Shown here piece by piece: positions 1 to 64,000 of a stretch of 64,000 nucleotides of DNA. Position numbers and translations under genes: made by a program. The notes beneath the pieces were generated by a model that was given only the letters and a program-made list of their open reading frames with translations, made no database searches and was not told the origin of the DNA. The DNA comes from an uncultured bacterium (GTDB taxonomy: Bacteria; Krumholzibacteriota; Krumholzibacteriia; LZORAL124-64-63): contig CAVSGO010000006.1 in assembly GCA_963727525.1 (NCBI GenBank), positions 32,001-96,000 on the forward strand. The letters run 5' to 3'. How positions within the stretch are numbered: the stretch's first letter is position 1; every line of letters starts with the position of its first letter.

Positions 1-2
1 TC

Positions 3-647
3 GACGCCGCTACGGGCGGCGCCCATGCTCTCGGCGCGATCGTCGCCCAGCTGCGCCTCGTGCTCGAGAACAACCTCGCCGGGTTCGTGGGCGTGCAGGA
101 AGTGGCGAACCTGCTTGCCGAGGACGACGCGCTGCCGCGGCTCGAGGGGCAGTCGCTTTGCGCCTTCGCCCAGGTGCTGCGGGCGCTCGTCGAGGAGCGC
201 GTGTCGATCAAGCCGCTGGGGGCCTTGCTCGGGTGCTTCCTGGCCGGCAGTGCGACGAACACACCGCTGTCGGTCATCGTGGAGCAGATGCGGGCGCTTG
301 CGGATGTGACACCGTCATTGCCCGGTACGGCGTCAGGCGAGCGGCTGCTGCGGTTCGATGATGCGCTGACGGCCAGACTGGCGGCCGGACTGATCATCGA
401 GGGTGATGTCGCCATGCTGCGCGGCGAACCGGCGCTCATCCAGGATACCCTCGCTGCCGTGCGCGAGGCCACATCCGGCGCCCTGGTCGGGACGGCGTCG
501 GTCCTGGTGGTGGACGACCCGCGCCTGCGGCGGCCGTTGCGGCGGATCGTCGAGCTGGAGTTCACCGATCTGCCGGTGCTGGCGCGAAGCGAGCTGCCGC
601 CGTCGGTCTCGGCGGACACGGCGCAGACGATCGGGGGCACGCCATGA
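3..647 (+). CDS. FHIPEP-family (FlhA/SctV cytoplasmic domain) protein, 5'-truncated by window edge
   Basis: Frame is open from base 3. Motifs FVGVQEVANLL, QVLRALVEERVSIKPL and RLRRPLRRIVELEFTDLPVLARSEL match the FlhA/SctV C-terminal domain. Confidence 0.8.
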   Translation, partial: DAATGGAHALGAIVAQLRLVLENNLAGFVGVQEVANLLAEDDALPRLEGQSLCAFAQVLRALVEERVSIKPLGALLGCFLAGSATNTPLSVIVEQMRALADVTPSLPGTASGERLLRFDDALTARLAAGLIIEGDVAMLRGEPALIQDTLAAVREATSGALVGTASVLVVDDPRLRRPLRRIVELEFTDLPVLARSELPPSVSADTAQTIGGTP

Positions 648-2233
648 CGCCCCCGCGCACCATCACGGTCCGACTGGGAACCGAGCTGGCGGCGCTCGCG
701 ACGGGCGTGCCCGCGCTCGCGGATCGCCTCACCGGCGTCGTGCGCGACCTGGTCCACGATCTGGCGATCCCGGTCGACTACACGGTGGAGGTGGTCGGCG
801 CCGAGGATGGGCGCCAGGTCACGGTGACGATCGACGGCCAGCCCTGCCGCATACCGGTTTCCGTGGCGAGCACCAGCACCGCGACAGGCGACGACCTTGC
901 GCGCGAACTCGTCGCCGCGCTGCACGCCAGCCGCGAGCTGCTGCTGCCTGCCGACGTCGCCGCGGCGTGCTGGTGCGACTGGATCGACACGACCTCGCCA
1001 CCGCCGGCGGGCACGCTCGCGCTGATGCGTGGTGTGCTGCGGCGCGGTGTCCGCCTCGAACGCCTTCGCGCGGTTCTCGGTTCGCCGATCTCCGATGCCG
1101 ATGCCCTCGAGCAGGCGCTCGCGGCGGTCGACGGACCGCGTTTGCGGGTCTTCGTGAGCACGGAGCAGCACCGGCGACTGTATGACGCGCATGGCGAACC
1201 CATCGCGCTGATTGGCGACTATCCCTCCATCGCGCGGTTGCTGGCCCTCGTCGCGGATGGCCTGTTCTACGAGCTGGGCATCGTGTATCGTCTCGACCAG
1301 GTGGAGACTGACCCGACGCTCGCCCCGGGCGAGATGCGCTTCGCGATCAACGGCATGCGCACGCCGGTGCGGATGGGGCTTCAGCCGGACGAGGTGATGG
1401 TCAACACCACCGTCGATCGGCTCGACCTCGGGGGCCGGCCGACGGTGAATCCGGCGAACCTCAACCCCTGCACCGTGCTGGCGCAGTCGCCGGACGCGCA
1501 GCAGGCGATCACCAGGCAGGGTCTCACGTCGTGGGACGACCATGGCTACCTCATCCTCGAGCTGAGCCAGGCCGTGCGTCGGTACGCCGGCTCGCTCATG
1601 AGCACGGCAGTGGCGCAGTTCCTCTGCGAGCGCTTGCAACTCGCCTTCCCCGACCTCGTGGCGGCGGCCTGCGATCGCTACGACCACGGCACGCTCGCCC
1701 GCGTCCTGCGCGGATTGCTCGACGAGGACATCTGTATCCGCGACCTGCGTACGATTCTCGAGACCCTGCTTGCCTTCCACGGCGTCGTGGACGCGCCGAC
1801 GGGCGAGCTGATCACGTTCCTCTCATCGCCGGGCATCGCGTTGCCCGTCGACGCCGGTTCGCTGCCCTTCCGCGACCCGGTGGTGGCGCGTGTGGAATGC
1901 GTACGCACCATGATGCAACGGGAGATCTCCTCCAGGTACACCCGCGGCCAGTCGGTGCTCACGCCCTTCCTGATCGATCCCGATATCGAGTCGCGGCTGA
2001 AGGACGAGGCCCCGCTGTCGGCCGATGAGCACGCGCGCCTGATCGACGCCATCGGGGTCGAGGTGATGCCGGATCCTGCGCCCACGGCGCCCGTGATCCT
2101 GACCACGGCCACGGTACGCTTGCGCCTGCACCGTGAGATCGAATACGAATACCCGCACGTCGTGGTCCTGGCCTACCAGGACCTGAGTCCCGCGCTGAAC
2201 CTCGAGGTGGCGGCGCGGATCACCTGGAACTGA
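644..2233 (+). CDS. Soluble FHIPEP-family (SctV/FlhA C-domain-like) protein lacking the transmembrane domain
   Basis: Motifs GLFYELGI, VLRGLLDEDICIRDLRTILETL and RLRLHREIEYEYPHVVVLAYQDL; ATGA overlap with the upstream gene; no run of hydrophobic TM helices. Confidence 0.8.
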   Translation: MTPPRTITVRLGTELAALATGVPALADRLTGVVRDLVHDLAIPVDYTVEVVGAEDGRQVTVTIDGQPCRIPVSVASTSTATGDDLARELVAALHASRELLLPADVAAACWCDWIDTTSPPPAGTLALMRGVLRRGVRLERLRAVLGSPISDADALEQALAAVDGPRLRVFVSTEQHRRLYDAHGEPIALIGDYPSIARLLALVADGLFYELGIVYRLDQVETDPTLAPGEMRFAINGMRTPVRMGLQPDEVMVNTTVDRLDLGGRPTVNPANLNPCTVLAQSPDAQQAITRQGLTSWDDHGYLILELSQAVRRYAGSLMSTAVAQFLCERLQLAFPDLVAAACDRYDHGTLARVLRGLLDEDICIRDLRTILETLLAFHGVVDAPTGELITFLSSPGIALPVDAGSLPFRDPVVARVECVRTMMQREISSRYTRGQSVLTPFLIDPDIESRLKDEAPLSADEHARLIDAIGVEVMPDPAPTAPVILTTATVRLRLHREIEYEYPHVVVLAYQDLSPALNLEVAARITWN

Positions 2234-2246
2234 AGGGAGGTGTCCC

Positions 2247-2429
2247 ATGCCCAAGGCCAGACGGAAGACGGCCAGGAAATCCCCGACGACGTCCAGGACC
2301 AAGCGATGGAACTGGACGCCCCGCCGGCTCGAGACACACACGCCGGATCAGCCGCGCGCCGCCGACAGCGACGCGCTCGTCGACCGGCTCAACGCGCAGC
2401 AACCGGAGCAGCCCCGTTCGCGCAAGTAG
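2247..2429 (+). CDS. Small basic hypothetical protein (60 aa)
   Basis: Strong RBS (AAGGGAGG) before the ATG; lies in operon position; Lys/Arg-rich N-terminus. Confidence 0.55.
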   Translation: MPKARRKTARKSPTTSRTKRWNWTPRRLETHTPDQPRAADSDALVDRLNAQQPEQPRSRK

Positions 2430-2466
2430 TCCGACCACGACCGTGTGGTGACACAAAGGAGAAGGC

Positions 2467-2853
2467 ATGCCTGCCATGACGGAAATCGTGCGCTTCGATC
2501 CCAGCGCCCCGATCCAGATCAACATCGTCTCGCGCTCGCCGCACGTGGTGGCTTTCCGCGTGTGGACGCAAGCGCCCGGTCAGGCCGACTGGGCTACCGT
2601 CTTCACCGGCAAGACCGACGACAATGTGCCCGACCACATCGAGATCGCCGCCTTGCCCGACAACGCGCTCATCGCGTGGTGGCTCGGCGTGGGCGGCAAC
2701 GCCAAGACGCCGTTCCGTACCGTGATCACGCTCGCTCAGGACGGCCGTATCCTCGACGGCGGCACGCGTCTGGAAGAGGGCAAGGTCGACGACGACGGCC
2801 TTGCCTTCGTCGAGGGCAAGATCAACCTCGTCGCCCAGAGGGAGACACCATGA
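2467..2853 (+). CDS. Hypothetical protein (128 aa, beta-rich)
   Basis: RBS AAGGAGAAGG; typical GC3 codon usage; ATGA overlap with the next gene. Confidence 0.7.
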   Translation: MPAMTEIVRFDPSAPIQINIVSRSPHVVAFRVWTQAPGQADWATVFTGKTDDNVPDHIEIAALPDNALIAWWLGVGGNAKTPFRTVITLAQDGRILDGGTRLEEGKVDDDGLAFVEGKINLVAQRETP

Positions 2854-3920
2854 CCACGCGAATCCGGATCACGTGTGCAATGTTCGTGCTGGTCGCCGCG
2901 GGGCTCGTGTCTCTGGTGCCGGCACCACTCCTGGCGGTCGACGATGCGAGCAGCGGACTCGATCTGCTATCGCCCCCGGCCTCGCCGGCGTTCACCCTGC
3001 TCGGCGCCACGCCGGAGACGATCCATCGCCCGGAGACGCTCCAGGATCTGGGCGTGGACATGCGGTCGGGCGTTAGCGGCGACGGTCGGGCGGTGAGCGG
3101 ATTCGCGCTCGAGTTCTCGGCCAATCAGATCCTCAAGCCGGCCATCGATCTGAAGCGATACCGCGAGAGCTGGTCGGCCTTCGCGCTGCAGAACCTGCGC
3201 GTGTCGCTGGCCACAGTGCGCGCGGCCGGCGATTCGACGGCCACCGACCTCGCGCTCGGGCTCAGCTTCCCGCTCTTCAACCGCGCCGATCCCATGCGCG
3301 ACAAGGCGTACAGCGATGCCCTCGGCGAGGTTCTCCTGAACGCGGCGCCGTCGCAACCAGGCCAGGACCGCACGATGCTCGAGGCCCGGGCGCGCGAGCA
3401 GCGCCAGGCGCTCTTCGCGCAGTGGCGCGCCGATCACTGGAACGCCTCGCGCGCCGAGATCGCGATGGCGGTGGGCGGCCGGCTCATGGATTCGAAGTTC
3501 GACCAGCTCTACGGCTCGCGCGTCGCGGTGTGGTCGACCCTCGGGCTCCGGCTCGGCACCTGGGGCCAGTTCCTTGCCCTCGCGCGCTACGATCACCTGT
3601 GGGACATCCCGGATCAGCCGGGCGGCGACCAGATCCAGTACGGCGGTCGGATCATCGCGGGTTCGGGTTCGTTCAATCTCTACGTCGAGATGCTAGGGCG
3701 ACGCACGTCCTTCGACACCGCCGTGCTGCCTGATGGCAGCGACTCGGACACGAGCGGTTCGTGGGCCTTCGGCGCCGAGTATCGCATCGCGCAGGGCATC
3801 TGGGTCATGACTGGGCTGGGCAGCCGCTTCGACGAGGCCGTCGCCGGCGCCAGCCGCACGCAGGTGGCTCTGGGCTTGAAGTGGGGCCTCGCCCGCGCGT
3901 CGCGGCTGGGAACGCATTGA
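2850..3920 (+). CDS. Exported protein, probable outer-membrane beta-barrel
   Basis: Signal-peptide-like N-terminus (MTTRIRITCAMFVLVAAGLVSL...); C-terminal half has alternating amphipathic strands (WAFGAEYRIAQGIWVMTGLG, VALGLKWGL). Confidence 0.65.
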   Translation: MTTRIRITCAMFVLVAAGLVSLVPAPLLAVDDASSGLDLLSPPASPAFTLLGATPETIHRPETLQDLGVDMRSGVSGDGRAVSGFALEFSANQILKPAIDLKRYRESWSAFALQNLRVSLATVRAAGDSTATDLALGLSFPLFNRADPMRDKAYSDALGEVLLNAAPSQPGQDRTMLEARAREQRQALFAQWRADHWNASRAEIAMAVGGRLMDSKFDQLYGSRVAVWSTLGLRLGTWGQFLALARYDHLWDIPDQPGGDQIQYGGRIIAGSGSFNLYVEMLGRRTSFDTAVLPDGSDSDTSGSWAFGAEYRIAQGIWVMTGLGSRFDEAVAGASRTQVALGLKWGLARASRLGTH

Positions 3921-3937
3921 TCTGGGACGCCTCGGGG

Positions 3938-5662
3938 TCACCTCGTGAGCATCACCTTCACCGAGCCCGCCCCTGCCGCGGTCTCCAGCCGCACCAGGTA
4001 CGGCCCGGACGCCACGGCGCGGCCAGTGGTGTCGGTGCCGTCCCAGCGCACGATGCGATGGCCCGTCGCCAGAGCGGCGCTGACCAGGGTGGCGATATGG
4101 CGGCCGGCGGCGTCGTACACGCGCAATGACACGTCGCCCGCCACGCACACGTCGAAGGCGACGGCGACCTGCGGGTTGAACGGATTCGGAGCCGCCGTCA
4201 GCGCGAGATCGGTGCGCACCGGCGTATCGTGCGCGCCCACCGAGGGAGCGGCGGCGTCACGCACGAGGCGTACGAAATTGAAGATGCGGATGGCGTCGCC
4301 CTGCGGTCCGTGGCCCTCGTGGTAGTTGGCCGGATCGCCGAACTTGGGATCGCTACGCTGCGCGCCCGCGCCGTGCACGTCGACCCAGCCGCCGTTCATG
4401 TAGCCGAGCGCGCGGCCGAACGCGACGTACGCCGCGAATCCCCCACTCACGGGCCCGCCATTCTGGTGGGTCGTGCTCGACCAGTAGTAGGGGAAGTCGG
4501 TCTGGCCGGCCTCGTTGACGATGGTCGTGGCGGTGAAGAGCGGATCGATGGCAGCCGAACCCGAGGTGTCGGGTGAGCGGGTGTAGTCGACCAGGGATTG
4601 CAGCTCCTTGACGTTCGGGAGACGCCAGTCGTCGTGGCCGAGGAACTGCTCAGCGTTGCACGCGTCAGCCCAGGCGAGCGCATCTTCCCAGGCCATGCCC
4701 TCGCCGCTATCATTCTGGCTCCACATCAGCCCGGTAGCCTGGTCGGTGACCGTGCCGTCGCCATTGTCGACGTAGGCCGTCGTCGCGTACAACGGATTCC
4801 CGCGCACGCACTTCACGTAGAACGTCTTCTGGGTGCCGCCCATGTCCAGTCCGTAGCGCTTGATGCGGCCGTCGGCGAAGTTCACGCCGAAGAGGAGCGA
4901 ACCCGCGGCCTGGCTGACGTAGAGCGTGCGCGAGCCGTACTTGGCGTCGATGACCCGCTCGCCGGCGGCCTCGTCGCCATATGCGAAGTCGAAGACCGAG
5001 GTGTCGAGAAACGGTACCAGGTTGACGGGATCGGACTCGCCGCTCGGGTCGAGGCCACGGAAGTCGATCAGCGAGAACAGCTCCTCGATCATGGGCAGAC
5101 GCCAGTCGTCGTGGCCGCCGTAGTCGATCGCGTCGAGAGTGGCCGGATTGGCTTGCAGCTCGTCCCACGTGAACTTGTCGTCGGCGTCGATGGTGCCGTT
5201 GCCGGCGGTGACCGTGAACGCGGCGCTGGCGCCGGGTACGACGGTGAGCGACTGCGGCTGCCCGGTGATGATCGGCGGCATGTCGCCGCCGGTCGTGATC
5301 GTGAACGCGCCCGGGCCGTTGAACACCAGCTCACCATCGGGGGTCGAGAAGGTGACGACGGCATCCACGGAGCCTGGTGTCGTGTCGGCTGGTAGATCGA
5401 AGCTGGCAATGACGGTGTCCTGGGACGGGTGCGAGATCCCGGTGCCGGTGACGTCGCCGATCGTCACGGCCGCTGGCGCGACGCCCGCCGGCGGCGGAGG
5501 CGGCACGTCGGTATCGAGCGTGAATGTCACGAGCAGACCCACCGTGCCGGCGGGGGCCGTGTCGGGCGCGATGGCCACGATCTCGTTCGTATTCTGGGCA
5601 AACCCACTGGCCGTGGTGGCCACGAGCAGGATGGAGGCAAGCATGGTGACTCGGTGATGCAT
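3938..5662 (-). CDS. Secreted DUF1566 (Lcl C-terminal-like) domain protein with Ig-like domains and FlgD-Ig C-terminal domain
   Basis: Signal peptide; two DDWRLP..EL.SL motifs; YVDNGDGTVTDQATGLMW; C-terminal APNPFNP...WDGTD..G..VASG.Y. Confidence 0.8.
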   Translation of the reverse strand: MHHRVTMLASILLVATTASGFAQNTNEIVAIAPDTAPAGTVGLLVTFTLDTDVPPPPPAGVAPAAVTIGDVTGTGISHPSQDTVIASFDLPADTTPGSVDAVVTFSTPDGELVFNGPGAFTITTGGDMPPIITGQPQSLTVVPGASAAFTVTAGNGTIDADDKFTWDELQANPATLDAIDYGGHDDWRLPMIEELFSLIDFRGLDPSGESDPVNLVPFLDTSVFDFAYGDEAAGERVIDAKYGSRTLYVSQAAGSLLFGVNFADGRIKRYGLDMGGTQKTFYVKCVRGNPLYATTAYVDNGDGTVTDQATGLMWSQNDSGEGMAWEDALAWADACNAEQFLGHDDWRLPNVKELQSLVDYTRSPDTSGSAAIDPLFTATTIVNEAGQTDFPYYWSSTTHQNGGPVSGGFAAYVAFGRALGYMNGGWVDVHGAGAQRSDPKFGDPANYHEGHGPQGDAIRIFNFVRLVRDAAAPSVGAHDTPVRTDLALTAAPNPFNPQVAVAFDVCVAGDVSLRVYDAAGRHIATLVSAALATGHRIVRWDGTDTTGRAVASGPYLVRLETAAGAGSVKVMLTR

Positions 5663-5802
5663 GGCGAGACTCCCCAGCACGAATGAACCGGTGGGACGAA
5701 TATGAAAGTCAACGCACGAACCACCAGGAAGCAGCGATCGATCTCGTGCGAACGAGGCCCCCGCGCCGGTCGCGGGGGCCTCACCGAAGTCCGCGTTGTC
5801 GA

Positions 5803-6522
5803 TTACCGGTACAGCGACTTCACCGAACCCCACGTCGATGCGTCTGTCTGCATCGACTTGTCGTTCGCACCTTCGATCTCGATCTCCACCTCGGAGCCCG
5901 TGCCGGGGTCGATGCCGACCACGCACACGTCGTCGATCCAGAATTCCTGGCCCCCCACGGCGAAGTGACGCACCGGCCCGCGGAGCTGGCCGACACCCTT
6001 CTTGCCGCCGGGTACCGGAACCTCGCGCACGCCGTACACGACGCCCGGCGCGATGGCGACCGGAGCCATGTCCAGTTCACCGGCGTACACGGGTGCCGCG
6101 TTCACGCGCAGGTTCTCGAACCCGCCCAGGTCGAGCCAGCGGAAGCGCACGCCCGTGACGCGGATGCCGAGTCCCGTGAGATCAAAATCCAGATTCACGT
6201 TATTCTCGCGGCAGATGTTGATCACGCCGAAGTTGGTCGGCGCGCCGGTCGCCGGCTCGATGCGGGCTCCGCCGAAGCCCGACCCACCGCCGGGGAAAAG
6301 GAGCTCGTGAATCGTGACGTCGATCCCGTCCTCGTTGAAGAGCCAGTCGCCCGGCGCGTAGCCGCCGCCGGGGGCGTATACGGTTCCTGCGGCGAGCCCG
6401 TCGAAGGTGACCTCGGCATCGCAGGCGAAGGCGGAACCGGTCAGGCCCGTGAGAGCCGCGAACACCAGACCCAGCGCCACCGCCCCGATCCTCGACACAA
6501 AATCTTGATGAAACTTACGCAT
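5803..6522 (-). CDS. Secreted hypothetical protein with C-terminal TWGSVKSLYR motif
   Basis: AGGAGG RBS before MRKFHQ; signal peptide ending AFA; C-terminus STWGSVKSLYR. Confidence 0.75.
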   Translation of the reverse strand: MRKFHQDFVSRIGAVALGLVFAALTGLTGSAFACDAEVTFDGLAAGTVYAPGGGYAPGDWLFNEDGIDVTIHELLFPGGGSGFGGARIEPATGAPTNFGVINICRENNVNLDFDLTGLGIRVTGVRFRWLDLGGFENLRVNAAPVYAGELDMAPVAIAPGVVYGVREVPVPGGKKGVGQLRGPVRHFAVGGQEFWIDDVCVVGIDPGTGSEVEIEIEGANDKSMQTDASTWGSVKSLYR

Positions 6523-6853
6523 GTCTTGCCTCCTGGCGTGCGAGGCGACTGTTGTGCCCGGGACCATCCCGTGCCGTCCGTCGACCTCGTCTGCCAGCAC
6601 ATGCGCGGAAGGAGATCCGGGTGTGCAGAACAGATCGCTAGTGTGGATGATCCTCGTGGAGCACGGCGGCGGGAAATCCGACCAAACAGCCATCGAACGC
6701 GGCGCCCTGACCCTTCGACAGGCACAGAATCGAATCGTTGTCGCAGTGATCGCGGCCACTGCGGTAGCCCACCACCGCCCCTGTCGTGCCTCCAAACCCT
6801 CCTCTCGAAATCGCCTCGCCAGGCGGGGTGCCGGCCGCCAGGCCAGTCAGATC

Positions 6854-7552
6854 TCACGCCAGATCGAACAGCATGACCTCCGCGTCGCTCGCCGCGGTCA
6901 CGGTCAATGTCTCCTCATCGCTGACCGCGACGCCGTCACTGGTACCGAGCGGCACGCTATTAAGCGTCACCCGGCCGCGCAGTACCTGCAGCCACGCATG
7001 CCGGTCATTCGCGAGTTCGTGGGTGACGGACGCGTTGGAGTCGAGCTGGCCCAGATAGATGTGCAAGTCCTGGTGGATCGTGAGCGACCCCGCAGCGCCG
7101 ACGGGGGACGTGACGAGCTGGAGCGCGTTACGGCGACCCGCCTCGGCGAAGCGCTTCTGCTCGTAGCTCGGCGTGATGCCGGCCCTCTCAGGCAGAAGCC
7201 AGATCTGGTAGAAGTGCAATGGCGTCTCGGACGACGGATTGAACTCACTGTGAGTGATGCCGGTGCCTGCCGACATACGCTGGATCTCGCCGGGTCGCAG
7301 CACCTCGCCGTTGCCCATGGAATCGCGATGTTCGATCGCGCCCTCGAGGACGTAGGTCACGATCTCTATATCGCGATGGGGATGTGTGCCGAATCCCTCG
7401 CCGGGCCGGACGCGGTCCTCGTTGATCACCCGCAAGGCGCGAAATCCCATGTGCTCGGGGTCGTGGTAGCGACCGAACGAGAATGTGTGGTACGTGTTGA
7501 GCCAGCCATGATCGAGGTGGCCGCGTTCCTCGGCTTTCCGGATCGCGAACAT
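6854..7552 (-). CDS. Pirin family protein (YhhW-like bicupin)
   Basis: Motifs RGHLDHGWLNTYHTFSF, LRVINED, GFGTHPHRDIEIVTYV and MSAGTGITHSEFN. Confidence 0.95.
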   Translation of the reverse strand: MFAIRKAEERGHLDHGWLNTYHTFSFGRYHDPEHMGFRALRVINEDRVRPGEGFGTHPHRDIEIVTYVLEGAIEHRDSMGNGEVLRPGEIQRMSAGTGITHSEFNPSSETPLHFYQIWLLPERAGITPSYEQKRFAEAGRRNALQLVTSPVGAAGSLTIHQDLHIYLGQLDSNASVTHELANDRHAWLQVLRGRVTLNSVPLGTSDGVAVSDEETLTVTAASDAEVMLFDLA

Positions 7553-7673
7553 GTCGACTTCCTTTCTGCCGCGCGCCACATCGGGCGCCGCTGGCGAGAA
7601 GGTACGCACAGGCGAAAAAGACGACAAGAAGGCACCGAATGGATACCGAGTCGCCGCATGGGAGCGAGACGAC

Positions 7674-8414
7674 ATGAACGCATCACCGTCCAGGATCATG
7701 GGGCCAGTCGTGATCCTCATCGGGTTACTCGCGGCCCCTCTCCTTGCGCAGAGTCCCGATACTACCGCGACCGGTCACGACCCCGCACATCCGCCCATCG
7801 ATTGTCCGCTGCGCAAGCAGGGCATCGATCCCGCCCACATGCGGCCGTTCGCGGACGTCGAGAAGTACATCGCGTTTCTCGACCGAGATGATCGGGCCGT
7901 GTGGCAGAAGCCGGACGAGGTGGTGTCGGCTCTCGGTCTCGAAGGCGATGAGACCATCGTCGACCTCGGAGCCGGGTCGGGCTACTTCTCATTCCGGCTA
8001 GCGAAGGCCGTACCGCAAGGCAAGGTGATCGCTGCCGACATCGAACCCGAGATGATTCGCCACATCCACCACAGAGCCATGACCGAAGGCGTGGGTAATA
8101 TCGAGGCGAAGCTCATTACCGCCGCCGACCCCGGGATTCCGGCCGACGTCGATCTGGTGTTCATCTGCGACGTGCTGCACCACGTCCCGGATCGTCACGT
8201 CTGGCTCGAGAAGATTGCGAACGCAATGCCGTCCGGCGCCCGTCTCGTCCTGATCGAGTTCAGGGCGGGCGATCTGCCCGAGGGCCCTCCGGAGTCGGCG
8301 AAGATCCCCCGTGATCGACTCGTGCAACTGGTGACGGACGCCGGTTTCAAGCTGGTGGGAGCGCATGACGAGCTCCTCCCGTACCAGACGTTCCTGATCT
8401 TCGAGAGAGAATGA
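7674..8414 (+). CDS. Class I SAM-dependent methyltransferase with N-terminal signal-like segment
   Basis: SAM motif IVDLGAGSGYF; R..WQKPDEVV; DVLHH. Confidence 0.85.
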   Translation: MNASPSRIMGPVVILIGLLAAPLLAQSPDTTATGHDPAHPPIDCPLRKQGIDPAHMRPFADVEKYIAFLDRDDRAVWQKPDEVVSALGLEGDETIVDLGAGSGYFSFRLAKAVPQGKVIAADIEPEMIRHIHHRAMTEGVGNIEAKLITAADPGIPADVDLVFICDVLHHVPDRHVWLEKIANAMPSGARLVLIEFRAGDLPEGPPESAKIPRDRLVQLVTDAGFKLVGAHDELLPYQTFLIFERE

Positions 8415-8538
8415 GCTGCGCGGTCCGCACGGGCTGCGGTGGCGCGGATCGTCGCCTCCAATCCATGTCGAATGGTGTTGAAGGAGCGCCCGACACCGCG
8501 CATCATCCCGAGTGGTTCCCCATACGAGAGGAGACGAC

Positions 8539-9060
8539 GTGCCGCGGATTCCCAGGCCCGGACCCGGCGACCACGCTGCTTACTATGGCCAGTATATGGC
8601 CCGCTTCCTCGATCACGACGTGCTGGTCGATCTTACCGCGCAGTCCGACGAGTTGGCGGCGCGGCTGCGCCCCCTCGATGACGACGCCGCGCGGTTTCGC
8701 TACGCTGCGGGCAAGTGGAGCGTGAAGGAGGTGCTCGGCCATCTGGTCGACACGGAGCGCATGTTCACGTATCGCGCCATGAGCATCGCGCGAGGTGACC
8801 CCGCCGCGTTGCCCGGCATGGACGAGAACGCATGGGTCGCCGGCGCCACTTTCGACGCGCAGCCGCTCGGCGACCTGGTCGACGAGTTCGTCGCGGTGCG
8901 AGCCGTCACCCTGCTCTTCTTCGCCGGCCTGTCGCCGGAAGCCTACAACCGCCGTGGCATGGCCAACGACAGCCCGATCGTCGTCCGCGCATTGCCGTTC
9001 ATCATCTGCGGGCATGCCGCCCATCATCTCGAGATACTGCAGGAGCGGTATCGGGTCTGA
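8539..9060 (+). CDS. DinB family protein
   Basis: Motifs RYAAGKWSVKEVLGHLVDTER and GHAAHH; GTG start after AGGAG. Confidence 0.9.
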   Translation: MPRIPRPGPGDHAAYYGQYMARFLDHDVLVDLTAQSDELAARLRPLDDDAARFRYAAGKWSVKEVLGHLVDTERMFTYRAMSIARGDPAALPGMDENAWVAGATFDAQPLGDLVDEFVAVRAVTLLFFAGLSPEAYNRRGMANDSPIVVRALPFIICGHAAHHLEILQERYRV

Positions 9061-9086
9061 CGGGCGGGCGACCGCCGTATCCCTGC

Positions 9087-11738
9087 CTAGCGAGCCACCA
9101 CGAGTTTCCGCGTAACGACGCCGCCATCGGTCCAGAGGCGGGCCAGGTACATCCCGCTGGCGACGGCACGGCCCGCGCGGTCGTGGCCGTCCCAGGTCAC
9201 CACGTGGTGACCGGCTTCCAGGGACCCTTGGGTGAGCACGGCCACGCGCTGGCCGCGCAGATCGATCACGTCGAGCCGCACCACGCTCGCGCGATCGAGG
9301 GTGAAGGTGACGCGGGTGGTCGGGTTGAATGGATTGGGTGCGGCTGTCATCTGCGGCCCGGTGACCGCGGGTAGGTCGCCCGGTGCCGCCGTGGGCTCGG
9401 GCGCCGTGATCGAGAACATGCTGCGCCCATGCGTTCCGGCCACGAGCATCCGTGTGGGCTGATGAAACGCAAGGTCCAGCACCGGCACGCGTGGCAGTCC
9501 CGTGCCCAGCGGCGCCCAGTCCGCGCCCGGGTCCTCTGTCACGTACACGCCGACGTCCGTGGCCACGTAGAGCGTGGACGGATGGTCCGGGTCCACGACG
9601 ATGTCATTGACCGGCGCCGCCGGCAACCCCTGCCCGATGTCCTGCCACGAGGCGCCACTGTTCTGGGAGCGGTAGACGTAGCTGATGGGCTCATCCCAGC
9701 GCAACCCGCTGAACGTGACGTAGACGATCTGCGCGCTGGTGGGATCGACAGTGACGCAGGTGACCCAGCGTTGCGGCAAACCGGCAGTGATGTCCGTCCA
9801 GTTGCCCATGAGCGGATTGAGGCGCCACAGACGCCCATCGTCCGTGCCGGCATACACGACGCTCGTTGTCGAAGGCGCCACGGCGATCGTCGTGATCGTG
9901 CCATAGCCCATGCCGTGATCGCCGTATGTGAGGTCGCTGCTGATCGGCTGCCACGAGCCGGCGGCATCGGTGGTCCGGTAGACGCGCTGGCTGCCGTAAT
10001 AGAGAACATCCGGGTTCGACGGGTCCATCACCACCGGCGTCATCCAGTTGTGTCGATCGTTGCCGCCGATGCCGTCGGTGGCGGGGTTGAAAAAGGTTCC
10101 GCCGTTGGTCGACTTGTAGAGGTTGCCATACTGGTACTCGGCGTAGATGACGTCGCTGTCGGTGGGATCGACGAGACAGTAGAATCCGTCACCGCCGAAG
10201 ATCGCTTCCCAGTTGTCCGCCCCGCCCGCGGGCGTGCGCAGCGAACCGTTGTCCTGGGTGCCGCCATACAGACGCTGCGGCTGAAGCTCATCGACGGCGA
10301 TGGCGTAGAACTGGCTCGTGGGCTGATCGTAGAGCTTGCTCCAGTTCGAACCGCTGTCGCCCGTGTGGTAGAGTCCGCCGTCGTTTCCCTCGTAGGCGAC
10401 CGCGGGCTGACCGAGGCAGAACGCCAGCGCGTGGTGATCGACGTGCATGTTGCCGCCCTCTTCGAACCAGCTCGAGCCGCCGTTCGTGGATCGGACCATG
10501 GGCACGCCGAGCGCGAATACGTTGTTCGGATTCGAGGGATCCACGCGGATGTTGCCGAAGTACCAGCCGAAATCGCTGTACATGCCAGACAGGGCGGCGT
10601 CATTGGTGCGCGTCCAGGTGTCGCCGCCGTTGGTGCTCTTGTAGACCCCCGCGAAACCGGCAGCGGCATCGGCGTAGATGGCATAGAGCACGTTCGCCTG
10701 GCTGACGCACTGGGTCAGGCCGATGCGGCCCACGTTGCTGCCCGAGGGGAGACCATTGGTCAGTTCCTGCCACGTGTCGCCACCATCGGTGGTGCGCCAG
10801 ATGCCGCTCGACGGGCCGCCGCTACGCCGATAGTTCAGACCGCGCACGCGCTCCCACATGGCGGCGAACAGGATGTCGGGGTTCGTGGGATCCATGACGA
10901 GATCGGTCGCGGCCGTGGAGTCGGTGAGGGCGAGACAACGATCCCACGTGGTGCCCCCGTCGTTCGTCCGGTAGATCCCGCGATTCGGCCCGGTGCCGAA
11001 GAGCTTGCCCGTGGCCGCGACGTAGATGCGGTTGGCGTCGGTAGGGTGCACGCGGATGCGCGCGATGTAGCGCGTGTCCGCGAGGCCGATGTTCTGCCAG
11101 GTCGCGCCGGCGTCGGGCGACCGGTAGAGCCCCAGGCCGAAGAAACTGTAGCTGTTGGCGTTGGCCTCGCCGGTGCCGGCGTAGATCACGTCGGGGTTCT
11201 GTGGATCGAGTGCGACGGCCCCGACCGGCAACACGGCCTGAGCGTCGAAAAGCGGCTCCCAGGTGACGCCGCCGTCGCTCGTACGCAGCACACCGCCACT
11301 GGCCGTGGCCGCGTAGGCGATGTTCGCATCGGTGGGATGCACCGCGAGATCGGTGATCCTGGCGCCGATGTTGGTGGGCCCGCGCTGTTCCCAGACGCCG
11401 TCCAGCAGCAAGCTCTTGTCTCCGGCGTCCCGCCGCAGCGCCTGCAACTGGTCGAGAGCCTCGGCGTCCGCGAGCATGGTGCGTAGTGCGTTGGCCTTGA
11501 TATCTCCGTGCGGATAGGCGCGCTGTCTCCAGAACCACTCGTTGGGCCGGGCGTTCGGCTCTTCGCCTTCGGCTTCCTCGTGTTCCAGCGGTGGCGTCGC
11601 ATCGGCGTCCATGCTTGCAGCAGGCAGCATGGCGAGATCGGCGTTTGCAGGTTCACTGGCACCGCGGGGTCGCAGGACGAGAGCCCCCAGGGCGATCACG
11701 ACGAAGATGACGACGAGTGCGAGGATACGGCGGTGCAT
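9087..11738 (-). CDS. Secreted BNR/Asp-box (VPS10/sortilin-like) beta-propeller protein, putative glycosyl hydrolase, with FlgD-Ig C-terminal domain
   Basis: Many S/T-x-D/N-GG-x-TW Asp-boxes; HVDHHAL; GGTQDNG; C-terminal APNPFNP. Confidence 0.85.
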   Translation of the reverse strand: MHRRILALVVIFVVIALGALVLRPRGASEPANADLAMLPAASMDADATPPLEHEEAEGEEPNARPNEWFWRQRAYPHGDIKANALRTMLADAEALDQLQALRRDAGDKSLLLDGVWEQRGPTNIGARITDLAVHPTDANIAYAATASGGVLRTSDGGVTWEPLFDAQAVLPVGAVALDPQNPDVIYAGTGEANANSYSFFGLGLYRSPDAGATWQNIGLADTRYIARIRVHPTDANRIYVAATGKLFGTGPNRGIYRTNDGGTTWDRCLALTDSTAATDLVMDPTNPDILFAAMWERVRGLNYRRSGGPSSGIWRTTDGGDTWQELTNGLPSGSNVGRIGLTQCVSQANVLYAIYADAAAGFAGVYKSTNGGDTWTRTNDAALSGMYSDFGWYFGNIRVDPSNPNNVFALGVPMVRSTNGGSSWFEEGGNMHVDHHALAFCLGQPAVAYEGNDGGLYHTGDSGSNWSKLYDQPTSQFYAIAVDELQPQRLYGGTQDNGSLRTPAGGADNWEAIFGGDGFYCLVDPTDSDVIYAEYQYGNLYKSTNGGTFFNPATDGIGGNDRHNWMTPVVMDPSNPDVLYYGSQRVYRTTDAAGSWQPISSDLTYGDHGMGYGTITTIAVAPSTTSVVYAGTDDGRLWRLNPLMGNWTDITAGLPQRWVTCVTVDPTSAQIVYVTFSGLRWDEPISYVYRSQNSGASWQDIGQGLPAAPVNDIVVDPDHPSTLYVATDVGVYVTEDPGADWAPLGTGLPRVPVLDLAFHQPTRMLVAGTHGRSMFSITAPEPTAAPGDLPAVTGPQMTAAPNPFNPTTRVTFTLDRASVVRLDVIDLRGQRVAVLTQGSLEAGHHVVTWDGHDRAGRAVASGMYLARLWTDGGVVTRKLVVAR

Positions 11739-11818
11739 GGTCCAGGGTCCCTTCTGTCGGTTCGAGAATGGATCGTTCTGGCGGAATCCGGATTCGATGC
11801 GTCGAGAACGACTCTGAG

Positions 11819-11996
11819 CCCATCTTGTTCATGCTATCGCTACTGCGGCGGCGTCATGGTCTCTGCGAGCGGGCTTTCTCGGGTTTGCTTCGGTCACCGT
11901 ACCCCGGCGGGTACGGCTCCCTCACAAACCCTGCGAGATCCCGCTCACAGAGACCGTTCCACTCGCCTCGCTACGCGATAGCATGAATATGGTGGG
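11819..11996. mobile_element. MITE-like non-autonomous element, copy 1 (178 bp)
   Basis: Near-identical inverted copy at 49679-49857; imperfect TIRs CCCATCTTGTTCATGCTATCGC / GCGATAGCATGAATATGGTGGG; flanked by 5-bp direct repeat CTGAG at 11814-11818 and 11997-12001. Confidence 0.8.
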
Positions 11997-12233
11997 CTGA
12001 GTATACCACAAGATGATTTCGGGCGGCCATGACCTGGTCGCAGTTGCCGGCGGTGAAGGCGTCGGCGGCGCCGAGTCCTCTGGCCCGTGGTGACCGGCTG
12101 CGTCCAGAGATACGCTCGCAACAATGGGCACGGCCAACGGCAGGCCGTCGCGCTGATTGATCGGGCTATTTTGGTATCGTAGCGTCGGACGCGTGGTCGT
12201 TGGACATCGCTCTGCAGGAAGTCATGGTGAAGG

Positions 12234-13085
12234 ATGAGGGTCTCGCGCGATCGGACAACACCGCCTGCACGCCGCGGCCTGTGGTCGCGCTGGCACGATC
12301 TGGAGCAGGTTGCCGACCTCGGTAGCTTGTCGCTCTATGGCGCCGAGGCTCTGGGCACAGCGCTGCTCCTCATCGGGGGCCTCTCGGCCGTGATCATGAT
12401 GATCTCACCCGCCTCTCCGGTCGCGGCGTGGGGATTGCCCGGTTGGCTCGCGCGCGCGTGTGCGGGTGCGCTGTTCGGTCTCACGGGAACCGCGGTGACG
12501 CTGTCGCCGTTCGGGCGGCACAGCGGCGCTCACATCAACCCGGCGATGACCCTGGCGTTTCTGCTCGAGGGGCGCATCAGCCGATCGCACGCCCTGGGGT
12601 ACGCCATCGCTCAGTGCCTCGGTGCGACGGCAGGCGCATTCGTCATCCTGGCCTGGGGCCGCTACGGAAAACCGCTGCAGTTCGGCGCAACCGTCCCCGA
12701 GGCTGGCCTGCCCCTTCCGGTTGCCGTCGCGCTGGAGGCGCTGGCCACCGGCGTTCTCGTGACCGTGGTGTTCACATTCCTGGCTCGGCCAGTGCTCCGC
12801 GATCTGACGCCTTGGACCATGGGTCCGCTGTACGCCGCGATGGTCAGCATCGAGGCGCCCCTCACCGGCACCAGCACCAACCCGGCTCGATCGCTCGGCC
12901 CGGCCATCGCCACGGGCGAATGGACGCACTTCTGGGTCTACCTGGCTGGGCCCGCCCTGGGTGCGGCGGTGGCGGTGGTGCTCGTGGGATGGGCATCGCG
13001 CGGCAAGCACCGGGTGGAACTTGCCAGGTTGGTGCAGCATGCGGGCGATCCGAACGGGCGCTCGGGTCAATTCCATCGCGAGTGA
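12234..13085 (+). CDS. Aquaporin / MIP family channel
   Basis: Two NPA boxes (SGAHINPAMT, GTSTNPARSLGPA); about 6 hydrophobic helices. Confidence 0.93.
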   Translation: MRVSRDRTTPPARRGLWSRWHDLEQVADLGSLSLYGAEALGTALLLIGGLSAVIMMISPASPVAAWGLPGWLARACAGALFGLTGTAVTLSPFGRHSGAHINPAMTLAFLLEGRISRSHALGYAIAQCLGATAGAFVILAWGRYGKPLQFGATVPEAGLPLPVAVALEALATGVLVTVVFTFLARPVLRDLTPWTMGPLYAAMVSIEAPLTGTSTNPARSLGPAIATGEWTHFWVYLAGPALGAAVAVVLVGWASRGKHRVELARLVQHAGDPNGRSGQFHRE

Positions 13086-13130
13086 GACTTCTACGGGAGT
13101 CTCGCTATGGCCACTCGTGAGTCGGTCGGG

Positions 13131-14636
13131 CTACGGCGCGCGGTTCTCGTCCGGCAGCGTCGTCGGGGTGGAACCGGCGGCGGCCGCGTCCTGAATCAGG
13201 CGCCGGAGCAATGGGATCAACATGAGCAGCACGACGCCCGCCGCGATGCTGCCCAGGCCCAGCTTGGCGAACAGGGACGCGTACTGGGGATTGGTCGCGG
13301 CCGCCGTGGTCCCGGACGGCTCGGGGACCATGCCGGAGAAATCGCCGGCGAAGATCGAGGCCAATCCGGTGACAAGCATCCAGCTGCCCATCATGATGCC
13401 CTGGTACTTGCTCGGCGCCAGCTTGCCGATCATGGCGTAGCCGATGGGGGAGATCAGCAGCTCGCCCACGGACTGGAGCAGGTAGCTGAGGAACAGCCAG
13501 AAGAACGGCGAACGACCCGTCACGTCGGCTCGCCAGATCCCGACCGGGAGCGCCAGGAATCCGAGCCCCATCAGGAACAGTGACGCCGTGAACTGCTGGG
13601 GAATGTCGATCCGCCAGCCGCGGTTGCGTAGCTTCGAGAACAGCGATGCCAGGATGGGGCCGCCAACGACGATCACGACGGTATTGATGTTCTGGACCCA
13701 CTGCGGCGCGATGTCGTGGCCCAGCAAGCGCAGGCGCACGTTGTTCACCGCGAAAAGCTGCAGGCCGTTCGGTGCCATCTGATACAGCGACCAGAACACG
13801 AGCGACCCCAGCGAGAGGATGAGGTAGGCCCACATGTTGTTCTTCTCGCGCCGGTCTTGATGCGTCAACGTGAGGTAGACGAGGGTGGCGGCGACACCGA
13901 TGCTCACGAGCTTCATGATCGCGGCGGTCAGGGTCGTATGCTGCAACAGCACCCAGACCAGCGGGGGGACGCCGGCGAGGATGGCGATGCCGATCAGCGT
14001 CCTCGTCCGGAACTGGGCCCGGGTCGCCTTGAGCAACGGCGTATCCAGGTCGGCGACGGATCTCCAGTTCAGCAACGCGAACACGATGGCCAGGAAGTTG
14101 CCGATGGTGGCGAAGTAGAACAGGTGCGTATAGCTCTCGGTCTGCTGGTAATGGCCGGCCACGGCGAAGCCGATGAAGAACCCGATGTTCATGCCGGCGT
14201 AGTTCCAGAGGAAGGCGCTCTCGCGGCGCTCATCCTGGGGCGAGAATCGCTGCGTGAGCATCATGTTGATGCAGGTGACATTGAGGCCGCTGCCGGTGAG
14301 GAAGAAGGCCAGCCCCCAGTACATCATGGCCGTGGTGCCGAGTGCGATCGTGGCGCATCCCAATACCTGCAGCAACATGCCGCCGACGAACAGGTTGCGA
14401 TTGCTGAGGAACCTACCACCCAGATAGCCGCCGAACAGGTGCAGACCGTAGTTGAAGGCGCCGAACACGCCCATGATCGCGGCCGCGTTCCTGGCGGTGA
14501 AGTTCAGGTGCTTCGTCGCGTAGAGGACGAGCGTGGAATAGAGCACAGCGAAGCCGAGGGTGGAGAAGATCTGGATGAAGAATAGCGCGGCACTGCCTTC
14601 GGGAATCTGCGAAAGTCGGCTCTTGAGGGTGGGCAA
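13131..14636 (-). CDS. Proton-dependent oligopeptide transporter (POT/PTR family, MFS)
   Basis: Many TM helices; RRESAFLWNYAGMNIG; GELLISPIG; FWSLYQM. Confidence 0.9.
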   Translation of the reverse strand: MPTLKSRLSQIPEGSAALFFIQIFSTLGFAVLYSTLVLYATKHLNFTARNAAAIMGVFGAFNYGLHLFGGYLGGRFLSNRNLFVGGMLLQVLGCATIALGTTAMMYWGLAFFLTGSGLNVTCINMMLTQRFSPQDERRESAFLWNYAGMNIGFFIGFAVAGHYQQTESYTHLFYFATIGNFLAIVFALLNWRSVADLDTPLLKATRAQFRTRTLIGIAILAGVPPLVWVLLQHTTLTAAIMKLVSIGVAATLVYLTLTHQDRREKNNMWAYLILSLGSLVFWSLYQMAPNGLQLFAVNNVRLRLLGHDIAPQWVQNINTVVIVVGGPILASLFSKLRNRGWRIDIPQQFTASLFLMGLGFLALPVGIWRADVTGRSPFFWLFLSYLLQSVGELLISPIGYAMIGKLAPSKYQGIMMGSWMLVTGLASIFAGDFSGMVPEPSGTTAAATNPQYASLFAKLGLGSIAAGVVLLMLIPLLRRLIQDAAAAGSTPTTLPDENRAP

Positions 14637-14809
14637 CGCGGGCTCCCGTGGGATGCGGACGGTGAAATGACGTGGGACGACCGAAACCCTCGGAATCCGC
14701 TGGGCCTTTCAATATAGCAGCCTGGTTACGGGCCGCATCCTCTCCCGGGCTCGACAGTAAACCGCCCCACGACTCGGGGCCGCGGGGCGCAGTGGCGACG
14801 TGATGGGAT

Positions 14810-16720
14810 CTATTTCAGCAGGGTGCACTTCCTGGTCAAATTCGTTTGTCCGGCGCGCAGGCGGTAGACATAGGTGCCCGACGCGAGGTCGCGCGGTTGC
14901 CACGTGATTTCGTGACGGCCGGCTTCCAGCGAACCGCGAACCAGGTTTGCGACCTCGCGTCCGGCCATGTCGTACACCGTCAGCGACACGGGCGCGGCCG
15001 AGTCGAGGCGGAAGGCGATCAAGGTGGCCGGGTTGAACGGGTTGGGCGAGTTCTGCGCGAGGGCCACCGTGGCGCCGGCTCCTGGCACGTCGGTGATGCC
15101 GGCCGTTTCGGCAAGGGTGACCGAGCGCGTCGTCTGCCCGTCCACGACACAGTGGTAGACGCCGTAGTCGGCTGCGGTCACGCCCGCGAGCGCGAGGTCG
15201 GCGGCCGTTTCACCCGGGAGCGGCGCACCGTCGCGGTACCACTGGTAGCTGCTGCCGCTCAGCTCGGATTCGATCGCGAAGGTGACGACGGCGAGGCCCT
15301 GAGATCCGGCTCCGACTGCCTGATCGGTGGTGCCTGCCATCGTGATCTTGGTATTGGTGAATGCGCCCTGGTTCACGAGGTCACCCGTGGCGCGGATCCG
15401 CAGGGGATAGGTGCCGTCCTGCACGGTGCCGGTGTTCTGCAGCGTGCCTTCGATGACCGCCTCGGCGCCCTGATAGTAGTCGCAGGTCACCGTGCCGACG
15501 ATCGTCAGCCCGGCGGTGAATGTGGTCGTGCCTGCGATCTTCGCATCGCCCAGCACGCCGTGGTCCACGGTCACGCCCGAGATGGAGCCGGACCCGGTCA
15601 CGCGGATCACGTTGCCATTGGCGATCACGGTGCCCGATCCCAGACCGCCGAAGTTCGTGAACTCGAGCGAGCTCCCGGGAGCCAGTGCGAGGGTGCCGAC
15701 GCCGAGTCCGACGCCGCTGGCCAGGCGCAGCGGGGTGTCGGCGACGATGGTCGCCGCCTGGAACTCCGGCAGGAAGATCGGAGCCGTGCACACGGCGTCC
15801 GGGCTCATGCTCAGGTGGTGGGTCGTACCCACGCCCGTGAGCTCGAGCGTCGGGTTGCTGATCGTGCCATTGTTCTCGACATCGCCTCTCACGCTGAGCG
15901 AGAAGCCGTAGTCGTCGTTGGTGATGAGCCCGTTATTGACGAGATCACCATTGACGACGACGCCACCACCGCCCGTGGCGGTGGGATTCCGCAGGCTGTT
16001 CATGACGACCAGCCGCGTGACGACCGTCGCTCCCGCGGAGCGCGCGTCGCCGACGAAGACGACATCGTCGAGCGTGCAGGACTGGAGATACGAGTACGAC
16101 TCGAACCGCAGCTCGTTCCCGTTGGCGGCGATGGGGCCCTTGCAGATGGTGGCGGTGAGGGTGAGCGGGCAGTCGGGGGACAGGACGAGGCGGCCCCCGG
16201 TGAAGTCGATGTCGCCGCCCACACTGATGGGCGTGGTGGCGACCAGGTCGCCCGAGGCGCCGGCCGCGAACGACAGCGTCGTGTTGCAGTCGCTCCCGGC
16301 GCCCTGCGACATCATCCGCGTGGCACTTCCGGTGACGCGGGCCCGCCAGGGCGTGAAGACGCCGGAGTTGTGGAAGCTGCCGCCGAACTCGACCTCGAGA
16401 TAGTACCCATTCACGTTGCCGACGGCGCCGAGGTTTGTGAAGTCGCCGGCCACCTGCAACGTGCGCGGCGGCGCGACCAGGGCGCCGTTCACCGATCCCA
16501 GGGCTTCGACAGCGATGGTCTGGCACGGGTCGAGGCCATCGATGAGCACGGGCCCGGCGACCACGACATCGTCGCCGGCACCCGGAACGACGCCGCCAAC
16601 CCACGTGGCCGCGCTCGACCAGTTGCCGCCGGCGGCAGTGGAAGTGATTGTGGCGGCCTCGGATAGCGAGGCCAGGGATATCAGGACAAGCGCCATGATG
16701 AGGAACGAGCGAGTTCTCAT
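14810..16720 (-). CDS. Secreted beta-helix/Ig-domain protein with FlgD-Ig C-terminal domain
   Basis: Signal peptide; GNWSSAATWVGGVVP start; Ig motif YQWYRDG...DYGVYHC; C-terminal QNSPNPFNP. Confidence 0.8.
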   Translation of the reverse strand: MRTRSFLIMALVLISLASLSEAATITSTAAGGNWSSAATWVGGVVPGAGDDVVVAGPVLIDGLDPCQTIAVEALGSVNGALVAPPRTLQVAGDFTNLGAVGNVNGYYLEVEFGGSFHNSGVFTPWRARVTGSATRMMSQGAGSDCNTTLSFAAGASGDLVATTPISVGGDIDFTGGRLVLSPDCPLTLTATICKGPIAANGNELRFESYSYLQSCTLDDVVFVGDARSAGATVVTRLVVMNSLRNPTATGGGGVVVNGDLVNNGLITNDDYGFSLSVRGDVENNGTISNPTLELTGVGTTHHLSMSPDAVCTAPIFLPEFQAATIVADTPLRLASGVGLGVGTLALAPGSSLEFTNFGGLGSGTVIANGNVIRVTGSGSISGVTVDHGVLGDAKIAGTTTFTAGLTIVGTVTCDYYQGAEAVIEGTLQNTGTVQDGTYPLRIRATGDLVNQGAFTNTKITMAGTTDQAVGAGSQGLAVVTFAIESELSGSSYQWYRDGAPLPGETAADLALAGVTAADYGVYHCVVDGQTTRSVTLAETAGITDVPGAGATVALAQNSPNPFNPATLIAFRLDSAAPVSLTVYDMAGREVANLVRGSLEAGRHEITWQPRDLASGTYVYRLRAGQTNLTRKCTLLK

Positions 16721-16845
16721 GATTCATCCCCTTGCTGGCGTCATATGGGTGAGGGCATGGTCGATGGCATAAAGGCTACCATAATTGTTCGTTTTAATTC
16801 AATGAAAATATGATATCAAAACCGGCGTCACGCGGCGCCGGGAGG

Positions 16846-16881
16846 ATCCTGTTGAAAACAGGATGAAAATTCATCTATAAT
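16846..16881 (+). promoter_or_regulatory. Putative sigma70 promoter (TTGAAA-N18-TATAAT) overlapped by two inverted repeats
   Basis: -35 at 16852-16857 and -10 at 16876-16881; inverted repeats ATCCTGTT-gaa-AACAGGAT (16846-16864) and GATGAA-aa-TTCATC (16862-16875). Confidence 0.55.
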
Positions 16882-16951
16882 CCCTCATTCCATCGTGACC
16901 GCTGCACATCCCGACGCGAAATCACGCATCTCCCTCAAAGGGAGGTCCAGG

Positions 16952-19900
16952 ATGGATACGAAGCTGCTCGTCTTGCTGGCCGCGCTCGCGCTTGCCGCGC
17001 CGGCTCTTGCCGTCACCCGGGTCGTCGATCTGGGTGGAGGTGGCGATTTCATGACCATTCAGCCGGCGATCGACGCATCCGCCAGTGGCGATGTCATCGT
17101 CGTGCACGCCGGGACGTACACCGGCTCCGGCAACACCGGGCTCAATTTCGGTGGGCGCAATCTCACACTGCAGGCGTCGAGTGGTGCCGATGTCACCGTG
17201 ATCGACGCGGAGCAGTCGGCTCGCCTGTTCGTCTTCGCCAGCGGCGAGACCGCGGCGGCCCGGGTCGAGGGGTTCACACTCACGCATGGGCTGAGCGGGA
17301 GTGTCGGCGGGGCGGTGTACATCCAGGATGCGTCGCCAACCTTCGTGGACTGCTATCTCGTGGAGAACAGTAGCGATGCGCACGGCGGCGCCGTGTACGT
17401 GCAGGGTGGGGAACCCAGCTTCGACGGTTGCACCTTCGTGGGCAACACCACGCAGGGGCGCGGGGGCGCGCTCTGGATCGACGGCGCCGCCTTCGTCACC
17501 ATCGACCAGGCCACGATCACGGGCAACACGGCCAACCTGAGCGGCCTTTCGCACAACGGCGGTGGGCTGGTCGTTTCGGGCGATTCGCATCTCCAGCTCA
17601 CGCGGTCGATTCTCTGGGGCAACCGCGCGGGCGACTTCGATGATCTCTACGTGCTCGGCACGTCGTCGGCGGCGATCTCGTGCTGCGATGTCGACAGCGG
17701 CGGGATCGGCGGGGCAGGGGGCGTGGACTACGGCGCGGGTGTCGTCGTCAGCGATCCGCATTTCTGCCAGCCGGCCTATTGCCGCGCGTCGCCCTGGGGT
17801 GATGGCGACTATGGACTGGCCGCCAACTCGCCCTGCCTCCCCACGAACAACGCCTGCGGCGAGCGGATCGGCGCCTGGCCGCAGTCCTGTGGCGAGGTGG
17901 TGGTGTGGACCGGCGGTGCCGGCACCACGGCGTGGGAGAACCCGAACAACTGGAGCACGCACAATCTACCGGGACCGGGGGACAACGTGCAGATCACCAC
18001 GGGGGACGTGGTGCTGGCATCGACGGCCGAGATCGGTATTCTCACGCAGTGCAGTGAGAGCGACGACTCCGACCTCACGCTCACGATCACGACGGGCGGT
18101 CACCTGCTGCTCGCGTCCGGCGTCACCGACAAGGAAGTGCATGTGGCCACCGTCACTTCCGACAAGACGGTGATCGAGAACGGAGGTGAGGCGAGCACCG
18201 GCACGAACAACGTTCCGCAGCTCTGGCATCTCCTGGGCGAGTTCGATCTGAATAACGGTCACGTGAACGGCGCCCTCACCCTGGACGGTTCGGGGGCGGC
18301 CAATTCCAGTGGTAACAGTTCGCTGGGCCACGACACCAGTGTCATCAACCGCGGGCACACGCCGAACAAGGTGGCAGGCGCACCTGGTCTGAACGTGGTG
18401 AGCGGTACGCTCACGGTGGACGGCACGCTAAAGAACCACGGCGACATCAGCATCGCCGGCGGCGCCGCGCTGCAGCTCGGCGGCACGCTCGATAATCTCG
18501 CCGACGGGGCCATCGCGCTGGAAGGCAGCATCACCGGCAACGGCAGCCTATCCAATCGCGGCGCCATGACCAAGACGGGTGCGACTGCGAGCGATGTCGT
18601 GCCCGGCGTGACCAACCTGCGCGACGCCGGTGGTGCCGGCACCATCGTCGTGAGCGAGAACGTGTGGCGCGTGGGTGGCGCGTTCAGCAACAGTGGACTC
18701 GTGGGCATCGCCGACGGCGCCACGCTGCGGCGTACGGGTACGATCACCAATGCGGCCGACGGCATCATCCAGCTTGCCGGCAACATCGGCGGTGGTGGCC
18801 TGCTCACCAATCAGGGGCTGGTGCAGCGCAGTGGCGCCGGCACCAGTACCGTGACCGGCACCATCGCGAACACCGCCGACTTGGACACGGGCGACCGGGG
18901 TCGGTTGCTCGTGCCGACCGGGGCCTTGAACCTGACCACGCTACGCAGCGACGGCATCGTCGATGTGAGCGCGGGCGCCGCGCTCACCGTCACGAGTGAA
19001 CTCATCAGCGGCGACGACGCGCGGCTTTCCGGGGGCGGCTCCGTCGACGTGGTGACAGCCTCGTTCACCAACACCGGCCGCGTGCGGCCCGGCGCCTCGC
19101 CCGGTACGCTCACCGTGGTGGGCGACTACCCGTCCACGCCGTCCACGCGCCTCTTCGTGGAGCTGGGCGGCACGGCGCCCGGCACCCAGTACGACCGGCT
19201 CGTCGCCACGGGCACGGCCACGCTCGGTGGTGCGATGCACGTGGCGCTGATCAACGGCTTCGTGCCCAGCGTCGGCGATACGTTCACCGTGCTCACGGCG
19301 GCGAGCGTGCTTGCGACGTTCGACTGCGTGTCCGGCCTGCCCGTGGCGCCCGGTTTGCGCCTGGTGCCGAGCGTGCTGAGCGACCGCGTGCTACTCGTGG
19401 CCACGGCGGGCGACGATGGCGATCAAGCCCCTCTGGCGGTGCGCGACGACGTGATCGTGTCCGACAGCCTACCCTCGACGTTGTCGCCGCTGGCCAACGA
19501 TAGCGATCCCGATGGCGACGGACTCACCCTGGTGAGCGTGATCGTGGCGGCCACCGCAGGCACGGCGCGGGTGAGCGTGGACGGCGAGACCATCACCTAC
19601 TGGCCGCCGGCCGCGTCCACAGCGCTGGACAGCCTCGTCTACGTGGTCACCGACTGCGCCGGCGCAGTCGATTCGGCCACCGTGGTGCTGCACCTGGCCA
19701 ACACCACGGCCACGCCCGATCCGCCCGAGCCGTTGCCCGATGCGGCGTACAAGCTGTACCCGAACACGCCCAATCCGTTCAACCCGTTCACGAGCATCCG
19801 TTTCGACGTGGCGCGGCCGGGGCCGATGCGCGTGGCGATCTACGATCTGCGCGGCCGCCTCGTGCAGACGCTCACCGATGGCTTCCACGCGGCCGGTACC

Positions 19901-20023
19901 TATGCCACGTCATGGCTCGGGCAGGACGCCCTCGGGCAGTCCGTGGCCTCGGGGGTGTACGTGGCGCGCCTCGAGGCGCCGGGCCGGGTGGTGGCCACGC
20001 GCAAGCTCACGCTCGTACGGTGA
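16952..20023 (+). CDS. Large secreted adhesin-like protein (Pmp/parallel beta-helix repeats, autotransporter-passenger-like region, cadherin-like Ig, FlgD-Ig C-terminal domain)
   Basis: GGAGG RBS; signal peptide; GGAVY/F..N repeats; PGASPGTLTV; NDSDPDGD; C-terminal PNPFNP. Confidence 0.85.
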   Translation: MDTKLLVLLAALALAAPALAVTRVVDLGGGGDFMTIQPAIDASASGDVIVVHAGTYTGSGNTGLNFGGRNLTLQASSGADVTVIDAEQSARLFVFASGETAAARVEGFTLTHGLSGSVGGAVYIQDASPTFVDCYLVENSSDAHGGAVYVQGGEPSFDGCTFVGNTTQGRGGALWIDGAAFVTIDQATITGNTANLSGLSHNGGGLVVSGDSHLQLTRSILWGNRAGDFDDLYVLGTSSAAISCCDVDSGGIGGAGGVDYGAGVVVSDPHFCQPAYCRASPWGDGDYGLAANSPCLPTNNACGERIGAWPQSCGEVVVWTGGAGTTAWENPNNWSTHNLPGPGDNVQITTGDVVLASTAEIGILTQCSESDDSDLTLTITTGGHLLLASGVTDKEVHVATVTSDKTVIENGGEASTGTNNVPQLWHLLGEFDLNNGHVNGALTLDGSGAANSSGNSSLGHDTSVINRGHTPNKVAGAPGLNVVSGTLTVDGTLKNHGDISIAGGAALQLGGTLDNLADGAIALEGSITGNGSLSNRGAMTKTGATASDVVPGVTNLRDAGGAGTIVVSENVWRVGGAFSNSGLVGIADGATLRRTGTITNAADGIIQLAGNIGGGGLLTNQGLVQRSGAGTSTVTGTIANTADLDTGDRGRLLVPTGALNLTTLRSDGIVDVSAGAALTVTSELISGDDARLSGGGSVDVVTASFTNTGRVRPGASPGTLTVVGDYPSTPSTRLFVELGGTAPGTQYDRLVATGTATLGGAMHVALINGFVPSVGDTFTVLTAASVLATFDCVSGLPVAPGLRLVPSVLSDRVLLVATAGDDGDQAPLAVRDDVIVSDSLPSTLSPLANDSDPDGDGLTLVSVIVAATAGTARVSVDGETITYWPPAASTALDSLVYVVTDCAGAVDSATVVLHLANTTATPDPPEPLPDAAYKLYPNTPNPFNPFTSIRFDVARPGPMRVAIYDLRGRLVQTLTDGFHAAGTYATSWLGQDALGQSVASGVYVARLEAPGRVVATRKLTLVR

Positions 20024-20045
20024 CGGCGCGCACCGGGAGGTGCCC

Positions 20046-20627
20046 ATGACGGAAGAATCGCGGGTCGACGTGACGCGCATGCTGCAGTCCATCGAAGGTT
20101 CGGCCGCCGACGAAGGCGCGGCCAATCGCCTCTTCGCGGCCGTCTATGACGAGCTGCACGGCATCGCCGCCGGGCTCATGCGCCGCGAGCGTGACGACCA
20201 CACCCTGCAGCCCACGGCCCTCGTGCACGAGGCGTACATGCGCCTCGTCGACCAGACCCGGGCCGACTGGCAGAACCGTGCCCACTTCTACGGCATCGCC
20301 GCGCGCGCGATGCGCCAGATCCTGGTGGATCACGCGCGCAAGCACACCGCCGACAAGCGCGGTGGCCAGTGGCGCCGCGTGACCCTGGACGACAACGTGG
20401 CCGAGGCCGAGCAACTCTCCCTCGATATCCTCGCCGTACACGAGGCCCTCGAGCAACTCGCCCTCCGGGACGAGCGCATGGCGAAGGTGGTGGAGCTGCG
20501 CATCTTCGCGGGCCTGCACGCGCGCGAGGCCGCGCACGTGCTCGGGGTGTCGAAGCGCACCGTGGACGAGGACTGGCGCGTGGCGCGCATGCTGCTGGGC
20601 CGCGCGCTGTCGGCGGGCGCGGATTGA
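20046..20627 (+). CDS. ECF RNA polymerase sigma factor (kinase-associated, TIGR02999-like)
   Basis: Motifs VYDELHGIA, HTLQPTALVHEAY, NRAHFYGIAARAMRQILVDHAR and VVELRIFAGL. Confidence 0.93.
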   Translation: MTEESRVDVTRMLQSIEGSAADEGAANRLFAAVYDELHGIAAGLMRRERDDHTLQPTALVHEAYMRLVDQTRADWQNRAHFYGIAARAMRQILVDHARKHTADKRGGQWRRVTLDDNVAEAEQLSLDILAVHEALEQLALRDERMAKVVELRIFAGLHAREAAHVLGVSKRTVDEDWRVARMLLGRALSAGAD

Positions 20628-23287
20628 TGAACGACGAGCGCTTCGCCCGGTTGCGCGCCATCCTGCTGCATGCCGCCGACCTGCCGGTCGACGCGCGCAG
20701 TGCCTACCTTGGCGATGCCTGCGCCGGCGACGCGGAGCTGCGGGCCGAGGTGGAGGCGCTTCTGCCCCATGACGTGGATGCGCCGTCGATCGTCGCCACG
20801 TCCGGCCTTGGCCGTCGTCTCGCCGCGGAGGCGGGGCAGGCATTCCTGCGCGCGCCGAACGCCGCACCCCCGGAGCGCATCGGTCCCTATCGTATCCTGG
20901 AGGTGCTCGGCGAGGGCGGCATGGGCGTGGTCTATCGCGCGGAGCAGGAGGAGCCCATACGCCGCGAGGTGGCGCTCAAGCTCGTGCGCTGGGGCTTCGA
21001 CACCGATCAGGTGGCCACGCGCTTCGCCGCCGAACGCCAGGTGCTGGCGCGCATGGAACACCCGCACATCGCGCGCGTGCTCGACGCCGGTCAGGACGAC
21101 GCCGGCCGACCTTACTTCGTGATGGAGCTGGTGCGGGGTGTGCCCATCACGGCGTACTGCGAGCAGCACGCGCTGTCGGTCGACGGCCGGCTGGCCCTAA
21201 TGCTCGCCATCTGTCGCGCCGTGCAGCATGCGCATCAGAAGGGCGTGATCCACCGCGACCTCAAGCCCTCGAACCTGCTCGTGAGCGAGAGCGATGGCGC
21301 GCCGCTGCCCAAGGTGATCGACTTTGGTATTGCCAAGGCTCTCGACCAGGCCGACGACGGTCTCACGCGCGAGGGCCAGCCCATCGGCACGGTGCGCTAC
21401 ATGAGCCCGGAGCAGGCGCGCGGCGTGAGCAGCGAGATCGACGTGCGCAGCGATGTGTATGCCCTCGGCGTGATCCTCTACGAGCTGCTCACCGGGGCGC
21501 CACCCTACGTCGCCGATGAGACCTCGCTGATCGGTCAGATGCGGGTGGTGATCGAGGCGCCGCCCCGGTCGTTTCGCGAGACCGCACCCGCCGATCGCCA
21601 CCTCGACGCTGACCTGGAGACGATCGTCCGCAAGGCCCTGGCGAAGGACCCGGCCGAACGCTACCAGAGCGCCGCTGCCCTGGGTGAGGACATCGAGCGC
21701 TTCCAGGCCTCGCTACCCATCCTCGCGCGCCCGCCCAGCGCCATGTATCAGCTCCGCAAACTGGTGGCGCGCAACCGCGTGCCATCGACATTGATCGCGG
21801 GCATCGTGCTGCTGATCGTGGGCTTCGGCATCTGGATGAGCGTGCTCTACGTGCGATCGGCGCGCAATCTGCGCCGCGCCGTCGTCGCCGAGAGCGAGTC
21901 GCGTCAGGTGACGGACTTCGTCACCGGTCTGTTCGAGATCTCGCATCCGAGCGAGTCGCGCGGCAATGCGGTGACGGCGCGCGAGATCCTCGACACCGGC
22001 GCCGAGAAGATCGAGACCGAACTGGGCGATCAGCCGGAGGTGCAGGAGCGGCTGCTGCACACGCTCGGCGTGGTGTACTCGGGTCTGGGGCTCTATGACA
22101 GATCGGGAGAGCTGCTGGAGGCCGCCCTCGCGCGCCGTCGCGCCGTCGGCCACGATGACAACCTCGAGGTCGCGTCGGTGCTCACCGACCTGGGCGCCAT
22201 CTATCGCACGCGCGGCCAGGTCGCCCAGGCCGACACCGCCTACCAGGCTGCCCTGGACATCCGCCAGCGTCTGCTGCCCGCCACCGACTGGCGCGTGGCC
22301 GCGGCCGAGGCCAACGTCGGCGGGATCCGGGCGCTGCAGGGCCAGACCGACGAGGCGGCCCGGATGCTCGTGGACGCCGCCTCCTCGCTCGAAGCCCACG
22401 CGCCGGCCGGCTCGCTCGAGCTGCCGGCCACCTGGAACAGCCTGGCGCAGGTGCGCAAGGCGCAGCGCGATTTCGCCGCCGCCGAGTCGCTCGACACGCG
22501 GGCCCTCGCCCGTCGCGAGGAGCTGCTGCCGCCCGACCACCCGGAGATCGCCGAGTCGCTCAACAACCTCGCCGCCCTCTACTGGGCCCAGGGTCGTCTC
22601 GACGAGGCGGCACCCCTGGCCGAGCGCGCCCTCGCCATCCAGGAGAAGATCCTCGGCGCCGACCACCCCGACTTCGCCCTGGCGTTGCTCAACCAGGCCG
22701 CCATCGACCAGGACGTGGGCCGCCTCGAGATCGCCGAGCGCGAGCTGACGCGCGCGGTGGGCATTCTCGAGCGCAGCCTCGGCCCCGACGACGTGCAGGT
22801 GGCGTACGCCCTGAACAACCTCGGCACCCTGTACCGCAAGCAGGACCGCCTGGATCTCGCCGCGTCCACCCTCGAGCGTTCCCTCGCGATCAAGCGCGCG
22901 AAGCTGGGCGACGATCACCTCTCGGTGGCTACCGCCCGCAACAACCTCGGTGAGGTGCGCCTGGCTCAGGGCCAGACCCGCATCGCCATCGCACTCTTCA
23001 CCGAGGCCATGGCCATCCGCACGCAGCACTACGGCGGCGACGACGCCCGCACGGCATTGCCCATGCACAACCTCGGCCTCGCGTATCTGAAGTCCGGCCG
23101 GCTGGACTCGGCAAGCGCCGACCTCGACCGCGCCCTCGCCATTCGCGTCGCGAAGCTGGGCCCGGTGCACGTGCGGATCGCGGAATCCCTGGAGGCCTGC
23201 GCCGAGCTGGCGCGGAAACTGGGGCAGAGTGCGAGGGCGGACTCCTTGCTGGCGCGAGCGAAGGCGGTACGGGGGAAGCTCGAGTAG
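20627..23287 (+). CDS. Membrane Ser/Thr protein kinase with C-terminal TPR repeats
   Basis: Hanks motifs LGEGGMGVVY, VALK, HRDLKPSN, DFG and YMSPEQ; one TM helix; kinesin-light-chain-type TPRs (SLNNLA..Y); TGATG coupling to the sigma gene. Confidence 0.95.
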   Translation: MNDERFARLRAILLHAADLPVDARSAYLGDACAGDAELRAEVEALLPHDVDAPSIVATSGLGRRLAAEAGQAFLRAPNAAPPERIGPYRILEVLGEGGMGVVYRAEQEEPIRREVALKLVRWGFDTDQVATRFAAERQVLARMEHPHIARVLDAGQDDAGRPYFVMELVRGVPITAYCEQHALSVDGRLALMLAICRAVQHAHQKGVIHRDLKPSNLLVSESDGAPLPKVIDFGIAKALDQADDGLTREGQPIGTVRYMSPEQARGVSSEIDVRSDVYALGVILYELLTGAPPYVADETSLIGQMRVVIEAPPRSFRETAPADRHLDADLETIVRKALAKDPAERYQSAAALGEDIERFQASLPILARPPSAMYQLRKLVARNRVPSTLIAGIVLLIVGFGIWMSVLYVRSARNLRRAVVAESESRQVTDFVTGLFEISHPSESRGNAVTAREILDTGAEKIETELGDQPEVQERLLHTLGVVYSGLGLYDRSGELLEAALARRRAVGHDDNLEVASVLTDLGAIYRTRGQVAQADTAYQAALDIRQRLLPATDWRVAAAEANVGGIRALQGQTDEAARMLVDAASSLEAHAPAGSLELPATWNSLAQVRKAQRDFAAAESLDTRALARREELLPPDHPEIAESLNNLAALYWAQGRLDEAAPLAERALAIQEKILGADHPDFALALLNQAAIDQDVGRLEIAERELTRAVGILERSLGPDDVQVAYALNNLGTLYRKQDRLDLAASTLERSLAIKRAKLGDDHLSVATARNNLGEVRLAQGQTRIAIALFTEAMAIRTQHYGGDDARTALPMHNLGLAYLKSGRLDSASADLDRALAIRVAKLGPVHVRIAESLEACAELARKLGQSARADSLLARAKAVRGKLE

Positions 23288-23417
23288 GAACGCGGATGAC
23301 ATGCCCCGGGCCCGACCTGTATCCTGGGCGAGCCAGCGGCCGCTGGAGGTGGGCGAAGATCCGATCCTGGCGTTCGTGACCCGCATGGTCGACGATAGCG
23401 CTACGGGAGGTGCGCCG

Positions 23418-24074
23418 ATGTCGATCACCGCAGACGAGGAACGCCGGATCCAGGCAACCGCCGATCAGCTCGAGGCGAGGACCGGCGTGCAGGTGCTCGC
23501 GGCCGTCATCGGGAAGGCGGATCACTATCCGGAGGTACCCTGGAAGGCGTTCGCCCTGGCCGCGGCTCTGGCGGCTTCCGTCCTCATCGTGCGAGCCTTC
23601 GTGGCTCCATCCTGGTTCGCACCCTTCGATGCCGCCATGGACGCCGTGGTCGTGCTCGGGGTCGGCATGCTCGCGGCCGTGCTGGCGGCCTGCTGGCCGC
23701 CGCTGGCCCGCCGGATCGTCGGGTCCCCACGGCTGCAGGGCGAGGTCGAGCAATATGCGCGAGCGTTCTTCCTCGAACGCGAGCTGTTCGCGACGCGCGA
23801 GCGCAACGGCATCCTCCTGCTGATCAGTCTCTTCGAGCGCAAGGTCGTCGTGCTGCCGGACAGCGGCGTCGCGGCTCGGCTGAGCGACGGCGCCCTGGCC
23901 GGGGTGATCGATGGCATGCGCACTCCACTCGCTCGCGGTCGGCGAGCCGAGGCGGTGCTGGCGGGCCTCACGGCCCTCGAGAACGCGCTGCTCGCCGCCG
24001 GCGTGCGTGAGACAGCGGGAGGTCCGGACGAGATTCCGTCCGAGTTCGTCGAGGACAGGGGGGAGGAGCGATGA
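23418..24074 (+). CDS. TPM domain membrane protein
   Basis: Motifs LEARTGVQV and TRERNGILLLISLFERKVVVLPDSG; 2 TM helices. Confidence 0.85.
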   Translation: MSITADEERRIQATADQLEARTGVQVLAAVIGKADHYPEVPWKAFALAAALAASVLIVRAFVAPSWFAPFDAAMDAVVVLGVGMLAAVLAACWPPLARRIVGSPRLQGEVEQYARAFFLERELFATRERNGILLLISLFERKVVVLPDSGVAARLSDGALAGVIDGMRTPLARGRRAEAVLAGLTALENALLAAGVRETAGGPDEIPSEFVEDRGEER

Positions 24075-25036
24075 GAACGCGCCTGCGCAACGCCGGCACC
24101 CTGGTCGTCACTCTCCTTGTCGTGACCATGGCCAGCGCCACGCGTGGCGAGGTGGCGGTTCCCTATCTTACCGGCCGCGTCGTCGACACGGCAGAGATCC
24201 TGGGTTCGGACGCCAGGGCACGGGTCACCGAGCACCTGCGTGCCCACGAGGAGCGTAGCGGCGACCAGATCGCAGTGCTCACGATACCCAGCCTCGAGGG
24301 CGAGAGCGTTGAAGACTTCGCCCAGCGGGTCTTCGAGGCATGGCGGCTGGGTCAAGCCGACCGCGATAACGGCGTGTTGATGGTGGTGGCCGCCGCGGAT
24401 CGTCGGATGCGCATCCAGGTCGGATATGGCCTGGAGCCCACGCTCACGGATCTCGCCGCGGGGCGCATCATCCGCAACGTCATCACGCCGCCTTTCCGCG
24501 AGGGCGACTACGACGCGGGCGTCGAGGCCGGTGTGGACGCGATCGTCGCTGTTCTCGAAGGACAAGGTGCTCCTGCGGAAGCACCTGTGGCGGAGAGTCA
24601 TCATGCGAATTTCCACATGGAAGGCCCCGACCTGTCGGTCATGGAACGCATTCTTTTCGGCGCCTTCATCTTCGGCATCATCGGTCTCTTCACGGTGCTC
24701 GGCGTGCTGATGCCGGGCGGCGGCTGGGCTCTCTACCCCTTCCTCATCCCCTTCTGGGCGACCTTCCCGATCGTCGTCGTCGGCGTGCGCGGGGCCTTCG
24801 TGCTGCTCATCGCCTACCTCGTGCTCTTCCCTGTTGCCAAGATCCTGGTGTCGCGGTCTCCCCGGTACCGGCACGCCCGCCACGCGCTGAAGACGAAGGG
24901 TGTCGCCCATGTCGGAGGTTTCACCTTCGGCGGCGGCGGTAGCGCCGGTTCGCATGGCTCGTGGAGCTCTGGCAGTAGCAGCTTCTCCGGCGGCGGCGGG
25001 CATTCCGGCGGCGGCGGTGCTTCCGGAAGCTGGTGA
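24071..25036 (+). CDS. TPM domain protein (YgcG family)
   Basis: Motifs LTGRVVDTA, DNGVL and RIQVGYGLEPTLTD; Gly/Ser-rich tail FSGGGGHSGGGGASGSW. Confidence 0.92.
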   Translation: MRTRLRNAGTLVVTLLVVTMASATRGEVAVPYLTGRVVDTAEILGSDARARVTEHLRAHEERSGDQIAVLTIPSLEGESVEDFAQRVFEAWRLGQADRDNGVLMVVAAADRRMRIQVGYGLEPTLTDLAAGRIIRNVITPPFREGDYDAGVEAGVDAIVAVLEGQGAPAEAPVAESHHANFHMEGPDLSVMERILFGAFIFGIIGLFTVLGVLMPGGGWALYPFLIPFWATFPIVVVGVRGAFVLLIAYLVLFPVAKILVSRSPRYRHARHALKTKGVAHVGGFTFGGGGSAGSHGSWSSGSSSFSGGGGHSGGGGASGSW

Positions 25037-25242
25037 TCTGCTGCGCTGGCCAGCAGATCCGGAATAAGTGCTGCAGCACGAGGCGCGGTTTCCGCCCGAA
25101 CATCCAGGGATCAACGGAATCGGAGCGAAGTTGAGGCTGCGATGCCAGCAGGCGCGTTTGCGCCAGCGCGAATACCGGAGGATCATGGTGGCAAGGCAGG
25201 ATGGTTCGACCTGCCTTCACCCTCGATCCGGAGGCGACGATC

Positions 25243-25695
25243 ATGGCGTTCGTGCACAACATGGCCGAAGACAGTGTCGGCATCGTGTGGATCTATGACG
25301 TGAATTTCAGCGTGGGGCCCGGCCGCCGCAACCATCAGGCCGATGTCCAGCTCGTGCAGCACGGGCTCAACACGCTGCTGGCCCCGCTGGTCATCCCCGG
25401 CAAGAACGGGTTGCCCATCAAGAACTACCTGAAGCGCGATGGTATCTACGGACGGAAGACGTCCGAGGCGATTCACGGATTCCAGAAACGGTTGCAACAG
25501 CTCGGCCTGTTCGTTGCTTCCGACGGGATCGTGAGTCCGTCCAGCCCGTCGGGCTGGAACAAGGACGGCTCCCGACAATACACCATCGTCTATCTCAACC
25601 GCATGCACCGCGATATCTATGGCACGATGATGGACGAAGAGCAGTTCCCGGAGCCGTTGAAGTCCAACGTGAAAGCGAATGCCGTCGTTGGATGA
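25243..25695 (+). CDS. Peptidoglycan-binding-like domain protein
   Basis: SVG..RRNHQADVQLVQ..L and DGIYGRKTSEAIHGFQ...DGIVSP match the PG_binding_1-type pattern; GGAGG RBS. Confidence 0.7.
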   Translation: MAFVHNMAEDSVGIVWIYDVNFSVGPGRRNHQADVQLVQHGLNTLLAPLVIPGKNGLPIKNYLKRDGIYGRKTSEAIHGFQKRLQQLGLFVASDGIVSPSSPSGWNKDGSRQYTIVYLNRMHRDIYGTMMDEEQFPEPLKSNVKANAVVG

Positions 25696-25726
25696 CAGAT
25701 GGTGACTCGATTCGTCGCGGGCGCGA

Positions 25727-26368
25727 TCAGCGCCGATCCAGCGCCAGCCGCAGGCCGAGTCCCACGAGGACCAACCCGCATACCGCTTCCAGGCGACGAC
25801 GCACCGCCGACCGCATGAGCTGGCGGCGGGCGGCGTCGGCCAGGAACGAGACGCCGGTGAGCCAGACGAGGCCCTCGGCGCCGTGGATAGCGGCCAGCAG
25901 GAGCGACTTGCGCAGGACCGGGTCGCCGGGGCTGATGAACTGGGGCAGGAAGGCAAGGTAGAAGACGGCGACCTTCGGGTTCAGAACGTTGCAGAGAAAA
26001 CCGTCGAGCAGGCATCGTCCGGTGGCTGTGGGCATCGGGACCGGCCCGTCCGGCGTCATGGCGGCGCCGTGGCGCTGACCACGGAAGGCTTCCCACAGGG
26101 ACCGTGCGCCGAGCCAGACCAGGTAGCAAGCTCCCGCGAGCTTGACGGCGCCGAACAGCTCGGCCGAGCGGGTCAGGATCACGGAGACGCCGATGGCCGA
26201 CAGGGTGGCGTGGACGAAGAGGCCGGCACAGATACCCCACATGGTGGCCAGTCCGTCGCGGCGACCGCCGCGCAGCACGCTGCGCAGGACGAGCATGGTG
26301 TCGGCGCCCGGCGTGATCGTCAGCACGCCGGCGACGAGGGTGAAGGCGAGGACCTGGGAGTCGAACAT
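25727..26368 (-). CDS. LysE/RhtB family amino-acid exporter
   Basis: Motifs TPGADTMLV, KLAGACYLVWLG and NVLNPKVAVFYLAFLPQF. Confidence 0.93.
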   Translation of the reverse strand: MFDSQVLAFTLVAGVLTITPGADTMLVLRSVLRGGRRDGLATMWGICAGLFVHATLSAIGVSVILTRSAELFGAVKLAGACYLVWLGARSLWEAFRGQRHGAAMTPDGPVPMPTATGRCLLDGFLCNVLNPKVAVFYLAFLPQFISPGDPVLRKSLLLAAIHGAEGLVWLTGVSFLADAARRQLMRSAVRRRLEAVCGLVLVGLGLRLALDRR

Positions 26369-26385
26369 CGCGAGGCCTTCCGTGT

Positions 26386-28623
26386 TCACACCTGGAACAG
26401 ATACTGCAGCTTGAGAAAGTAGCTCCGTTCCGATAGCCGCCAGCCCGGCTGCGGCAACTCCGTCTCGCCGTAACCCCGGTAGTCCCGCGTGGACCCCACG
26501 TAGAAGATCGAGAACGGGTTGATGCGGTACGTGATCAGCGGATCCACTTCCCACAGGCGATCGAAGTCGTCGTACTGCAGCACGAGGCGTAGCGACAGCT
26601 CGCGGGTCAACTGCATGCCGAGGCGGGTGCGGGCGACCCAGCCGGAGAAGAGGGCCTCGCCGGTGCCGCGGTCGACGCTTCGCGTGAAGTCATAGGACGA
26701 TTCCAGGATCAGGCGGTCCCAGGGCTTGAGGTTGAGCCACAGGCTCGTGCTGTTCTGACGACCGAGCACGAGGGCGGTGCGGGCGATGCGATGGCCGTGG
26801 GCGAGGTTGATGCCGCCGGAGACGGCGGAACTGGGCTTGGCCTCGATGTTGATGGAGGCCTGCCAGATGTCGTCGAACTGGATGTCGTGGAACAGCTCGT
26901 TGCTGTAGAGGACGTCGAGATTGATCTGGGTCTGGGCCCAGGCGAGGCGCAGGTAGAGGTGGGGATCGATCCACTCGTCCTTCTTCGTGCCGGCGAAGTT
27001 CCAGACGCGGGCCACGTTGATCTGCGGTTGGACGCGGTCGACGAAGCCGTCGGTGTAGAACGTGTAACCCGTCCACACGCTCGTCTCGTGACGATCGTTC
27101 CGGGGCTCGAAACCGTTCTCGGCGCGGAAAGTGGGGCTGCGGCGCCAGTAGTCGAAGTCGAAGTCCCAGTGGCGAGCGCTGCGCTCGAGGCTGGCGTAGA
27201 GGCCGTGGCCCCAGAAGCGCTCGCCGTCGAAGGCGGCGGTGTGGGCGCCGCGGTCGAAGGTGAGGTCGTTGATGCCCGCGGTGAGCGTGGTGTCGTTCGG
27301 CTCGGCGGTGTGGGTGGCGAGGGCCTGCACCTCGATCTGCCAGTTGCGGTCGAGGCGCTGGCGCCAGTCGACGCCCATGAGCGAGCCGGAGCCGCCGTCG
27401 TCGTGGCGGCGATCGGTGATGACGAGGCCCACGTGGGAACCATCGCCGAGGCTGTGCTGGTAGCGTGCAAGGGTCGAGGTGCTCTTGCGGCCGGCGACGA
27501 AGACGCTGCGCTCGGCGAAGGGCAGGATGAAGGGCGAGTGCTCGTCGCGCGCCACGAGCACGGCGAGGTTATCGGCGCCGGGGCGCCCCACGAGCTTGGC
27601 GGCGAAGAGGGGGTCGTTGATCGTGCGCGTGTAGACGGTGGTGAACCAGCTTGCGAAGAGGTCGCTGCCCTCCTGGAAGAAGGGCCGCTTCTCGGAGTAG
27701 TACAGCGCGAAGGTGGAGTTGACGTCGATCTGCGCGGCGTCCGACTCCACCTGGCTGAAGTCGGGGTTGAGCGTGGCCTCGGCCGAGAGCGTGGAGCTGA
27801 GGTTGTCACGGACGCTGAGGCCGGCCTGGGCCGTGACGGCACCGTGGTCGAAGGCGCCGTCGTCCTGACGATGGGAGGCCTGCGTGGTGACCACCGAGGG
27901 CAACACGGCGAGTCCCCTGCCTGGTTGCACGCCCGAGATGCCGCGCACCGTGCCCCACTTGCAGGGCCAGCACGGCTCGTCGCGATCGTAGGCGGCCCAG
28001 GAGTACTGCTCGCGTACCTCGCGGGGACGGTTGCGCCAGAAGTCGACGCGCCACACCTGGTCGGTGGTGTCGGGGAAGCGCAGGCTGTTCCAGGGGATGG
28101 CCATCTCCACCTGCCAGCCGTCTGCCGTGATGCGGGAAGCGGTGGCGAAGACGAGGTCGTAGGTCAGGTCCTCGTCGCCGTTGAGCGACCAGAGCAGATC
28201 GCCCTGGATGCCGTAGGGGTTGGCGGCGATCTCGTAGGCCTGCGCCTGCTTCCCGAAGGTGTCGAGGCAGAGGATGACGTAGTCGTCGCTCCAGATACGG
28301 TCGCGCTCGGTGAAGCTGGCGCGTAGCTCGGTCGGGTCGTCGTGGCAGACGAAGGCGGCGTAGAGGTAGGTGTCGTCGTAGGTGAGCCAGGCTTCGGTGG
28401 CGACCGGCGGCTCCACCTGATCGCCCGGGTTGTGCTCGGCGAAGTTGTCGGCGCGGCCCGCGTATCGCCAGCCGGGATCGCCGAGATCGCCGTCGACGAC
28501 GATGGCGGACGGCGTGCGCTGCACGGTGAGTTCGGGGTGGTAGACGGGGGTGAAGGCGCGCGCGCTGGCGGCACCGAGCACGACACCGAGCGTGGCGGCG
28601 AAAAGAAGGGCGCGGTGGGGCAT
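26386..28623 (-). CDS. Outer-membrane protein with CBM9-like N-terminal domain and DUF5916 barrel
   Basis: Motifs IVVDGDL.D..W, TLNPDFSQVESD and EKRPFFQEG; C-terminus FLKLQYLF. Confidence 0.88.
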   Translation of the reverse strand: MPHRALLFAATLGVVLGAASARAFTPVYHPELTVQRTPSAIVVDGDLGDPGWRYAGRADNFAEHNPGDQVEPPVATEAWLTYDDTYLYAAFVCHDDPTELRASFTERDRIWSDDYVILCLDTFGKQAQAYEIAANPYGIQGDLLWSLNGDEDLTYDLVFATASRITADGWQVEMAIPWNSLRFPDTTDQVWRVDFWRNRPREVREQYSWAAYDRDEPCWPCKWGTVRGISGVQPGRGLAVLPSVVTTQASHRQDDGAFDHGAVTAQAGLSVRDNLSSTLSAEATLNPDFSQVESDAAQIDVNSTFALYYSEKRPFFQEGSDLFASWFTTVYTRTINDPLFAAKLVGRPGADNLAVLVARDEHSPFILPFAERSVFVAGRKSTSTLARYQHSLGDGSHVGLVITDRRHDDGGSGSLMGVDWRQRLDRNWQIEVQALATHTAEPNDTTLTAGINDLTFDRGAHTAAFDGERFWGHGLYASLERSARHWDFDFDYWRRSPTFRAENGFEPRNDRHETSVWTGYTFYTDGFVDRVQPQINVARVWNFAGTKKDEWIDPHLYLRLAWAQTQINLDVLYSNELFHDIQFDDIWQASINIEAKPSSAVSGGINLAHGHRIARTALVLGRQNSTSLWLNLKPWDRLILESSYDFTRSVDRGTGEALFSGWVARTRLGMQLTRELSLRLVLQYDDFDRLWEVDPLITYRINPFSIFYVGSTRDYRGYGETELPQPGWRLSERSYFLKLQYLFQV

Positions 28624-28772
28624 CGCGGGTCGTCCTGATCCGGTGTGTGCGGCCGCGCCCGGGGGGCAGACGCGTCCGGTGACCGAACTCCTACGGGCGA
28701 CCGGCCGGCGAGGTTTCATCGCGTCGTGGTCGTCGTCGCGACTGGGCTTGCGCCGGCCCGGAATGCCGACGT

Positions 28773-30524
28773 CTATCGCACCTTCACCACCCGTCCCGTC
28801 GCGGTCTCGACACCCGCGGTGAGCCGGTAAAGGTAGACGCCGCTCGCCATCGTGGTGCCGGCACCATTGCGGCCGTCCCAGACGAGCGTGTGCGAGCCCG
28901 CGGCGCCGTCATTCGCGACGAGTGTGCGCACGCGGCGGCCGGCGAGGTCGAAGATGTCGAGGCGGGCGGCGCCGTCGCGCGGCTGGGCGAAGCGGATCGT
29001 CGTGGTGCCGCTGAAGGGCGTCACCGCGCCGAGGAGGCGCAGGCCGCTCTTGCCGGCCACGTCGGGGGCTGGCGTGAGGGTCAGCAGCTGGCCTACGGCG
29101 GCGCCAAGGTCGGGGCGCGGGCCGATCAACTTCACCGTGTCGAGGGCGGGGATGCCCGTGTCGTGCAGGAGCGCGCGCAGCATGGCTGGCGTGAGGGCCT
29201 GGCCGAGGTTGGCCTTGGCGATGCCCTGCAGGCAGAGGGCGCTGCCGGTGATCATGGGCGATGCTCCGGAGGTGCCGCCAAAATCACTGGTGTAGCGCGT
29301 GCGCTCGGAGCCGGCCGTGTAGAGGTCGCCGTAGCCGGTGGTGACGATCGCCGAGCCCCATGCGTGTACGTCCATGCGGCTGCCATAGTTGGTGAACCAC
29401 TCGGCCACGCGGCCCGTCGGTGTGCCGGCGCCCACCATGATGGCGCCCGAGTCGCGAACGTTGCGATCGAAGACGCCGTTCCAGGTGGGAGCGTCGAGGT
29501 CCTGGGACCCATTGGCGCCGGCCTCGACGCAGACCACGCCCTGCGACCAGCAGCCGGTCCAGATGACGTCGTAGTTCACCTGGAGCCACTCCATGGGCGT
29601 GGCGTCGCGGCTGGGCGGGAACATCTGCAGCTCGATGAGCCACACGTCGCCCGGTTGCAACTGGTCGACGGCTTCCTGGAAGTAGCTCGGCAGGGTGGGC
29701 CACTCGGCCCCGGGGATGCCGACGGTGCCCCACGCGACGTCGCCCGCGAAGCCGGTGACGCCGAAGCCGTTGTCCTGGGCGAGAATCTCGCCGAGCACCG
29801 CCGTACCGTGGTCGCGGTAGCCTTCGATGTCGTTGCTGAAGCCGCCCTGATAGAACTGGCGCAGCGTGTCGAAATCCTCGTGGTCCCACACCCAGTCGAG
29901 TTCCACGTCGACGAAGTGCATGCCCGCGCCGTGGCCGCCGGCCTGGGCCCAGGCGGCCGGAGCGGCCAGGCCCACGGGCGGATCATAGAGGTAGTCCTGC
30001 TGGCCCGTGAAATCGGGCGTGGGCAGCCACGCCGGCAGGAGGGGCTCCGCCACGGGGGCGATGACGGCGGGCTCGCACACCGGTGCCGGGTGCGCGATCT
30101 CCACCGCAGGCAACGCGTTGAGGGCGTTGATCACGTCGGCCAGGTGGGCGCGGCCGGTGGGAAGCTGCACGTCGTACCAGAGAGAGAGGTCGGGGCCGGT
30201 CTGGCCGCTGGCCAGTTCGCCCGCGTGCTTGCGCGCGCGCAGCACGTCAGGATCGCCGGCGAAGGTGCGACGCATGATGAGAGCATCGGCGAGGATATCG
30301 TTCACGTTGGAGAGATCACGCCCGGCCGTGTCGGCGAAGCGTCCGCTCGCGAGCGACACGCGGGAGCCCTCTACGAATTTCAGGTGGAGCCAGGCGGGGT
30401 CGAAGCGGTCGAGGCCGGCGGTCGTCCAGGTGACGACGGGGCCGACGGGGCGGGTGGCCGTATCGAGAGCCGCGGCGGGCAAGGCCACGAGCAGGGCGAG
30501 GGCGAGAAGCCAGGGATAGCGCAT
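28773..30524 (-). CDS. Secreted S8 (subtilisin-like) serine peptidase with FlgD-Ig C-terminal domain
   Basis: Catalytic triad motifs FVDVE, DHGTAVLG and GGTSGASP; oxyanion AGANG; C-terminal WDGRN...ASGVY. Confidence 0.9.
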   Translation of the reverse strand: MRYPWLLALALLVALPAAALDTATRPVGPVVTWTTAGLDRFDPAWLHLKFVEGSRVSLASGRFADTAGRDLSNVNDILADALIMRRTFAGDPDVLRARKHAGELASGQTGPDLSLWYDVQLPTGRAHLADVINALNALPAVEIAHPAPVCEPAVIAPVAEPLLPAWLPTPDFTGQQDYLYDPPVGLAAPAAWAQAGGHGAGMHFVDVELDWVWDHEDFDTLRQFYQGGFSNDIEGYRDHGTAVLGEILAQDNGFGVTGFAGDVAWGTVGIPGAEWPTLPSYFQEAVDQLQPGDVWLIELQMFPPSRDATPMEWLQVNYDVIWTGCWSQGVVCVEAGANGSQDLDAPTWNGVFDRNVRDSGAIMVGAGTPTGRVAEWFTNYGSRMDVHAWGSAIVTTGYGDLYTAGSERTRYTSDFGGTSGASPMITGSALCLQGIAKANLGQALTPAMLRALLHDTGIPALDTVKLIGPRPDLGAAVGQLLTLTPAPDVAGKSGLRLLGAVTPFSGTTTIRFAQPRDGAARLDIFDLAGRRVRTLVANDGAAGSHTLVWDGRNGAGTTMASGVYLYRLTAGVETATGRVVKVR

Positions 30525-30717
30525 CGTGAGCCTCCGGTTCGGGGGGCGGGGGGCAGGCATCGCGCCGGGATTATACCACGACGCGCGCCAGGTGCGCGAA
30601 GGAAACGAGACGAGGAAGGCATGCGATACGGTGAACACGGCGGACCTGGCCGGTCGTGGTGCCGGCGTCATCGCCGTCGACCTGCAGGTCACGGCGGTGC
30701 GCAGGATAGCGAATGGG

Positions 30718-31740
30718 CTACCCGATTTGCCCGCTGGCGTGGAGCTGTGCCGCCACACGGTAGAACGTGAAGGACGAGCACGTGGTGCCGCCGCAGACCT
30801 CGTCGAGCAGTCGGTCCTGCTTCAGGGCCACGAGGATGGCCTTGGCGATGTCGAGCGTGCAATCGTCGTCCCACTTCAGCTTCTTGGTCATGGCGCCATA
30901 GACCTTGGTGTCTGCCTGGAGCTGGTGCTTGATCTCGGCCAGTTCGTCGGCGCGGCGCATGGCCTCCATCATGAGGTGCACGGTGGGAACGGCGATCTCG
31001 ACGGCGCTCACGGAATCAGGGTCCGACTCGGCCTGACTGCGGAAATAGAACTCTCCGTCGTCGCGGTGCAGGAAGATCTCGTGGAAAGCCTCCTCGCCCT
31101 CGAGTCCGGCGCAGCGGGCGCGATCGACCTGGCCGCCACGCAGCAGCACCTGGGCGAAGATCTCCTGCGTATCGTTCACCATGGCGAGGAGGCCGGTCTG
31201 GCCGGAATTGATGAGCGTCTGCACGACCGTGGGCATGTCGAAGTAACGGAGCTTGCCCGTCAGCTCGCGCCGTCGCGCCTGGCGCCGCATGTGGGTGATC
31301 ATGTCCTGCAGACGCCGCGCGAACATGCGGGTCAGCTCCATGCCGTAGTCCGGAATGTCGCGCGCGAGCTGGTCGAACTGGGCGCGCGTGAGCGACCACA
31401 CCCGGGCGTACTCGGGCACGCGACCGTCGGAACGGCGCGGGCTGCCGGTGAACAGGGCCATGTCGCCGATCAGCTCGCCGGGCGTGATGTAGGCCACCGG
31501 GACGGGCTCGGGACTCTCGGCGGTCGAACGTACGATCTCGATGGCGCCGTCGAGCAGCAGGTGCACGCAATCCGACGCTTCGCGGGTACGGAACAGGTAC
31601 TCGCCCCGCTGGTACTCCTGGATCTGTCCCGCCGCGGCCGTTTCGCGGACCATGGCCTCGGACAGCATCTCGAACAGTTCGGTATTGCGAAGGGCATCAA
31701 TGATTTCCTGGAGTTCGCAGGTCACGGTCTTCATCGCCAT
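30718..31740 (-). CDS. Cyclic-nucleotide-binding domain + DUF4388 (PatA-N-like) protein
   Basis: cNMP motif PGELIGDMALFTGSPRRSD; LTGKLRYFDMPTVVQTL...TG; LMMEAMRRADE. Confidence 0.82.
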   Translation of the reverse strand: MAMKTVTCELQEIIDALRNTELFEMLSEAMVRETAAAGQIQEYQRGEYLFRTREASDCVHLLLDGAIEIVRSTAESPEPVPVAYITPGELIGDMALFTGSPRRSDGRVPEYARVWSLTRAQFDQLARDIPDYGMELTRMFARRLQDMITHMRRQARRRELTGKLRYFDMPTVVQTLINSGQTGLLAMVNDTQEIFAQVLLRGGQVDRARCAGLEGEEAFHEIFLHRDDGEFYFRSQAESDPDSVSAVEIAVPTVHLMMEAMRRADELAEIKHQLQADTKVYGAMTKKLKWDDDCTLDIAKAILVALKQDRLLDEVCGGTTCSSFTFYRVAAQLHASGQIG

Positions 31741-32003
31741 ACTCCTCTGCCATGACGTCGGATCCGCCCGCGGGGCGATCGGTTGTGCCGTATGTCCGCC
31801 CGGTCAGGTTCGGCAGCTCGTACGGGCATGTTAGGAATATCGAGCGCGATGGAAACCTCAGTAAGCAATGCCTTTACTCGATTTTCACTAAGGTCCGACG
31901 TCGAGTAGCCGATCGCTGAGGTCATGATTAGCCCGGGGGGCTGGGAGAGGCAGCAGATCGTTATGCCATACGCGCGGGATCTCGAAGCCATGTCGGTGCT
32001 GTG

Positions 32004-33992
32004 ATGGGGACTCCGTCCACCAGCACCCACGAACTCTCGACCGCCGTCGATCCCCAGGCGGCAGCCGACCTCATGGCCGCGATCGAGCGCGTGTTCAAGA
32101 TCGGTGTCTATTACCCATCCGGTCACGCCCTCTGCGACCAGGCGGCCGACGTGTTTCTCACCGCGCTGGGCCGTGTGGTCGGCAAGGCGCCCACGTTGCG
32201 ATTCAAGCTGAGCCAGGATGTCCTCACCGTGCAGGGGTTCGAACTGGACCCGACGCTCCGCGGCGTGCAGGGCTTCCGCGACCTCCTGAAGGAACTGGGC
32301 GTGGCGGCGGTCGACGTCGACAGCACCGTGGATGCGGCCGACCTGCACGTCTTCGTCACGCAGCTCCTCGCCTATCGCAATCGCGTGAAGGGCACCCATT
32401 CCTTCCAGCAGGTGGTCGTGGAGGGCATGCCGCCCACCATCGGCGTGGAGCATCTCGAATTCATCGCGCGCGAGGTCTACGGCGACGAGAATACCGAGGG
32501 CGGCGACCCTTCGAACCCCAGCGTCGAGGCGTTGCTCGCCACGCTCGCCCGGCATGGACTCGGTCCCGAGGAGATCGATCGCTGCCGCCGCCTGCTGGAA
32601 TCCATCCCTGGGTACCTCGAGAACCGTGAGGGCGGCGGTGGGGCGCTCCCGCACGTGACCTGGGCCGACGTGGAGGCGCTGCTGGTGCGGGCGGCGCGAG
32701 AGCCGATCGACCCCGAGAGGTCCGGGGCGACCGGACGGCGCTCGTCGCACGCGAGTCTGGACGCGCTGGCCGCGATCTTCGAGGCCCTGGGCAAGCGCGT
32801 GAAGACATCGGGATCGCGCGAGGCCATCGACCTGTTGCTCTCGATCTCGCGACGCGACGAGGCGGCGACCGACGCGAACGCCAGCGAGAACGCGCCTTCG
32901 CCGGCGTCGCCCACGCCGCCGCCGAAACCGGCGCCGCCGCGTGAGGCGCAGGAGGCGCCGCTGAGCGCGCTGTACGATCAACTCGCCGCGTGCCGTGCGG
33001 CTGCGCCCGGGACGCCGACGCTGGCAACCGCCAATCGCTGCGAGGACCTCACGATCCTGTTCCAGATGTTCACACGGGATCAGACGCCGCAGGCCCAGCT
33101 GCGGATCCAGAAGAGGATCCGCGACATCCTGCGCACGCCCCTGCAATCGTCGGAGTGGGACGTCGTGGTCGCCGGTACGCGCCAGCTCGTGGAGCTGGAC
33201 GACCGGGAACACCTCACCGGGCCGCTGCGCATGGTGCTCGAGGCGCTGCGCGCCTCGGAATTCGCTTCGACATTGCGATACCTCGCCGACATCGGCCGCG
33301 GCCTCACGCCCGAACGATTCATGGTGGTGTGGCCCCACCTCGTCAACGAATTGCTCATCGGAGGCCCCGGCGCCGATCCCGAAGTCTTCGCCGAGGTTGG
33401 CGCCATGGTTTGCCGCCCGACGCATGCGGACATGGAGACGGCGTTGCCGATGCTGGAGTCGCTGGACGCGTTGCGGGATCGTCGCTGCGCGCGTGCGCTC
33501 TTCTCGCCGCCGCCGGTGGAACTGTATCCGGTGTTCGCGGCGCTGCTGCAGTCGCCACATGCCCCGTTCATCGGCAATCTTCTGCTCAGTGGCATGCGTT
33601 TCCGACCGCTCAACTGGTTGAGCGAATCGGTGCTACCCTTGCTCGGACATTTCCAGCCGCAACATCGGCGATTCCTGGTCGACCTGCTCAATCTCGGCGC
33701 CCTCGATACGCCGCCCCGCAGCACGGCCGAGATGGCCGGCAAGATCATCGCCGTTGCCCTGCCGCAGCTTCCGCGCTCGCGTCGCAACGAACCGTGGGTG
33801 GCGACGTCGGTGCGCGCACTCGGAAAGCTCCCGACGCCCCGCGCCGGTCGAGTACTGCGTCAGATCGTCCGGGCCAGGCGGCTCTGGCTGATCCCGGAAT
33901 GGCCGGATGCCGCGCGGCAAGCGGCGCGCCAGACGCTCGACCGTTTCCACGCGCTGACTGACGACGAGATCGATGAGACACCGAAAGAGTGA
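32004..33992 (+). CDS. Hypothetical helical (HEAT-like) protein, partner of the HD-GYP gene
   Basis: Long ORF with normal codon bias; N-terminal Y-P-x-G-H module; C-terminal VRALGKL..ARQAARQTL helical repeat; abuts the HD-GYP gene. Confidence 0.7.
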   Translation: MGTPSTSTHELSTAVDPQAAADLMAAIERVFKIGVYYPSGHALCDQAADVFLTALGRVVGKAPTLRFKLSQDVLTVQGFELDPTLRGVQGFRDLLKELGVAAVDVDSTVDAADLHVFVTQLLAYRNRVKGTHSFQQVVVEGMPPTIGVEHLEFIAREVYGDENTEGGDPSNPSVEALLATLARHGLGPEEIDRCRRLLESIPGYLENREGGGGALPHVTWADVEALLVRAAREPIDPERSGATGRRSSHASLDALAAIFEALGKRVKTSGSREAIDLLLSISRRDEAATDANASENAPSPASPTPPPKPAPPREAQEAPLSALYDQLAACRAAAPGTPTLATANRCEDLTILFQMFTRDQTPQAQLRIQKRIRDILRTPLQSSEWDVVVAGTRQLVELDDREHLTGPLRMVLEALRASEFASTLRYLADIGRGLTPERFMVVWPHLVNELLIGGPGADPEVFAEVGAMVCRPTHADMETALPMLESLDALRDRRCARALFSPPPVELYPVFAALLQSPHAPFIGNLLLSGMRFRPLNWLSESVLPLLGHFQPQHRRFLVDLLNLGALDTPPRSTAEMAGKIIAVALPQLPRSRRNEPWVATSVRALGKLPTPRAGRVLRQIVRARRLWLIPEWPDAARQAARQTLDRFHALTDDEIDETPKE

Positions 33993-35381
33993 GTGACCAT
34001 GCAAGGAAATCTCGACAAGCTCGTCATCCTGCTCAGCAGCGGCTTCGCGCAGCGTCGCCTCTACTTCGCCGACCACCCGAAGGTGGCCGGCCATAGCCGG
34101 GAGTTCGTCGCTCAGCTCGGTCGTTATCTCGACGAGGTCGATCAGGACGAGATCTTCCTCGGCGTGATCGACGGCAAACTCGTCCACAATGGCCGTTACC
34201 TAATCGGACCGAGCATCGCCGGCGGCCCGCTCATCGAATTCGTGACCCGCATGCACGGTGGTGGACTCGCCTTCACGCGCCTCACCACGGATGCCGAGGT
34301 GCGGGCTCTCTTCTCCATGGCGGCGGAGCTGCGCGAACCGACGTCGGGCCTGACGGAGGCGCGGGCACTGCTGGCATCACGCGGCATCACCACCATTCAC
34401 GTGGCGGCACCATACCATGAGGCATCCGGCCTGATGCCGGAGGACGCCCAGGTCTCGTGGCAGGGCAAGGATCAGGGCGGCGGGGGGCTCGAATCGCCGT
34501 TGCTCGTCTATCAGGCGCTCTTCGATGTCGTCACGGCCGCCCACGGCAATGCGTCGCTGAGTCGTGCGCTGGATATCGAGAGCACGCGTTCGGTGAGCGA
34601 GTATCTCCTGCACAGCACTCGTGCCAACTTCACCGACATCATGCATCTGATGCATTACCCGGACTTCGATTCTTACACGGTGGGGCATTCGGTACGCGTG
34701 GCCACGCTGGCCGTGTTCGCGGGCGACCGGCTCGGATTGTCCGACGAGCACCTCCTCGATCTGGGCACCGCCGGACTGCTGCACGATGTCGGCAAGAGCA
34801 AGATCCCCGACGAGATCCTCTACAAGCCCGGCCGCCTCGACGCCGGCGAATTCGCGATCATGCAATCCCACGCGGCCATCGGCGCGGAGATCCTGCTCGA
34901 GCACAAGACCGCCACGCAGCTCGACGTCGCCGCGGCCTGGGGACACCACATCCGTCACGACGGCGGCGGTTACCCCAAGACGCCACCGTGGGGCGCGCGC
35001 AACAAGATCACGGCGCTCTTGCAGATCTGCGACGTCTTCGAGGCGTTGACGGCGGTACGTCCCTACAAGGCGCCGATGACACCACGCACCGCGTTCGAGA
35101 TCATGCTGAAAGACCAGGGCGCCTTCGATCCTGGTCTGCTGGCCGTATTCGTGAACACGCTGGGTCTCTACCCGCCCGGAAACGTCGTACGCCTCAACGA
35201 CGGCACCTACGGCAGCGTTGTCGCCGCCACCGCCGACATCGAACGTCCACGGGTTCGCTTGACGCACGACCCCGAGGGCAAGCCGCTCCCCGACGAGAGC
35301 CGGGTCGAGTGCGACCTCACGAGCACGCCGGAGTGCAGCGTGGCCGAGCTCGTCCTCGAGCCGGACACGGTGCTGGCCTGA
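33993..35381 (+). CDS. HD-GYP domain cyclic-dinucleotide phosphodiesterase
   Basis: Motifs YTVGHSVRV, LLHDVGKSKIP, HHIRHDGGGYP and DVFEALTAVRPYK. Confidence 0.92.
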   Translation: MTMQGNLDKLVILLSSGFAQRRLYFADHPKVAGHSREFVAQLGRYLDEVDQDEIFLGVIDGKLVHNGRYLIGPSIAGGPLIEFVTRMHGGGLAFTRLTTDAEVRALFSMAAELREPTSGLTEARALLASRGITTIHVAAPYHEASGLMPEDAQVSWQGKDQGGGGLESPLLVYQALFDVVTAAHGNASLSRALDIESTRSVSEYLLHSTRANFTDIMHLMHYPDFDSYTVGHSVRVATLAVFAGDRLGLSDEHLLDLGTAGLLHDVGKSKIPDEILYKPGRLDAGEFAIMQSHAAIGAEILLEHKTATQLDVAAAWGHHIRHDGGGYPKTPPWGARNKITALLQICDVFEALTAVRPYKAPMTPRTAFEIMLKDQGAFDPGLLAVFVNTLGLYPPGNVVRLNDGTYGSVVAATADIERPRVRLTHDPEGKPLPDESRVECDLTSTPECSVAELVLEPDTVLA

Positions 35382-35487
35382 GTCGCGCCTTGCTGGGCTC
35401 GCACGCGCCGTGGTAGAGTGAGTCGACGCGGCCGATGCCCGGCCGTCCCGTCAACGGCGTCTATCTCGAGAGCCAGGATCGTTGGTC

Positions 35488-36369
35488 ATGGTTCGCGTTT
35501 CGCGGGTATTCCTCGTCGCTCTCGCGGGCTTCGTTCTGGCTGCGGCCCCAGCCGTCGCGGCGGTGTCGGCGGCCGATGCCGACTCGGTGGACATCGCATT
35601 CGTACTCATACCCGCGGGATCCTACGTGAGCGGTAGCCCGGGCGACGAGTGGGGAAGCCGTGTCGACGAGAAACAGCACCGCGTCACGTTGAGCCACGCG
35701 TTCTACCTCTCGACGACGGAGATCACCCAGACAATGTGGCGCGCGGTCATGGGCAACAACCCGAGCTATCTCTACGATTGCCCGCGATGCCCCGTGGAAG
35801 GCCTGAGCTGGTTCGACGCGATCGCCTTCTGCAACGCATTCTCGCAGCAAGCCGGTTTGGCGCCGGTCTACGCGATCCGCGACACACTCGTCACGTGGGA
35901 CCGCACTGCCGACGGCTACCGTCTGCCGACCGAGGCGGAATGGGAGTATGCGTGTCGTGCCGGCAGCGCCACGGCGTTCCACACGGGCGACTGCCTCGGT
36001 ACCGACAAGGCGAACTACAAGGGCTATGAACCGCAGGAAGGCTGCGCCAGCGGTCTCTGGCGCGGCCAGACGATCGACGTCGGGTCGTTTGCCGCCAATA
36101 ACTGGGAGCTCTGCGACATGCACGGAAACGTCGGGGAATGGTGCTGGGACCGCTGGGACTTCTATCCGGACACCGCCACGGTGGATCCAGCCGGACCGGA
36201 CCGCGGCGACGAGCGGGTCATCCGCGGCGGCAACTTCGATCGGCCGGCCTGGGACTGCCGTTCGGCCGCGCGCACCATGGCCCGTCCCCGGGCGTGGTTC
36301 CGGGATGTGGGCGTACGTCTCGCGCGTACGGCCTTCACGGCGGCAGACATCCAGGGGGGCAGCCCATGA
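35488..36369 (+). CDS. Exported FGE-sulfatase (SUMF1-fold) domain protein
   Basis: Motifs TEITQ, YRLPTEAEWEYACRAG, DMHGNVGEW, RVIRGG and GVRLAR; signal peptide. Confidence 0.9.
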   Translation: MVRVSRVFLVALAGFVLAAAPAVAAVSAADADSVDIAFVLIPAGSYVSGSPGDEWGSRVDEKQHRVTLSHAFYLSTTEITQTMWRAVMGNNPSYLYDCPRCPVEGLSWFDAIAFCNAFSQQAGLAPVYAIRDTLVTWDRTADGYRLPTEAEWEYACRAGSATAFHTGDCLGTDKANYKGYEPQEGCASGLWRGQTIDVGSFAANNWELCDMHGNVGEWCWDRWDFYPDTATVDPAGPDRGDERVIRGGNFDRPAWDCRSAARTMARPRAWFRDVGVRLARTAFTAADIQGGSP

Positions 36370-37760
36370 GCGACGTCTCACGCCGCGACGCGTTGAAACT
36401 GATCGGCGCCGGCGCCGCCGCGCTGACGCTGCCTCGGCTGCTCGGATGCGGCGCCAAAGATATTGCGGGGCGACGCCCCAACGTCGTCGTCATCCTCGCG
36501 GACGACCTGCGCTACGACGCCATCGGCTGCGCCGGAGATCGGCGCTTGCAGACGCCGAACATCGACCGCCTCGCCGGCGAAGGCGTGCGCTTCACGAACG
36601 CATTCGTGACCACGAGTCTCTGCAGCCCGTCGCGCGCGGCCTTTCTCACCGGTTGCTACGCCCATACCCAGGGCGTCTTCTACAACGAGATGCGCGATCC
36701 CCTGCCGTCGGTGCCCATGTTTCCCGAGCTGCTGCAACGCGCGGGCTACGAGACGGCGTTCGTCGGCAAGTGGCATATGCTGCGACGCGCCACGCCGAGA
36801 CGCGGCTTCGATCACTGGGTGGCGTTCAATGGTCAGGGCGCGTACTTCCGGAATACCCTGAACGTCGACGGCGACTGGGTCTACTCCGAGAACTATATCA
36901 CCGACGAGCTCACGTCCCGCGCCGTGAACTACCTGGTGCGGGACCACGAGAAGCCGTTCTTCCTCATGCTCAGCCACAAGGCCGTGCACGCGCCATTCGT
37001 GCCGGCGCCGCGCCATGCGAATCGCTACGGCGACGTGACCTACACGTCCCGGGACGACAGTCGCGACCGGCTCGATGCCAAACCCGCCTGGGGTGGACGT
37101 GCCGCGGACGAGAACGTCGCTTCCGAGATGCGGAATTACCACCGCACGGTGCTGGGCATCGACGAGAGCGTGGGCACGATACGTGCCACCCTGCAGGAGC
37201 AGGGCGTGCTCGATGACACACTGGTGGTCTTTACCAGCGACAACGGCTACCTGTTCGGCGAGCACGGCGGACTCATGGACAAGCGTGCGGCCTACGAGCC
37301 GTCGATCCGTATCCCGCTGATCCTGCGCTACCCGCCCCAGGGGGGCGCCGGAACGATCTGCGACGGGCTGGCGTTGAACATCGATCTCGCTCCCACCCTG
37401 GTCGAGCTGGCGGGCGCGCCGGCTTCCCCGACCATACAGGGCCAGAGCCTGATTCCGCTACTGCGCGGGGAGCCGGGTCGCGATGCGTTCCTCTACGAGT
37501 ACTTTCATGAACTGGGCACCGTGCCCACGGCGCTGGCGGTTCGTACGCGCGAATGGAAGTACGTCACGTATCCCGACGACCCGGACCTGCCGTCCGAACT
37601 GTACGACCTGCGGGCCGACCCCGGCGAGCTACGCAACCTCGCCGACCAGGCGACGCTCTCCGAAAAGCAGACCGAACTCGAGGAACGCCTGGCCGCCCTG
37701 CTCCGTGCGACGAACTTCAGAATGCCGGGACCACCGCGCCGCTCGCTGAGTCAGGGGTGA
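36366..37760 (+). CDS. Cys-type sulfatase with Tat (lipo)protein signal
   Basis: Tat motif SRRDALK; lipobox-like LLGC; RPNVVVILADD; active-site CSPSRAAFLTG; GKWH. Confidence 0.95.
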   Translation: MSDVSRRDALKLIGAGAAALTLPRLLGCGAKDIAGRRPNVVVILADDLRYDAIGCAGDRRLQTPNIDRLAGEGVRFTNAFVTTSLCSPSRAAFLTGCYAHTQGVFYNEMRDPLPSVPMFPELLQRAGYETAFVGKWHMLRRATPRRGFDHWVAFNGQGAYFRNTLNVDGDWVYSENYITDELTSRAVNYLVRDHEKPFFLMLSHKAVHAPFVPAPRHANRYGDVTYTSRDDSRDRLDAKPAWGGRAADENVASEMRNYHRTVLGIDESVGTIRATLQEQGVLDDTLVVFTSDNGYLFGEHGGLMDKRAAYEPSIRIPLILRYPPQGGAGTICDGLALNIDLAPTLVELAGAPASPTIQGQSLIPLLRGEPGRDAFLYEYFHELGTVPTALAVRTREWKYVTYPDDPDLPSELYDLRADPGELRNLADQATLSEKQTELEERLAALLRATNFRMPGPPRRSLSQG

Positions 37761-37762
37761 TC

Positions 37763-38989
37763 ATGAACGCGCAACCATTCACGCTCCTCGTCAAGCCGGC
37801 TGGAGCCGCCTGCAACCTGCATTGCGCCTACTGCTTCTACTTGCCAACGGCACAGCTCCATGCGCACGAAACCCACCGCTGCATGACCCCGCTGATCCTG
37901 CGCCGACTCGTCACCGGCTACCTGGCCACGCGTCAACCGGTGTACGGCTTCTGCTGGCAGGGGGGCGAACCGACGCTGATGGGCCTCGATTTCTACGTGC
38001 AGGCCACGAAGCTGCAGGAGCGCCTCGGCCGCACCGGTCAGCTCGTGAGCAACAGCCTGCAGACCAACGCGCTGCTGATCGACGACGCTTGGGCCGAACA
38101 CCTCGCGCGCTATCGCTTCCTCGTGGGGTGCAGCCTCGATGGCCCCGCGGCGATGCACGATCGGTACCGCACGGCCGCCAATGGCGAGGCGAGCCACGCG
38201 CGCGTGCTGCACGGGATACGAACGTTGCAACGCCACGGCGTGGCCGTGAATGTGCTCGTGCTGGTGAGTCAGGCCAACGTGCGCCGTGCCGGCGAGGTGT
38301 TCGGCTACTTGCGCGATCTCGGACTCCTGCACCAGCAGTACATCCCATGTCTCGACGTCGACGACGATGGGGCGCCGCGGCCGTATGCGATCGGCAGCGA
38401 GGAATGGGGCGCGTTCCTCGACGCGCTCTTCGTGGCCTGGGCGGCCGACGGGGAACGCGCCGCGATCCGCAATCTCGACGCTCTCGTGGGCCAGCTTCTG
38501 GGCGATCCCCCCGCGGAATGCACGCTGGGGCAGGACTGTCGACAATACGTGGTGGTGGAGCACAACGGCGCCATCTATCCCTGCGATTTCTATGTGCGCG
38601 AGGACCTGTGCCTGGGCAACGTGATGGACGTAGCGTGGGACACCGTGCTGGCGTCACCGGCGCATCGCCGGTTCGGGGCGACCAAGGCTGCCTGGCCCGA
38701 GGCGTGCGCCACCTGCGATTGCCTCGACCTCTGCGCCGGTGGCTGTCCGCGGCACCGCACGGGCAGTGCGGCCGAACCCAGCCGGCTTTGTGCGGGTTTG
38801 CGCGGATTCCTGCGCGTGCGGCGGGAAGAATTGACGCGGATCGCGGCCCGGCGCGCCGGCGAACGCGCCGCCCGCCCCTTCGCGGTCATGACCGGTGCCA
38901 GAGCAGGCGGCGCGGCCGTCCAGTCCCGCAACGAACCGTGCCCGTGCGGCAGCGGGCGCAAGTTCAAGAAGTGCTGCGGCGGCGGTTGA
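37763..38989 (+). CDS. Anaerobic sulfatase maturase (radical SAM/SPASM) with C-terminal SEC-C motif
   Basis: KPAGAACNLHCAYCFY; WQGGEPTL; YPCDF; SPASM cysteines; RNEPCPCGSGRKFKKCC. Confidence 0.93.
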   Translation: MNAQPFTLLVKPAGAACNLHCAYCFYLPTAQLHAHETHRCMTPLILRRLVTGYLATRQPVYGFCWQGGEPTLMGLDFYVQATKLQERLGRTGQLVSNSLQTNALLIDDAWAEHLARYRFLVGCSLDGPAAMHDRYRTAANGEASHARVLHGIRTLQRHGVAVNVLVLVSQANVRRAGEVFGYLRDLGLLHQQYIPCLDVDDDGAPRPYAIGSEEWGAFLDALFVAWAADGERAAIRNLDALVGQLLGDPPAECTLGQDCRQYVVVEHNGAIYPCDFYVREDLCLGNVMDVAWDTVLASPAHRRFGATKAAWPEACATCDCLDLCAGGCPRHRTGSAAEPSRLCAGLRGFLRVRREELTRIAARRAGERAARPFAVMTGARAGGAAVQSRNEPCPCGSGRKFKKCCGGG

Positions 38990-39020
38990 GCACCACCGCC
39001 GCCGCACCACCGTACGCGCG

Positions 39021-42000
39021 TCACCGCACCAACATCATCTTGTGCAACATCGTCTCGCCCGTCGCTTCGAGGCGGCAGAAGTAGAGACCGCTCGCCGTCT
39101 CGCGCCCGGATCCGTCCCGTCCATCCCAGCGCACCTCGTGCCGGCCCGCCGGCAACACGTCGGCGACCAGCCTGCGCACCCGTACGCCGCGCACGTCGTA
39201 GATTTCGAGCTGTATGGGGCCGGGTGCGGCGAGGTCGAACGCGATCACCGTCTGGGGGTTGAAGGGATTCGGGGCGTTGCCCACGACCCGGGTGACGGTG
39301 GGGAGCGTCGCCGGCGCCGCCGTGGCGGTGGCGCTGCCGACCAGCAGGTTCAGTCCCCACGTCTGGAACGCGCCGAGCGCGCCGAAGGCGGTGTCGGCCA
39401 CGAAGATGGTCCAGTCGCCCTGAGGGTCCGCGCCCAGGAAGTCATCGAGTGATCCGGGACCGTCGACCACGAGGTTGGCGGGCCAGTTGCCCACGATGTC
39501 GTCGTTGATGCTGCCCGAGTGGTCGTGCAGCGTGACCACCGTACCCTGCGGATTCGTGAGCGTGACGACGAGCTGGCCGATCGAGGGATGCGTGATGGCG
39601 ATGTCCACCGAAACGCCGAGCAGCGCGCCGGTGTCGCCGACGTTGATGTTGCTGGTCATGCCGGCGGGGTTGTTGTCGGGAATCGGCAGGTTCACGCTGG
39701 CTGTCTCGTGCACGGCGACCACGGGGAAGAGCGTGAAGTCCACGCCGGAGAGCGTCTGTCCGTCAGCCAGCGCCACGGTGCGAGTCGCTGGCGCGTAGCC
39801 GTCGCGGCTCACGGTCATCGCGTAGTTGCTCGCCCACAGACCGGCGATCGTGTAGGCCCCATCGGAACCGGTGTTGGCGCTGTGGAAGGGGCCCGCCGTG
39901 ACGGTGATGCCGGACGCGTCACCGCCGTCCTCCAGGCTCACCACCCCGGAGATCGACGAGGTGCCGGGCGACTCGGGCGCCGTCAGGTAGGCCAGCGCGT
40001 TTTCAGTGAGCAAGCGGGCCTGATCCGGGTTCAAGTAGCCGAAGTCGAAGGGGAGGAAGACGATCTGTCCCGCGTCCGGCCCGGAGTTGTCGTCATAGAG
40101 GAGCACGCCGGCGGAATCGATGCTGAACACGGAATGCATGATCACGAGCGCGTCGGCCGTCGGCAGTGCGAGGTCGCACGCTCCCACGTCGAAACCGGCA
40201 TCCACGCCGGTTTCGATGTCGTCGGGAAGGCGGTGCGGCCGGTTCAGGAACAGGTGGTGATCCTCATCCGGATTGGGCACGAGCAACGTGCCCGAATCAC
40301 CCCACCAGTCCGCGGTGTGCAGGACCGTGCGGGTGAAGGCGTCGCTGAACGGAGGACTCTGGTAGGCGCGGTACACGATATCGCCGCCCTCGATCATCAG
40401 ACGGCCACCGCTCTGTACCCAGGCCAGCAGGCGGTCGCGCAACTCCGGATTCTGCAGGGGCTGTTGATTGTTGCCACACGAGATCACCACGGCATCGTGT
40501 CCGGGCAGACTGTTCTGGCCGACATCGGCCGCGTCCACCTGATCGACGACATAACCGGCATCGATCAGCCACTGCGCGATGTCCGCGGCCGAGGTGGCGG
40601 GTTCGACGGGAACACCGCGGGGGGAGCCCGATGGCTCCTGCTCTCGCGCCGCGTAGTTGAAGAGGTTGTCGATCACGAGCACGCGGGCCAGGGCGGCGAC
40701 CACGGTAAAGGTGAATGGGCCGGCGGTGGTCGTGTTGGGGATGGCGGCCACATCCTGTGCCGCCAGGCGGTACGTCACGGTGTCGCCCACCTGCAGCGAT
40801 CCGGCCGCGAGCGGGAAGTCCACACCGTAGCCATCACCGTCGGGCGCCAGCGCGACGGGCCCTTGCTGCGCGCCACCGTTCACTGCGAACGTGAGCGTGA
40901 CGTCGGCGATGCCGATGTTGTCGGATGCCAGCGCGAAGACCCGCGGCGGCCACGTTGCCAGGGTCTGGTCGATGAGCGGCGCGTGGAAGAGTTGCGGCGC
41001 GATGGTATCGACCCCGATACCGAAGCCGTACACGCCGGTGGGCGCGTTCAGCGGTGCCCGGATGGTGATGCCCTGTGCGTCGCTCGCCTCGAGGTAGTAG
41101 TCGACGATGCCACCCGCCTGACCAGGGATCTCGCCCGTGTAGGCGTCGCCGCCCGCGGGGGTCAGTGGCGCCGTTTGCCAGGGGCCGCCATCCACGCGCC
41201 ACACCAGGGAGAGCGTGGCGCCGGCCAGACCCTGGCGGTCGGTGATCGTCGCCGTGACGACGTATGGTCCCACAGTGTCCTCGGTGTCCACGAGCGGCGT
41301 GTGCGCGATGGAGGGGCCCCAGTAGGTGACGGCCGCGTAGGCGTCGACGATGCCCCAGCCGTAGTCGTTGTCGGGGTTGTCCGTGCGGTCGGCGGTGGCC
41401 TTGAGCGCGTCGCGCACCTGGGCCGGTGTGAGCGAGGGCACCCGCTCCAGAATGAGGGCGGCCACGCCCGCCACGAGCGGTGTCGCGAAACTGGTGCCGT
41501 CCACGGCAGAGTAGCCCGTCGCGCCGTCCCAGTAGGCCACGATGTTACTCACGCCCTGGGCGCTGAGGTCGGGCTTGATGCGGCCGTCGTAGGTGGGACC
41601 GGGCGAGCTGAACGAGGCGATGTTGCCGTCGAGGTCCACCGCCGCGAGGGCCAGCACGTTGTGGCCATCGGCAGGGGGCAGGATGTGGGGGAAGTCGGAA
41701 TTCTGCCGCTCGTTGCCGGCGCTATTGAAGACGCAGACGCCCAGATCGAACGCCATGTCGGCCGCGATGGTGGTGACGGCCGTGTCGCCGTCGAGGTCGC
41801 TGAAGTCGTACCAGTAGTAGTAGCCCAGACTGCTGGTGACGACGTCCACGCCGAGCGACTCCTCCCACTCGATGCCCGCGACCCAGTTGTCCTCCTCGAT
41901 GGGCGTCTCGCTCTCGATGTCCTCGGTCTTGGCGAGGATCGCCGAGGCGCCATAGGCCGTGCCGATCAGCTCGCCGTTCTTGAAGCCCATGACGAGTGAG

Positions 42001-42791
42001 AGCGTCTCGGTGCCGTGCCGGGCCTGCTGGAAGTAGTCGCCGGGTTCCTGCGCCACGATGGTGTCGTTGTCGACGAAGTCGTACTGGGCGATGACGTCGA
42101 TGTTCTGCAACGCCATGTGGGTGCGGTTGAAGCCGGAGTCGAGCATACCCACGATCACGCCGTGTCCGCTGAGGCCCAGCTCGTGGGCGGGCGGCACGTC
42201 GATCTGCTCGAGGGTGGCCAGACTGGAGCCATAGCTGAGTTGCCAGCGATCTCCGGACGCGGCCCTGGCCGCATCGTTGCGGGCGGCAGCCCGGGCCTCG
42301 TCGGCTGGCGACACGGCCAGCTCGGGGCGGACGAACTTCGCCACCAGGTCCACCCTGGTCACGAAGGGCAAGCGCGCGATGGCGGCGATCTGGTCCGGCC
42401 TGGCGTTCACGCTGATGGCATCGAGCCAGCGCGACGTCCGGCGTAGGGCCGCGCCGGTGGCCGTGACGGCGCGCACGTAGGCGGCGTCCACGGGCAGGTC
42501 GTGGGTGTCCACGAGGCGGGACCCCGCCGGTTTCACCCTGGCGCGACGGGCCAGCGCGCGCGCCGTCAGGCGCTGCTCCTCGCGGTCGAGGGCGGCCGGC
42601 AGGTCGGATGCGCTCACGCCCTTGTCGGTGAACGAGACCCAGATGGCCCAGGTGCCGTCGGCCTGACGCAGGGGCGCTGCGGGATCGGTGAGCGCGTGGG
42701 CGAGGCGCGGCGAAACTTCGGCGCGCGCCGCGCTCGGCACGACCAGGACCACGGTCACGGCGAGGATCAGCGTCATCAGGAAACGGCGCAT
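39021..42791 (-). CDS. Large secreted S8 peptidase with carboxypeptidase-regulatory-like, proprotein-convertase P and FlgD-Ig domains
   Basis: Triad LDSG, HGT and GTSFATP; SAGNE; P-domain IPDNN...ITHPSIGQL...GDW; C-terminal APNPFNP. Confidence 0.92.
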   Translation of the reverse strand: MRRFLMTLILAVTVVLVVPSAARAEVSPRLAHALTDPAAPLRQADGTWAIWVSFTDKGVSASDLPAALDREEQRLTARALARRARVKPAGSRLVDTHDLPVDAAYVRAVTATGAALRRTSRWLDAISVNARPDQIAAIARLPFVTRVDLVAKFVRPELAVSPADEARAAARNDAARAASGDRWQLSYGSSLATLEQIDVPPAHELGLSGHGVIVGMLDSGFNRTHMALQNIDVIAQYDFVDNDTIVAQEPGDYFQQARHGTETLSLVMGFKNGELIGTAYGASAILAKTEDIESETPIEEDNWVAGIEWEESLGVDVVTSSLGYYYWYDFSDLDGDTAVTTIAADMAFDLGVCVFNSAGNERQNSDFPHILPPADGHNVLALAAVDLDGNIASFSSPGPTYDGRIKPDLSAQGVSNIVAYWDGATGYSAVDGTSFATPLVAGVAALILERVPSLTPAQVRDALKATADRTDNPDNDYGWGIVDAYAAVTYWGPSIAHTPLVDTEDTVGPYVVTATITDRQGLAGATLSLVWRVDGGPWQTAPLTPAGGDAYTGEIPGQAGGIVDYYLEASDAQGITIRAPLNAPTGVYGFGIGVDTIAPQLFHAPLIDQTLATWPPRVFALASDNIGIADVTLTFAVNGGAQQGPVALAPDGDGYGVDFPLAAGSLQVGDTVTYRLAAQDVAAIPNTTTAGPFTFTVVAALARVLVIDNLFNYAAREQEPSGSPRGVPVEPATSAADIAQWLIDAGYVVDQVDAADVGQNSLPGHDAVVISCGNNQQPLQNPELRDRLLAWVQSGGRLMIEGGDIVYRAYQSPPFSDAFTRTVLHTADWWGDSGTLLVPNPDEDHHLFLNRPHRLPDDIETGVDAGFDVGACDLALPTADALVIMHSVFSIDSAGVLLYDDNSGPDAGQIVFLPFDFGYLNPDQARLLTENALAYLTAPESPGTSSISGVVSLEDGGDASGITVTAGPFHSANTGSDGAYTIAGLWASNYAMTVSRDGYAPATRTVALADGQTLSGVDFTLFPVVAVHETASVNLPIPDNNPAGMTSNINVGDTGALLGVSVDIAITHPSIGQLVVTLTNPQGTVVTLHDHSGSINDDIVGNWPANLVVDGPGSLDDFLGADPQGDWTIFVADTAFGALGAFQTWGLNLLVGSATATAAPATLPTVTRVVGNAPNPFNPQTVIAFDLAAPGPIQLEIYDVRGVRVRRLVADVLPAGRHEVRWDGRDGSGRETASGLYFCRLEATGETMLHKMMLVR

Positions 42792-42873
42792 GGGGGGGCT
42801 CCTTGTCGGGCGCGGGCTCCGCCGTGGCGACGACGGAGCCCGCTGGGGTGGAACGCGCGTGTGGAAGAGCGAC

Positions 42874-44247
42874 CTAGCGGACCAGCATCATCTTGCTGGC
42901 GCGTACGGCCGTATCCGTCACCATCTGCAGCATGTAGGTGCCCGACGGCACGGCGCGGCCGGTCGTGTCGGTGCCCGGCCACAACAGCGCATGCTCGCCG
43001 GCGTCAAAAAGCTCGTTGGCTAGCTCGGTGACCTTGTGCCCGTGCATGTCGAACACGGTGAGGCGCACGTTCTGCGGCTGCGCGAGGCTGAACTTCACGT
43101 TCGTCATCGGGTTGAACGGGTTCGGCGACGCGCCGAGCAGAGCCGTGGCCGGCTGCGGGGTGTCCTGGGGCTGGGTCTGGCCGTGGTCCTCGGTGCTTAC
43201 CGAATTGTCGAGGCGCGCCATGAAGGCGAGATTGAGGAAGCCGCCTTCCTCCACGTAAGACCCGGTGATCGTGTTGCCGTCGCCGGAAATACTCATCGCC
43301 CTCGTAAGCGTCAGACCATCGGCGCCCACCACGTTGTGCCCGGCGAAGTAGTCGGATAGGGTCTGCAGACCCTCGTCCACGGTCCAGATGATCGCCGTGA
43401 CCGAGCTGAAGAACGGGTCGCCGCTGAAACCCACGACCTTGCCGTCGTCCGAAATGCTCAGGCCGGTGCTGCCGTAGGGCTCGTCACCCGGCAGCGTGCC
43501 GATCGGCACCACACCGACGACGTTGTCCCAGTAGAACGCCTCGTTGTTGATGACGCCCGTCATCTTGGTGCCGTCGCTGCTCACGGCATAGACCTCACCC
43601 GGCAAGTCGGGGTCGGCGAGCAACTGAGGGCCGCTGACGTCATCCGTCCAGAAGGCCGCTCGGCGGAAGCCCATGGTTGGATGTTCGTCGAAGCCCACCG
43701 TCACCGTGCCGTCGTCGGAAATATCGGTGGCGCGACTGCTGTTGCCCGAGGAGCCCAGGTTGACGGTGCCGACACCCTGGGTCCACTTGAAGGCCACGGC
43801 GTCGCAGCTGATCCAGCCGAGGCCCACGCCGATCGAACCGTCGAAGTTCAGCGCGTAGCCTGAGCTGAGATCGGAACCGCACGGGGCGCCACCGGGCATT
43901 TCGTCCATGAAGACGAAGCCGCCGGCGGGCGTCCAGTAAGCGGCAGCGTTGAGCCCGTCACTGTTCGGGCGCGTGAAGCACAGCGTGGAACCGTCGCCGG
44001 AGATGGTGCCGCCGCTCGTGGAGAGGCCGCCGGTGTCGATCGTCATGAAGCCGTCGGCCTCGGTCCAGTAAAAGTAGTCGTTCCAGGCGCCGCCCATGGC
44101 CTGGCCGTCGTACGACAGGTAGAGGGTGCCGCCAAAGAACGATCCAGGCAGGTCGGTCAACGGGATGAACGTACCGGTCGCGAACGCTCCGGTCGCGCCG
44201 ATCGCGATGAGCGCGACCACACTCAGGATCATGAGCAGTTTCTTCAT
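42874..44247 (-). CDS. Secreted HAF-repeat-like beta-propeller protein with FlgD-Ig C-terminal domain
   Basis: Repeats ISxDGxxxxG...AFxWT; signal peptide; C-terminal SPNPFNP. Confidence 0.82.
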   Translation of the reverse strand: MKKLLMILSVVALIAIGATGAFATGTFIPLTDLPGSFFGGTLYLSYDGQAMGGAWNDYFYWTEADGFMTIDTGGLSTSGGTISGDGSTLCFTRPNSDGLNAAAYWTPAGGFVFMDEMPGGAPCGSDLSSGYALNFDGSIGVGLGWISCDAVAFKWTQGVGTVNLGSSGNSSRATDISDDGTVTVGFDEHPTMGFRRAAFWTDDVSGPQLLADPDLPGEVYAVSSDGTKMTGVINNEAFYWDNVVGVVPIGTLPGDEPYGSTGLSISDDGKVVGFSGDPFFSSVTAIIWTVDEGLQTLSDYFAGHNVVGADGLTLTRAMSISGDGNTITGSYVEEGGFLNLAFMARLDNSVSTEDHGQTQPQDTPQPATALLGASPNPFNPMTNVKFSLAQPQNVRLTVFDMHGHKVTELANELFDAGEHALLWPGTDTTGRAVPSGTYMLQMVTDTAVRASKMMLVR

Positions 44248-44437
44248 GATTGCCTCCAGGGGACATGGCTGGGATTGCCTTGGACACGGATGTGCGATTG
44301 GCCGAAGATCTTGCCAAGTGCCGCAGATCCTAGCAAAATCGGATGGGTCCTAGCAGATTTTCCGGATGGCGTTGACGTTTATGATTTAACAGAATTGGCC
44401 GGCGTCACGGGGTCGCGACGCCGGCCAATGGGGCGGC

Positions 44438-46342
<1,905 letters not shown>

Positions 46343-46422
46343 CGTGCCTCCGGCTTCCTTCTCGCGTCCACGTGGTGTCTGGTGAGCGGGATATCTTAAT
46401 ACGATTTCGGTCCGCGGTCAGG

Positions 46423-48213
46423 TCAAGATTGGGCGTCCAGCTCGGTCCAGCGGCTGTACAGCGCGGCGAGCTGACCCTCGAGGCCGGCGAGGGTGTCGCG
46501 CAGTCCGGCCACCGTGTCGCCGGCGTCCCGGTAGAGGTGCGGGTCGGCGAGGCGGGTCCGCACCCTGGCTTGCTCGATCTCGAGCGCCTCGATCCGTCCG
46601 GGCAGGGCCGCCAGCTCCTGCTGCTCCCGGTAACCGAGGCGCCGCGGCTTCGCGGCAAGGGACGGCGTGGGACGCGTCTTGCGCTCGCCGCGCTCGGCTC
46701 GGGGCTCGGCACTGGCCCGGGCGGTGCGCAGCCAGTCGCTGTACCCGCCCACCGTCTCCACCACGCGGCCGTCGCCGGCCAGGGCCAGGGTGCTGGTGGT
46801 GACATTGTCGAGGAACTCGCGGTCGTGGCTCACCAGCAGGATCGTGCCCGCGAAGGTGCCGAGCAGTTCCTCGAGCAGCTCGAGCGTTTCCAGATCGAGG
46901 TCGTTCGTGGGTTCATCGAGCACCAGCAGATTGGCCGGCCGGGCGAAGAGGCGTGCCAGCAGGAGGCGGTTGCGCTCGCCTCCTGAGAGGCGGGTGATGG
47001 GGGCCCGGGCACGGTCGGGCGAGAAGAGGAAGCTGCCGAGGTAGCTGATGATGTGCACCGGCCTGCCGTCCACGATCACGGTATCGCCCTCGGCGCCCAC
47101 GTTCTCCTGTACGGTGGCTGTTTCGTCGAGCTGGGCGCGTTGCTGGTCGAAGTAGGCGATCGCCAGGTTGGTGCCGTGGTGCACCTGGCCGCCGGCCGGG
47201 CTCAGTTCGCCCAGCAGCAAGCGCAGCAACGTCGTCTTGCCCGAGCCGTTGGGGCCGAGGATACCCACCTTGTCGCCGCGCAGCACCGTGCCGGAGAAGT
47301 CGTCCACGACCGTTCGGTCCCCCCACGCGAAGTTCACGCGCTCCGCCCGGATTACCAGGCGACCGCTGCGGTCGGCCTCCTGCAGCGGCATCTGCACGTC
47401 GCCGGTTTGCACGCGTCGGTCGCGCCGCTCCTCGCGCATCTGCATCAAGGAGCGCACCCGTCCCTCGTTGCGCGTACGACGCGCGAGGATGCCCTGCCGG
47501 ATCCATGCCTCCTCCTGGGCGAGCTTCTTGTCGAACTGCGCCCACTGTTGCCGTTCGGTCTGCATCACGGCGTCGCGTCGCACCAGGAAGGTGGGATAGT
47601 CGCAGGCCCAGTCGCGCAGCCGGCCGCGGTCCAACTCGACGATACGTCCGGCGAGGCCGCGCAGGAACGCGCGATCGTGGGTGACGAAGAGCAGAGTGCC
47701 GCGAAAGCGTTGCAACTCGCTCTCGAGCCAGGTGATGGCCTCGACGTCGAGATGATTGGTGGGCTCGTCGAGCAGCAGCACGTCGGGGTCGATCACCAGG
47801 GCGCGTGCCAGGAGGGCACGACGTTTGGCCCCGGTGGACAGGGTGGCGAAGTCGGCGTCCATGGCCAGACCGGCCCGGGTGACGGCCTGCTCCACGAGGT
47901 GCTGCATCTCCCAGGGCGTGTCGCCTCCCGGGAGGTCGGCGAGGGCAGCCGCCACCACCTGGCCCACCGTACCGCCGAGATCGGCCGGTACCTCCTGCGG
48001 CATCAACCCTATCCGCAGCCCAGCCGTGCGCAAGATCTCGCCGCTGTCGGGCGCCAGCGCGGCGGAGAGCAGCCTCAGCAGTGTCGACTTGCCCTCGCCG
48101 TTGCGGCCCAGCAGCGCGATGTGATCCCCCTTCTCCACGCGCAGGTCGACGTCCACGAGCACGGGCGGCCCGCCGAGCGAGAGCGTCACGGACTTCAGCT
48201 CGAGTATTGCCAT
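46423..48213 (-). CDS. uup: ABC-F family ATPase Uup
   Basis: Two ABC domains (GRNGEGKST, GPNGSGKTT; DEPTN twice); linker WIRQGILARRTRNEGRVR; C-terminal coiled coil. Confidence 0.93.
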   Translation of the reverse strand: MAILELKSVTLSLGGPPVLVDVDLRVEKGDHIALLGRNGEGKSTLLRLLSAALAPDSGEILRTAGLRIGLMPQEVPADLGGTVGQVVAAALADLPGGDTPWEMQHLVEQAVTRAGLAMDADFATLSTGAKRRALLARALVIDPDVLLLDEPTNHLDVEAITWLESELQRFRGTLLFVTHDRAFLRGLAGRIVELDRGRLRDWACDYPTFLVRRDAVMQTERQQWAQFDKKLAQEEAWIRQGILARRTRNEGRVRSLMQMREERRDRRVQTGDVQMPLQEADRSGRLVIRAERVNFAWGDRTVVDDFSGTVLRGDKVGILGPNGSGKTTLLRLLLGELSPAGGQVHHGTNLAIAYFDQQRAQLDETATVQENVGAEGDTVIVDGRPVHIISYLGSFLFSPDRARAPITRLSGGERNRLLLARLFARPANLLVLDEPTNDLDLETLELLEELLGTFAGTILLVSHDREFLDNVTTSTLALAGDGRVVETVGGYSDWLRTARASAEPRAERGERKTRPTPSLAAKPRRLGYREQQELAALPGRIEALEIEQARVRTRLADPHLYRDAGDTVAGLRDTLAGLEGQLAALYSRWTELDAQS

Positions 48214-48248
48214 GGCACCATATGCGTCGCGGAAGGAAAGGCGTCCGC

Positions 48249-48794
48249 TCAGATGCTCCAGTTGACGAGCGGCAGCACCGGGAGCTTCGACTTGCTCTGG
48301 ATGATGTTCAGCACCCCGATCTGCAACCCGTGCATTTTCTGGGCGACGTTCACCACGCCGACCTGGACGCCGTTGAAATCGTCGGACACGTTCACGAGAC
48401 CCCACTGCAGGCCCTCGGCCCGCCGGTTCACGTTGACGGCGCCTGACTGCACACCCTGCAGGAAGCCGTCGGTCCGGCTGTAGAACCCGGCCTGCCAGCC
48501 GCTGAAGTCGCCGTCGGTGAGTCCCACGAGAGCCCACTGCACGCCGACCTGGTCGCCGTGCGCGACGGTGATCAGGCCCCAGTCGAGTCCCTTGACGTCG
48601 CGGTTCACGCCATAGAGCAGGGCGAGACGCAGTGCGCTCACCGACGTCTCCTCGCCGGTGGTCTGGACCGGGCTGAACAGCGCGAGATTGAGCGGGCTGC
48701 GGGCCTCGTCGGCCGCGGCGGCCGTGGTCGGTGCGACCACGGCCGGCGTGGCCAGGGCGAGAACGAGGAACGCGTGGGCGAGCGCGTGTCTCAT
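48249..48794 (-). CDS. Secreted short-repeat protein (LA_2272-like GxQxGxxN repeats)
   Basis: Tandem GLQ/GVQ-xG-xxN repeats; signal peptide; C-terminus LPLVNWSI. Confidence 0.8.
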   Translation of the reverse strand: MRHALAHAFLVLALATPAVVAPTTAAAADEARSPLNLALFSPVQTTGEETSVSALRLALLYGVNRDVKGLDWGLITVAHGDQVGVQWALVGLTDGDFSGWQAGFYSRTDGFLQGVQSGAVNVNRRAEGLQWGLVNVSDDFNGVQVGVVNVAQKMHGLQIGVLNIIQSKSKLPVLPLVNWSI

Positions 48795-48816
48795 GATCGG
48801 ATCCTGTCGTTGCGAA

Positions 48817-49608
48817 CTATAGCGCGTCGCGCGTGACCGTGGCGTTCTCCACGATGACGTCGTACGCGTAACCCGCGCCGAAATCCTTGTTCGTGGCGAC
48901 GGTGCCCTTGATCAGGACCACGTCGCCGACCTTGGCGTCGCCGTCGGTGGTGACGGTGAGGTCGCCGTCGGCGCCGTTGCTGCTGCCGTCCTGGATGTGC
49001 AGCCAGTTCTTGCCCATCACGTTGCCGGTGCGCTTGACCACCTGGCCGCGCACGAGCACCTGCTTGCCGGCGAGCTTGGCGGCATCGGCGTGGATCTCCG
49101 CCACGGTCACGCCACCGGCAGCCTTGGCCACGCTGCCGGCCGCCACGGTGACGTCGGCCTGATTCAGACCGGAGTGCGGATTGCTGCCACCGCTCATCGC
49201 GCCGCCGCCCATGGAGGCCGGCATGTTCGATGCGCCGCCCTTCTGGATGGCGTTGACGAAGTAGATCTCCGGGAAAGTGCGGTCGAGCGTCTTGCTGGCG
49301 AAGTCCTTCATCACCATGCCGGCGGGCATGGTCACCTCATCGCCCACGGCCACCTCGGTGGTGGGGCCGGCCGCCCAGACGTCGCCATCGGCGGTCTTCA
49401 CGTGGACGTAGGTATAGCCGCCGGAATCCATCGTCTCGGTGACCTCGCCGCTGATGCTGGCCGGGGTCGCGGACGGAGGCGCGGCCTGCTGGCCCTGCGC
49501 GGGGGTGTTCGCGCTGGCCTGCTGCTGGGCGCTGGTGTCGCTCTTGCCCCCGCAGCCGGCGAGCAGGGCGATCAAGGCGATGGCGGCAAGTAACGTACGG
49601 ACCATCAT
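48817..49608 (-). CDS. Lipoprotein with two OB-fold domains (NrfJ-like)
   Basis: Lipobox LAGC; GEVTETMDSGGYTYV; F.SKTLDRTF..IYF; GKNWLHIQDG; KDFGAGYAY. Confidence 0.8.
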   Translation of the reverse strand: MMVRTLLAAIALIALLAGCGGKSDTSAQQQASANTPAQGQQAAPPSATPASISGEVTETMDSGGYTYVHVKTADGDVWAAGPTTEVAVGDEVTMPAGMVMKDFASKTLDRTFPEIYFVNAIQKGGASNMPASMGGGAMSGGSNPHSGLNQADVTVAAGSVAKAAGGVTVAEIHADAAKLAGKQVLVRGQVVKRTGNVMGKNWLHIQDGSSNGADGDLTVTTDGDAKVGDVVLIKGTVATNKDFGAGYAYDVIVENATVTRDAL

Positions 49609-49678
49609 CGTGAGCCTCCCAAGGGTTTCGAGATTGCCTAGCATGGCCACAAGATAGACCGTACGGGTGGTATTTCAA

Positions 49679-49857
49679 CCCACCTAATTCATGCTGTCGC
49701 GTAGCGAGGCGAGTGGAACGGTCTCTGTGAGCGGGATCTCGCAGGGTTTGTGAGGGAGCCGTACCCGCTGGGGTACGGTGACCGCAGCAAACCCGAGAAA
49801 GCCCGCTCACAGAGACCCGTGACGCCGCCGCAGTAGCGATAGCATGAATTAGGTGGG
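49679..49857. mobile_element. MITE-like non-autonomous element, copy 2 (179 bp)
   Basis: 22-bp TIR CCCACCTAATTCATGCTGTCGC with one mismatch; 5-bp direct repeat TTCAA at 49674-49678 and 49858-49862; inverted near-identical copy at 11819-11996. Confidence 0.85.
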
Positions 49858-49973
49858 TTCAAGTCGGGCGAGAACCCCCAGGTGCCCAGTTTCGCGCTTG
49901 TCGTGGCGGGACCGATGCCGTTTGCTAGAGTCTCCCGGTAGCCGCGACGGCGCCGGCCACGAGGGAGTGCGCC

Positions 49974-51392
49974 TTGTCCAGTCCGGTCGACCCGGCCGCC
50001 GTGCATGCCAAGACCCGCGCCGCGACCATGTCCGTCATGGCGGCGGTCCTGCTCACCGTCTTGAAACTCACCGTCGGACTCGCCACCGGCAGTCTCGGTC
50101 TCCTGGCCGAGGCGGCGCACTCGGGCCTCGATCTCGTGGCGGCCATCGTCACCTACTTCGCCGTGCGCATCTCGGACCGGCCCGCCGACCACGTTCACCA
50201 GTACGGCCACGGCAAGGTGGAGAACCTGTCGGCGCTGTTCGAGACGGTCCTGCTGCTCGTGACCTGTGTGTGGATCGTCTTCGAGGCGGTGCAGCGCCTG
50301 GCGTACAAGCACGCCCACGTGGAGGCTACGGTGTGGGCCTTCGTCGTGATCATGACGTCGATCGTGGTGGACATCAATCGCTCGCGTATGCTCTACCGCG
50401 CTGCTCGCGAGCACCATAGCCAGGCCCTGGAAGCCGACGCGCTCCATTTCTCCACCGACATCTGGAGTTCTGCCGTCGTCCTGGTGGGGTTGGCCCTGGT
50501 GTGGCTGAGCGGCCGCCTCGGACCCGACTGGCTCTGGCTCGCCAAGGCCGACGCCGTGGCGGCGCTGGGCGTGGCGTGCATCGTCGTCGTGATCAGCATT
50601 CGACTCGGCCAGCGCGCGGTGAACGTGCTGCTCGATGCCGCGCCGCACGGGCTGGTCGCTCGTATCGAGGCCGAGGTGGTGCAAGTGCCGGGCGTGCGCG
50701 AGGTGCGGGACACGCGTGTGCGTCAGAGCGGGGCCGCCACCTTCGTCGATCTCACCGTCGAGGTGGAGCGCAGCGTCGCCCTCGAGGAAGCGCACCGTAT
50801 CGCCACCGAGGTCCAGGAGGCCGTGGCGCAACTCGTGCCGCGCAGCGACGTGGTGGTGCACGTCGATCCGGTGCGGCCGCGCGGCGAGATCCTTCCCGAC
50901 ACCGTGAGCGCCATCGCCACGCGGATGGGGCTGCGTACCCACGACGTGGTGCTCCACGAGATCCGCGGCAGGTTCTACCTGGACATGCACGTCGACGTGC
51001 CGGCCGATCTCTCCCTCGCCGATGCGCACGTGGAGGTGTCCCGCCTGGAGGAGGCGATCCGGGCCGAGCTGCCGCATGGCACCACCATCAACAGCCACAT
51101 CGAGCCGTACCACTCCACCACCCCGCGCGTGGCGGCGCTGGGCGCCGACACCGAGGCGCTCCTGCGTGACCGCATCCTGGCCGCAATGTCGCGTGTACCG
51201 GGCTTGCGTGGCTGCCACGCCTGCCATCTCCGCGCCGGGCTCACCGGCTACGACGTCGTGCTCGATTGCCACGCTCCCGCCGAGCTGTCGGTGGATGAGG
51301 CCCATCGCCTCACCGAGATCGCGGAGTCGCGCTTGCGGGAAGAGATCCCGGGCATCGGGCAGGTCCTCATCCACGTCGAACCCGCCTCCTGA
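49974..51392 (+). CDS. Cation diffusion facilitator (FieF-like) with extended C-terminus of repeated ZT-dimer domains
   Basis: Motifs AEAAHSGLD, HQYGHGKVE and ADALHFSTD; three AH...HVDP/HIEP/HVEP modules. Confidence 0.92.
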   Translation: MSSPVDPAAVHAKTRAATMSVMAAVLLTVLKLTVGLATGSLGLLAEAAHSGLDLVAAIVTYFAVRISDRPADHVHQYGHGKVENLSALFETVLLLVTCVWIVFEAVQRLAYKHAHVEATVWAFVVIMTSIVVDINRSRMLYRAAREHHSQALEADALHFSTDIWSSAVVLVGLALVWLSGRLGPDWLWLAKADAVAALGVACIVVVISIRLGQRAVNVLLDAAPHGLVARIEAEVVQVPGVREVRDTRVRQSGAATFVDLTVEVERSVALEEAHRIATEVQEAVAQLVPRSDVVVHVDPVRPRGEILPDTVSAIATRMGLRTHDVVLHEIRGRFYLDMHVDVPADLSLADAHVEVSRLEEAIRAELPHGTTINSHIEPYHSTTPRVAALGADTEALLRDRILAAMSRVPGLRGCHACHLRAGLTGYDVVLDCHAPAELSVDEAHRLTEIAESRLREEIPGIGQVLIHVEPAS

Positions 51393-51397
51393 CGCGG

Positions 51398-51841
51398 TCA
51401 GGGCTTCGGTGTGGCGGTCGTGCCCAGGCACAGCGGTGACGCGCCCGCCGAGCGATCGATGAGATCGACGATCGGTGTGCTGCCCATGGCCTCCTCGATG
51501 TGGGCCATGGCGTCGTCGAGCTTGCGGTGCAGGGGGCAGAGCTGCGAACCATGCGCGGGGATGCCCAGTGGGCAGCCATCGAGCCGAGGGATGGGATCGA
51601 TGGCGTTGATCACGTCCAGCGGCGTGATCGTCAGCGGGTCGCGCGCGAGCGTGAAGCCGCCGTGCAGTCCACGCTGCGAGTTCACGAGTTTCGCGCGCAC
51701 GAGGCTTTGCATCACCTTGGCGAGGTAGCCCGCCGGGATCTTCGTGGCGTCCGCGATCGCCCTGGTGGTCTGCGGGGCGTCGCCACGGCTGGCGATCCAT
51801 ACGATCGTGCGGAGGGCGTACTCGGCAGTCCGGGAAATCAA
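51398..51841 (-). CDS. Rrf2 family transcriptional regulator
   Basis: Motifs ISRTAEYALR, YLAKVMQSL and SQRGLHGGF; Cys motif CPLG...LCPLH; TTG start after GGAGG. Confidence 0.93.
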   Translation of the reverse strand: MISRTAEYALRTIVWIASRGDAPQTTRAIADATKIPAGYLAKVMQSLVRAKLVNSQRGLHGGFTLARDPLTITPLDVINAIDPIPRLDGCPLGIPAHGSQLCPLHRKLDDAMAHIEEAMGSTPIVDLIDRSAGASPLCLGTTATPKP

Positions 51842-51867
51842 CGCGCAGCCTCCGTCTTTCTGCTTAC

Positions 51868-51930
51868 TGGACCTTGACATCCACAATGTGCCCGCTATCG
51901 TTGCCCCTGTCAAGAGGACAAAAGCATCCA
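51868..51930. promoter_or_regulatory. Overlapping divergent promoters with two candidate Rrf2 operators
   Basis: TTGACA on both strands (51874-51879 plus; 51908-51913 minus); two related 16-mers, TGGACCTTGACATCCA and AGGACAAAAGCATCCA. Confidence 0.5.
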
Positions 51931-51966
51931 GATATCGAGTGAGGCTTCCAGATGGAGGCTGTGGTC

Positions 51967-53037
51967 ATGCAAGGCACCGAGAACACGTCGGATACGATTC
52001 AAGCCACCAGCCGGCCGCGTCGGCGTTCCCGGCCGCGCCGCGCCTACGGACCGCGCCTGGCCGTGCAACTCGTCACCCTCGGCATCTGCGTCGCGATGGG
52101 CGTCCAGTTCGGCACCTGGGTCGGTCGTCTCGAGGCTGGCTCCATCGCGGGTGTCCGGCCGCCAGGCGTGGAGGGTTTCCTGCCCATCTCGGGACTCATC
52201 AGCCTGCGCCAACTGATCGCAACGGGCGAGTTCTCGATGATCCATCCCGCGGCGCTGGTGATCCTCGCTCTCGCCTGCCTGAGCGCACTGCTGCTCAAGA
52301 AGTCGTTCTGCTCCTGGCTATGCCCCGTTGGCACGGTGTCGGAGTACGCGGCGCGTCTCGCGCATCGGGTGACGGGCTGGCGGGTGAAGCTGCCGCGCTG
52401 GCTCGACTACCCGCTGATGGGCATCAAGTACCTGCTTCTGATCTTCTTCCTCCACGCGATCTTCTTCCGGATGGCGACGGCCGACGTGACGGCGTTCCTG
52501 CTCTCGCCGTACAACAAGGTCGCCGACATCAAGATGTTCTACTTCTTCGCCCATATCTCCGCGCTGGCGATCAAGGTCATCTTGGCACTCGTGGCGCTCA
52601 GCCTGGTGGTGCCGTATTTCTGGTGCCGCTACCTCTGCCCGTACGGCGCGCTGCTCGGGGCACTGTCCTGGTTCTCGCCCCTGAAGATCCGCCGCTCGCC
52701 CCTCGACTGCACGAGCTGCGGCCGCTGCGCTGCCGTCTGTCCCGCGTTCTTGCCCGTCGACCTCAAGCTCGTGATCAACTCGCCCGAGTGCACCGGTTGC
52801 ATGGAATGCGCGGCGCATTGCCCGGTGCCCACCGCGCTGGCCTTCGGTCCACCGCCGCGCTGGCATCGCAAGGTGAAGCCGGCGGCGGTGGCCGTGCTCG
52901 TAATCGTGCTCTTCTACGGCGGCATCGGCGTGGCAAAGCTCGCCGGTCGCTGGCATTCGCGGGTCGATCCCGTGGAGTTGCAGCAGCGCGTGCAGCACGG
53001 ACTGAACGGGCCCGACTACGGGCATTTCGGGCGCTAG
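51967..53037 (+). CDS. Membrane-bound 4Fe-4S ferredoxin-type protein (YccM/NapH-like)
   Basis: FCSWLCPVG and WCRYLCPYG motifs; two CxxCxxCxxxCP clusters; TM helices. Confidence 0.9.
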   Translation: MQGTENTSDTIQATSRPRRRSRPRRAYGPRLAVQLVTLGICVAMGVQFGTWVGRLEAGSIAGVRPPGVEGFLPISGLISLRQLIATGEFSMIHPAALVILALACLSALLLKKSFCSWLCPVGTVSEYAARLAHRVTGWRVKLPRWLDYPLMGIKYLLLIFFLHAIFFRMATADVTAFLLSPYNKVADIKMFYFFAHISALAIKVILALVALSLVVPYFWCRYLCPYGALLGALSWFSPLKIRRSPLDCTSCGRCAAVCPAFLPVDLKLVINSPECTGCMECAAHCPVPTALAFGPPPRWHRKVKPAAVAVLVIVLFYGGIGVAKLAGRWHSRVDPVELQQRVQHGLNGPDYGHFGR

Positions 53038-53211
53038 AGCCCAGCGCGGCGGCGTTGGCCGGCCGGGCGCTGGCCCGCGGATACCGGCCGCGGGTGTTCT
53101 CCAAGCCTGTCGGCGACTGAAACCTCGCCTGGACGCGGTTTCGCGACTAGCTTGAACGGCAATCGTGCCACCCCGCCGATCGTCGATGACCATTCCGCCG
53201 AGCGAGAAGCC

Positions 53212-54264
53212 ATGCCGCATCTCATCGCCGTATCCACAGCGTCGCCCCCGCACCGGGTCGACCAGAGCGAAGCGCGGGAATTCGCGAGCAACCTCTTTCG
53301 CGAGCACCTCTCGCACCTCGACCGGTTGCTGCCGGTGTTCACCAATGCGGGCATCGAGACGCGCTACTTCGCGATGCCGCCCGCCTGGTTTCGCGATCCG
53401 CCGCCCTTCGCCGAGAAGAACGCCATCTTCGTGGAGCAGGCCACAGCGCTCAGTGCGCGCGCCGTACGCCAGCTCCTCGAGACGACGGAGCTGAAACCCG
53501 GCGACATCGACATGATCATCTTCATCAACACCACGGGTCTGGCAACGCCGTCGATAGACGCGCGCCTGATCAACGTGCTCGGTCTGCGCACCGACGTGCG
53601 CCGCACGCCGATCTGGGGCCTCGGCTGCGCGGGGGGCGCCGCGGGCCTGGCGCACGCCTATCACCATGCACTCGGCCATCCGCGCGAGCGCATCCTCGTG
53701 GTGGCCTGCGAGCTGTGCGGCCTCACCTTCCTGGCCGACGACTACACGAAGAGCAACCTCGTGGCCTGCGCCCTCTTCGCGGACGGCGCCGCTGCCGCAC
53801 TCATATGTGGCGACGATGTCGGCGCGCAGGGGCTGGAGTTGCTGGGCACCCAGTCGCGCTTCTATCCCGACTCGCTCGAGGTCATGGGCTGGAACATCGT
53901 CGCCCGCGGCATGCAGGTGGTGTTCGATCGCCGCATCCCCGACATCGTGACGCAGCACGCGGCCGACGAGCTGGACACCTTCCTCGCGCACCACGGCCTC
54001 GCGCGCGCCGGCGTGGCGGAGTACCTCTACCATCCCGGCGGTATCAAGGTGCTCGAGGCCTATGTCAACGCGTACGGTGTGGAGCCGGGCGCCCTGCGCT
54101 ACTCGCGCGAGGTGCTGCGCGATTTCGGCAACATGTCGTCGGTCACGGTGCTCTACGTCCTGGCCCGCTACCTCAGCGAGCACCGTCCTGGCCGCGGCGT
54201 GCATGGCGTGATCTCGGCGCTGGGGCCGGGCTTCTCCTCGGAATCGTTGCTGGTGCGGCTGTAG
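53212..54264 (+). CDS. Type III polyketide synthase (chalcone/stilbene synthase family)
   Basis: Cys-His-Asn triad in GLGCAGG, HPGG and GNMSS; LFADGAAA; ALGPGFSSE. Confidence 0.95.
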   Translation: MPHLIAVSTASPPHRVDQSEAREFASNLFREHLSHLDRLLPVFTNAGIETRYFAMPPAWFRDPPPFAEKNAIFVEQATALSARAVRQLLETTELKPGDIDMIIFINTTGLATPSIDARLINVLGLRTDVRRTPIWGLGCAGGAAGLAHAYHHALGHPRERILVVACELCGLTFLADDYTKSNLVACALFADGAAAALICGDDVGAQGLELLGTQSRFYPDSLEVMGWNIVARGMQVVFDRRIPDIVTQHAADELDTFLAHHGLARAGVAEYLYHPGGIKVLEAYVNAYGVEPGALRYSREVLRDFGNMSSVTVLYVLARYLSEHRPGRGVHGVISALGPGFSSESLLVRL

Positions 54265-54313
54265 ATTTCGCTGGTGCCGGCACCAGAATCGAGGAAGCGC
54301 GTGCTGGCCGTCG

Positions 54314-54991
54314 TCAGCCGGCGGCCAGCATCGCGCGCAACACCGTCTCGCGCTCGAGGATGATGCGGCCGCGGGCCAGCTTTACCGCGCGGGCGCGCTC
54401 GAAGTCCTTCAGCAGACGACTGATGACCTCGCGGGCCGAGCCGAGATCGGCCGCGATGCGTTCGTGGGTCACCGCCAGTTCGCGCACGGGTTCGCCATCG
54501 CCGAAGAAGCGCTTGCCGAGATACTCTGCGAGGCGGCGATCCATGCGCTTGAACGCCACCTCCTCCACCAGGGACATGATGCCCGCGATGTGCGTGGAGA
54601 GCAGCGTGAACACGTACGTACGCAGCACCGGGTTGAGGTCGATCCAGCGCCGGAAATCGGGACCGCGGAATGCCACGGCCTGCACGTCCTCCTCGACGAC
54701 GGCCGACGCCGGACACGGCTCGCCTGACAGGAGGCACGACAGGTTGAGCAGGCACACCTCGCCGGCCTGGACGTGGTAGAGGGTGATCTCGCGTCCGGTG
54801 TCACCCAGCTTGTAGACACGCAGCTTCCCCTGACCGACCAGGGCGATCACCTCGGAATGCCGTCCCTCGGAGGCGTAGTGCGTGCCCCGTTTGAGTTCGG
54901 TGCGGACGCCGACCGCGAGCATCTCCTTCTGGAACGCCGGGTCGCAATCGCGGAAGAATGGGTAGTGCTCGAGGATCCGTCGCTTGTCCAT
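54314..54991 (-). CDS. Crp/Fnr family transcriptional regulator
   Basis: GREITLY.V..GE.C; HTH THERIAADLGSAREVISRLLK. Confidence 0.93.
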   Translation of the reverse strand: MDKRRILEHYPFFRDCDPAFQKEMLAVGVRTELKRGTHYASEGRHSEVIALVGQGKLRVYKLGDTGREITLYHVQAGEVCLLNLSCLLSGEPCPASAVVEEDVQAVAFRGPDFRRWIDLNPVLRTYVFTLLSTHIAGIMSLVEEVAFKRMDRRLAEYLGKRFFGDGEPVRELAVTHERIAADLGSAREVISRLLKDFERARAVKLARGRIILERETVLRAMLAAG

Positions 54992-55135
54992 GGGCGTCGC
55001 TTTCGCATGGGCGTGAGGGGCGGCGGTCCCGGCGCTGTCGGCGGGCTGCAGGACGCAACCTGCGGTACCAACGGGTCGCGCCGGAATGAAGATATTCTAT
55101 GTCACGATTTGCGTTCCGGCAACGTACCTGGCGTG

Positions 55136-55151
55136 AGTGACCGGGATCACA
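55136..55151. promoter_or_regulatory. Candidate CRP-type box upstream of the Crp/Fnr gene
   Basis: AGTGA-CCGGGA-TCACA versus consensus TGTGA-N6-TCACA. Confidence 0.4.
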
Positions 55152-55205
55152 GACGTCAGTCGCACCGATCCTGATCATGAAGACACCGGAGGTCGGAGGT
55201 GCCGT

Positions 55206-56318
55206 CTAATCTGGGTGGGGCGGACGGCGCTTCCGATCGTCCGGATCGAGATCCCCATCGTCCGTGAAGATACGCAGGTCCCGCGGGGCGACATACATGA
55301 CGTCGCCGGCGACCACGTTCAGCTCCTGGAATCGCTCCGGCGCGACCGCGGCCTCGAACTGCTCGCCGGTCGGTGTCCGCAATGCGAGCCTCACCGTAGG
55401 CCCCGCCGCGTGGACCGCCATGACCTCGGCCCGCAGGCTCGGGACCATTGGGGGGTGCCTTTCCAGGGTCAGTTCGTGCGGCCTGATGAAGACACGCACC
55501 GCGCTCGCGGATCGCGCCTGGTGAGCCGGCGCGTCCAGCACGACACTCGCGAACATCACCTTGCCGTCGGCCACGCGACCCCGGAACACGTTGACGTCTC
55601 CAAGGAAGTTCATCACGAATTCCGTCGCCGGTTCGTGGAATACAGCGTCGGGCTTCCCGACCTGTTCGATGTGGCCCTCGTTCATCACGACGATGCGATC
55701 GGCCACCTCGAGGGCTTCGTCCTGGTCGTGGGTGACGAAGACGCTGGTGACGTGGATATGTTCGTGCAACTGTCGCAACCAGATGCGAAGCTGCTTGCGC
55801 ACGCGTGCGTCGAGCGCGCCGAAGGGTTCGTCGAGCAGCAGCACGCGCGGCTCCACGGCGAGCGCCCGCGCCAGGGCCACCCGCTGGCGCTGGCCTCCGG
55901 AGAGCTGAGCCGGGAAACGATCGGCCATGGGTTCGAGCTGAACGAGTTGTAACAACTCCTGCACGCGCGCCGCGATCGCGCGGCGCGAGGGCCGTTCGCC
56001 TCGTGGCCTCACTCGCAGGCCGAAGGCCACGTTCTCGAACACCGTCAGGTGCCGGAACAGCGCGTAATGCTGGAACACGAATCCCACGCGGCGCTCCTGC
56101 ACGCGCCGCCCGGCGACGTCCTGATCGTGGAAACGGACGGGACCGCTGCCGGCATCGGGAAGCTCGAGGCCGGCGATGATACGCAGCAACGTGGTCTTGC
56201 CGGAGCCGGAGGGTCCGAGCAACGCGGTGAGCTCGCCGGCCGGCAGGGTGACGCTCACGTTGCGCAACGCCGTGAACGTGCCATAGGTCTTGCTGACGTG
56301 TTCGATGGTGATGCCCAT
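55206..56318 (-). CDS. cysA: Sulfate/thiosulfate ABC transporter ATP-binding subunit
   Basis: [34 protein letters not shown]-terminal TOBE-like domain; operon context. Confidence 0.95.
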
Positions 56319-56319
56319 G

Positions 56320-57201
56320 TCATGCGACCTCCGTCGCGCCATCGTGGCTGTGGACCTGCGCGGCTTGCGGTTCACCGGTCTGCTGTTCCATCAGCGCCCT
56401 GGCGGCCAGCGTCGCCAGAGCCAGGAGCGCGAGGAGCGAAGCTGCCGCGAAGGCGGCGACGAAGTTGTACTCGTTGTAGAGGATTTCTACCTGAAGCGGC
56501 AGCGTAATGGTCTTGCCGCGAATGTGGCCGGAGACCACCGAGACCGCTCCGAACTCGCCCATGGCGCGCGCATTGCAGAGAATCACGCCATAGAGCAGGG
56601 CCCACTTCACGTTGGGAATGGTCACCCGCCACAGCGTTTGCCAGCCCGAGGCTCCGAGCGTGAGCGCGGCTTCCTCGTCGTCGGTGCCCTGGGCCGCCAT
56701 GAGCGGGATCAGCTCGCGTGCCACGTATGGCAGCGTCACGAAGACCGTCGCCATCACGATGCCGGGCACCGCAAAGATCACCTGCAGATCGTGCGCGGCC
56801 AGCCACGGGCCCAACCAGCCATGAAGGCCGTACACCAGCACGTAGACGAGGCCCGAGATCACGGGCGAGATGGCTAGCGGCAGGTCGATCAAGGTCGTCA
56901 GCACGGTCTTGCCGCGGAACTCGAACTTGGCGACGGCCCACGCCGCCGCGAGGCCGAACACCAGGTTCACGGGCACGGCGATCGCCGCGACGAACAGCGT
57001 GAGTCGGATCGCGGCGCGTACGGCCGGGTCGCCGAAGCTCGCCACGTAGGCGCGCGCACCGCGACGCAGGGCCTCGGCGAAGACGGCGGCCAGGGGCGCC
57101 AGCAGGAAGACCGCGAGAATCACCAGCGTTGCCGCCAGGGCCAGCCGGCGCGCCCAGCGAGGATCGGCGATGGCGACGCGCGGCGTCGATGCAACGGGCA
57201 T
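56320..57201 (-). CDS. cysW: Sulfate ABC transporter permease CysW
   Basis: Motifs [25 protein letters not shown] and [16 protein letters not shown]. Confidence 0.95.
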
Positions 57202-57203
57202 GA

Positions 57204-58037
57204 TCAGACTCTCCCGCGCCGGGCCCAGCGCTGTAGCAGATTGATCGTCAGCAACAGGCCGAACGAGACGGCAAGCAGCGCCACCGCGATCGCCGTGGCG
57301 CCCGCCTCGTCGTACTGCTCGAGCTTGGTCACGATCAGGAGCGGCGCGATCTCGGTACGCATGGGAAGATTGCCGCTGATGAAGACCACGGAACCGTACT
57401 CGCCGAGCGCCCGTGCCAGGGCCAGACCGAAGCCGGTGAGCACGGCCGGCGCAAGGCCGGGCAGTACGACATATCGCAGGGTCTGTCGACGCCGCGCGCC
57501 GAGGCTGGCGGCGGCCTCCTCCATTTCGGGATCGAGGTCCGCCACGGCAGGCTGGAGTGTCCGAACGACGAAAGGTAGACCAACGAAGGCGAGCGCGATC
57601 ACCACGCCCAGGGGCGAGAACGCTGCTCGGATGCCCACATGTGCCAGCAAGCCGCCGAGCCAGCCCGTGGGAGCATAGATGGTTGTGAGTGCGATCCCGG
57701 ACACTGCCGTGGGCAGGGCGAAGGGCAGGTCGATGAGGGCGTCGAGGATCCGTTGGCCGGGAAAGCGATATCGCACGAGCGCCCACGCCACCACCGTACC
57801 GCACAGCGTGTCGACGAATGCGGCGATCAGGGCGCTGCCGATGCTGAGCCGGCACGCCGCGACGACCCGCGGCGCGGTCACGATGTCCCAGAATCCGGTC
57901 CAACCAAACGTCGCGGAGCGCAGAACCAGCGCCGCCAGCGGCACGAGGGCCACGACCGAGAGCGTGAACAGCGTGACACCGAGCGTCAGCTCGAAGCCGG
58001 GAAGCACCGTATGCTTGCGCGCCAGGAGGGCCATCAT
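57204..58037 (-). CDS. cysT: Sulfate ABC transporter permease CysT (CysU)
   Basis: Motifs DLPFALPTAVSG, EEAAASLGA and ARALGEYGSVVFISGNLP. Confidence 0.95.
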   Translation of the reverse strand: MMALLARKHTVLPGFELTLGVTLFTLSVVALVPLAALVLRSATFGWTGFWDIVTAPRVVAACRLSIGSALIAAFVDTLCGTVVAWALVRYRFPGQRILDALIDLPFALPTAVSGIALTTIYAPTGWLGGLLAHVGIRAAFSPLGVVIALAFVGLPFVVRTLQPAVADLDPEMEEAAASLGARRRQTLRYVVLPGLAPAVLTGFGLALARALGEYGSVVFISGNLPMRTEIAPLLIVTKLEQYDEAGATAIAVALLAVSFGLLLTINLLQRWARRGRV

Positions 58038-58044
58038 GGTTGCC

Positions 58045-59131
58045 TCATCGCCGCGCGGCCATCATCGCATCGAAGACGCCGCCGTCGACGAAATGCGTCT
58101 GCTGCGCGACTGTCCAGCCACCGAAGACATCATCGACGCTCATGCGCTGCAACGCCGGGAAGCGCGCGAGATCGGCCGGGTCGGCATTCGTGGGATCGAC
58201 CGGCCGGTAGTAATGCTTCGCTGCGAGCCGCTGAGCGACGGGCGAGTACAGCCACTGCAGGTAGGCCGTGGCCACCGCACGCGTGCCGTGCTTGTCGGCC
58301 CACGAATCCACGAGGGCCACGGGCGGTTCCGCGAGGATGCTCACCGATGGCACGACGATGTCGACGCGGTCGGGGCCGAACTCGTTGACCGCGAGAAATG
58401 CCTCGTTCTCCCAGGTGAGGAGCACGTCGCCGATGCCGCGCGCCACGAATGTGCCGGTGGCGCCTCGAGCCCCCGAATCGAGCACCGGCACGTGGGCGTA
58501 GAGCGCGGCGACGAAGGCGCGCGCGCTGTCCTCGGCCGCGGCAACGGCGCCGGCGGCGGCCGTGTCGTGCAGCCGTGCGAGGTCGCCGAGCTGCCGCTGC
58601 AGCGCCGCCGCCCACGCGGCGAGGTAGATCCAGCGCGCACCCCCCGAGGTCTTGGGATTGGGGGTGATCACCGTCACGCCCGGCGCGAGCAGGTCTGCGC
58701 CAATCGTGGATGCCGCGGGGATTCCCCTTGCGCACCAGGAACACCACGGTCGAGGTGTACGGCGTGCTGCCGTTCGGTAGCCGCTGTCGCCAGTTCCCGG
58801 GCAAGGTGCCGGCATGTGAGGCGATCGCGTCGATATCGTGGGCCAGCGCCAGCGTCACGACGTCGGCTTCCAGCCCCTCGATCACGGCCCGCGCCTGGGC
58901 GCCGGAGCCGCCATGCGACATCGCGATCGTCACTGTCTGCCCGGTCTCCAGCCGCCAGTGCTCCGCGAACGTCGAGTTGACGTCCCTGTAGAATTCGCGG
59001 GTCGGATCGTAGGAGACATTGAGCAGGGTGAGCGGCCTTTCCGATGCCGCGGCGGGCTCGCTCCGACGGCACCCGATCGGGAATGTCATGATGGCCAGCA
59101 GCGCCAGGATCATGAGGGATGCGCGGGACAT
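58045..59131 (-). pseudogene. sbp: Sulfate-binding periplasmic (lipo)protein, frameshifted near 58699 (pseudogene or sequencing error)
   Basis: N-half ([31 protein letters not shown]) and C-half ([25 protein letters not shown]) are in different frames; removing one base after the TGG codon restores IHDWADLL. Confidence 0.88.
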
Positions 59132-59167
59132 GTTGCCTCCTTCCGGTGGGTTCTCCAGCAGATAAGA

Positions 59168-59184
59168 GGCAAATGATGGGCCAA
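59168..59184 (-). promoter_or_regulatory. sigma54 (-24/-12) promoter of the sbp-cysTWA operon
   Basis: Minus strand reads TTGGCCCATCATTTGCC, with GG-N10-GC spacing, about 37 bp upstream of the sbp start. Confidence 0.75.
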
Positions 59185-59244
59185 TCGCATGATGATATAC
59201 AACTTGTTGCCGCACAATAAATAGCTTATTTAGTATGCCGTATA

Positions 59245-59303
59245 CCGTGAAATGTGGTAGCTTTGCCATGAAATATCATGGTATGATCCGTGATATATCA
59301 CGG
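59245..59303. promoter_or_regulatory. Phased palindromic enhancer (UAS) sites for the adjacent sigma54 activator
   Basis: CCGTGAAATGTGGTAG (59245), CCATGAAATATCATGG (59266) and perfect palindrome CCGTGATATATCACGG (59288), spaced 21-22 bp. Confidence 0.65.
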
Positions 59304-59315
59304 AGGAGGCCTGCC

Positions 59316-60881
59316 ATGGCGACCGATTCCTGGCTGCTCGACGTCTGGCGAGAAGCCTGCCAGCATCTTGACCTCGGCGAGCTGATCGCGCGGCTCGCCC
59401 CGCTCGTCAAATGCCGCTGGCCCGTGAGCGCGGTCGCCGTGGCGCGCCAGTCGCCCGACGCCAAGGTGATGGAACTTGTCGGCCCGCTTGGCGACGGCGA
59501 CGTCGCGGCGGACCAGCGCCGCGAGCTGACGTCTGCCGATTCCCGCTTGCTCGGCGCCTGGCTTGCACAGGGGCAGACGGAGATCATCGCGAACGACGGC
59601 CGGGTGCCGTCCGGTGTGGCCACGCTTCTGCCCGCTGCGTACACCCGGGCCGGTACCGTCATCGCGCCGCTCACCTCGTCCGATGAGGCGCGCGGGCTAC
59701 TCGTGGTCGTACCCGCGGATTCCGAGGCGCCGCACGGGGTGCTTCCGGCTGTCGAGCAGCTGCGGGCTCCGCTCGCCGCAGCCCTGGCGAACGACCGTCG
59801 GTTGCGTGAGCTGGTGGATCTGCGCCGGGCTGCCGAAGCCGATCGGCGATCCTTGCTCACGCGTCTCGGCCGCGACGAGTTGCTCGAGACCATCGTCGGC
59901 GCCGACGGCGGCCTGCGTGGTGTGATGGCACGCGTCGCCATGGTCGCGGCGTCGGACATACCGGTGCTGATCCTGGGCGAGACCGGTGCCGGCAAGGAGG
60001 TCGTGGCGCGCGCCGTGCACGCGCGGTCGCGACGCGCGCACGGGCCGTTCACGCGCGTGAACTGCGGTGCCATCCCGCCAGAGCTGGTGGATTCCGAACT
60101 CTTTGGCCACGAGAAGGGGAGCTTCACCGGCGCCATGTCCCGCCGCCGCGGCTGGTTCGAGCGCTCGGACCAGGGCACCCTGTTGCTCGACGAGGTCGGC
60201 GAACTGCCGAAAGCGGCGCAGGTGCGGTTGCTACGAGTGATCCAGGACGGCATGCTCCAGCGTGTGGGGGGGGAGTCGATGCTCCGGGTCGACGTGCGGA
60301 TCATCGCAGCCACCCATGCCGATCTTGCCGCCATGGTGCAGCGCGGCGAGTTTCGCGAGGACCTGTGGTACCGGCTCGCTGTTTTTCCGCTGGTGTTGCC
60401 TCCCCTGCGTGAACGGACCGAGGATATTCCCGACCTCGTTGCCATGCTCGCGCGACGCGCCTCGCGACGATTCGGCCTCAGGCCGCAGCGACCGACGGCT
60501 GCCGATCTCGCCCTGCTTGCGGCCTATCCGTGGCCGGGAAACGTCCGGGAACTGGGTTCGGTAATCGATCGTGCCGCCATCCTGGGCGATGGCAAGTGTC
60601 TGGATATCGCGAAGGCGCTCGGCAGCGGCGGTCCCGGCATGCACGCGGGGGCATGGGCGTCGTCGCCACGTGCGACGAGCGCGACGCCCGAGGCGCTCGC
60701 GTCGCTGGACGCGGCGATGGCTGCGCACATTCGCGCCGCCCTCATTGCCTGCGATGGTCGTATCGAGGGGGCGCAGGGCGCGGCCGTTCTCCTGTGCATC
60801 AACCCGCACACGCTGCGCGCGCGCATGCGAAAGCTCGGTCTCGAGTGGGCCCGATATCGGGTCCATCGATCCACAGGCTGA
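59316..60881 (+). CDS. sigma54-dependent transcriptional activator (bEBP) with GAF-like N-terminal domain
   Basis: Walker A GETGAGKE; ELFGHEKGSFTGA; LLDEVGE; WPGNVREL; C-terminal HTH. Confidence 0.95.
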   Translation: MATDSWLLDVWREACQHLDLGELIARLAPLVKCRWPVSAVAVARQSPDAKVMELVGPLGDGDVAADQRRELTSADSRLLGAWLAQGQTEIIANDGRVPSGVATLLPAAYTRAGTVIAPLTSSDEARGLLVVVPADSEAPHGVLPAVEQLRAPLAAALANDRRLRELVDLRRAAEADRRSLLTRLGRDELLETIVGADGGLRGVMARVAMVAASDIPVLILGETGAGKEVVARAVHARSRRAHGPFTRVNCGAIPPELVDSELFGHEKGSFTGAMSRRRGWFERSDQGTLLLDEVGELPKAAQVRLLRVIQDGMLQRVGGESMLRVDVRIIAATHADLAAMVQRGEFREDLWYRLAVFPLVLPPLRERTEDIPDLVAMLARRASRRFGLRPQRPTAADLALLAAYPWPGNVRELGSVIDRAAILGDGKCLDIAKALGSGGPGMHAGAWASSPRATSATPEALASLDAAMAAHIRAALIACDGRIEGAQGAAVLLCINPHTLRARMRKLGLEWARYRVHRSTG

Positions 60882-60947
60882 ACTCCCATGTTTTTTGTAA
60901 GTGATGTATGTCTTTATATTTACACGAATCGGCACATGCGATTTTAT

Positions 60948-60965
60948 TTGTTAAATTTTTAACCT
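60948..60965. promoter_or_regulatory. Candidate Rex operator upstream of the rnf operon
   Basis: TTGTTAA-ATTT-TTAACCT versus Rex consensus TTGTGAA-N4-TTCACAA, in an AT-rich intergenic region. Confidence 0.4.
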
Positions 60966-61029
60966 ATGACTAGGTTACATCACGAGCACGTTCCCTGAAC
61001 ACAGGCCGCACACGATGCGAGGTGGTCTC

Positions 61030-61503
61030 ATGACTTCTGACACGCCCTCCAATGGCGACCACTGGGAATGCATGGTCTGGGAGAAGCACCGGTACAATGA
61101 CCGTACTGTCATCAAATCCGGTTCCTATCTCCGCGCATCCTGTCCCTACTGCGCGGAATGTCTGATTGCCGAGGGCATGATCCGCCTCGCGTCCGTCTCG
61201 CGAGACGGGCGCAAGGGCTGGGTGGAACTGAGTCCGTACCTCAACGTCTTCGAGCGGCGCAGCGACATCCACCTTTCCGAGACCGCCGACTTTTCGGACC
61301 TGGTCTGTCCCCACTGCCACCGCTCGCTCAGGGTCCCGGAGCGCAAGTGCGGACGCGGCGATGCGAGCGTCGCCGTGGTGATGGTGGGCATCTCCACGAT
61401 CAACGTGCCCTTCTACTTCTGCATGCAGACGGGCTGCACATGGCACCTCATCGATCCAGAGGACGAGCACCGGATCATCCTGGACGACAGCCTGGAATGG
61501 TGA
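61030..61503 (+). CDS. Cys-rich (zinc-ribbon-like) hypothetical protein
   Basis: CPYC, CPHC and FCMQTGCTWH motifs; GAGGTGG RBS; first gene of the rnf operon. Confidence 0.7.
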   Translation: MTSDTPSNGDHWECMVWEKHRYNDRTVIKSGSYLRASCPYCAECLIAEGMIRLASVSRDGRKGWVELSPYLNVFERRSDIHLSETADFSDLVCPHCHRSLRVPERKCGRGDASVAVVMVGISTINVPFYFCMQTGCTWHLIDPEDEHRIILDDSLEW

Positions 61504-61507
61504 CGCG

Positions 61508-62161
61508 ATGCCCTTCGCTGGACGCGATGATCATGGTTCGCCGGTTCGCGGTCACGCTCGCAGCAATGCGGTGCTGATCGTCGTTGCGGTCGTGGCCGCC
61601 GCCGTCGCCGCCGGCGGATACTTGCGGGGGGCGCCGCCGCCGACGACTGATCGCATCTACCTGCGCAGCATCGGCGGCGCGGTTGTCTTCGGACATGCGG
61701 AGCACCAGGCTCGGGTCGCAAGCTGCCTGCCCTGCCACCATGAACTGATCCTGGGCGATCCGATCGCCTGCGCCACGTGCCACGATGCGGATGTCACGTT
61801 CGATCTGGCGTCGCATGACGAACTCGTGCAGATCGATGGCCACACCTGCGACGGCTGTCACGCGAGCGCAGATGCCACGGGTGCGCGCAACTGCCGCGCC
61901 TGCCATGCCTCTGAGGTCGAAGGCGCAACGAGCGTGCATGCCTGCAGCGATTGCCACGATGATGCGACATACGGGCCGGCGACGTTGCCGCACGCGAGTC
62001 TCGTGACCATCGAAGGACACAGTTGCGATGGGTGCCACACACCTCGCGCCCTTGCAGAAGCGTACCACGCGACCTGCAACGGCTGTCACCTGCGAGCCGC
62101 CCCGCAGCGATTCGCTGCAGCCGATGGTGGCGCGACGTGCGCAGCGTGCCACCTGAAGTGA
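61508..62161 (+). CDS. Membrane-anchored octaheme cytochrome c (c3-like), Rnf-associated
   Basis: Eight CXXCH motifs (CLPCH, CATCH, CDGCH, CRACH, CSDCH, CDGCH, CNGCH, CAACH); N-terminal hydrophobic anchor; c3-type V.F.H..H. Confidence 0.9.
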   Translation: MPFAGRDDHGSPVRGHARSNAVLIVVAVVAAAVAAGGYLRGAPPPTTDRIYLRSIGGAVVFGHAEHQARVASCLPCHHELILGDPIACATCHDADVTFDLASHDELVQIDGHTCDGCHASADATGARNCRACHASEVEGATSVHACSDCHDDATYGPATLPHASLVTIEGHSCDGCHTPRALAEAYHATCNGCHLRAAPQRFAAADGGATCAACHLK

Positions 62162-62177
62162 AACGCGGAGGTCGATC

Positions 62178-63482
62178 GTGAGCTTGCTCAACCTGTTCAA
62201 GACACCCGCGGCTCGCGTCCCCCGCGTGGCGCTCGGGTCCACGGCGATCGTCGACCTGCCCGATCCCGACCACGTGGTGATCCCCCTCGAGTATCCCGGT
62301 CAGATTCGCTTTCGACCCGCGGTCCAGGCCGGAGACTCCGTGGCGCGCGGGCAGGTGATCGGCCGTTCCGAACTGGGCAACTGCGTGCACGCCTCGATCA
62401 GCGGGCTGATCAAGGAGATCCGGACAATCTGGTCGGCTAGTGGCTACCACGTTCCGGCGGTCGTCATCACCCGCGGCGACGCACCCGCGCTCACACCCAC
62501 CGAGTGCCTCGGACAGTGCGGGCTCGATCTGGCCTCGGCGACACGCATCGCATTGCTCAAAGCGGGCGGTGTGATTTCCCCGTGGACCACGCCGGGCCAG
62601 GACCACCGAGAAGCGGACATCGGCGAGTTCCCGGACATCCAGCACATCGTCGTGAAGGGGCTGAACGAGGAGCCCACGATCGTAAATTTCGAGCTGCTCA
62701 TGGTGGAGGGAGCCGGCAGGCTGAAGGACGCGTTGCAACGGCTGTGCGATTTCGTGCCCCGCGCCACGATATGGTTGACGGTGGCGCGCCGCCTCGAGCC
62801 GTGGGCGCGCGAGACCTTCGAGGACCTCGTACGCGTGGTGGGCCTCGCCGAGGAGTATCGCCATCGCATCGAGCGGATGGTGGTGCCGCGCGTGACGGGC
62901 GTGGCCATTGCGAATACCGAGGCGTTCCGGTCGCGCGGTGTCGCCGTGCTCTCCGTCGAACACCTGCTGACCGCGGCCGATGCGCTTGCCGGCAAGCCAT
63001 TCACGCACAAGACGGCGACGATAGCCGGAGGCCTTCTGCGCGAGCCGGTGACCGTGCGCACACCGGTCGGAACGACGATCGGGACCTTGCTCGCGAGCCA
63101 GGGCATGAGCGCCGCCGACTACGGTCGTCTGATCGTCGGCGGCCCGATGCGCGGCATGACGCAGTATACCGACGAGACGCCGTTGAGCAAGTTCCAGCAC
63201 GGCGTATTGGTGATGGCAGCGTCCGAGCTGCCGGCGGAGCTGAACCGTACCTGTGTGAACTGCGGCCGCTGCACGCGCGCCTGTCCCGTGCACCTGCAGG
63301 TGCACCTCATCGGGCGTTGCGTGGAGTACAACCTGCTTGCCGAAGTGCCTTCGCGCCACCCAGAGGCCTGTCACGAGTGCGGGCTCTGCGCCTTCGTCTG
63401 TCCGGCTCATCGGCCCCTGGTGCAGATGATGAAGATCGCCAAGCGTGCGGGCGTGACCGAGACGAGCGAGGCGGTGGCATGA
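62178..63482 (+). CDS. rnfC: Rnf electron transport complex subunit C (divergent)
   Basis: RnfC N-domain (V..GD.V..GQ.IG...VHASISG); SLBB region with GGPMRG; two CxxCxxCxxxCP clusters. Confidence 0.88.
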   Translation: MSLLNLFKTPAARVPRVALGSTAIVDLPDPDHVVIPLEYPGQIRFRPAVQAGDSVARGQVIGRSELGNCVHASISGLIKEIRTIWSASGYHVPAVVITRGDAPALTPTECLGQCGLDLASATRIALLKAGGVISPWTTPGQDHREADIGEFPDIQHIVVKGLNEEPTIVNFELLMVEGAGRLKDALQRLCDFVPRATIWLTVARRLEPWARETFEDLVRVVGLAEEYRHRIERMVVPRVTGVAIANTEAFRSRGVAVLSVEHLLTAADALAGKPFTHKTATIAGGLLREPVTVRTPVGTTIGTLLASQGMSAADYGRLIVGGPMRGMTQYTDETPLSKFQHGVLVMAASELPAELNRTCVNCGRCTRACPVHLQVHLIGRCVEYNLLAEVPSRHPEACHECGLCAFVCPAHRPLVQMMKIAKRAGVTETSEAVA

Positions 63483-64000
63483 TCCCGACGATCATCGACA
63501 CGCGGCCGGCGACCGACCAGGCGCCCAGGAACGATCGCGACGCTCAGCACGACCACAAGCTGAGCGTAGCCGAGGGGCCGCACTGGCACGACGGCAGTTC
63601 GCTCACGCGGACACAGATTCTCTGGCTTATGGCGCTGCTTCCCGCGGGCGTGGCGAGCGGCGTCATGCTCGGCGCACCGGCGTTGCGGGTGATGGCGCTG
63701 GCGGTCGCGGCCGCGATCGCCTTCGATGCCCTCGCCAACCGCGTGATGTCCCTGCCGGATGCCACCTCGAACGGCAGCAGCATCACTCTCGGCCTGCTGC
63801 TCGCCTTTCTCCTGCCGGTCGACGCGCCGTGGTGGTTGGTGGTCGTGGGCTGTTTCCTGACCATCGTGATCGGCAAGAAGCTCTTCGGTGGCTGGGGCGG
63901 CTATCCCGTGCATCCGGTGGCGCTGAGCTACGCGATGCTCGTCGTGTCGTGGCCAGCGCGGATGGACGTCACGGCGTCGCTCGTGCACGCGACCTGGCGC
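63479..64000 (+). CDS. rnfD: Rnf electron transport complex subunit D, 3'-truncated by window edge
   Basis: My translation from the ATGA overlap gives ...GPHWHDG...ALLPA...GSSITLGLLLAFLLP...GKKLFGGWGGYPVHPVAL, an RnfD/NqrB pattern. Confidence 0.9.
   Translation, partial: MIPTIIDTRPATDQAPRNDRDAQHDHKLSVAEGPHWHDGSSLTRTQILWLMALLPAGVASGVMLGAPALRVMALAVAAAIAFDALANRVMSLPDATSNGSSITLGLLLAFLLPVDAPWWLVVVGCFLTIVIGKKLFGGWGGYPVHPVALSYAMLVVSWPARMDVTASLVHATWR

Follow-up and report, generated by a model that had tools for sequence, protein, structure and literature searches.

FlhA/SctV-type ring-domain paralogues form a conserved gene pair of possible conflict or cell-death function

Genes and features at the locus

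The window, that is, the whole 64,000-nucleotide stretch of Krumholzibacteriota DNA analyzed here, opens with five closely packed ORFs (two gaps, of 13 and 37 nt, and an ATGA overlap at each of the other two junctions; Table 1), and no terminator-like site was found between positions 2100 and 4300. As a preliminary description of this DNA had proposed, the first two are tandem, coupled genes with the C-terminal domain of FlhA/SctV: both match the C-terminal part alone of the Pfam FHIPEP profile (~323–656), and they share an ATGA overlap at 644–647. The FHIPEP N-terminal polytopic membrane domain (profile 1 to ~320) had no Pfam match in gene 1 or gene 2, and Pfam detected no NTPase domain in either gene.

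Table 1 Features of the locus, with positions in the window
Feature	Positions	Strand	Description
Gene 1, 3′ end	1..647	+	Last 214 aa of 1521; g1-type (divergent) FHIPEP C-domain
Gene 2	644..2233	+	529 aa, no TM; N-terminal extra part ~1–190, complete four-subdomain FlhA_C/SctV_C ~195–529, g2-type
Motif DGLFYELG	1256..1279	+	Gene 2 residues 205–212, start of FHIPEP C-domain; invariant in 11/11 rows of alignment A1
Beta-hairpin insertion	1775..1849	+	Gene 2 residues ~378–402; absent from solved SctV chains
60-aa basic ORF	2247..2429	+	GC3 0.89; GGGAGG site 6 nt upstream; no Pfam/NCBIfam match
128-aa ORF	2467..2853	+	Family unassigned; GC3 0.87; ATGA overlap with next gene at 2850–2853
Exported 356-aa ORF	2850..3920	+	GC3 0.87; hydrophobic N-terminus 4–32

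The preliminary description had allowed for gene 1 being a normal flhA or sctV inside a flagellar or T3SS cluster, and the upstream sequence speaks against this. The complete ORF encodes 1521 aa, starts 3,919 bases 5′ of the window (G000:C6:28082, equal to L007:12082), ends at window position 647 and is the first gene of its own operon. Its product begins with two TM helices (32–54 and 73–106), which are followed by a small alpha/beta domain, long arrays of TPRs, a coiled coil and, at the end, the divergent FHIPEP C-domain, and based on this TM-TPR-FHIPEP_C arrangement we rejected the reading of gene 1 as a cut-off FlhA. In Pfam, whole gene 1 matched FHIPEP with 65.9 bits plus TPR families, and the 214-aa piece inside the window matched FHIPEP (PF00771) with 49.9 bits over profile positions 456–656 of 657. 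An AF2 model of residues 1–650 (pLDDT 64.6) has two long helices, the small alpha/beta domain at 115–220 and then helical repeats; TPR superhelices were the sole type of Foldseek match to the model. The N-terminus has 13 non-self relatives of 1515–1994 aa, with PF00771 listed in 11 of them.

Gene 2 had been described as lacking TM segments, and this proved correct: Kyte–Doolittle hydropathy identified none, compared with at least five in the canonical FlhA of the same genome as a control, and the sole borderline hydrophobic stretch (196–214) is the conserved DGLFYELG strand. Pfam FHIPEP matched with 98.7 bits on profile positions 363–533 plus a second stretch, 545–655. The AF2 model (pLDDT 85, pTM 0.87) covers the whole of the solved SctV_C/FlhA_C chains with TM-scores of 0.73–0.82; Foldseek returned CdsV (6wa6; E 8e-23, TMt 0.75–0.81) as the top match, followed by FlhA_C, YscV, EscV, InvA and MxiA, and phmmer against the PDB gave CdsV at 4e-22, YscV at 2.5e-15 and Salmonella FlhA at about 1e-6. 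Genes 1 and 2 nonetheless score far below the NCBIfam equivalog cut-offs, with 46 and 82.4 bits versus 772 for FlhA (TIGR01398) and 35.8 and 86.5 bits versus 692 for SctV (TIGR01399). In sequence, gene 2 has less in common with the FlhA of its own genome than with injectisome SctV and with a full-length form from Myxococcota, and two close relatives (P0003 and P0004) are 51–53% identical to it. At the hairpin insertion, phmmer aligned gene 2 to CdsV and YscV with a break between residues 377 and 413, and the AF2 model places the two strands at 378–383 and 398–402.

Three further ORFs follow the pair, as described previously, and all have a coding-type GC3. Because of its GC3 and the GGGAGG site in front of it, the 60-aa ORF is probably a real gene, local to this lineage. 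The 128-aa protein had no family match in Pfam, NCBIfam or PADLOC and, like the exported protein, was not found in the 40 relatives searched. The exported protein has three homologues in a set of 5.8 billion proteins (66, 33 and 33% identity) and may be a beta-barrel of the outer membrane belonging to an unnamed family; in the Atlas it matched unnamed clusters (360–400 aa) at 0.97, and the nearest named clusters, at 0.87–0.88 and as a lead only, are outer-membrane barrels. None of the three proteins gave a tblastn match in the 80 related loci kept (see below), and their genes lie outside the conserved module.

Core flagellar/T3SS families were matched by 0 of the 36 other window ORFs scanned, confirming the previous statement that no other such gene is present in the window; the FlgD_ig matches come from Ig-like domains at the C-termini of secreted proteins. 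No protease, TIR or other effector-type gene was recognized in the window, where the neighbors are ordinary genes. PADLOC-DB 2.0 likewise had no match for gene 2 or the exported protein, and its sole match for gene 1 was a chance-level one to LmuB (E 0.006) within the coiled coil. Five CHAT proteins are encoded elsewhere in the genome. The idea that the pair is uncoupled from a flagellum stands insofar as the pair lies apart from flagellar genes, but a flagellar export gate is encoded on a different contig of the genome, where the canonical FlhA (858.8 bits) adjoins the only FlhB match in the genome (C7:977395-978417). The spread of the pair is patchy: with gene 2 as the query, only FlhA-length frames and no gene2-like copy were found in 60 related genomes, and the pair was not found in 35/35 same-family genomes having an FlhA match.

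A family of paired paralogues

FHIPEP C-domains without the gate form a family that, grouped at 50% identity, comprises at least 150 clusters (E <1e-44; 1,688 hits in total), and 24 of 44 long representatives match FHIPEP with >200 bits in two to three stretches. Neighborhoods were compared in the best 80 of 459 relative-encoding stretches, in which gene calls come from a crude longest-ORF picker and loci related to one another do not count as independent. The preliminary description had considered that homologues of gene 2 might have no conserved neighborhood; in 20 of these 80 loci, however, a TPR+FHIPEP_C gene lies directly 5′ of, or is fused to, the gene2-like gene. The 20 pair loci come from at least eight phyla, two of them archaeal (Chloroflexota, Acidobacteriota, Verrucomicrobiota, Bacteroidota, Cyanobacteria, Proteobacteria, Methanomicrobiales and Heimdallarchaeota, the last two as MAG loci). 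In three of them (L031, L060 and L068) the pair is fused, with the g1-type domain preceding the g2-type domain in the same order as the separate genes. Judged by these sequence comparisons, genes 1 and 2 are a conserved two-gene module of a widespread family.

The operons of 13 of the 20 pair loci contain CHAT, caspase, TIR, STAND-NTPase/NACHT, EAD2 or SLATT and, because of these effector-type genes, conflict fits best among the three contexts initially suggested (export, signaling and conflict). Specifically, CHAT is present in six operons, caspase in three (with EAD2 or TIR), TIR in four (once fused to FHIPEP_C), STAND/NACHT in two (L029 and L071, the only NTPases among the 20) and SLATT_4 in one, while no effector-type domain was found in the remaining 7/20; FGE-sulfatase domains are also among the partners joined to FHIPEP_C relatives. 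Small TPR_3-type proteins, which presumably resemble class II secretion chaperones, are encoded 3′ of the pair in the two archaeal loci. The gene-1-type N-terminus occurs in four loci (our own, L068, L074 and L079), none of which has an adjoining protease or TIR gene, and in L079 the pair stands alone, flanked by pyrimidine-synthesis genes. The window copy is a rarer, membrane-anchored form of the pair with no adjoining protease or TIR gene. CHAT, caspase, TIR and TPR proteins are found outside defense too, which counts against a defense reading.

The two members of the pair are diverged paralogues. With an HMM of the gene 2 C-domain, downstream genes score 270–460 and upstream genes 30–150, and the gene 1 C-domain is very divergent, with <10 bits per stretch. 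In an ML tree from a quick search only, in which seven canonical-FlhA rows probably derive from the wrong frame and are to be ignored, 18 of 19 g2-type rows fall in one clade (SH-aLRT 100) and 14 of 16 g1-type rows in another (SH-aLRT 99), with similar sub-groupings in the two clades; an orphan full-length form from Myxococcota falls together with the g2-type domain.

A complex model of gene 1 residues 1190–1521 with gene 2 scored 0.84 in three runs, compared with 0.00 for the best of three controls, a score that is reached by 116/157 solved complexes and 2/215 mismatched pairs. The pLDDT of the partners was at least 86, and at least 80% of the contacts were common to the runs. The predicted contact uses the helical mid-domain, which we take to be the region that builds the solved nonameric FlhA/SctV rings, and includes the DGLFYELG motif and gene 2 residues 379–401 in the hairpin. 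This model supports that the gene 1 C-domain would bind gene 2, as a 1:1 dimer contact and not as a ring, and the high score may owe something to solved homo-nonameric SctV_C/FlhA_C rings that the model has memorized; two subunits at 1:1 cannot make a nonamer. Taken with the fusions and the two clades, the model favors the hetero-oligomeric part of the soluble hetero-oligomeric scaffold proposed in the preliminary description, whereas gene 1 is anchored in the membrane and not soluble.

Proposed function and alternatives

Because distantly related bacteria and archaea have the pair, in many cases next to caspase-like proteases and TIR, we suggest that it would belong to an undescribed system of the cell-death or immunity type and not to a flagellum; a literature search found no paper describing this FlhA_C pair family. 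Our working hypothesis, to which we assign a probability of roughly 55%, is that genes 1 and 2 are a self-contained module of a family with two associating FlhA_C-type paralogues that would form a conflict or cell-death-type hetero-oligomeric ring. In this scheme, two paralogous copies of the cytoplasmic ring domain of FlhA/SctV, both membrane-less, would associate with each other, the g1-type subunit offering its long TPR arrays as a putative sensor or binding surface and the g2-type subunit acting as the constant partner. Together they may build an FlhA_C-like ring or stack that would gather attached or neighboring output modules. In most relatives these outputs would be CHAT/caspase proteases, TIR domains and STAND NTPases, following an apoptosome- or NLR-like conflict logic. 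In the form in the window, where the big subunit starts with a hairpin of two TM helices and a conserved, small alpha/beta domain and no effector gene is present, assembly would take place at the inner membrane and the clustered TM hairpins may themselves be the output. Domain identities, the pairing with its fusions, the two paralogue clades and the gene neighborhoods are observed, whereas ring formation, TPR sensing, a defense or cell-death role and the membrane output are what we infer. We advance only tentatively the broader idea that an NTPase-free ring of two co-evolving FlhA_C paralogues plays the apoptosome part in bacteria and archaea including Asgard, converting TPR sensing into caspase-like, TIR or membrane outputs and reusing the chaperone-substrate docking surfaces for triggers and effectors.

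We consider it unlikely that the FHIPEP C-domains are instead bait that mimics the secretion-gate ring and traps an invader protein targeting or docking on FlhA/SctV, with TPRs and effectors doing the rest. The pair also occurs in Bacteroidota and in MAG loci of Methanomicrobiales and Heimdallarchaeota, groups for which we know of no FlhA/SctV gate to mimic, and two constant, co-evolving paralogues with fusions would be expected of a structural core more than of a variable bait. Conflict-type neighbor genes fit bait and hetero-oligomeric ring equally, and a passage in the abstract of Kaur et al. (see below) counts in favor of bait. Similarly doubtful is a non-defense regulatory scaffold, in which a TPR/FlhA_C assembly would govern regulated proteolysis or signaling (development, stress) in organisms of complex lifestyle. 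In its favor, signaling often involves TPR, CHAT and caspase proteins, no defense genes lie nearby in the window and the genome has its five other CHAT proteins elsewhere. However, the partners include TIR, NACHT/nSTAND, EAD2, SLATT and FGE-sulfatase, the usual partner set of conflict systems, and the distribution is patchy, with the pair not found in 60 relatives.

The close packing of the five ORFs with no terminator-like site from 2100 to 4300, and the failure to find any of the five genes in the relatives searched, would suit a local device for membrane export or sorting in which the gene 1–gene 2 ring handles the three downstream products; we regard this as quite improbable, given that these products have no match in the 80 related loci, that L079, the closest analogue, has the pair alone and that the pore-forming FHIPEP N-domain and any SctRSTU-type partner are missing. 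The least probable of these alternatives is a flagellum accessory, with soluble FlhA_C paralogues joining or capping the FlhA ring of the cell and regulating export. The genome is flagellated and FlhA_C-like domains could in principle co-assemble, but the pair and the flagellar genes are on different contigs, in sequence gene 2 resembles the FlhA of its own genome less than it does injectisome SctV and the Myxococcota form, and the pair was not found in any of 35 same-family genomes with an FlhA match and is present in archaeal and Bacteroidota loci.

Comparison with known systems

FlhA/SctV (CdsV, YscV/LcrD, EscV, InvA, MxiA) is the major subunit of the export gate of flagella and injectisomes; few secretion proteins have been studied so well, and its C-terminal ring is seen as a docking platform dedicated to these machines. 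If the hetero-oligomeric ring reading is true, the pair would add a new oligomerizing core to prokaryotic immunity and cell-death systems, and the window and L079 would offer a tractable two-gene case for ring assembly and ligands. Because the g2-type domain groups with the orphan full-length Myxococcota form, the family also bears on the evolution of the cytoplasmic domain of the secretion gate. The cytoplasmic domain of the pair has the same four-subdomain fold as FlhA/SctV (TM-scores 0.73–0.82, E down to 4e-22). Unlike FlhA/SctV, the pair lacks the FHIPEP membrane domain, gene 1 having two unrelated TM helices in its place; no SctRSTU/FliPQR-FlhB genes adjoin it (36 window ORFs; genome FlhB search); and the family consists of two diverged paralogues, tandem or fused, that are joined to TPR, TIR, STAND or FGE-sulfatase and are also archaeal.

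The relatives share with the conflict systems of Kaur, Burroughs, Iyer & Aravind (eLife 2020, 2021) the presence of CHAT, Peptidase_C14, EAD2, TIR, NACHT/nSTAND, SLATT and FGE-sulfatase and a logic of repeat sensor, multimerizing core and effector. They differ in that the constant core is FlhA_C and not vWA-MoxR, STAND or GTPase, with an NTPase in 2/20 loci, and in that the window copy lacks any effector gene. The two main texts contain no mention of FlhA, FHIPEP, T3SS, "type III secretion" or flagell*, and that of the 2020 paper none of SctV or LcrD either.

From STAND/NLR immune oligomers (apoptosome, bacterial Avs/NACHT) the pair differs in that most members of the family have no NTPase and in that the ring module is of an unrelated fold. 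The likeness is an analogy in broad outline: repeats at the C-terminus or on the flanks would do the sensing, and a ring module would gather effectors.

The FHIPEP gene pair and its operon

The window begins with five closely spaced ORFs of the + strand. The first two, gene 1, which enters from upstream, and gene 2, share an ATGA overlap (644-647), as do the 128-aa and 356-aa ORFs, and GC3 is 0.87-0.89 in all five, a coding signature for DNA of 64-73% GC; no promoter-like or terminator-like site was found at 2100-4300. As the preliminary description had proposed, both genes carry the C-terminal domain of the export-gate protein FlhA/SctV, with Pfam FHIPEP (PF00771) matches restricted to the C-terminal part of the profile and scores far below the NCBIfam FlhA/SctV equivalog cut-offs. 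Three of its other observations were also confirmed: gene 2 lacks a TM domain (none by hydropathy; at least five segments in the canonical FlhA of the same genome, used as control), none of 36 other window ORFs scanned matches a flagellar or T3SS core family, and 60-aa, 128-aa and exported ORFs, all with coding-type GC3, follow the pair. The check for flhB that it recommended found a sole FlhB match, but on contig C7, adjoining the canonical FlhA and away from the pair.

The same description had asked for the DNA upstream of gene 1, and this shows that the gene is not a cut-off FlhA. There is neither a normal full-length flhA/sctV nor a flagellar cluster: the frame opens at C6:28082 on the window's own contig, of which the window covers C6:32001-96000, and encodes an intact 1521-aa TM-TPR-FHIPEP_C protein. 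Because the preceding ORF is on the opposite strand, gene 1 is the first gene of the operon. Two TM segments (32-54, 73-106) are predicted from hydropathy. Pfam places the FHIPEP C-domain (65.9 bits) at the C-terminus, preceded by TPR repeats (about 500-700 and 1070-1180) and, at 669-781, a coiled-coil-like stretch. We also rejected a truncated or pseudogenised flhA, given the intact frame, GC3 of 0.87 and 40% identity over residues 5-1349 in the related locus L079. Residues 1-650 were modelled with AF2 from a 4-sequence alignment (pLDDT 64.6, modest confidence): two long helices come first, a small alpha/beta domain (115-220) is next, and helical repeats make up the rest. TPR superhelices, aligned to the helical repeats, were the sole Foldseek matches of this model, and an atlas search with residues 1-480 returned TPR-type clusters only; neither search of the N-terminus gave a family identity for the alpha/beta domain, in which S176-H177-I178 and G182 are invariant in 14 sequences.

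The 60-aa, 128-aa and 356-aa proteins have no Pfam or NCBIfam match and no tblastn hit in 80 related loci, the genes were not found in 40 relatives, and the two larger proteins have no PADLOC match. The exported 356-aa protein has just three homologues among 5.8 billion proteins and resembles unnamed clusters of 360-400 aa; the nearest named clusters, outer-membrane barrels, offer a weak lead. The three genes are probably co-transcribed here and are a local addition outside the conserved module.

Elsewhere in the window, six predicted secreted proteins each end in a FlgD_ig Ig-like domain, otherwise comprising an Lcl_C protein, a Sortilin-Vps10 protein, two subtilases and two of no other family; the first (3938-5926) also has sub-threshold T9SS sorting-domain hits. 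The FlgD_ig ends look like a common C-terminal sorting or anchoring tag, nothing flagellar. The sulfatase and radical-SAM genes presumably form an anaerobic sulfatase-maturing enzyme pair.

Features of the window, of the rest of its genome (contig C7) and of related loci (L-numbers)
Feature	Location	Strand	Remarks
Gene 1, 3' end	running off 5' end of window	+	214 aa inside window; FHIPEP profile positions 456-656 of 657, 49.9 bits
Gene 2	644-2233	+	529 aa; FHIPEP profile positions 363-533 and 545-655, 98.7 bits
Basic ORF	2247-2429	+	60 aa
128-aa ORF	2467-2853	+	
356-aa ORF	2850-3920	+	hydrophobic N-terminus
FlgD_ig proteins	3938-5926; 9087-11738; 14810-16720; 28773-30758; 39021-42791; 42874-44247	-	
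Ser/Thr protein kinase, then two TPM-domain proteins	20369-25036	+	kinase fused to long TPR_12/TPR_10 arrays (972 aa)
663-aa ORF, then HD_5/HD-domain protein	32001-35381	+	no Pfam family in 663-aa ORF; one-base gap; HD protein 462 aa
Sulfatase, then radical-SAM/SPASM protein	36138-38989	+	C-terminal SEC-C motif in the latter
Canonical FlhA	C7:975306-977276		858.8 bits over profile 1-656; the one full-length FHIPEP gene in genome
FlhB	C7:977395-978417		
Full-length FHIPEP proteins (examples)	L037:8798-10957; L053:8825-10972; L094:8828-10951		
CHAT proteases	L033, L034, L035, L078, L082, L087		6 loci
Protein of about 355 aa before CHAT	L033:4581-5636; L034:4460-5527; L035:1388-2470; L078:2635-3714		
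Caspase-domain proteins	L031, L032, L060		3 loci; two in L031, each with EAD2; fused to TIR in L060
TIR	L029, L060, L071, L103		4 loci; TIR-NACHT-FGE-sulfatase in L071; fused directly to FHIPEP C-domain in L103
STAND-type NTPases	L029, L071		2 loci; nSTAND1/AAA_22 fused to further FHIPEP C-domain in L029
SLATT_4	L080		1 locus
Two-gene set beside pair	L028:6092-9579; L080:11114-14462		~663-aa protein of no family + metallo-beta-lactamase-fold protein

A conserved gene pair and its partners

A profile scan of species-representative genomes gave 459 relative-encoding stretches, of which the best 80 loci were kept. In 20 of these 80, tblastn placed a gene-1-type match directly upstream of a gene-2-type match or, in L031, L060 and L068, in one fused protein with the g1-type (divergent, upstream) domain first and the g2-type domain second, so that the conserved neighbourhood looked for around gene 2 homologues does exist. 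By record title, the pair loci come from Anaerolineae, Ardenticatenaceae, Pyrinomonadaceae, Blastocatellia, Bryobacterales, Verrucomicrobiae, Draconibacterium, Saprospiraceae, Pelagihabitans, a Bacteroidetes MAG, Thiodiazotropha, Smithella, Deltaproteobacteria, Pseudomonadota, Cyanobacteria, Methanomicrobiales and Heimdallarchaeota. Contig ends truncate four more loci (L039, L076, L077, L088). The remaining 56 are mostly from Myxococcota and Bdellovibrionales MAGs, and at least 40 of them encode, according to a crude ORF picker, a full-length protein (about 707-745 aa) whose hydrophobic N-terminus is of the canonical FHIPEP kind.

An HMM of the gene 2 C-domain scores 270-460 bits against the downstream genes, 30-150 against the upstream genes, about 380 against the Myxococcota full-length proteins and about 100 against canonical FlhA. 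A quick ML tree of 55 rows puts 18 of the 19 g2-type rows into one clade (SH-aLRT 100) and 14 of the 16 g1-type rows into another (SH-aLRT 99), and inside each clade the same loci group together. Seven canonical-FlhA rows were left out of the reading of this quick search because the longest-ORF shortcut can take an off-frame ORF in high-GC DNA, and we make no rooting or donor claim. We suggest that the two domain types are co-inherited paralogues. Separately, the full-length proteins of about 707-745 aa (within L036-L107) occur in many Myxococcota and Bdellovibrionales MAGs and in Myxococcus, Pyxidicoccus and Corallococcus genomes; their C-domain adjoins the g2-type clade in the quick tree, and on crude maps their surroundings show no obvious flagellar or T3SS genes.

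Partners were defined by Pfam among the same-strand, closely spaced flanking ORFs of the 20 pair loci, and 13 of these have at least one CHAT, caspase, TIR, STAND or SLATT_4 partner. PADLOC recognised the caspase and TIR partners and neither FHIPEP protein. The preliminary description was largely right in its inference of a ring-forming domain put to new use in an uncharacterised export, signalling or conflict system. In four CHAT loci, two of them archaeal operons, a conserved protein of about 351-360 aa comes ahead of the protease; it has no Pfam or PADLOC match and may be a fourth constant component of the CHAT subtype. In both archaeal loci a TPR protein of about 155-160 aa follows the pair, with an above-cut-off match to TPR_3, a kind of repeat typical of class II secretion chaperones. 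A calpain-type protease lies farther along in L033. L028 (Chloroflexota) and L080 (Flavobacteriia) share a two-gene set adjoining the pair, in which the metallo-beta-lactamase-fold protein matches PADLOC's model of LmuA, with E 3.7e-14 in the case of L028; the set may be an additional partner of the pair or else a second system.

Among 1.84 billion representatives searched with phmmer, gene 2 had 1,688 hits at E ≤ 1e-3, 342 of them at E ≤ 1e-30. Among the best 150 of the 1,688 (E below 1e-44), lengths cluster at about 520-560, 1,300-1,420 and 2,000 aa, the long members matching gene 2 at their C-terminus. More than 200 bits to FHIPEP, in 2-3 stretches, were obtained for 24 of the 44 representatives of at least 600 aa, which we read as probable tandem pairs of C-domains; 21 of the 24 contain TPRs. 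Of the 44, two have a C-terminal FGE-sulfatase domain, one an N-terminal DUF4118 and another C-terminal TPRs. A word-indexed search added 10 non-self relatives of gene 2 (451-569 aa, 31-53% identity, PF00771 alone), with database protein P0004 at 53%.

A putative membrane-anchored variant

The N-terminal 635 residues of gene 1 recur, among the best 80 of the 459 loci, only in L079, L074 and L068 (32-40% identity), and the gene 1 N-terminus is found in 13 database proteins of 1,515-1,994 aa, 11 of them listed with PF00771. The N-terminal TM pair is confined to big subunits with this N-terminus. No protease or TIR gene adjoins the pair in these three loci or in the window. In L079 the pair stands by itself among pyrimidine-synthesis genes: those for OMP decarboxylase and dihydroorotate dehydrogenase flank it at one end, and those for a phosphoribosyltransferase and aspartate carbamoyltransferase at the other. 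A unit of two genes thus seems to be enough. We suggest that the window locus is a membrane-anchored, effector-less variant of a conflict-type family with the FlhA_C-like pair as constant core, in which the place of a separate effector would be taken by the TM hairpin, perhaps together with the small alpha/beta domain. Ring assembly and the function of the pair are what we infer.

Among kin, a gene 2 query found a match in 45 of 61 genomes, its own included. Every non-self match covers residues about 200-527 of gene 2 at 25-37% identity, in frames of 690-776 aa save three (345, 546 and 560 aa) that lie near contig starts and are apparently cut short, and the genome's own FlhA matches in the same range (4.3e-15); judged from these features, the matches among kin are canonical FlhA. 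No gene2-like copy was found in the 60 relatives searched, and scans of close relatives' genome and metagenome contigs with gene 2 alone found nothing. In 30 relatives, the upstream 277-aa ORF is matched in three and the downstream Lcl_C gene in 14, never sharing a contig.

In the collection searched, no paper links FHIPEP to caspases, to anti-phage defence or to an 'effector-associated domain', and none links FlhA to a 'CHAT domain'; FHIPEP with archaea gave unrelated papers only, and broader searches no relevant result among the papers listed. Kaur et al. 2020 (PMC7159879) and Kaur et al. 2021 (PMC8195603) use none of the terms FlhA, FHIPEP, T3SS, 'type III secretion' and flagell* in their main text, and SctV and LcrD are likewise absent from the former. 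The FlhA_C-pair family of conflict-type systems is apparently undescribed.

Predicted contact and fold of the two proteins

Modelled as a complex, gene 1 residues 1190-1521 and gene 2 attained a score of 0.84 in three runs, as against 0.00 for the best control out of three. Of 157 solved complexes 116 attain this mark, and of 215 mismatched pairs 2 do so. The partners have pLDDT of at least 86, and at least 80% of contacts are common to the runs. The predicted interface comprises residues 1337-1368 and neighbouring stretches of gene 1, and residues 200-217, 322-345, 365-401 and 426-435 of gene 2; because it covers 365-401, it includes the family-specific insertion. The pass may partly be model memory, since homo-nonameric SctV_C/FlhA_C rings have already been solved. 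The model supports contact between gene 1 and gene 2, not a ring.

The AF2 model of gene 2 (11-sequence alignment; pLDDT 85, pTM 0.87) gave Foldseek matches to the whole cytoplasmic domains of CdsV, FlhA, YscV, EscV, InvA and MxiA, with E 8e-23 and a TM-score to target of 0.75-0.81 for CdsV; as modeled, gene 2 is a complete SctV_C/FlhA_C domain with an extra N-terminal part. In sequence, the injectisome SctV proteins (CdsV 4e-22, YscV 2.5e-15) are closer to gene 2 than FlhA is (6e-11 for H. pylori, about 1e-6 for Salmonella). All sequences of the alignment share the invariant motif DGLFYELG. Residues 1 to about 190 (window 644-1213) have no family match; in the gene-2-like proteins of L035, L072, L074 and L087, the extra N-terminal region of the g2-type also matches the helical middle of the C-domain HMM, but very weakly (scores -2 to 12.7), and it may be a degenerate partial duplication of the C-domain. 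Gene 2 also has a family-specific hairpin insertion at about 378-402, with no counterpart in the compared SctV/FlhA chains.
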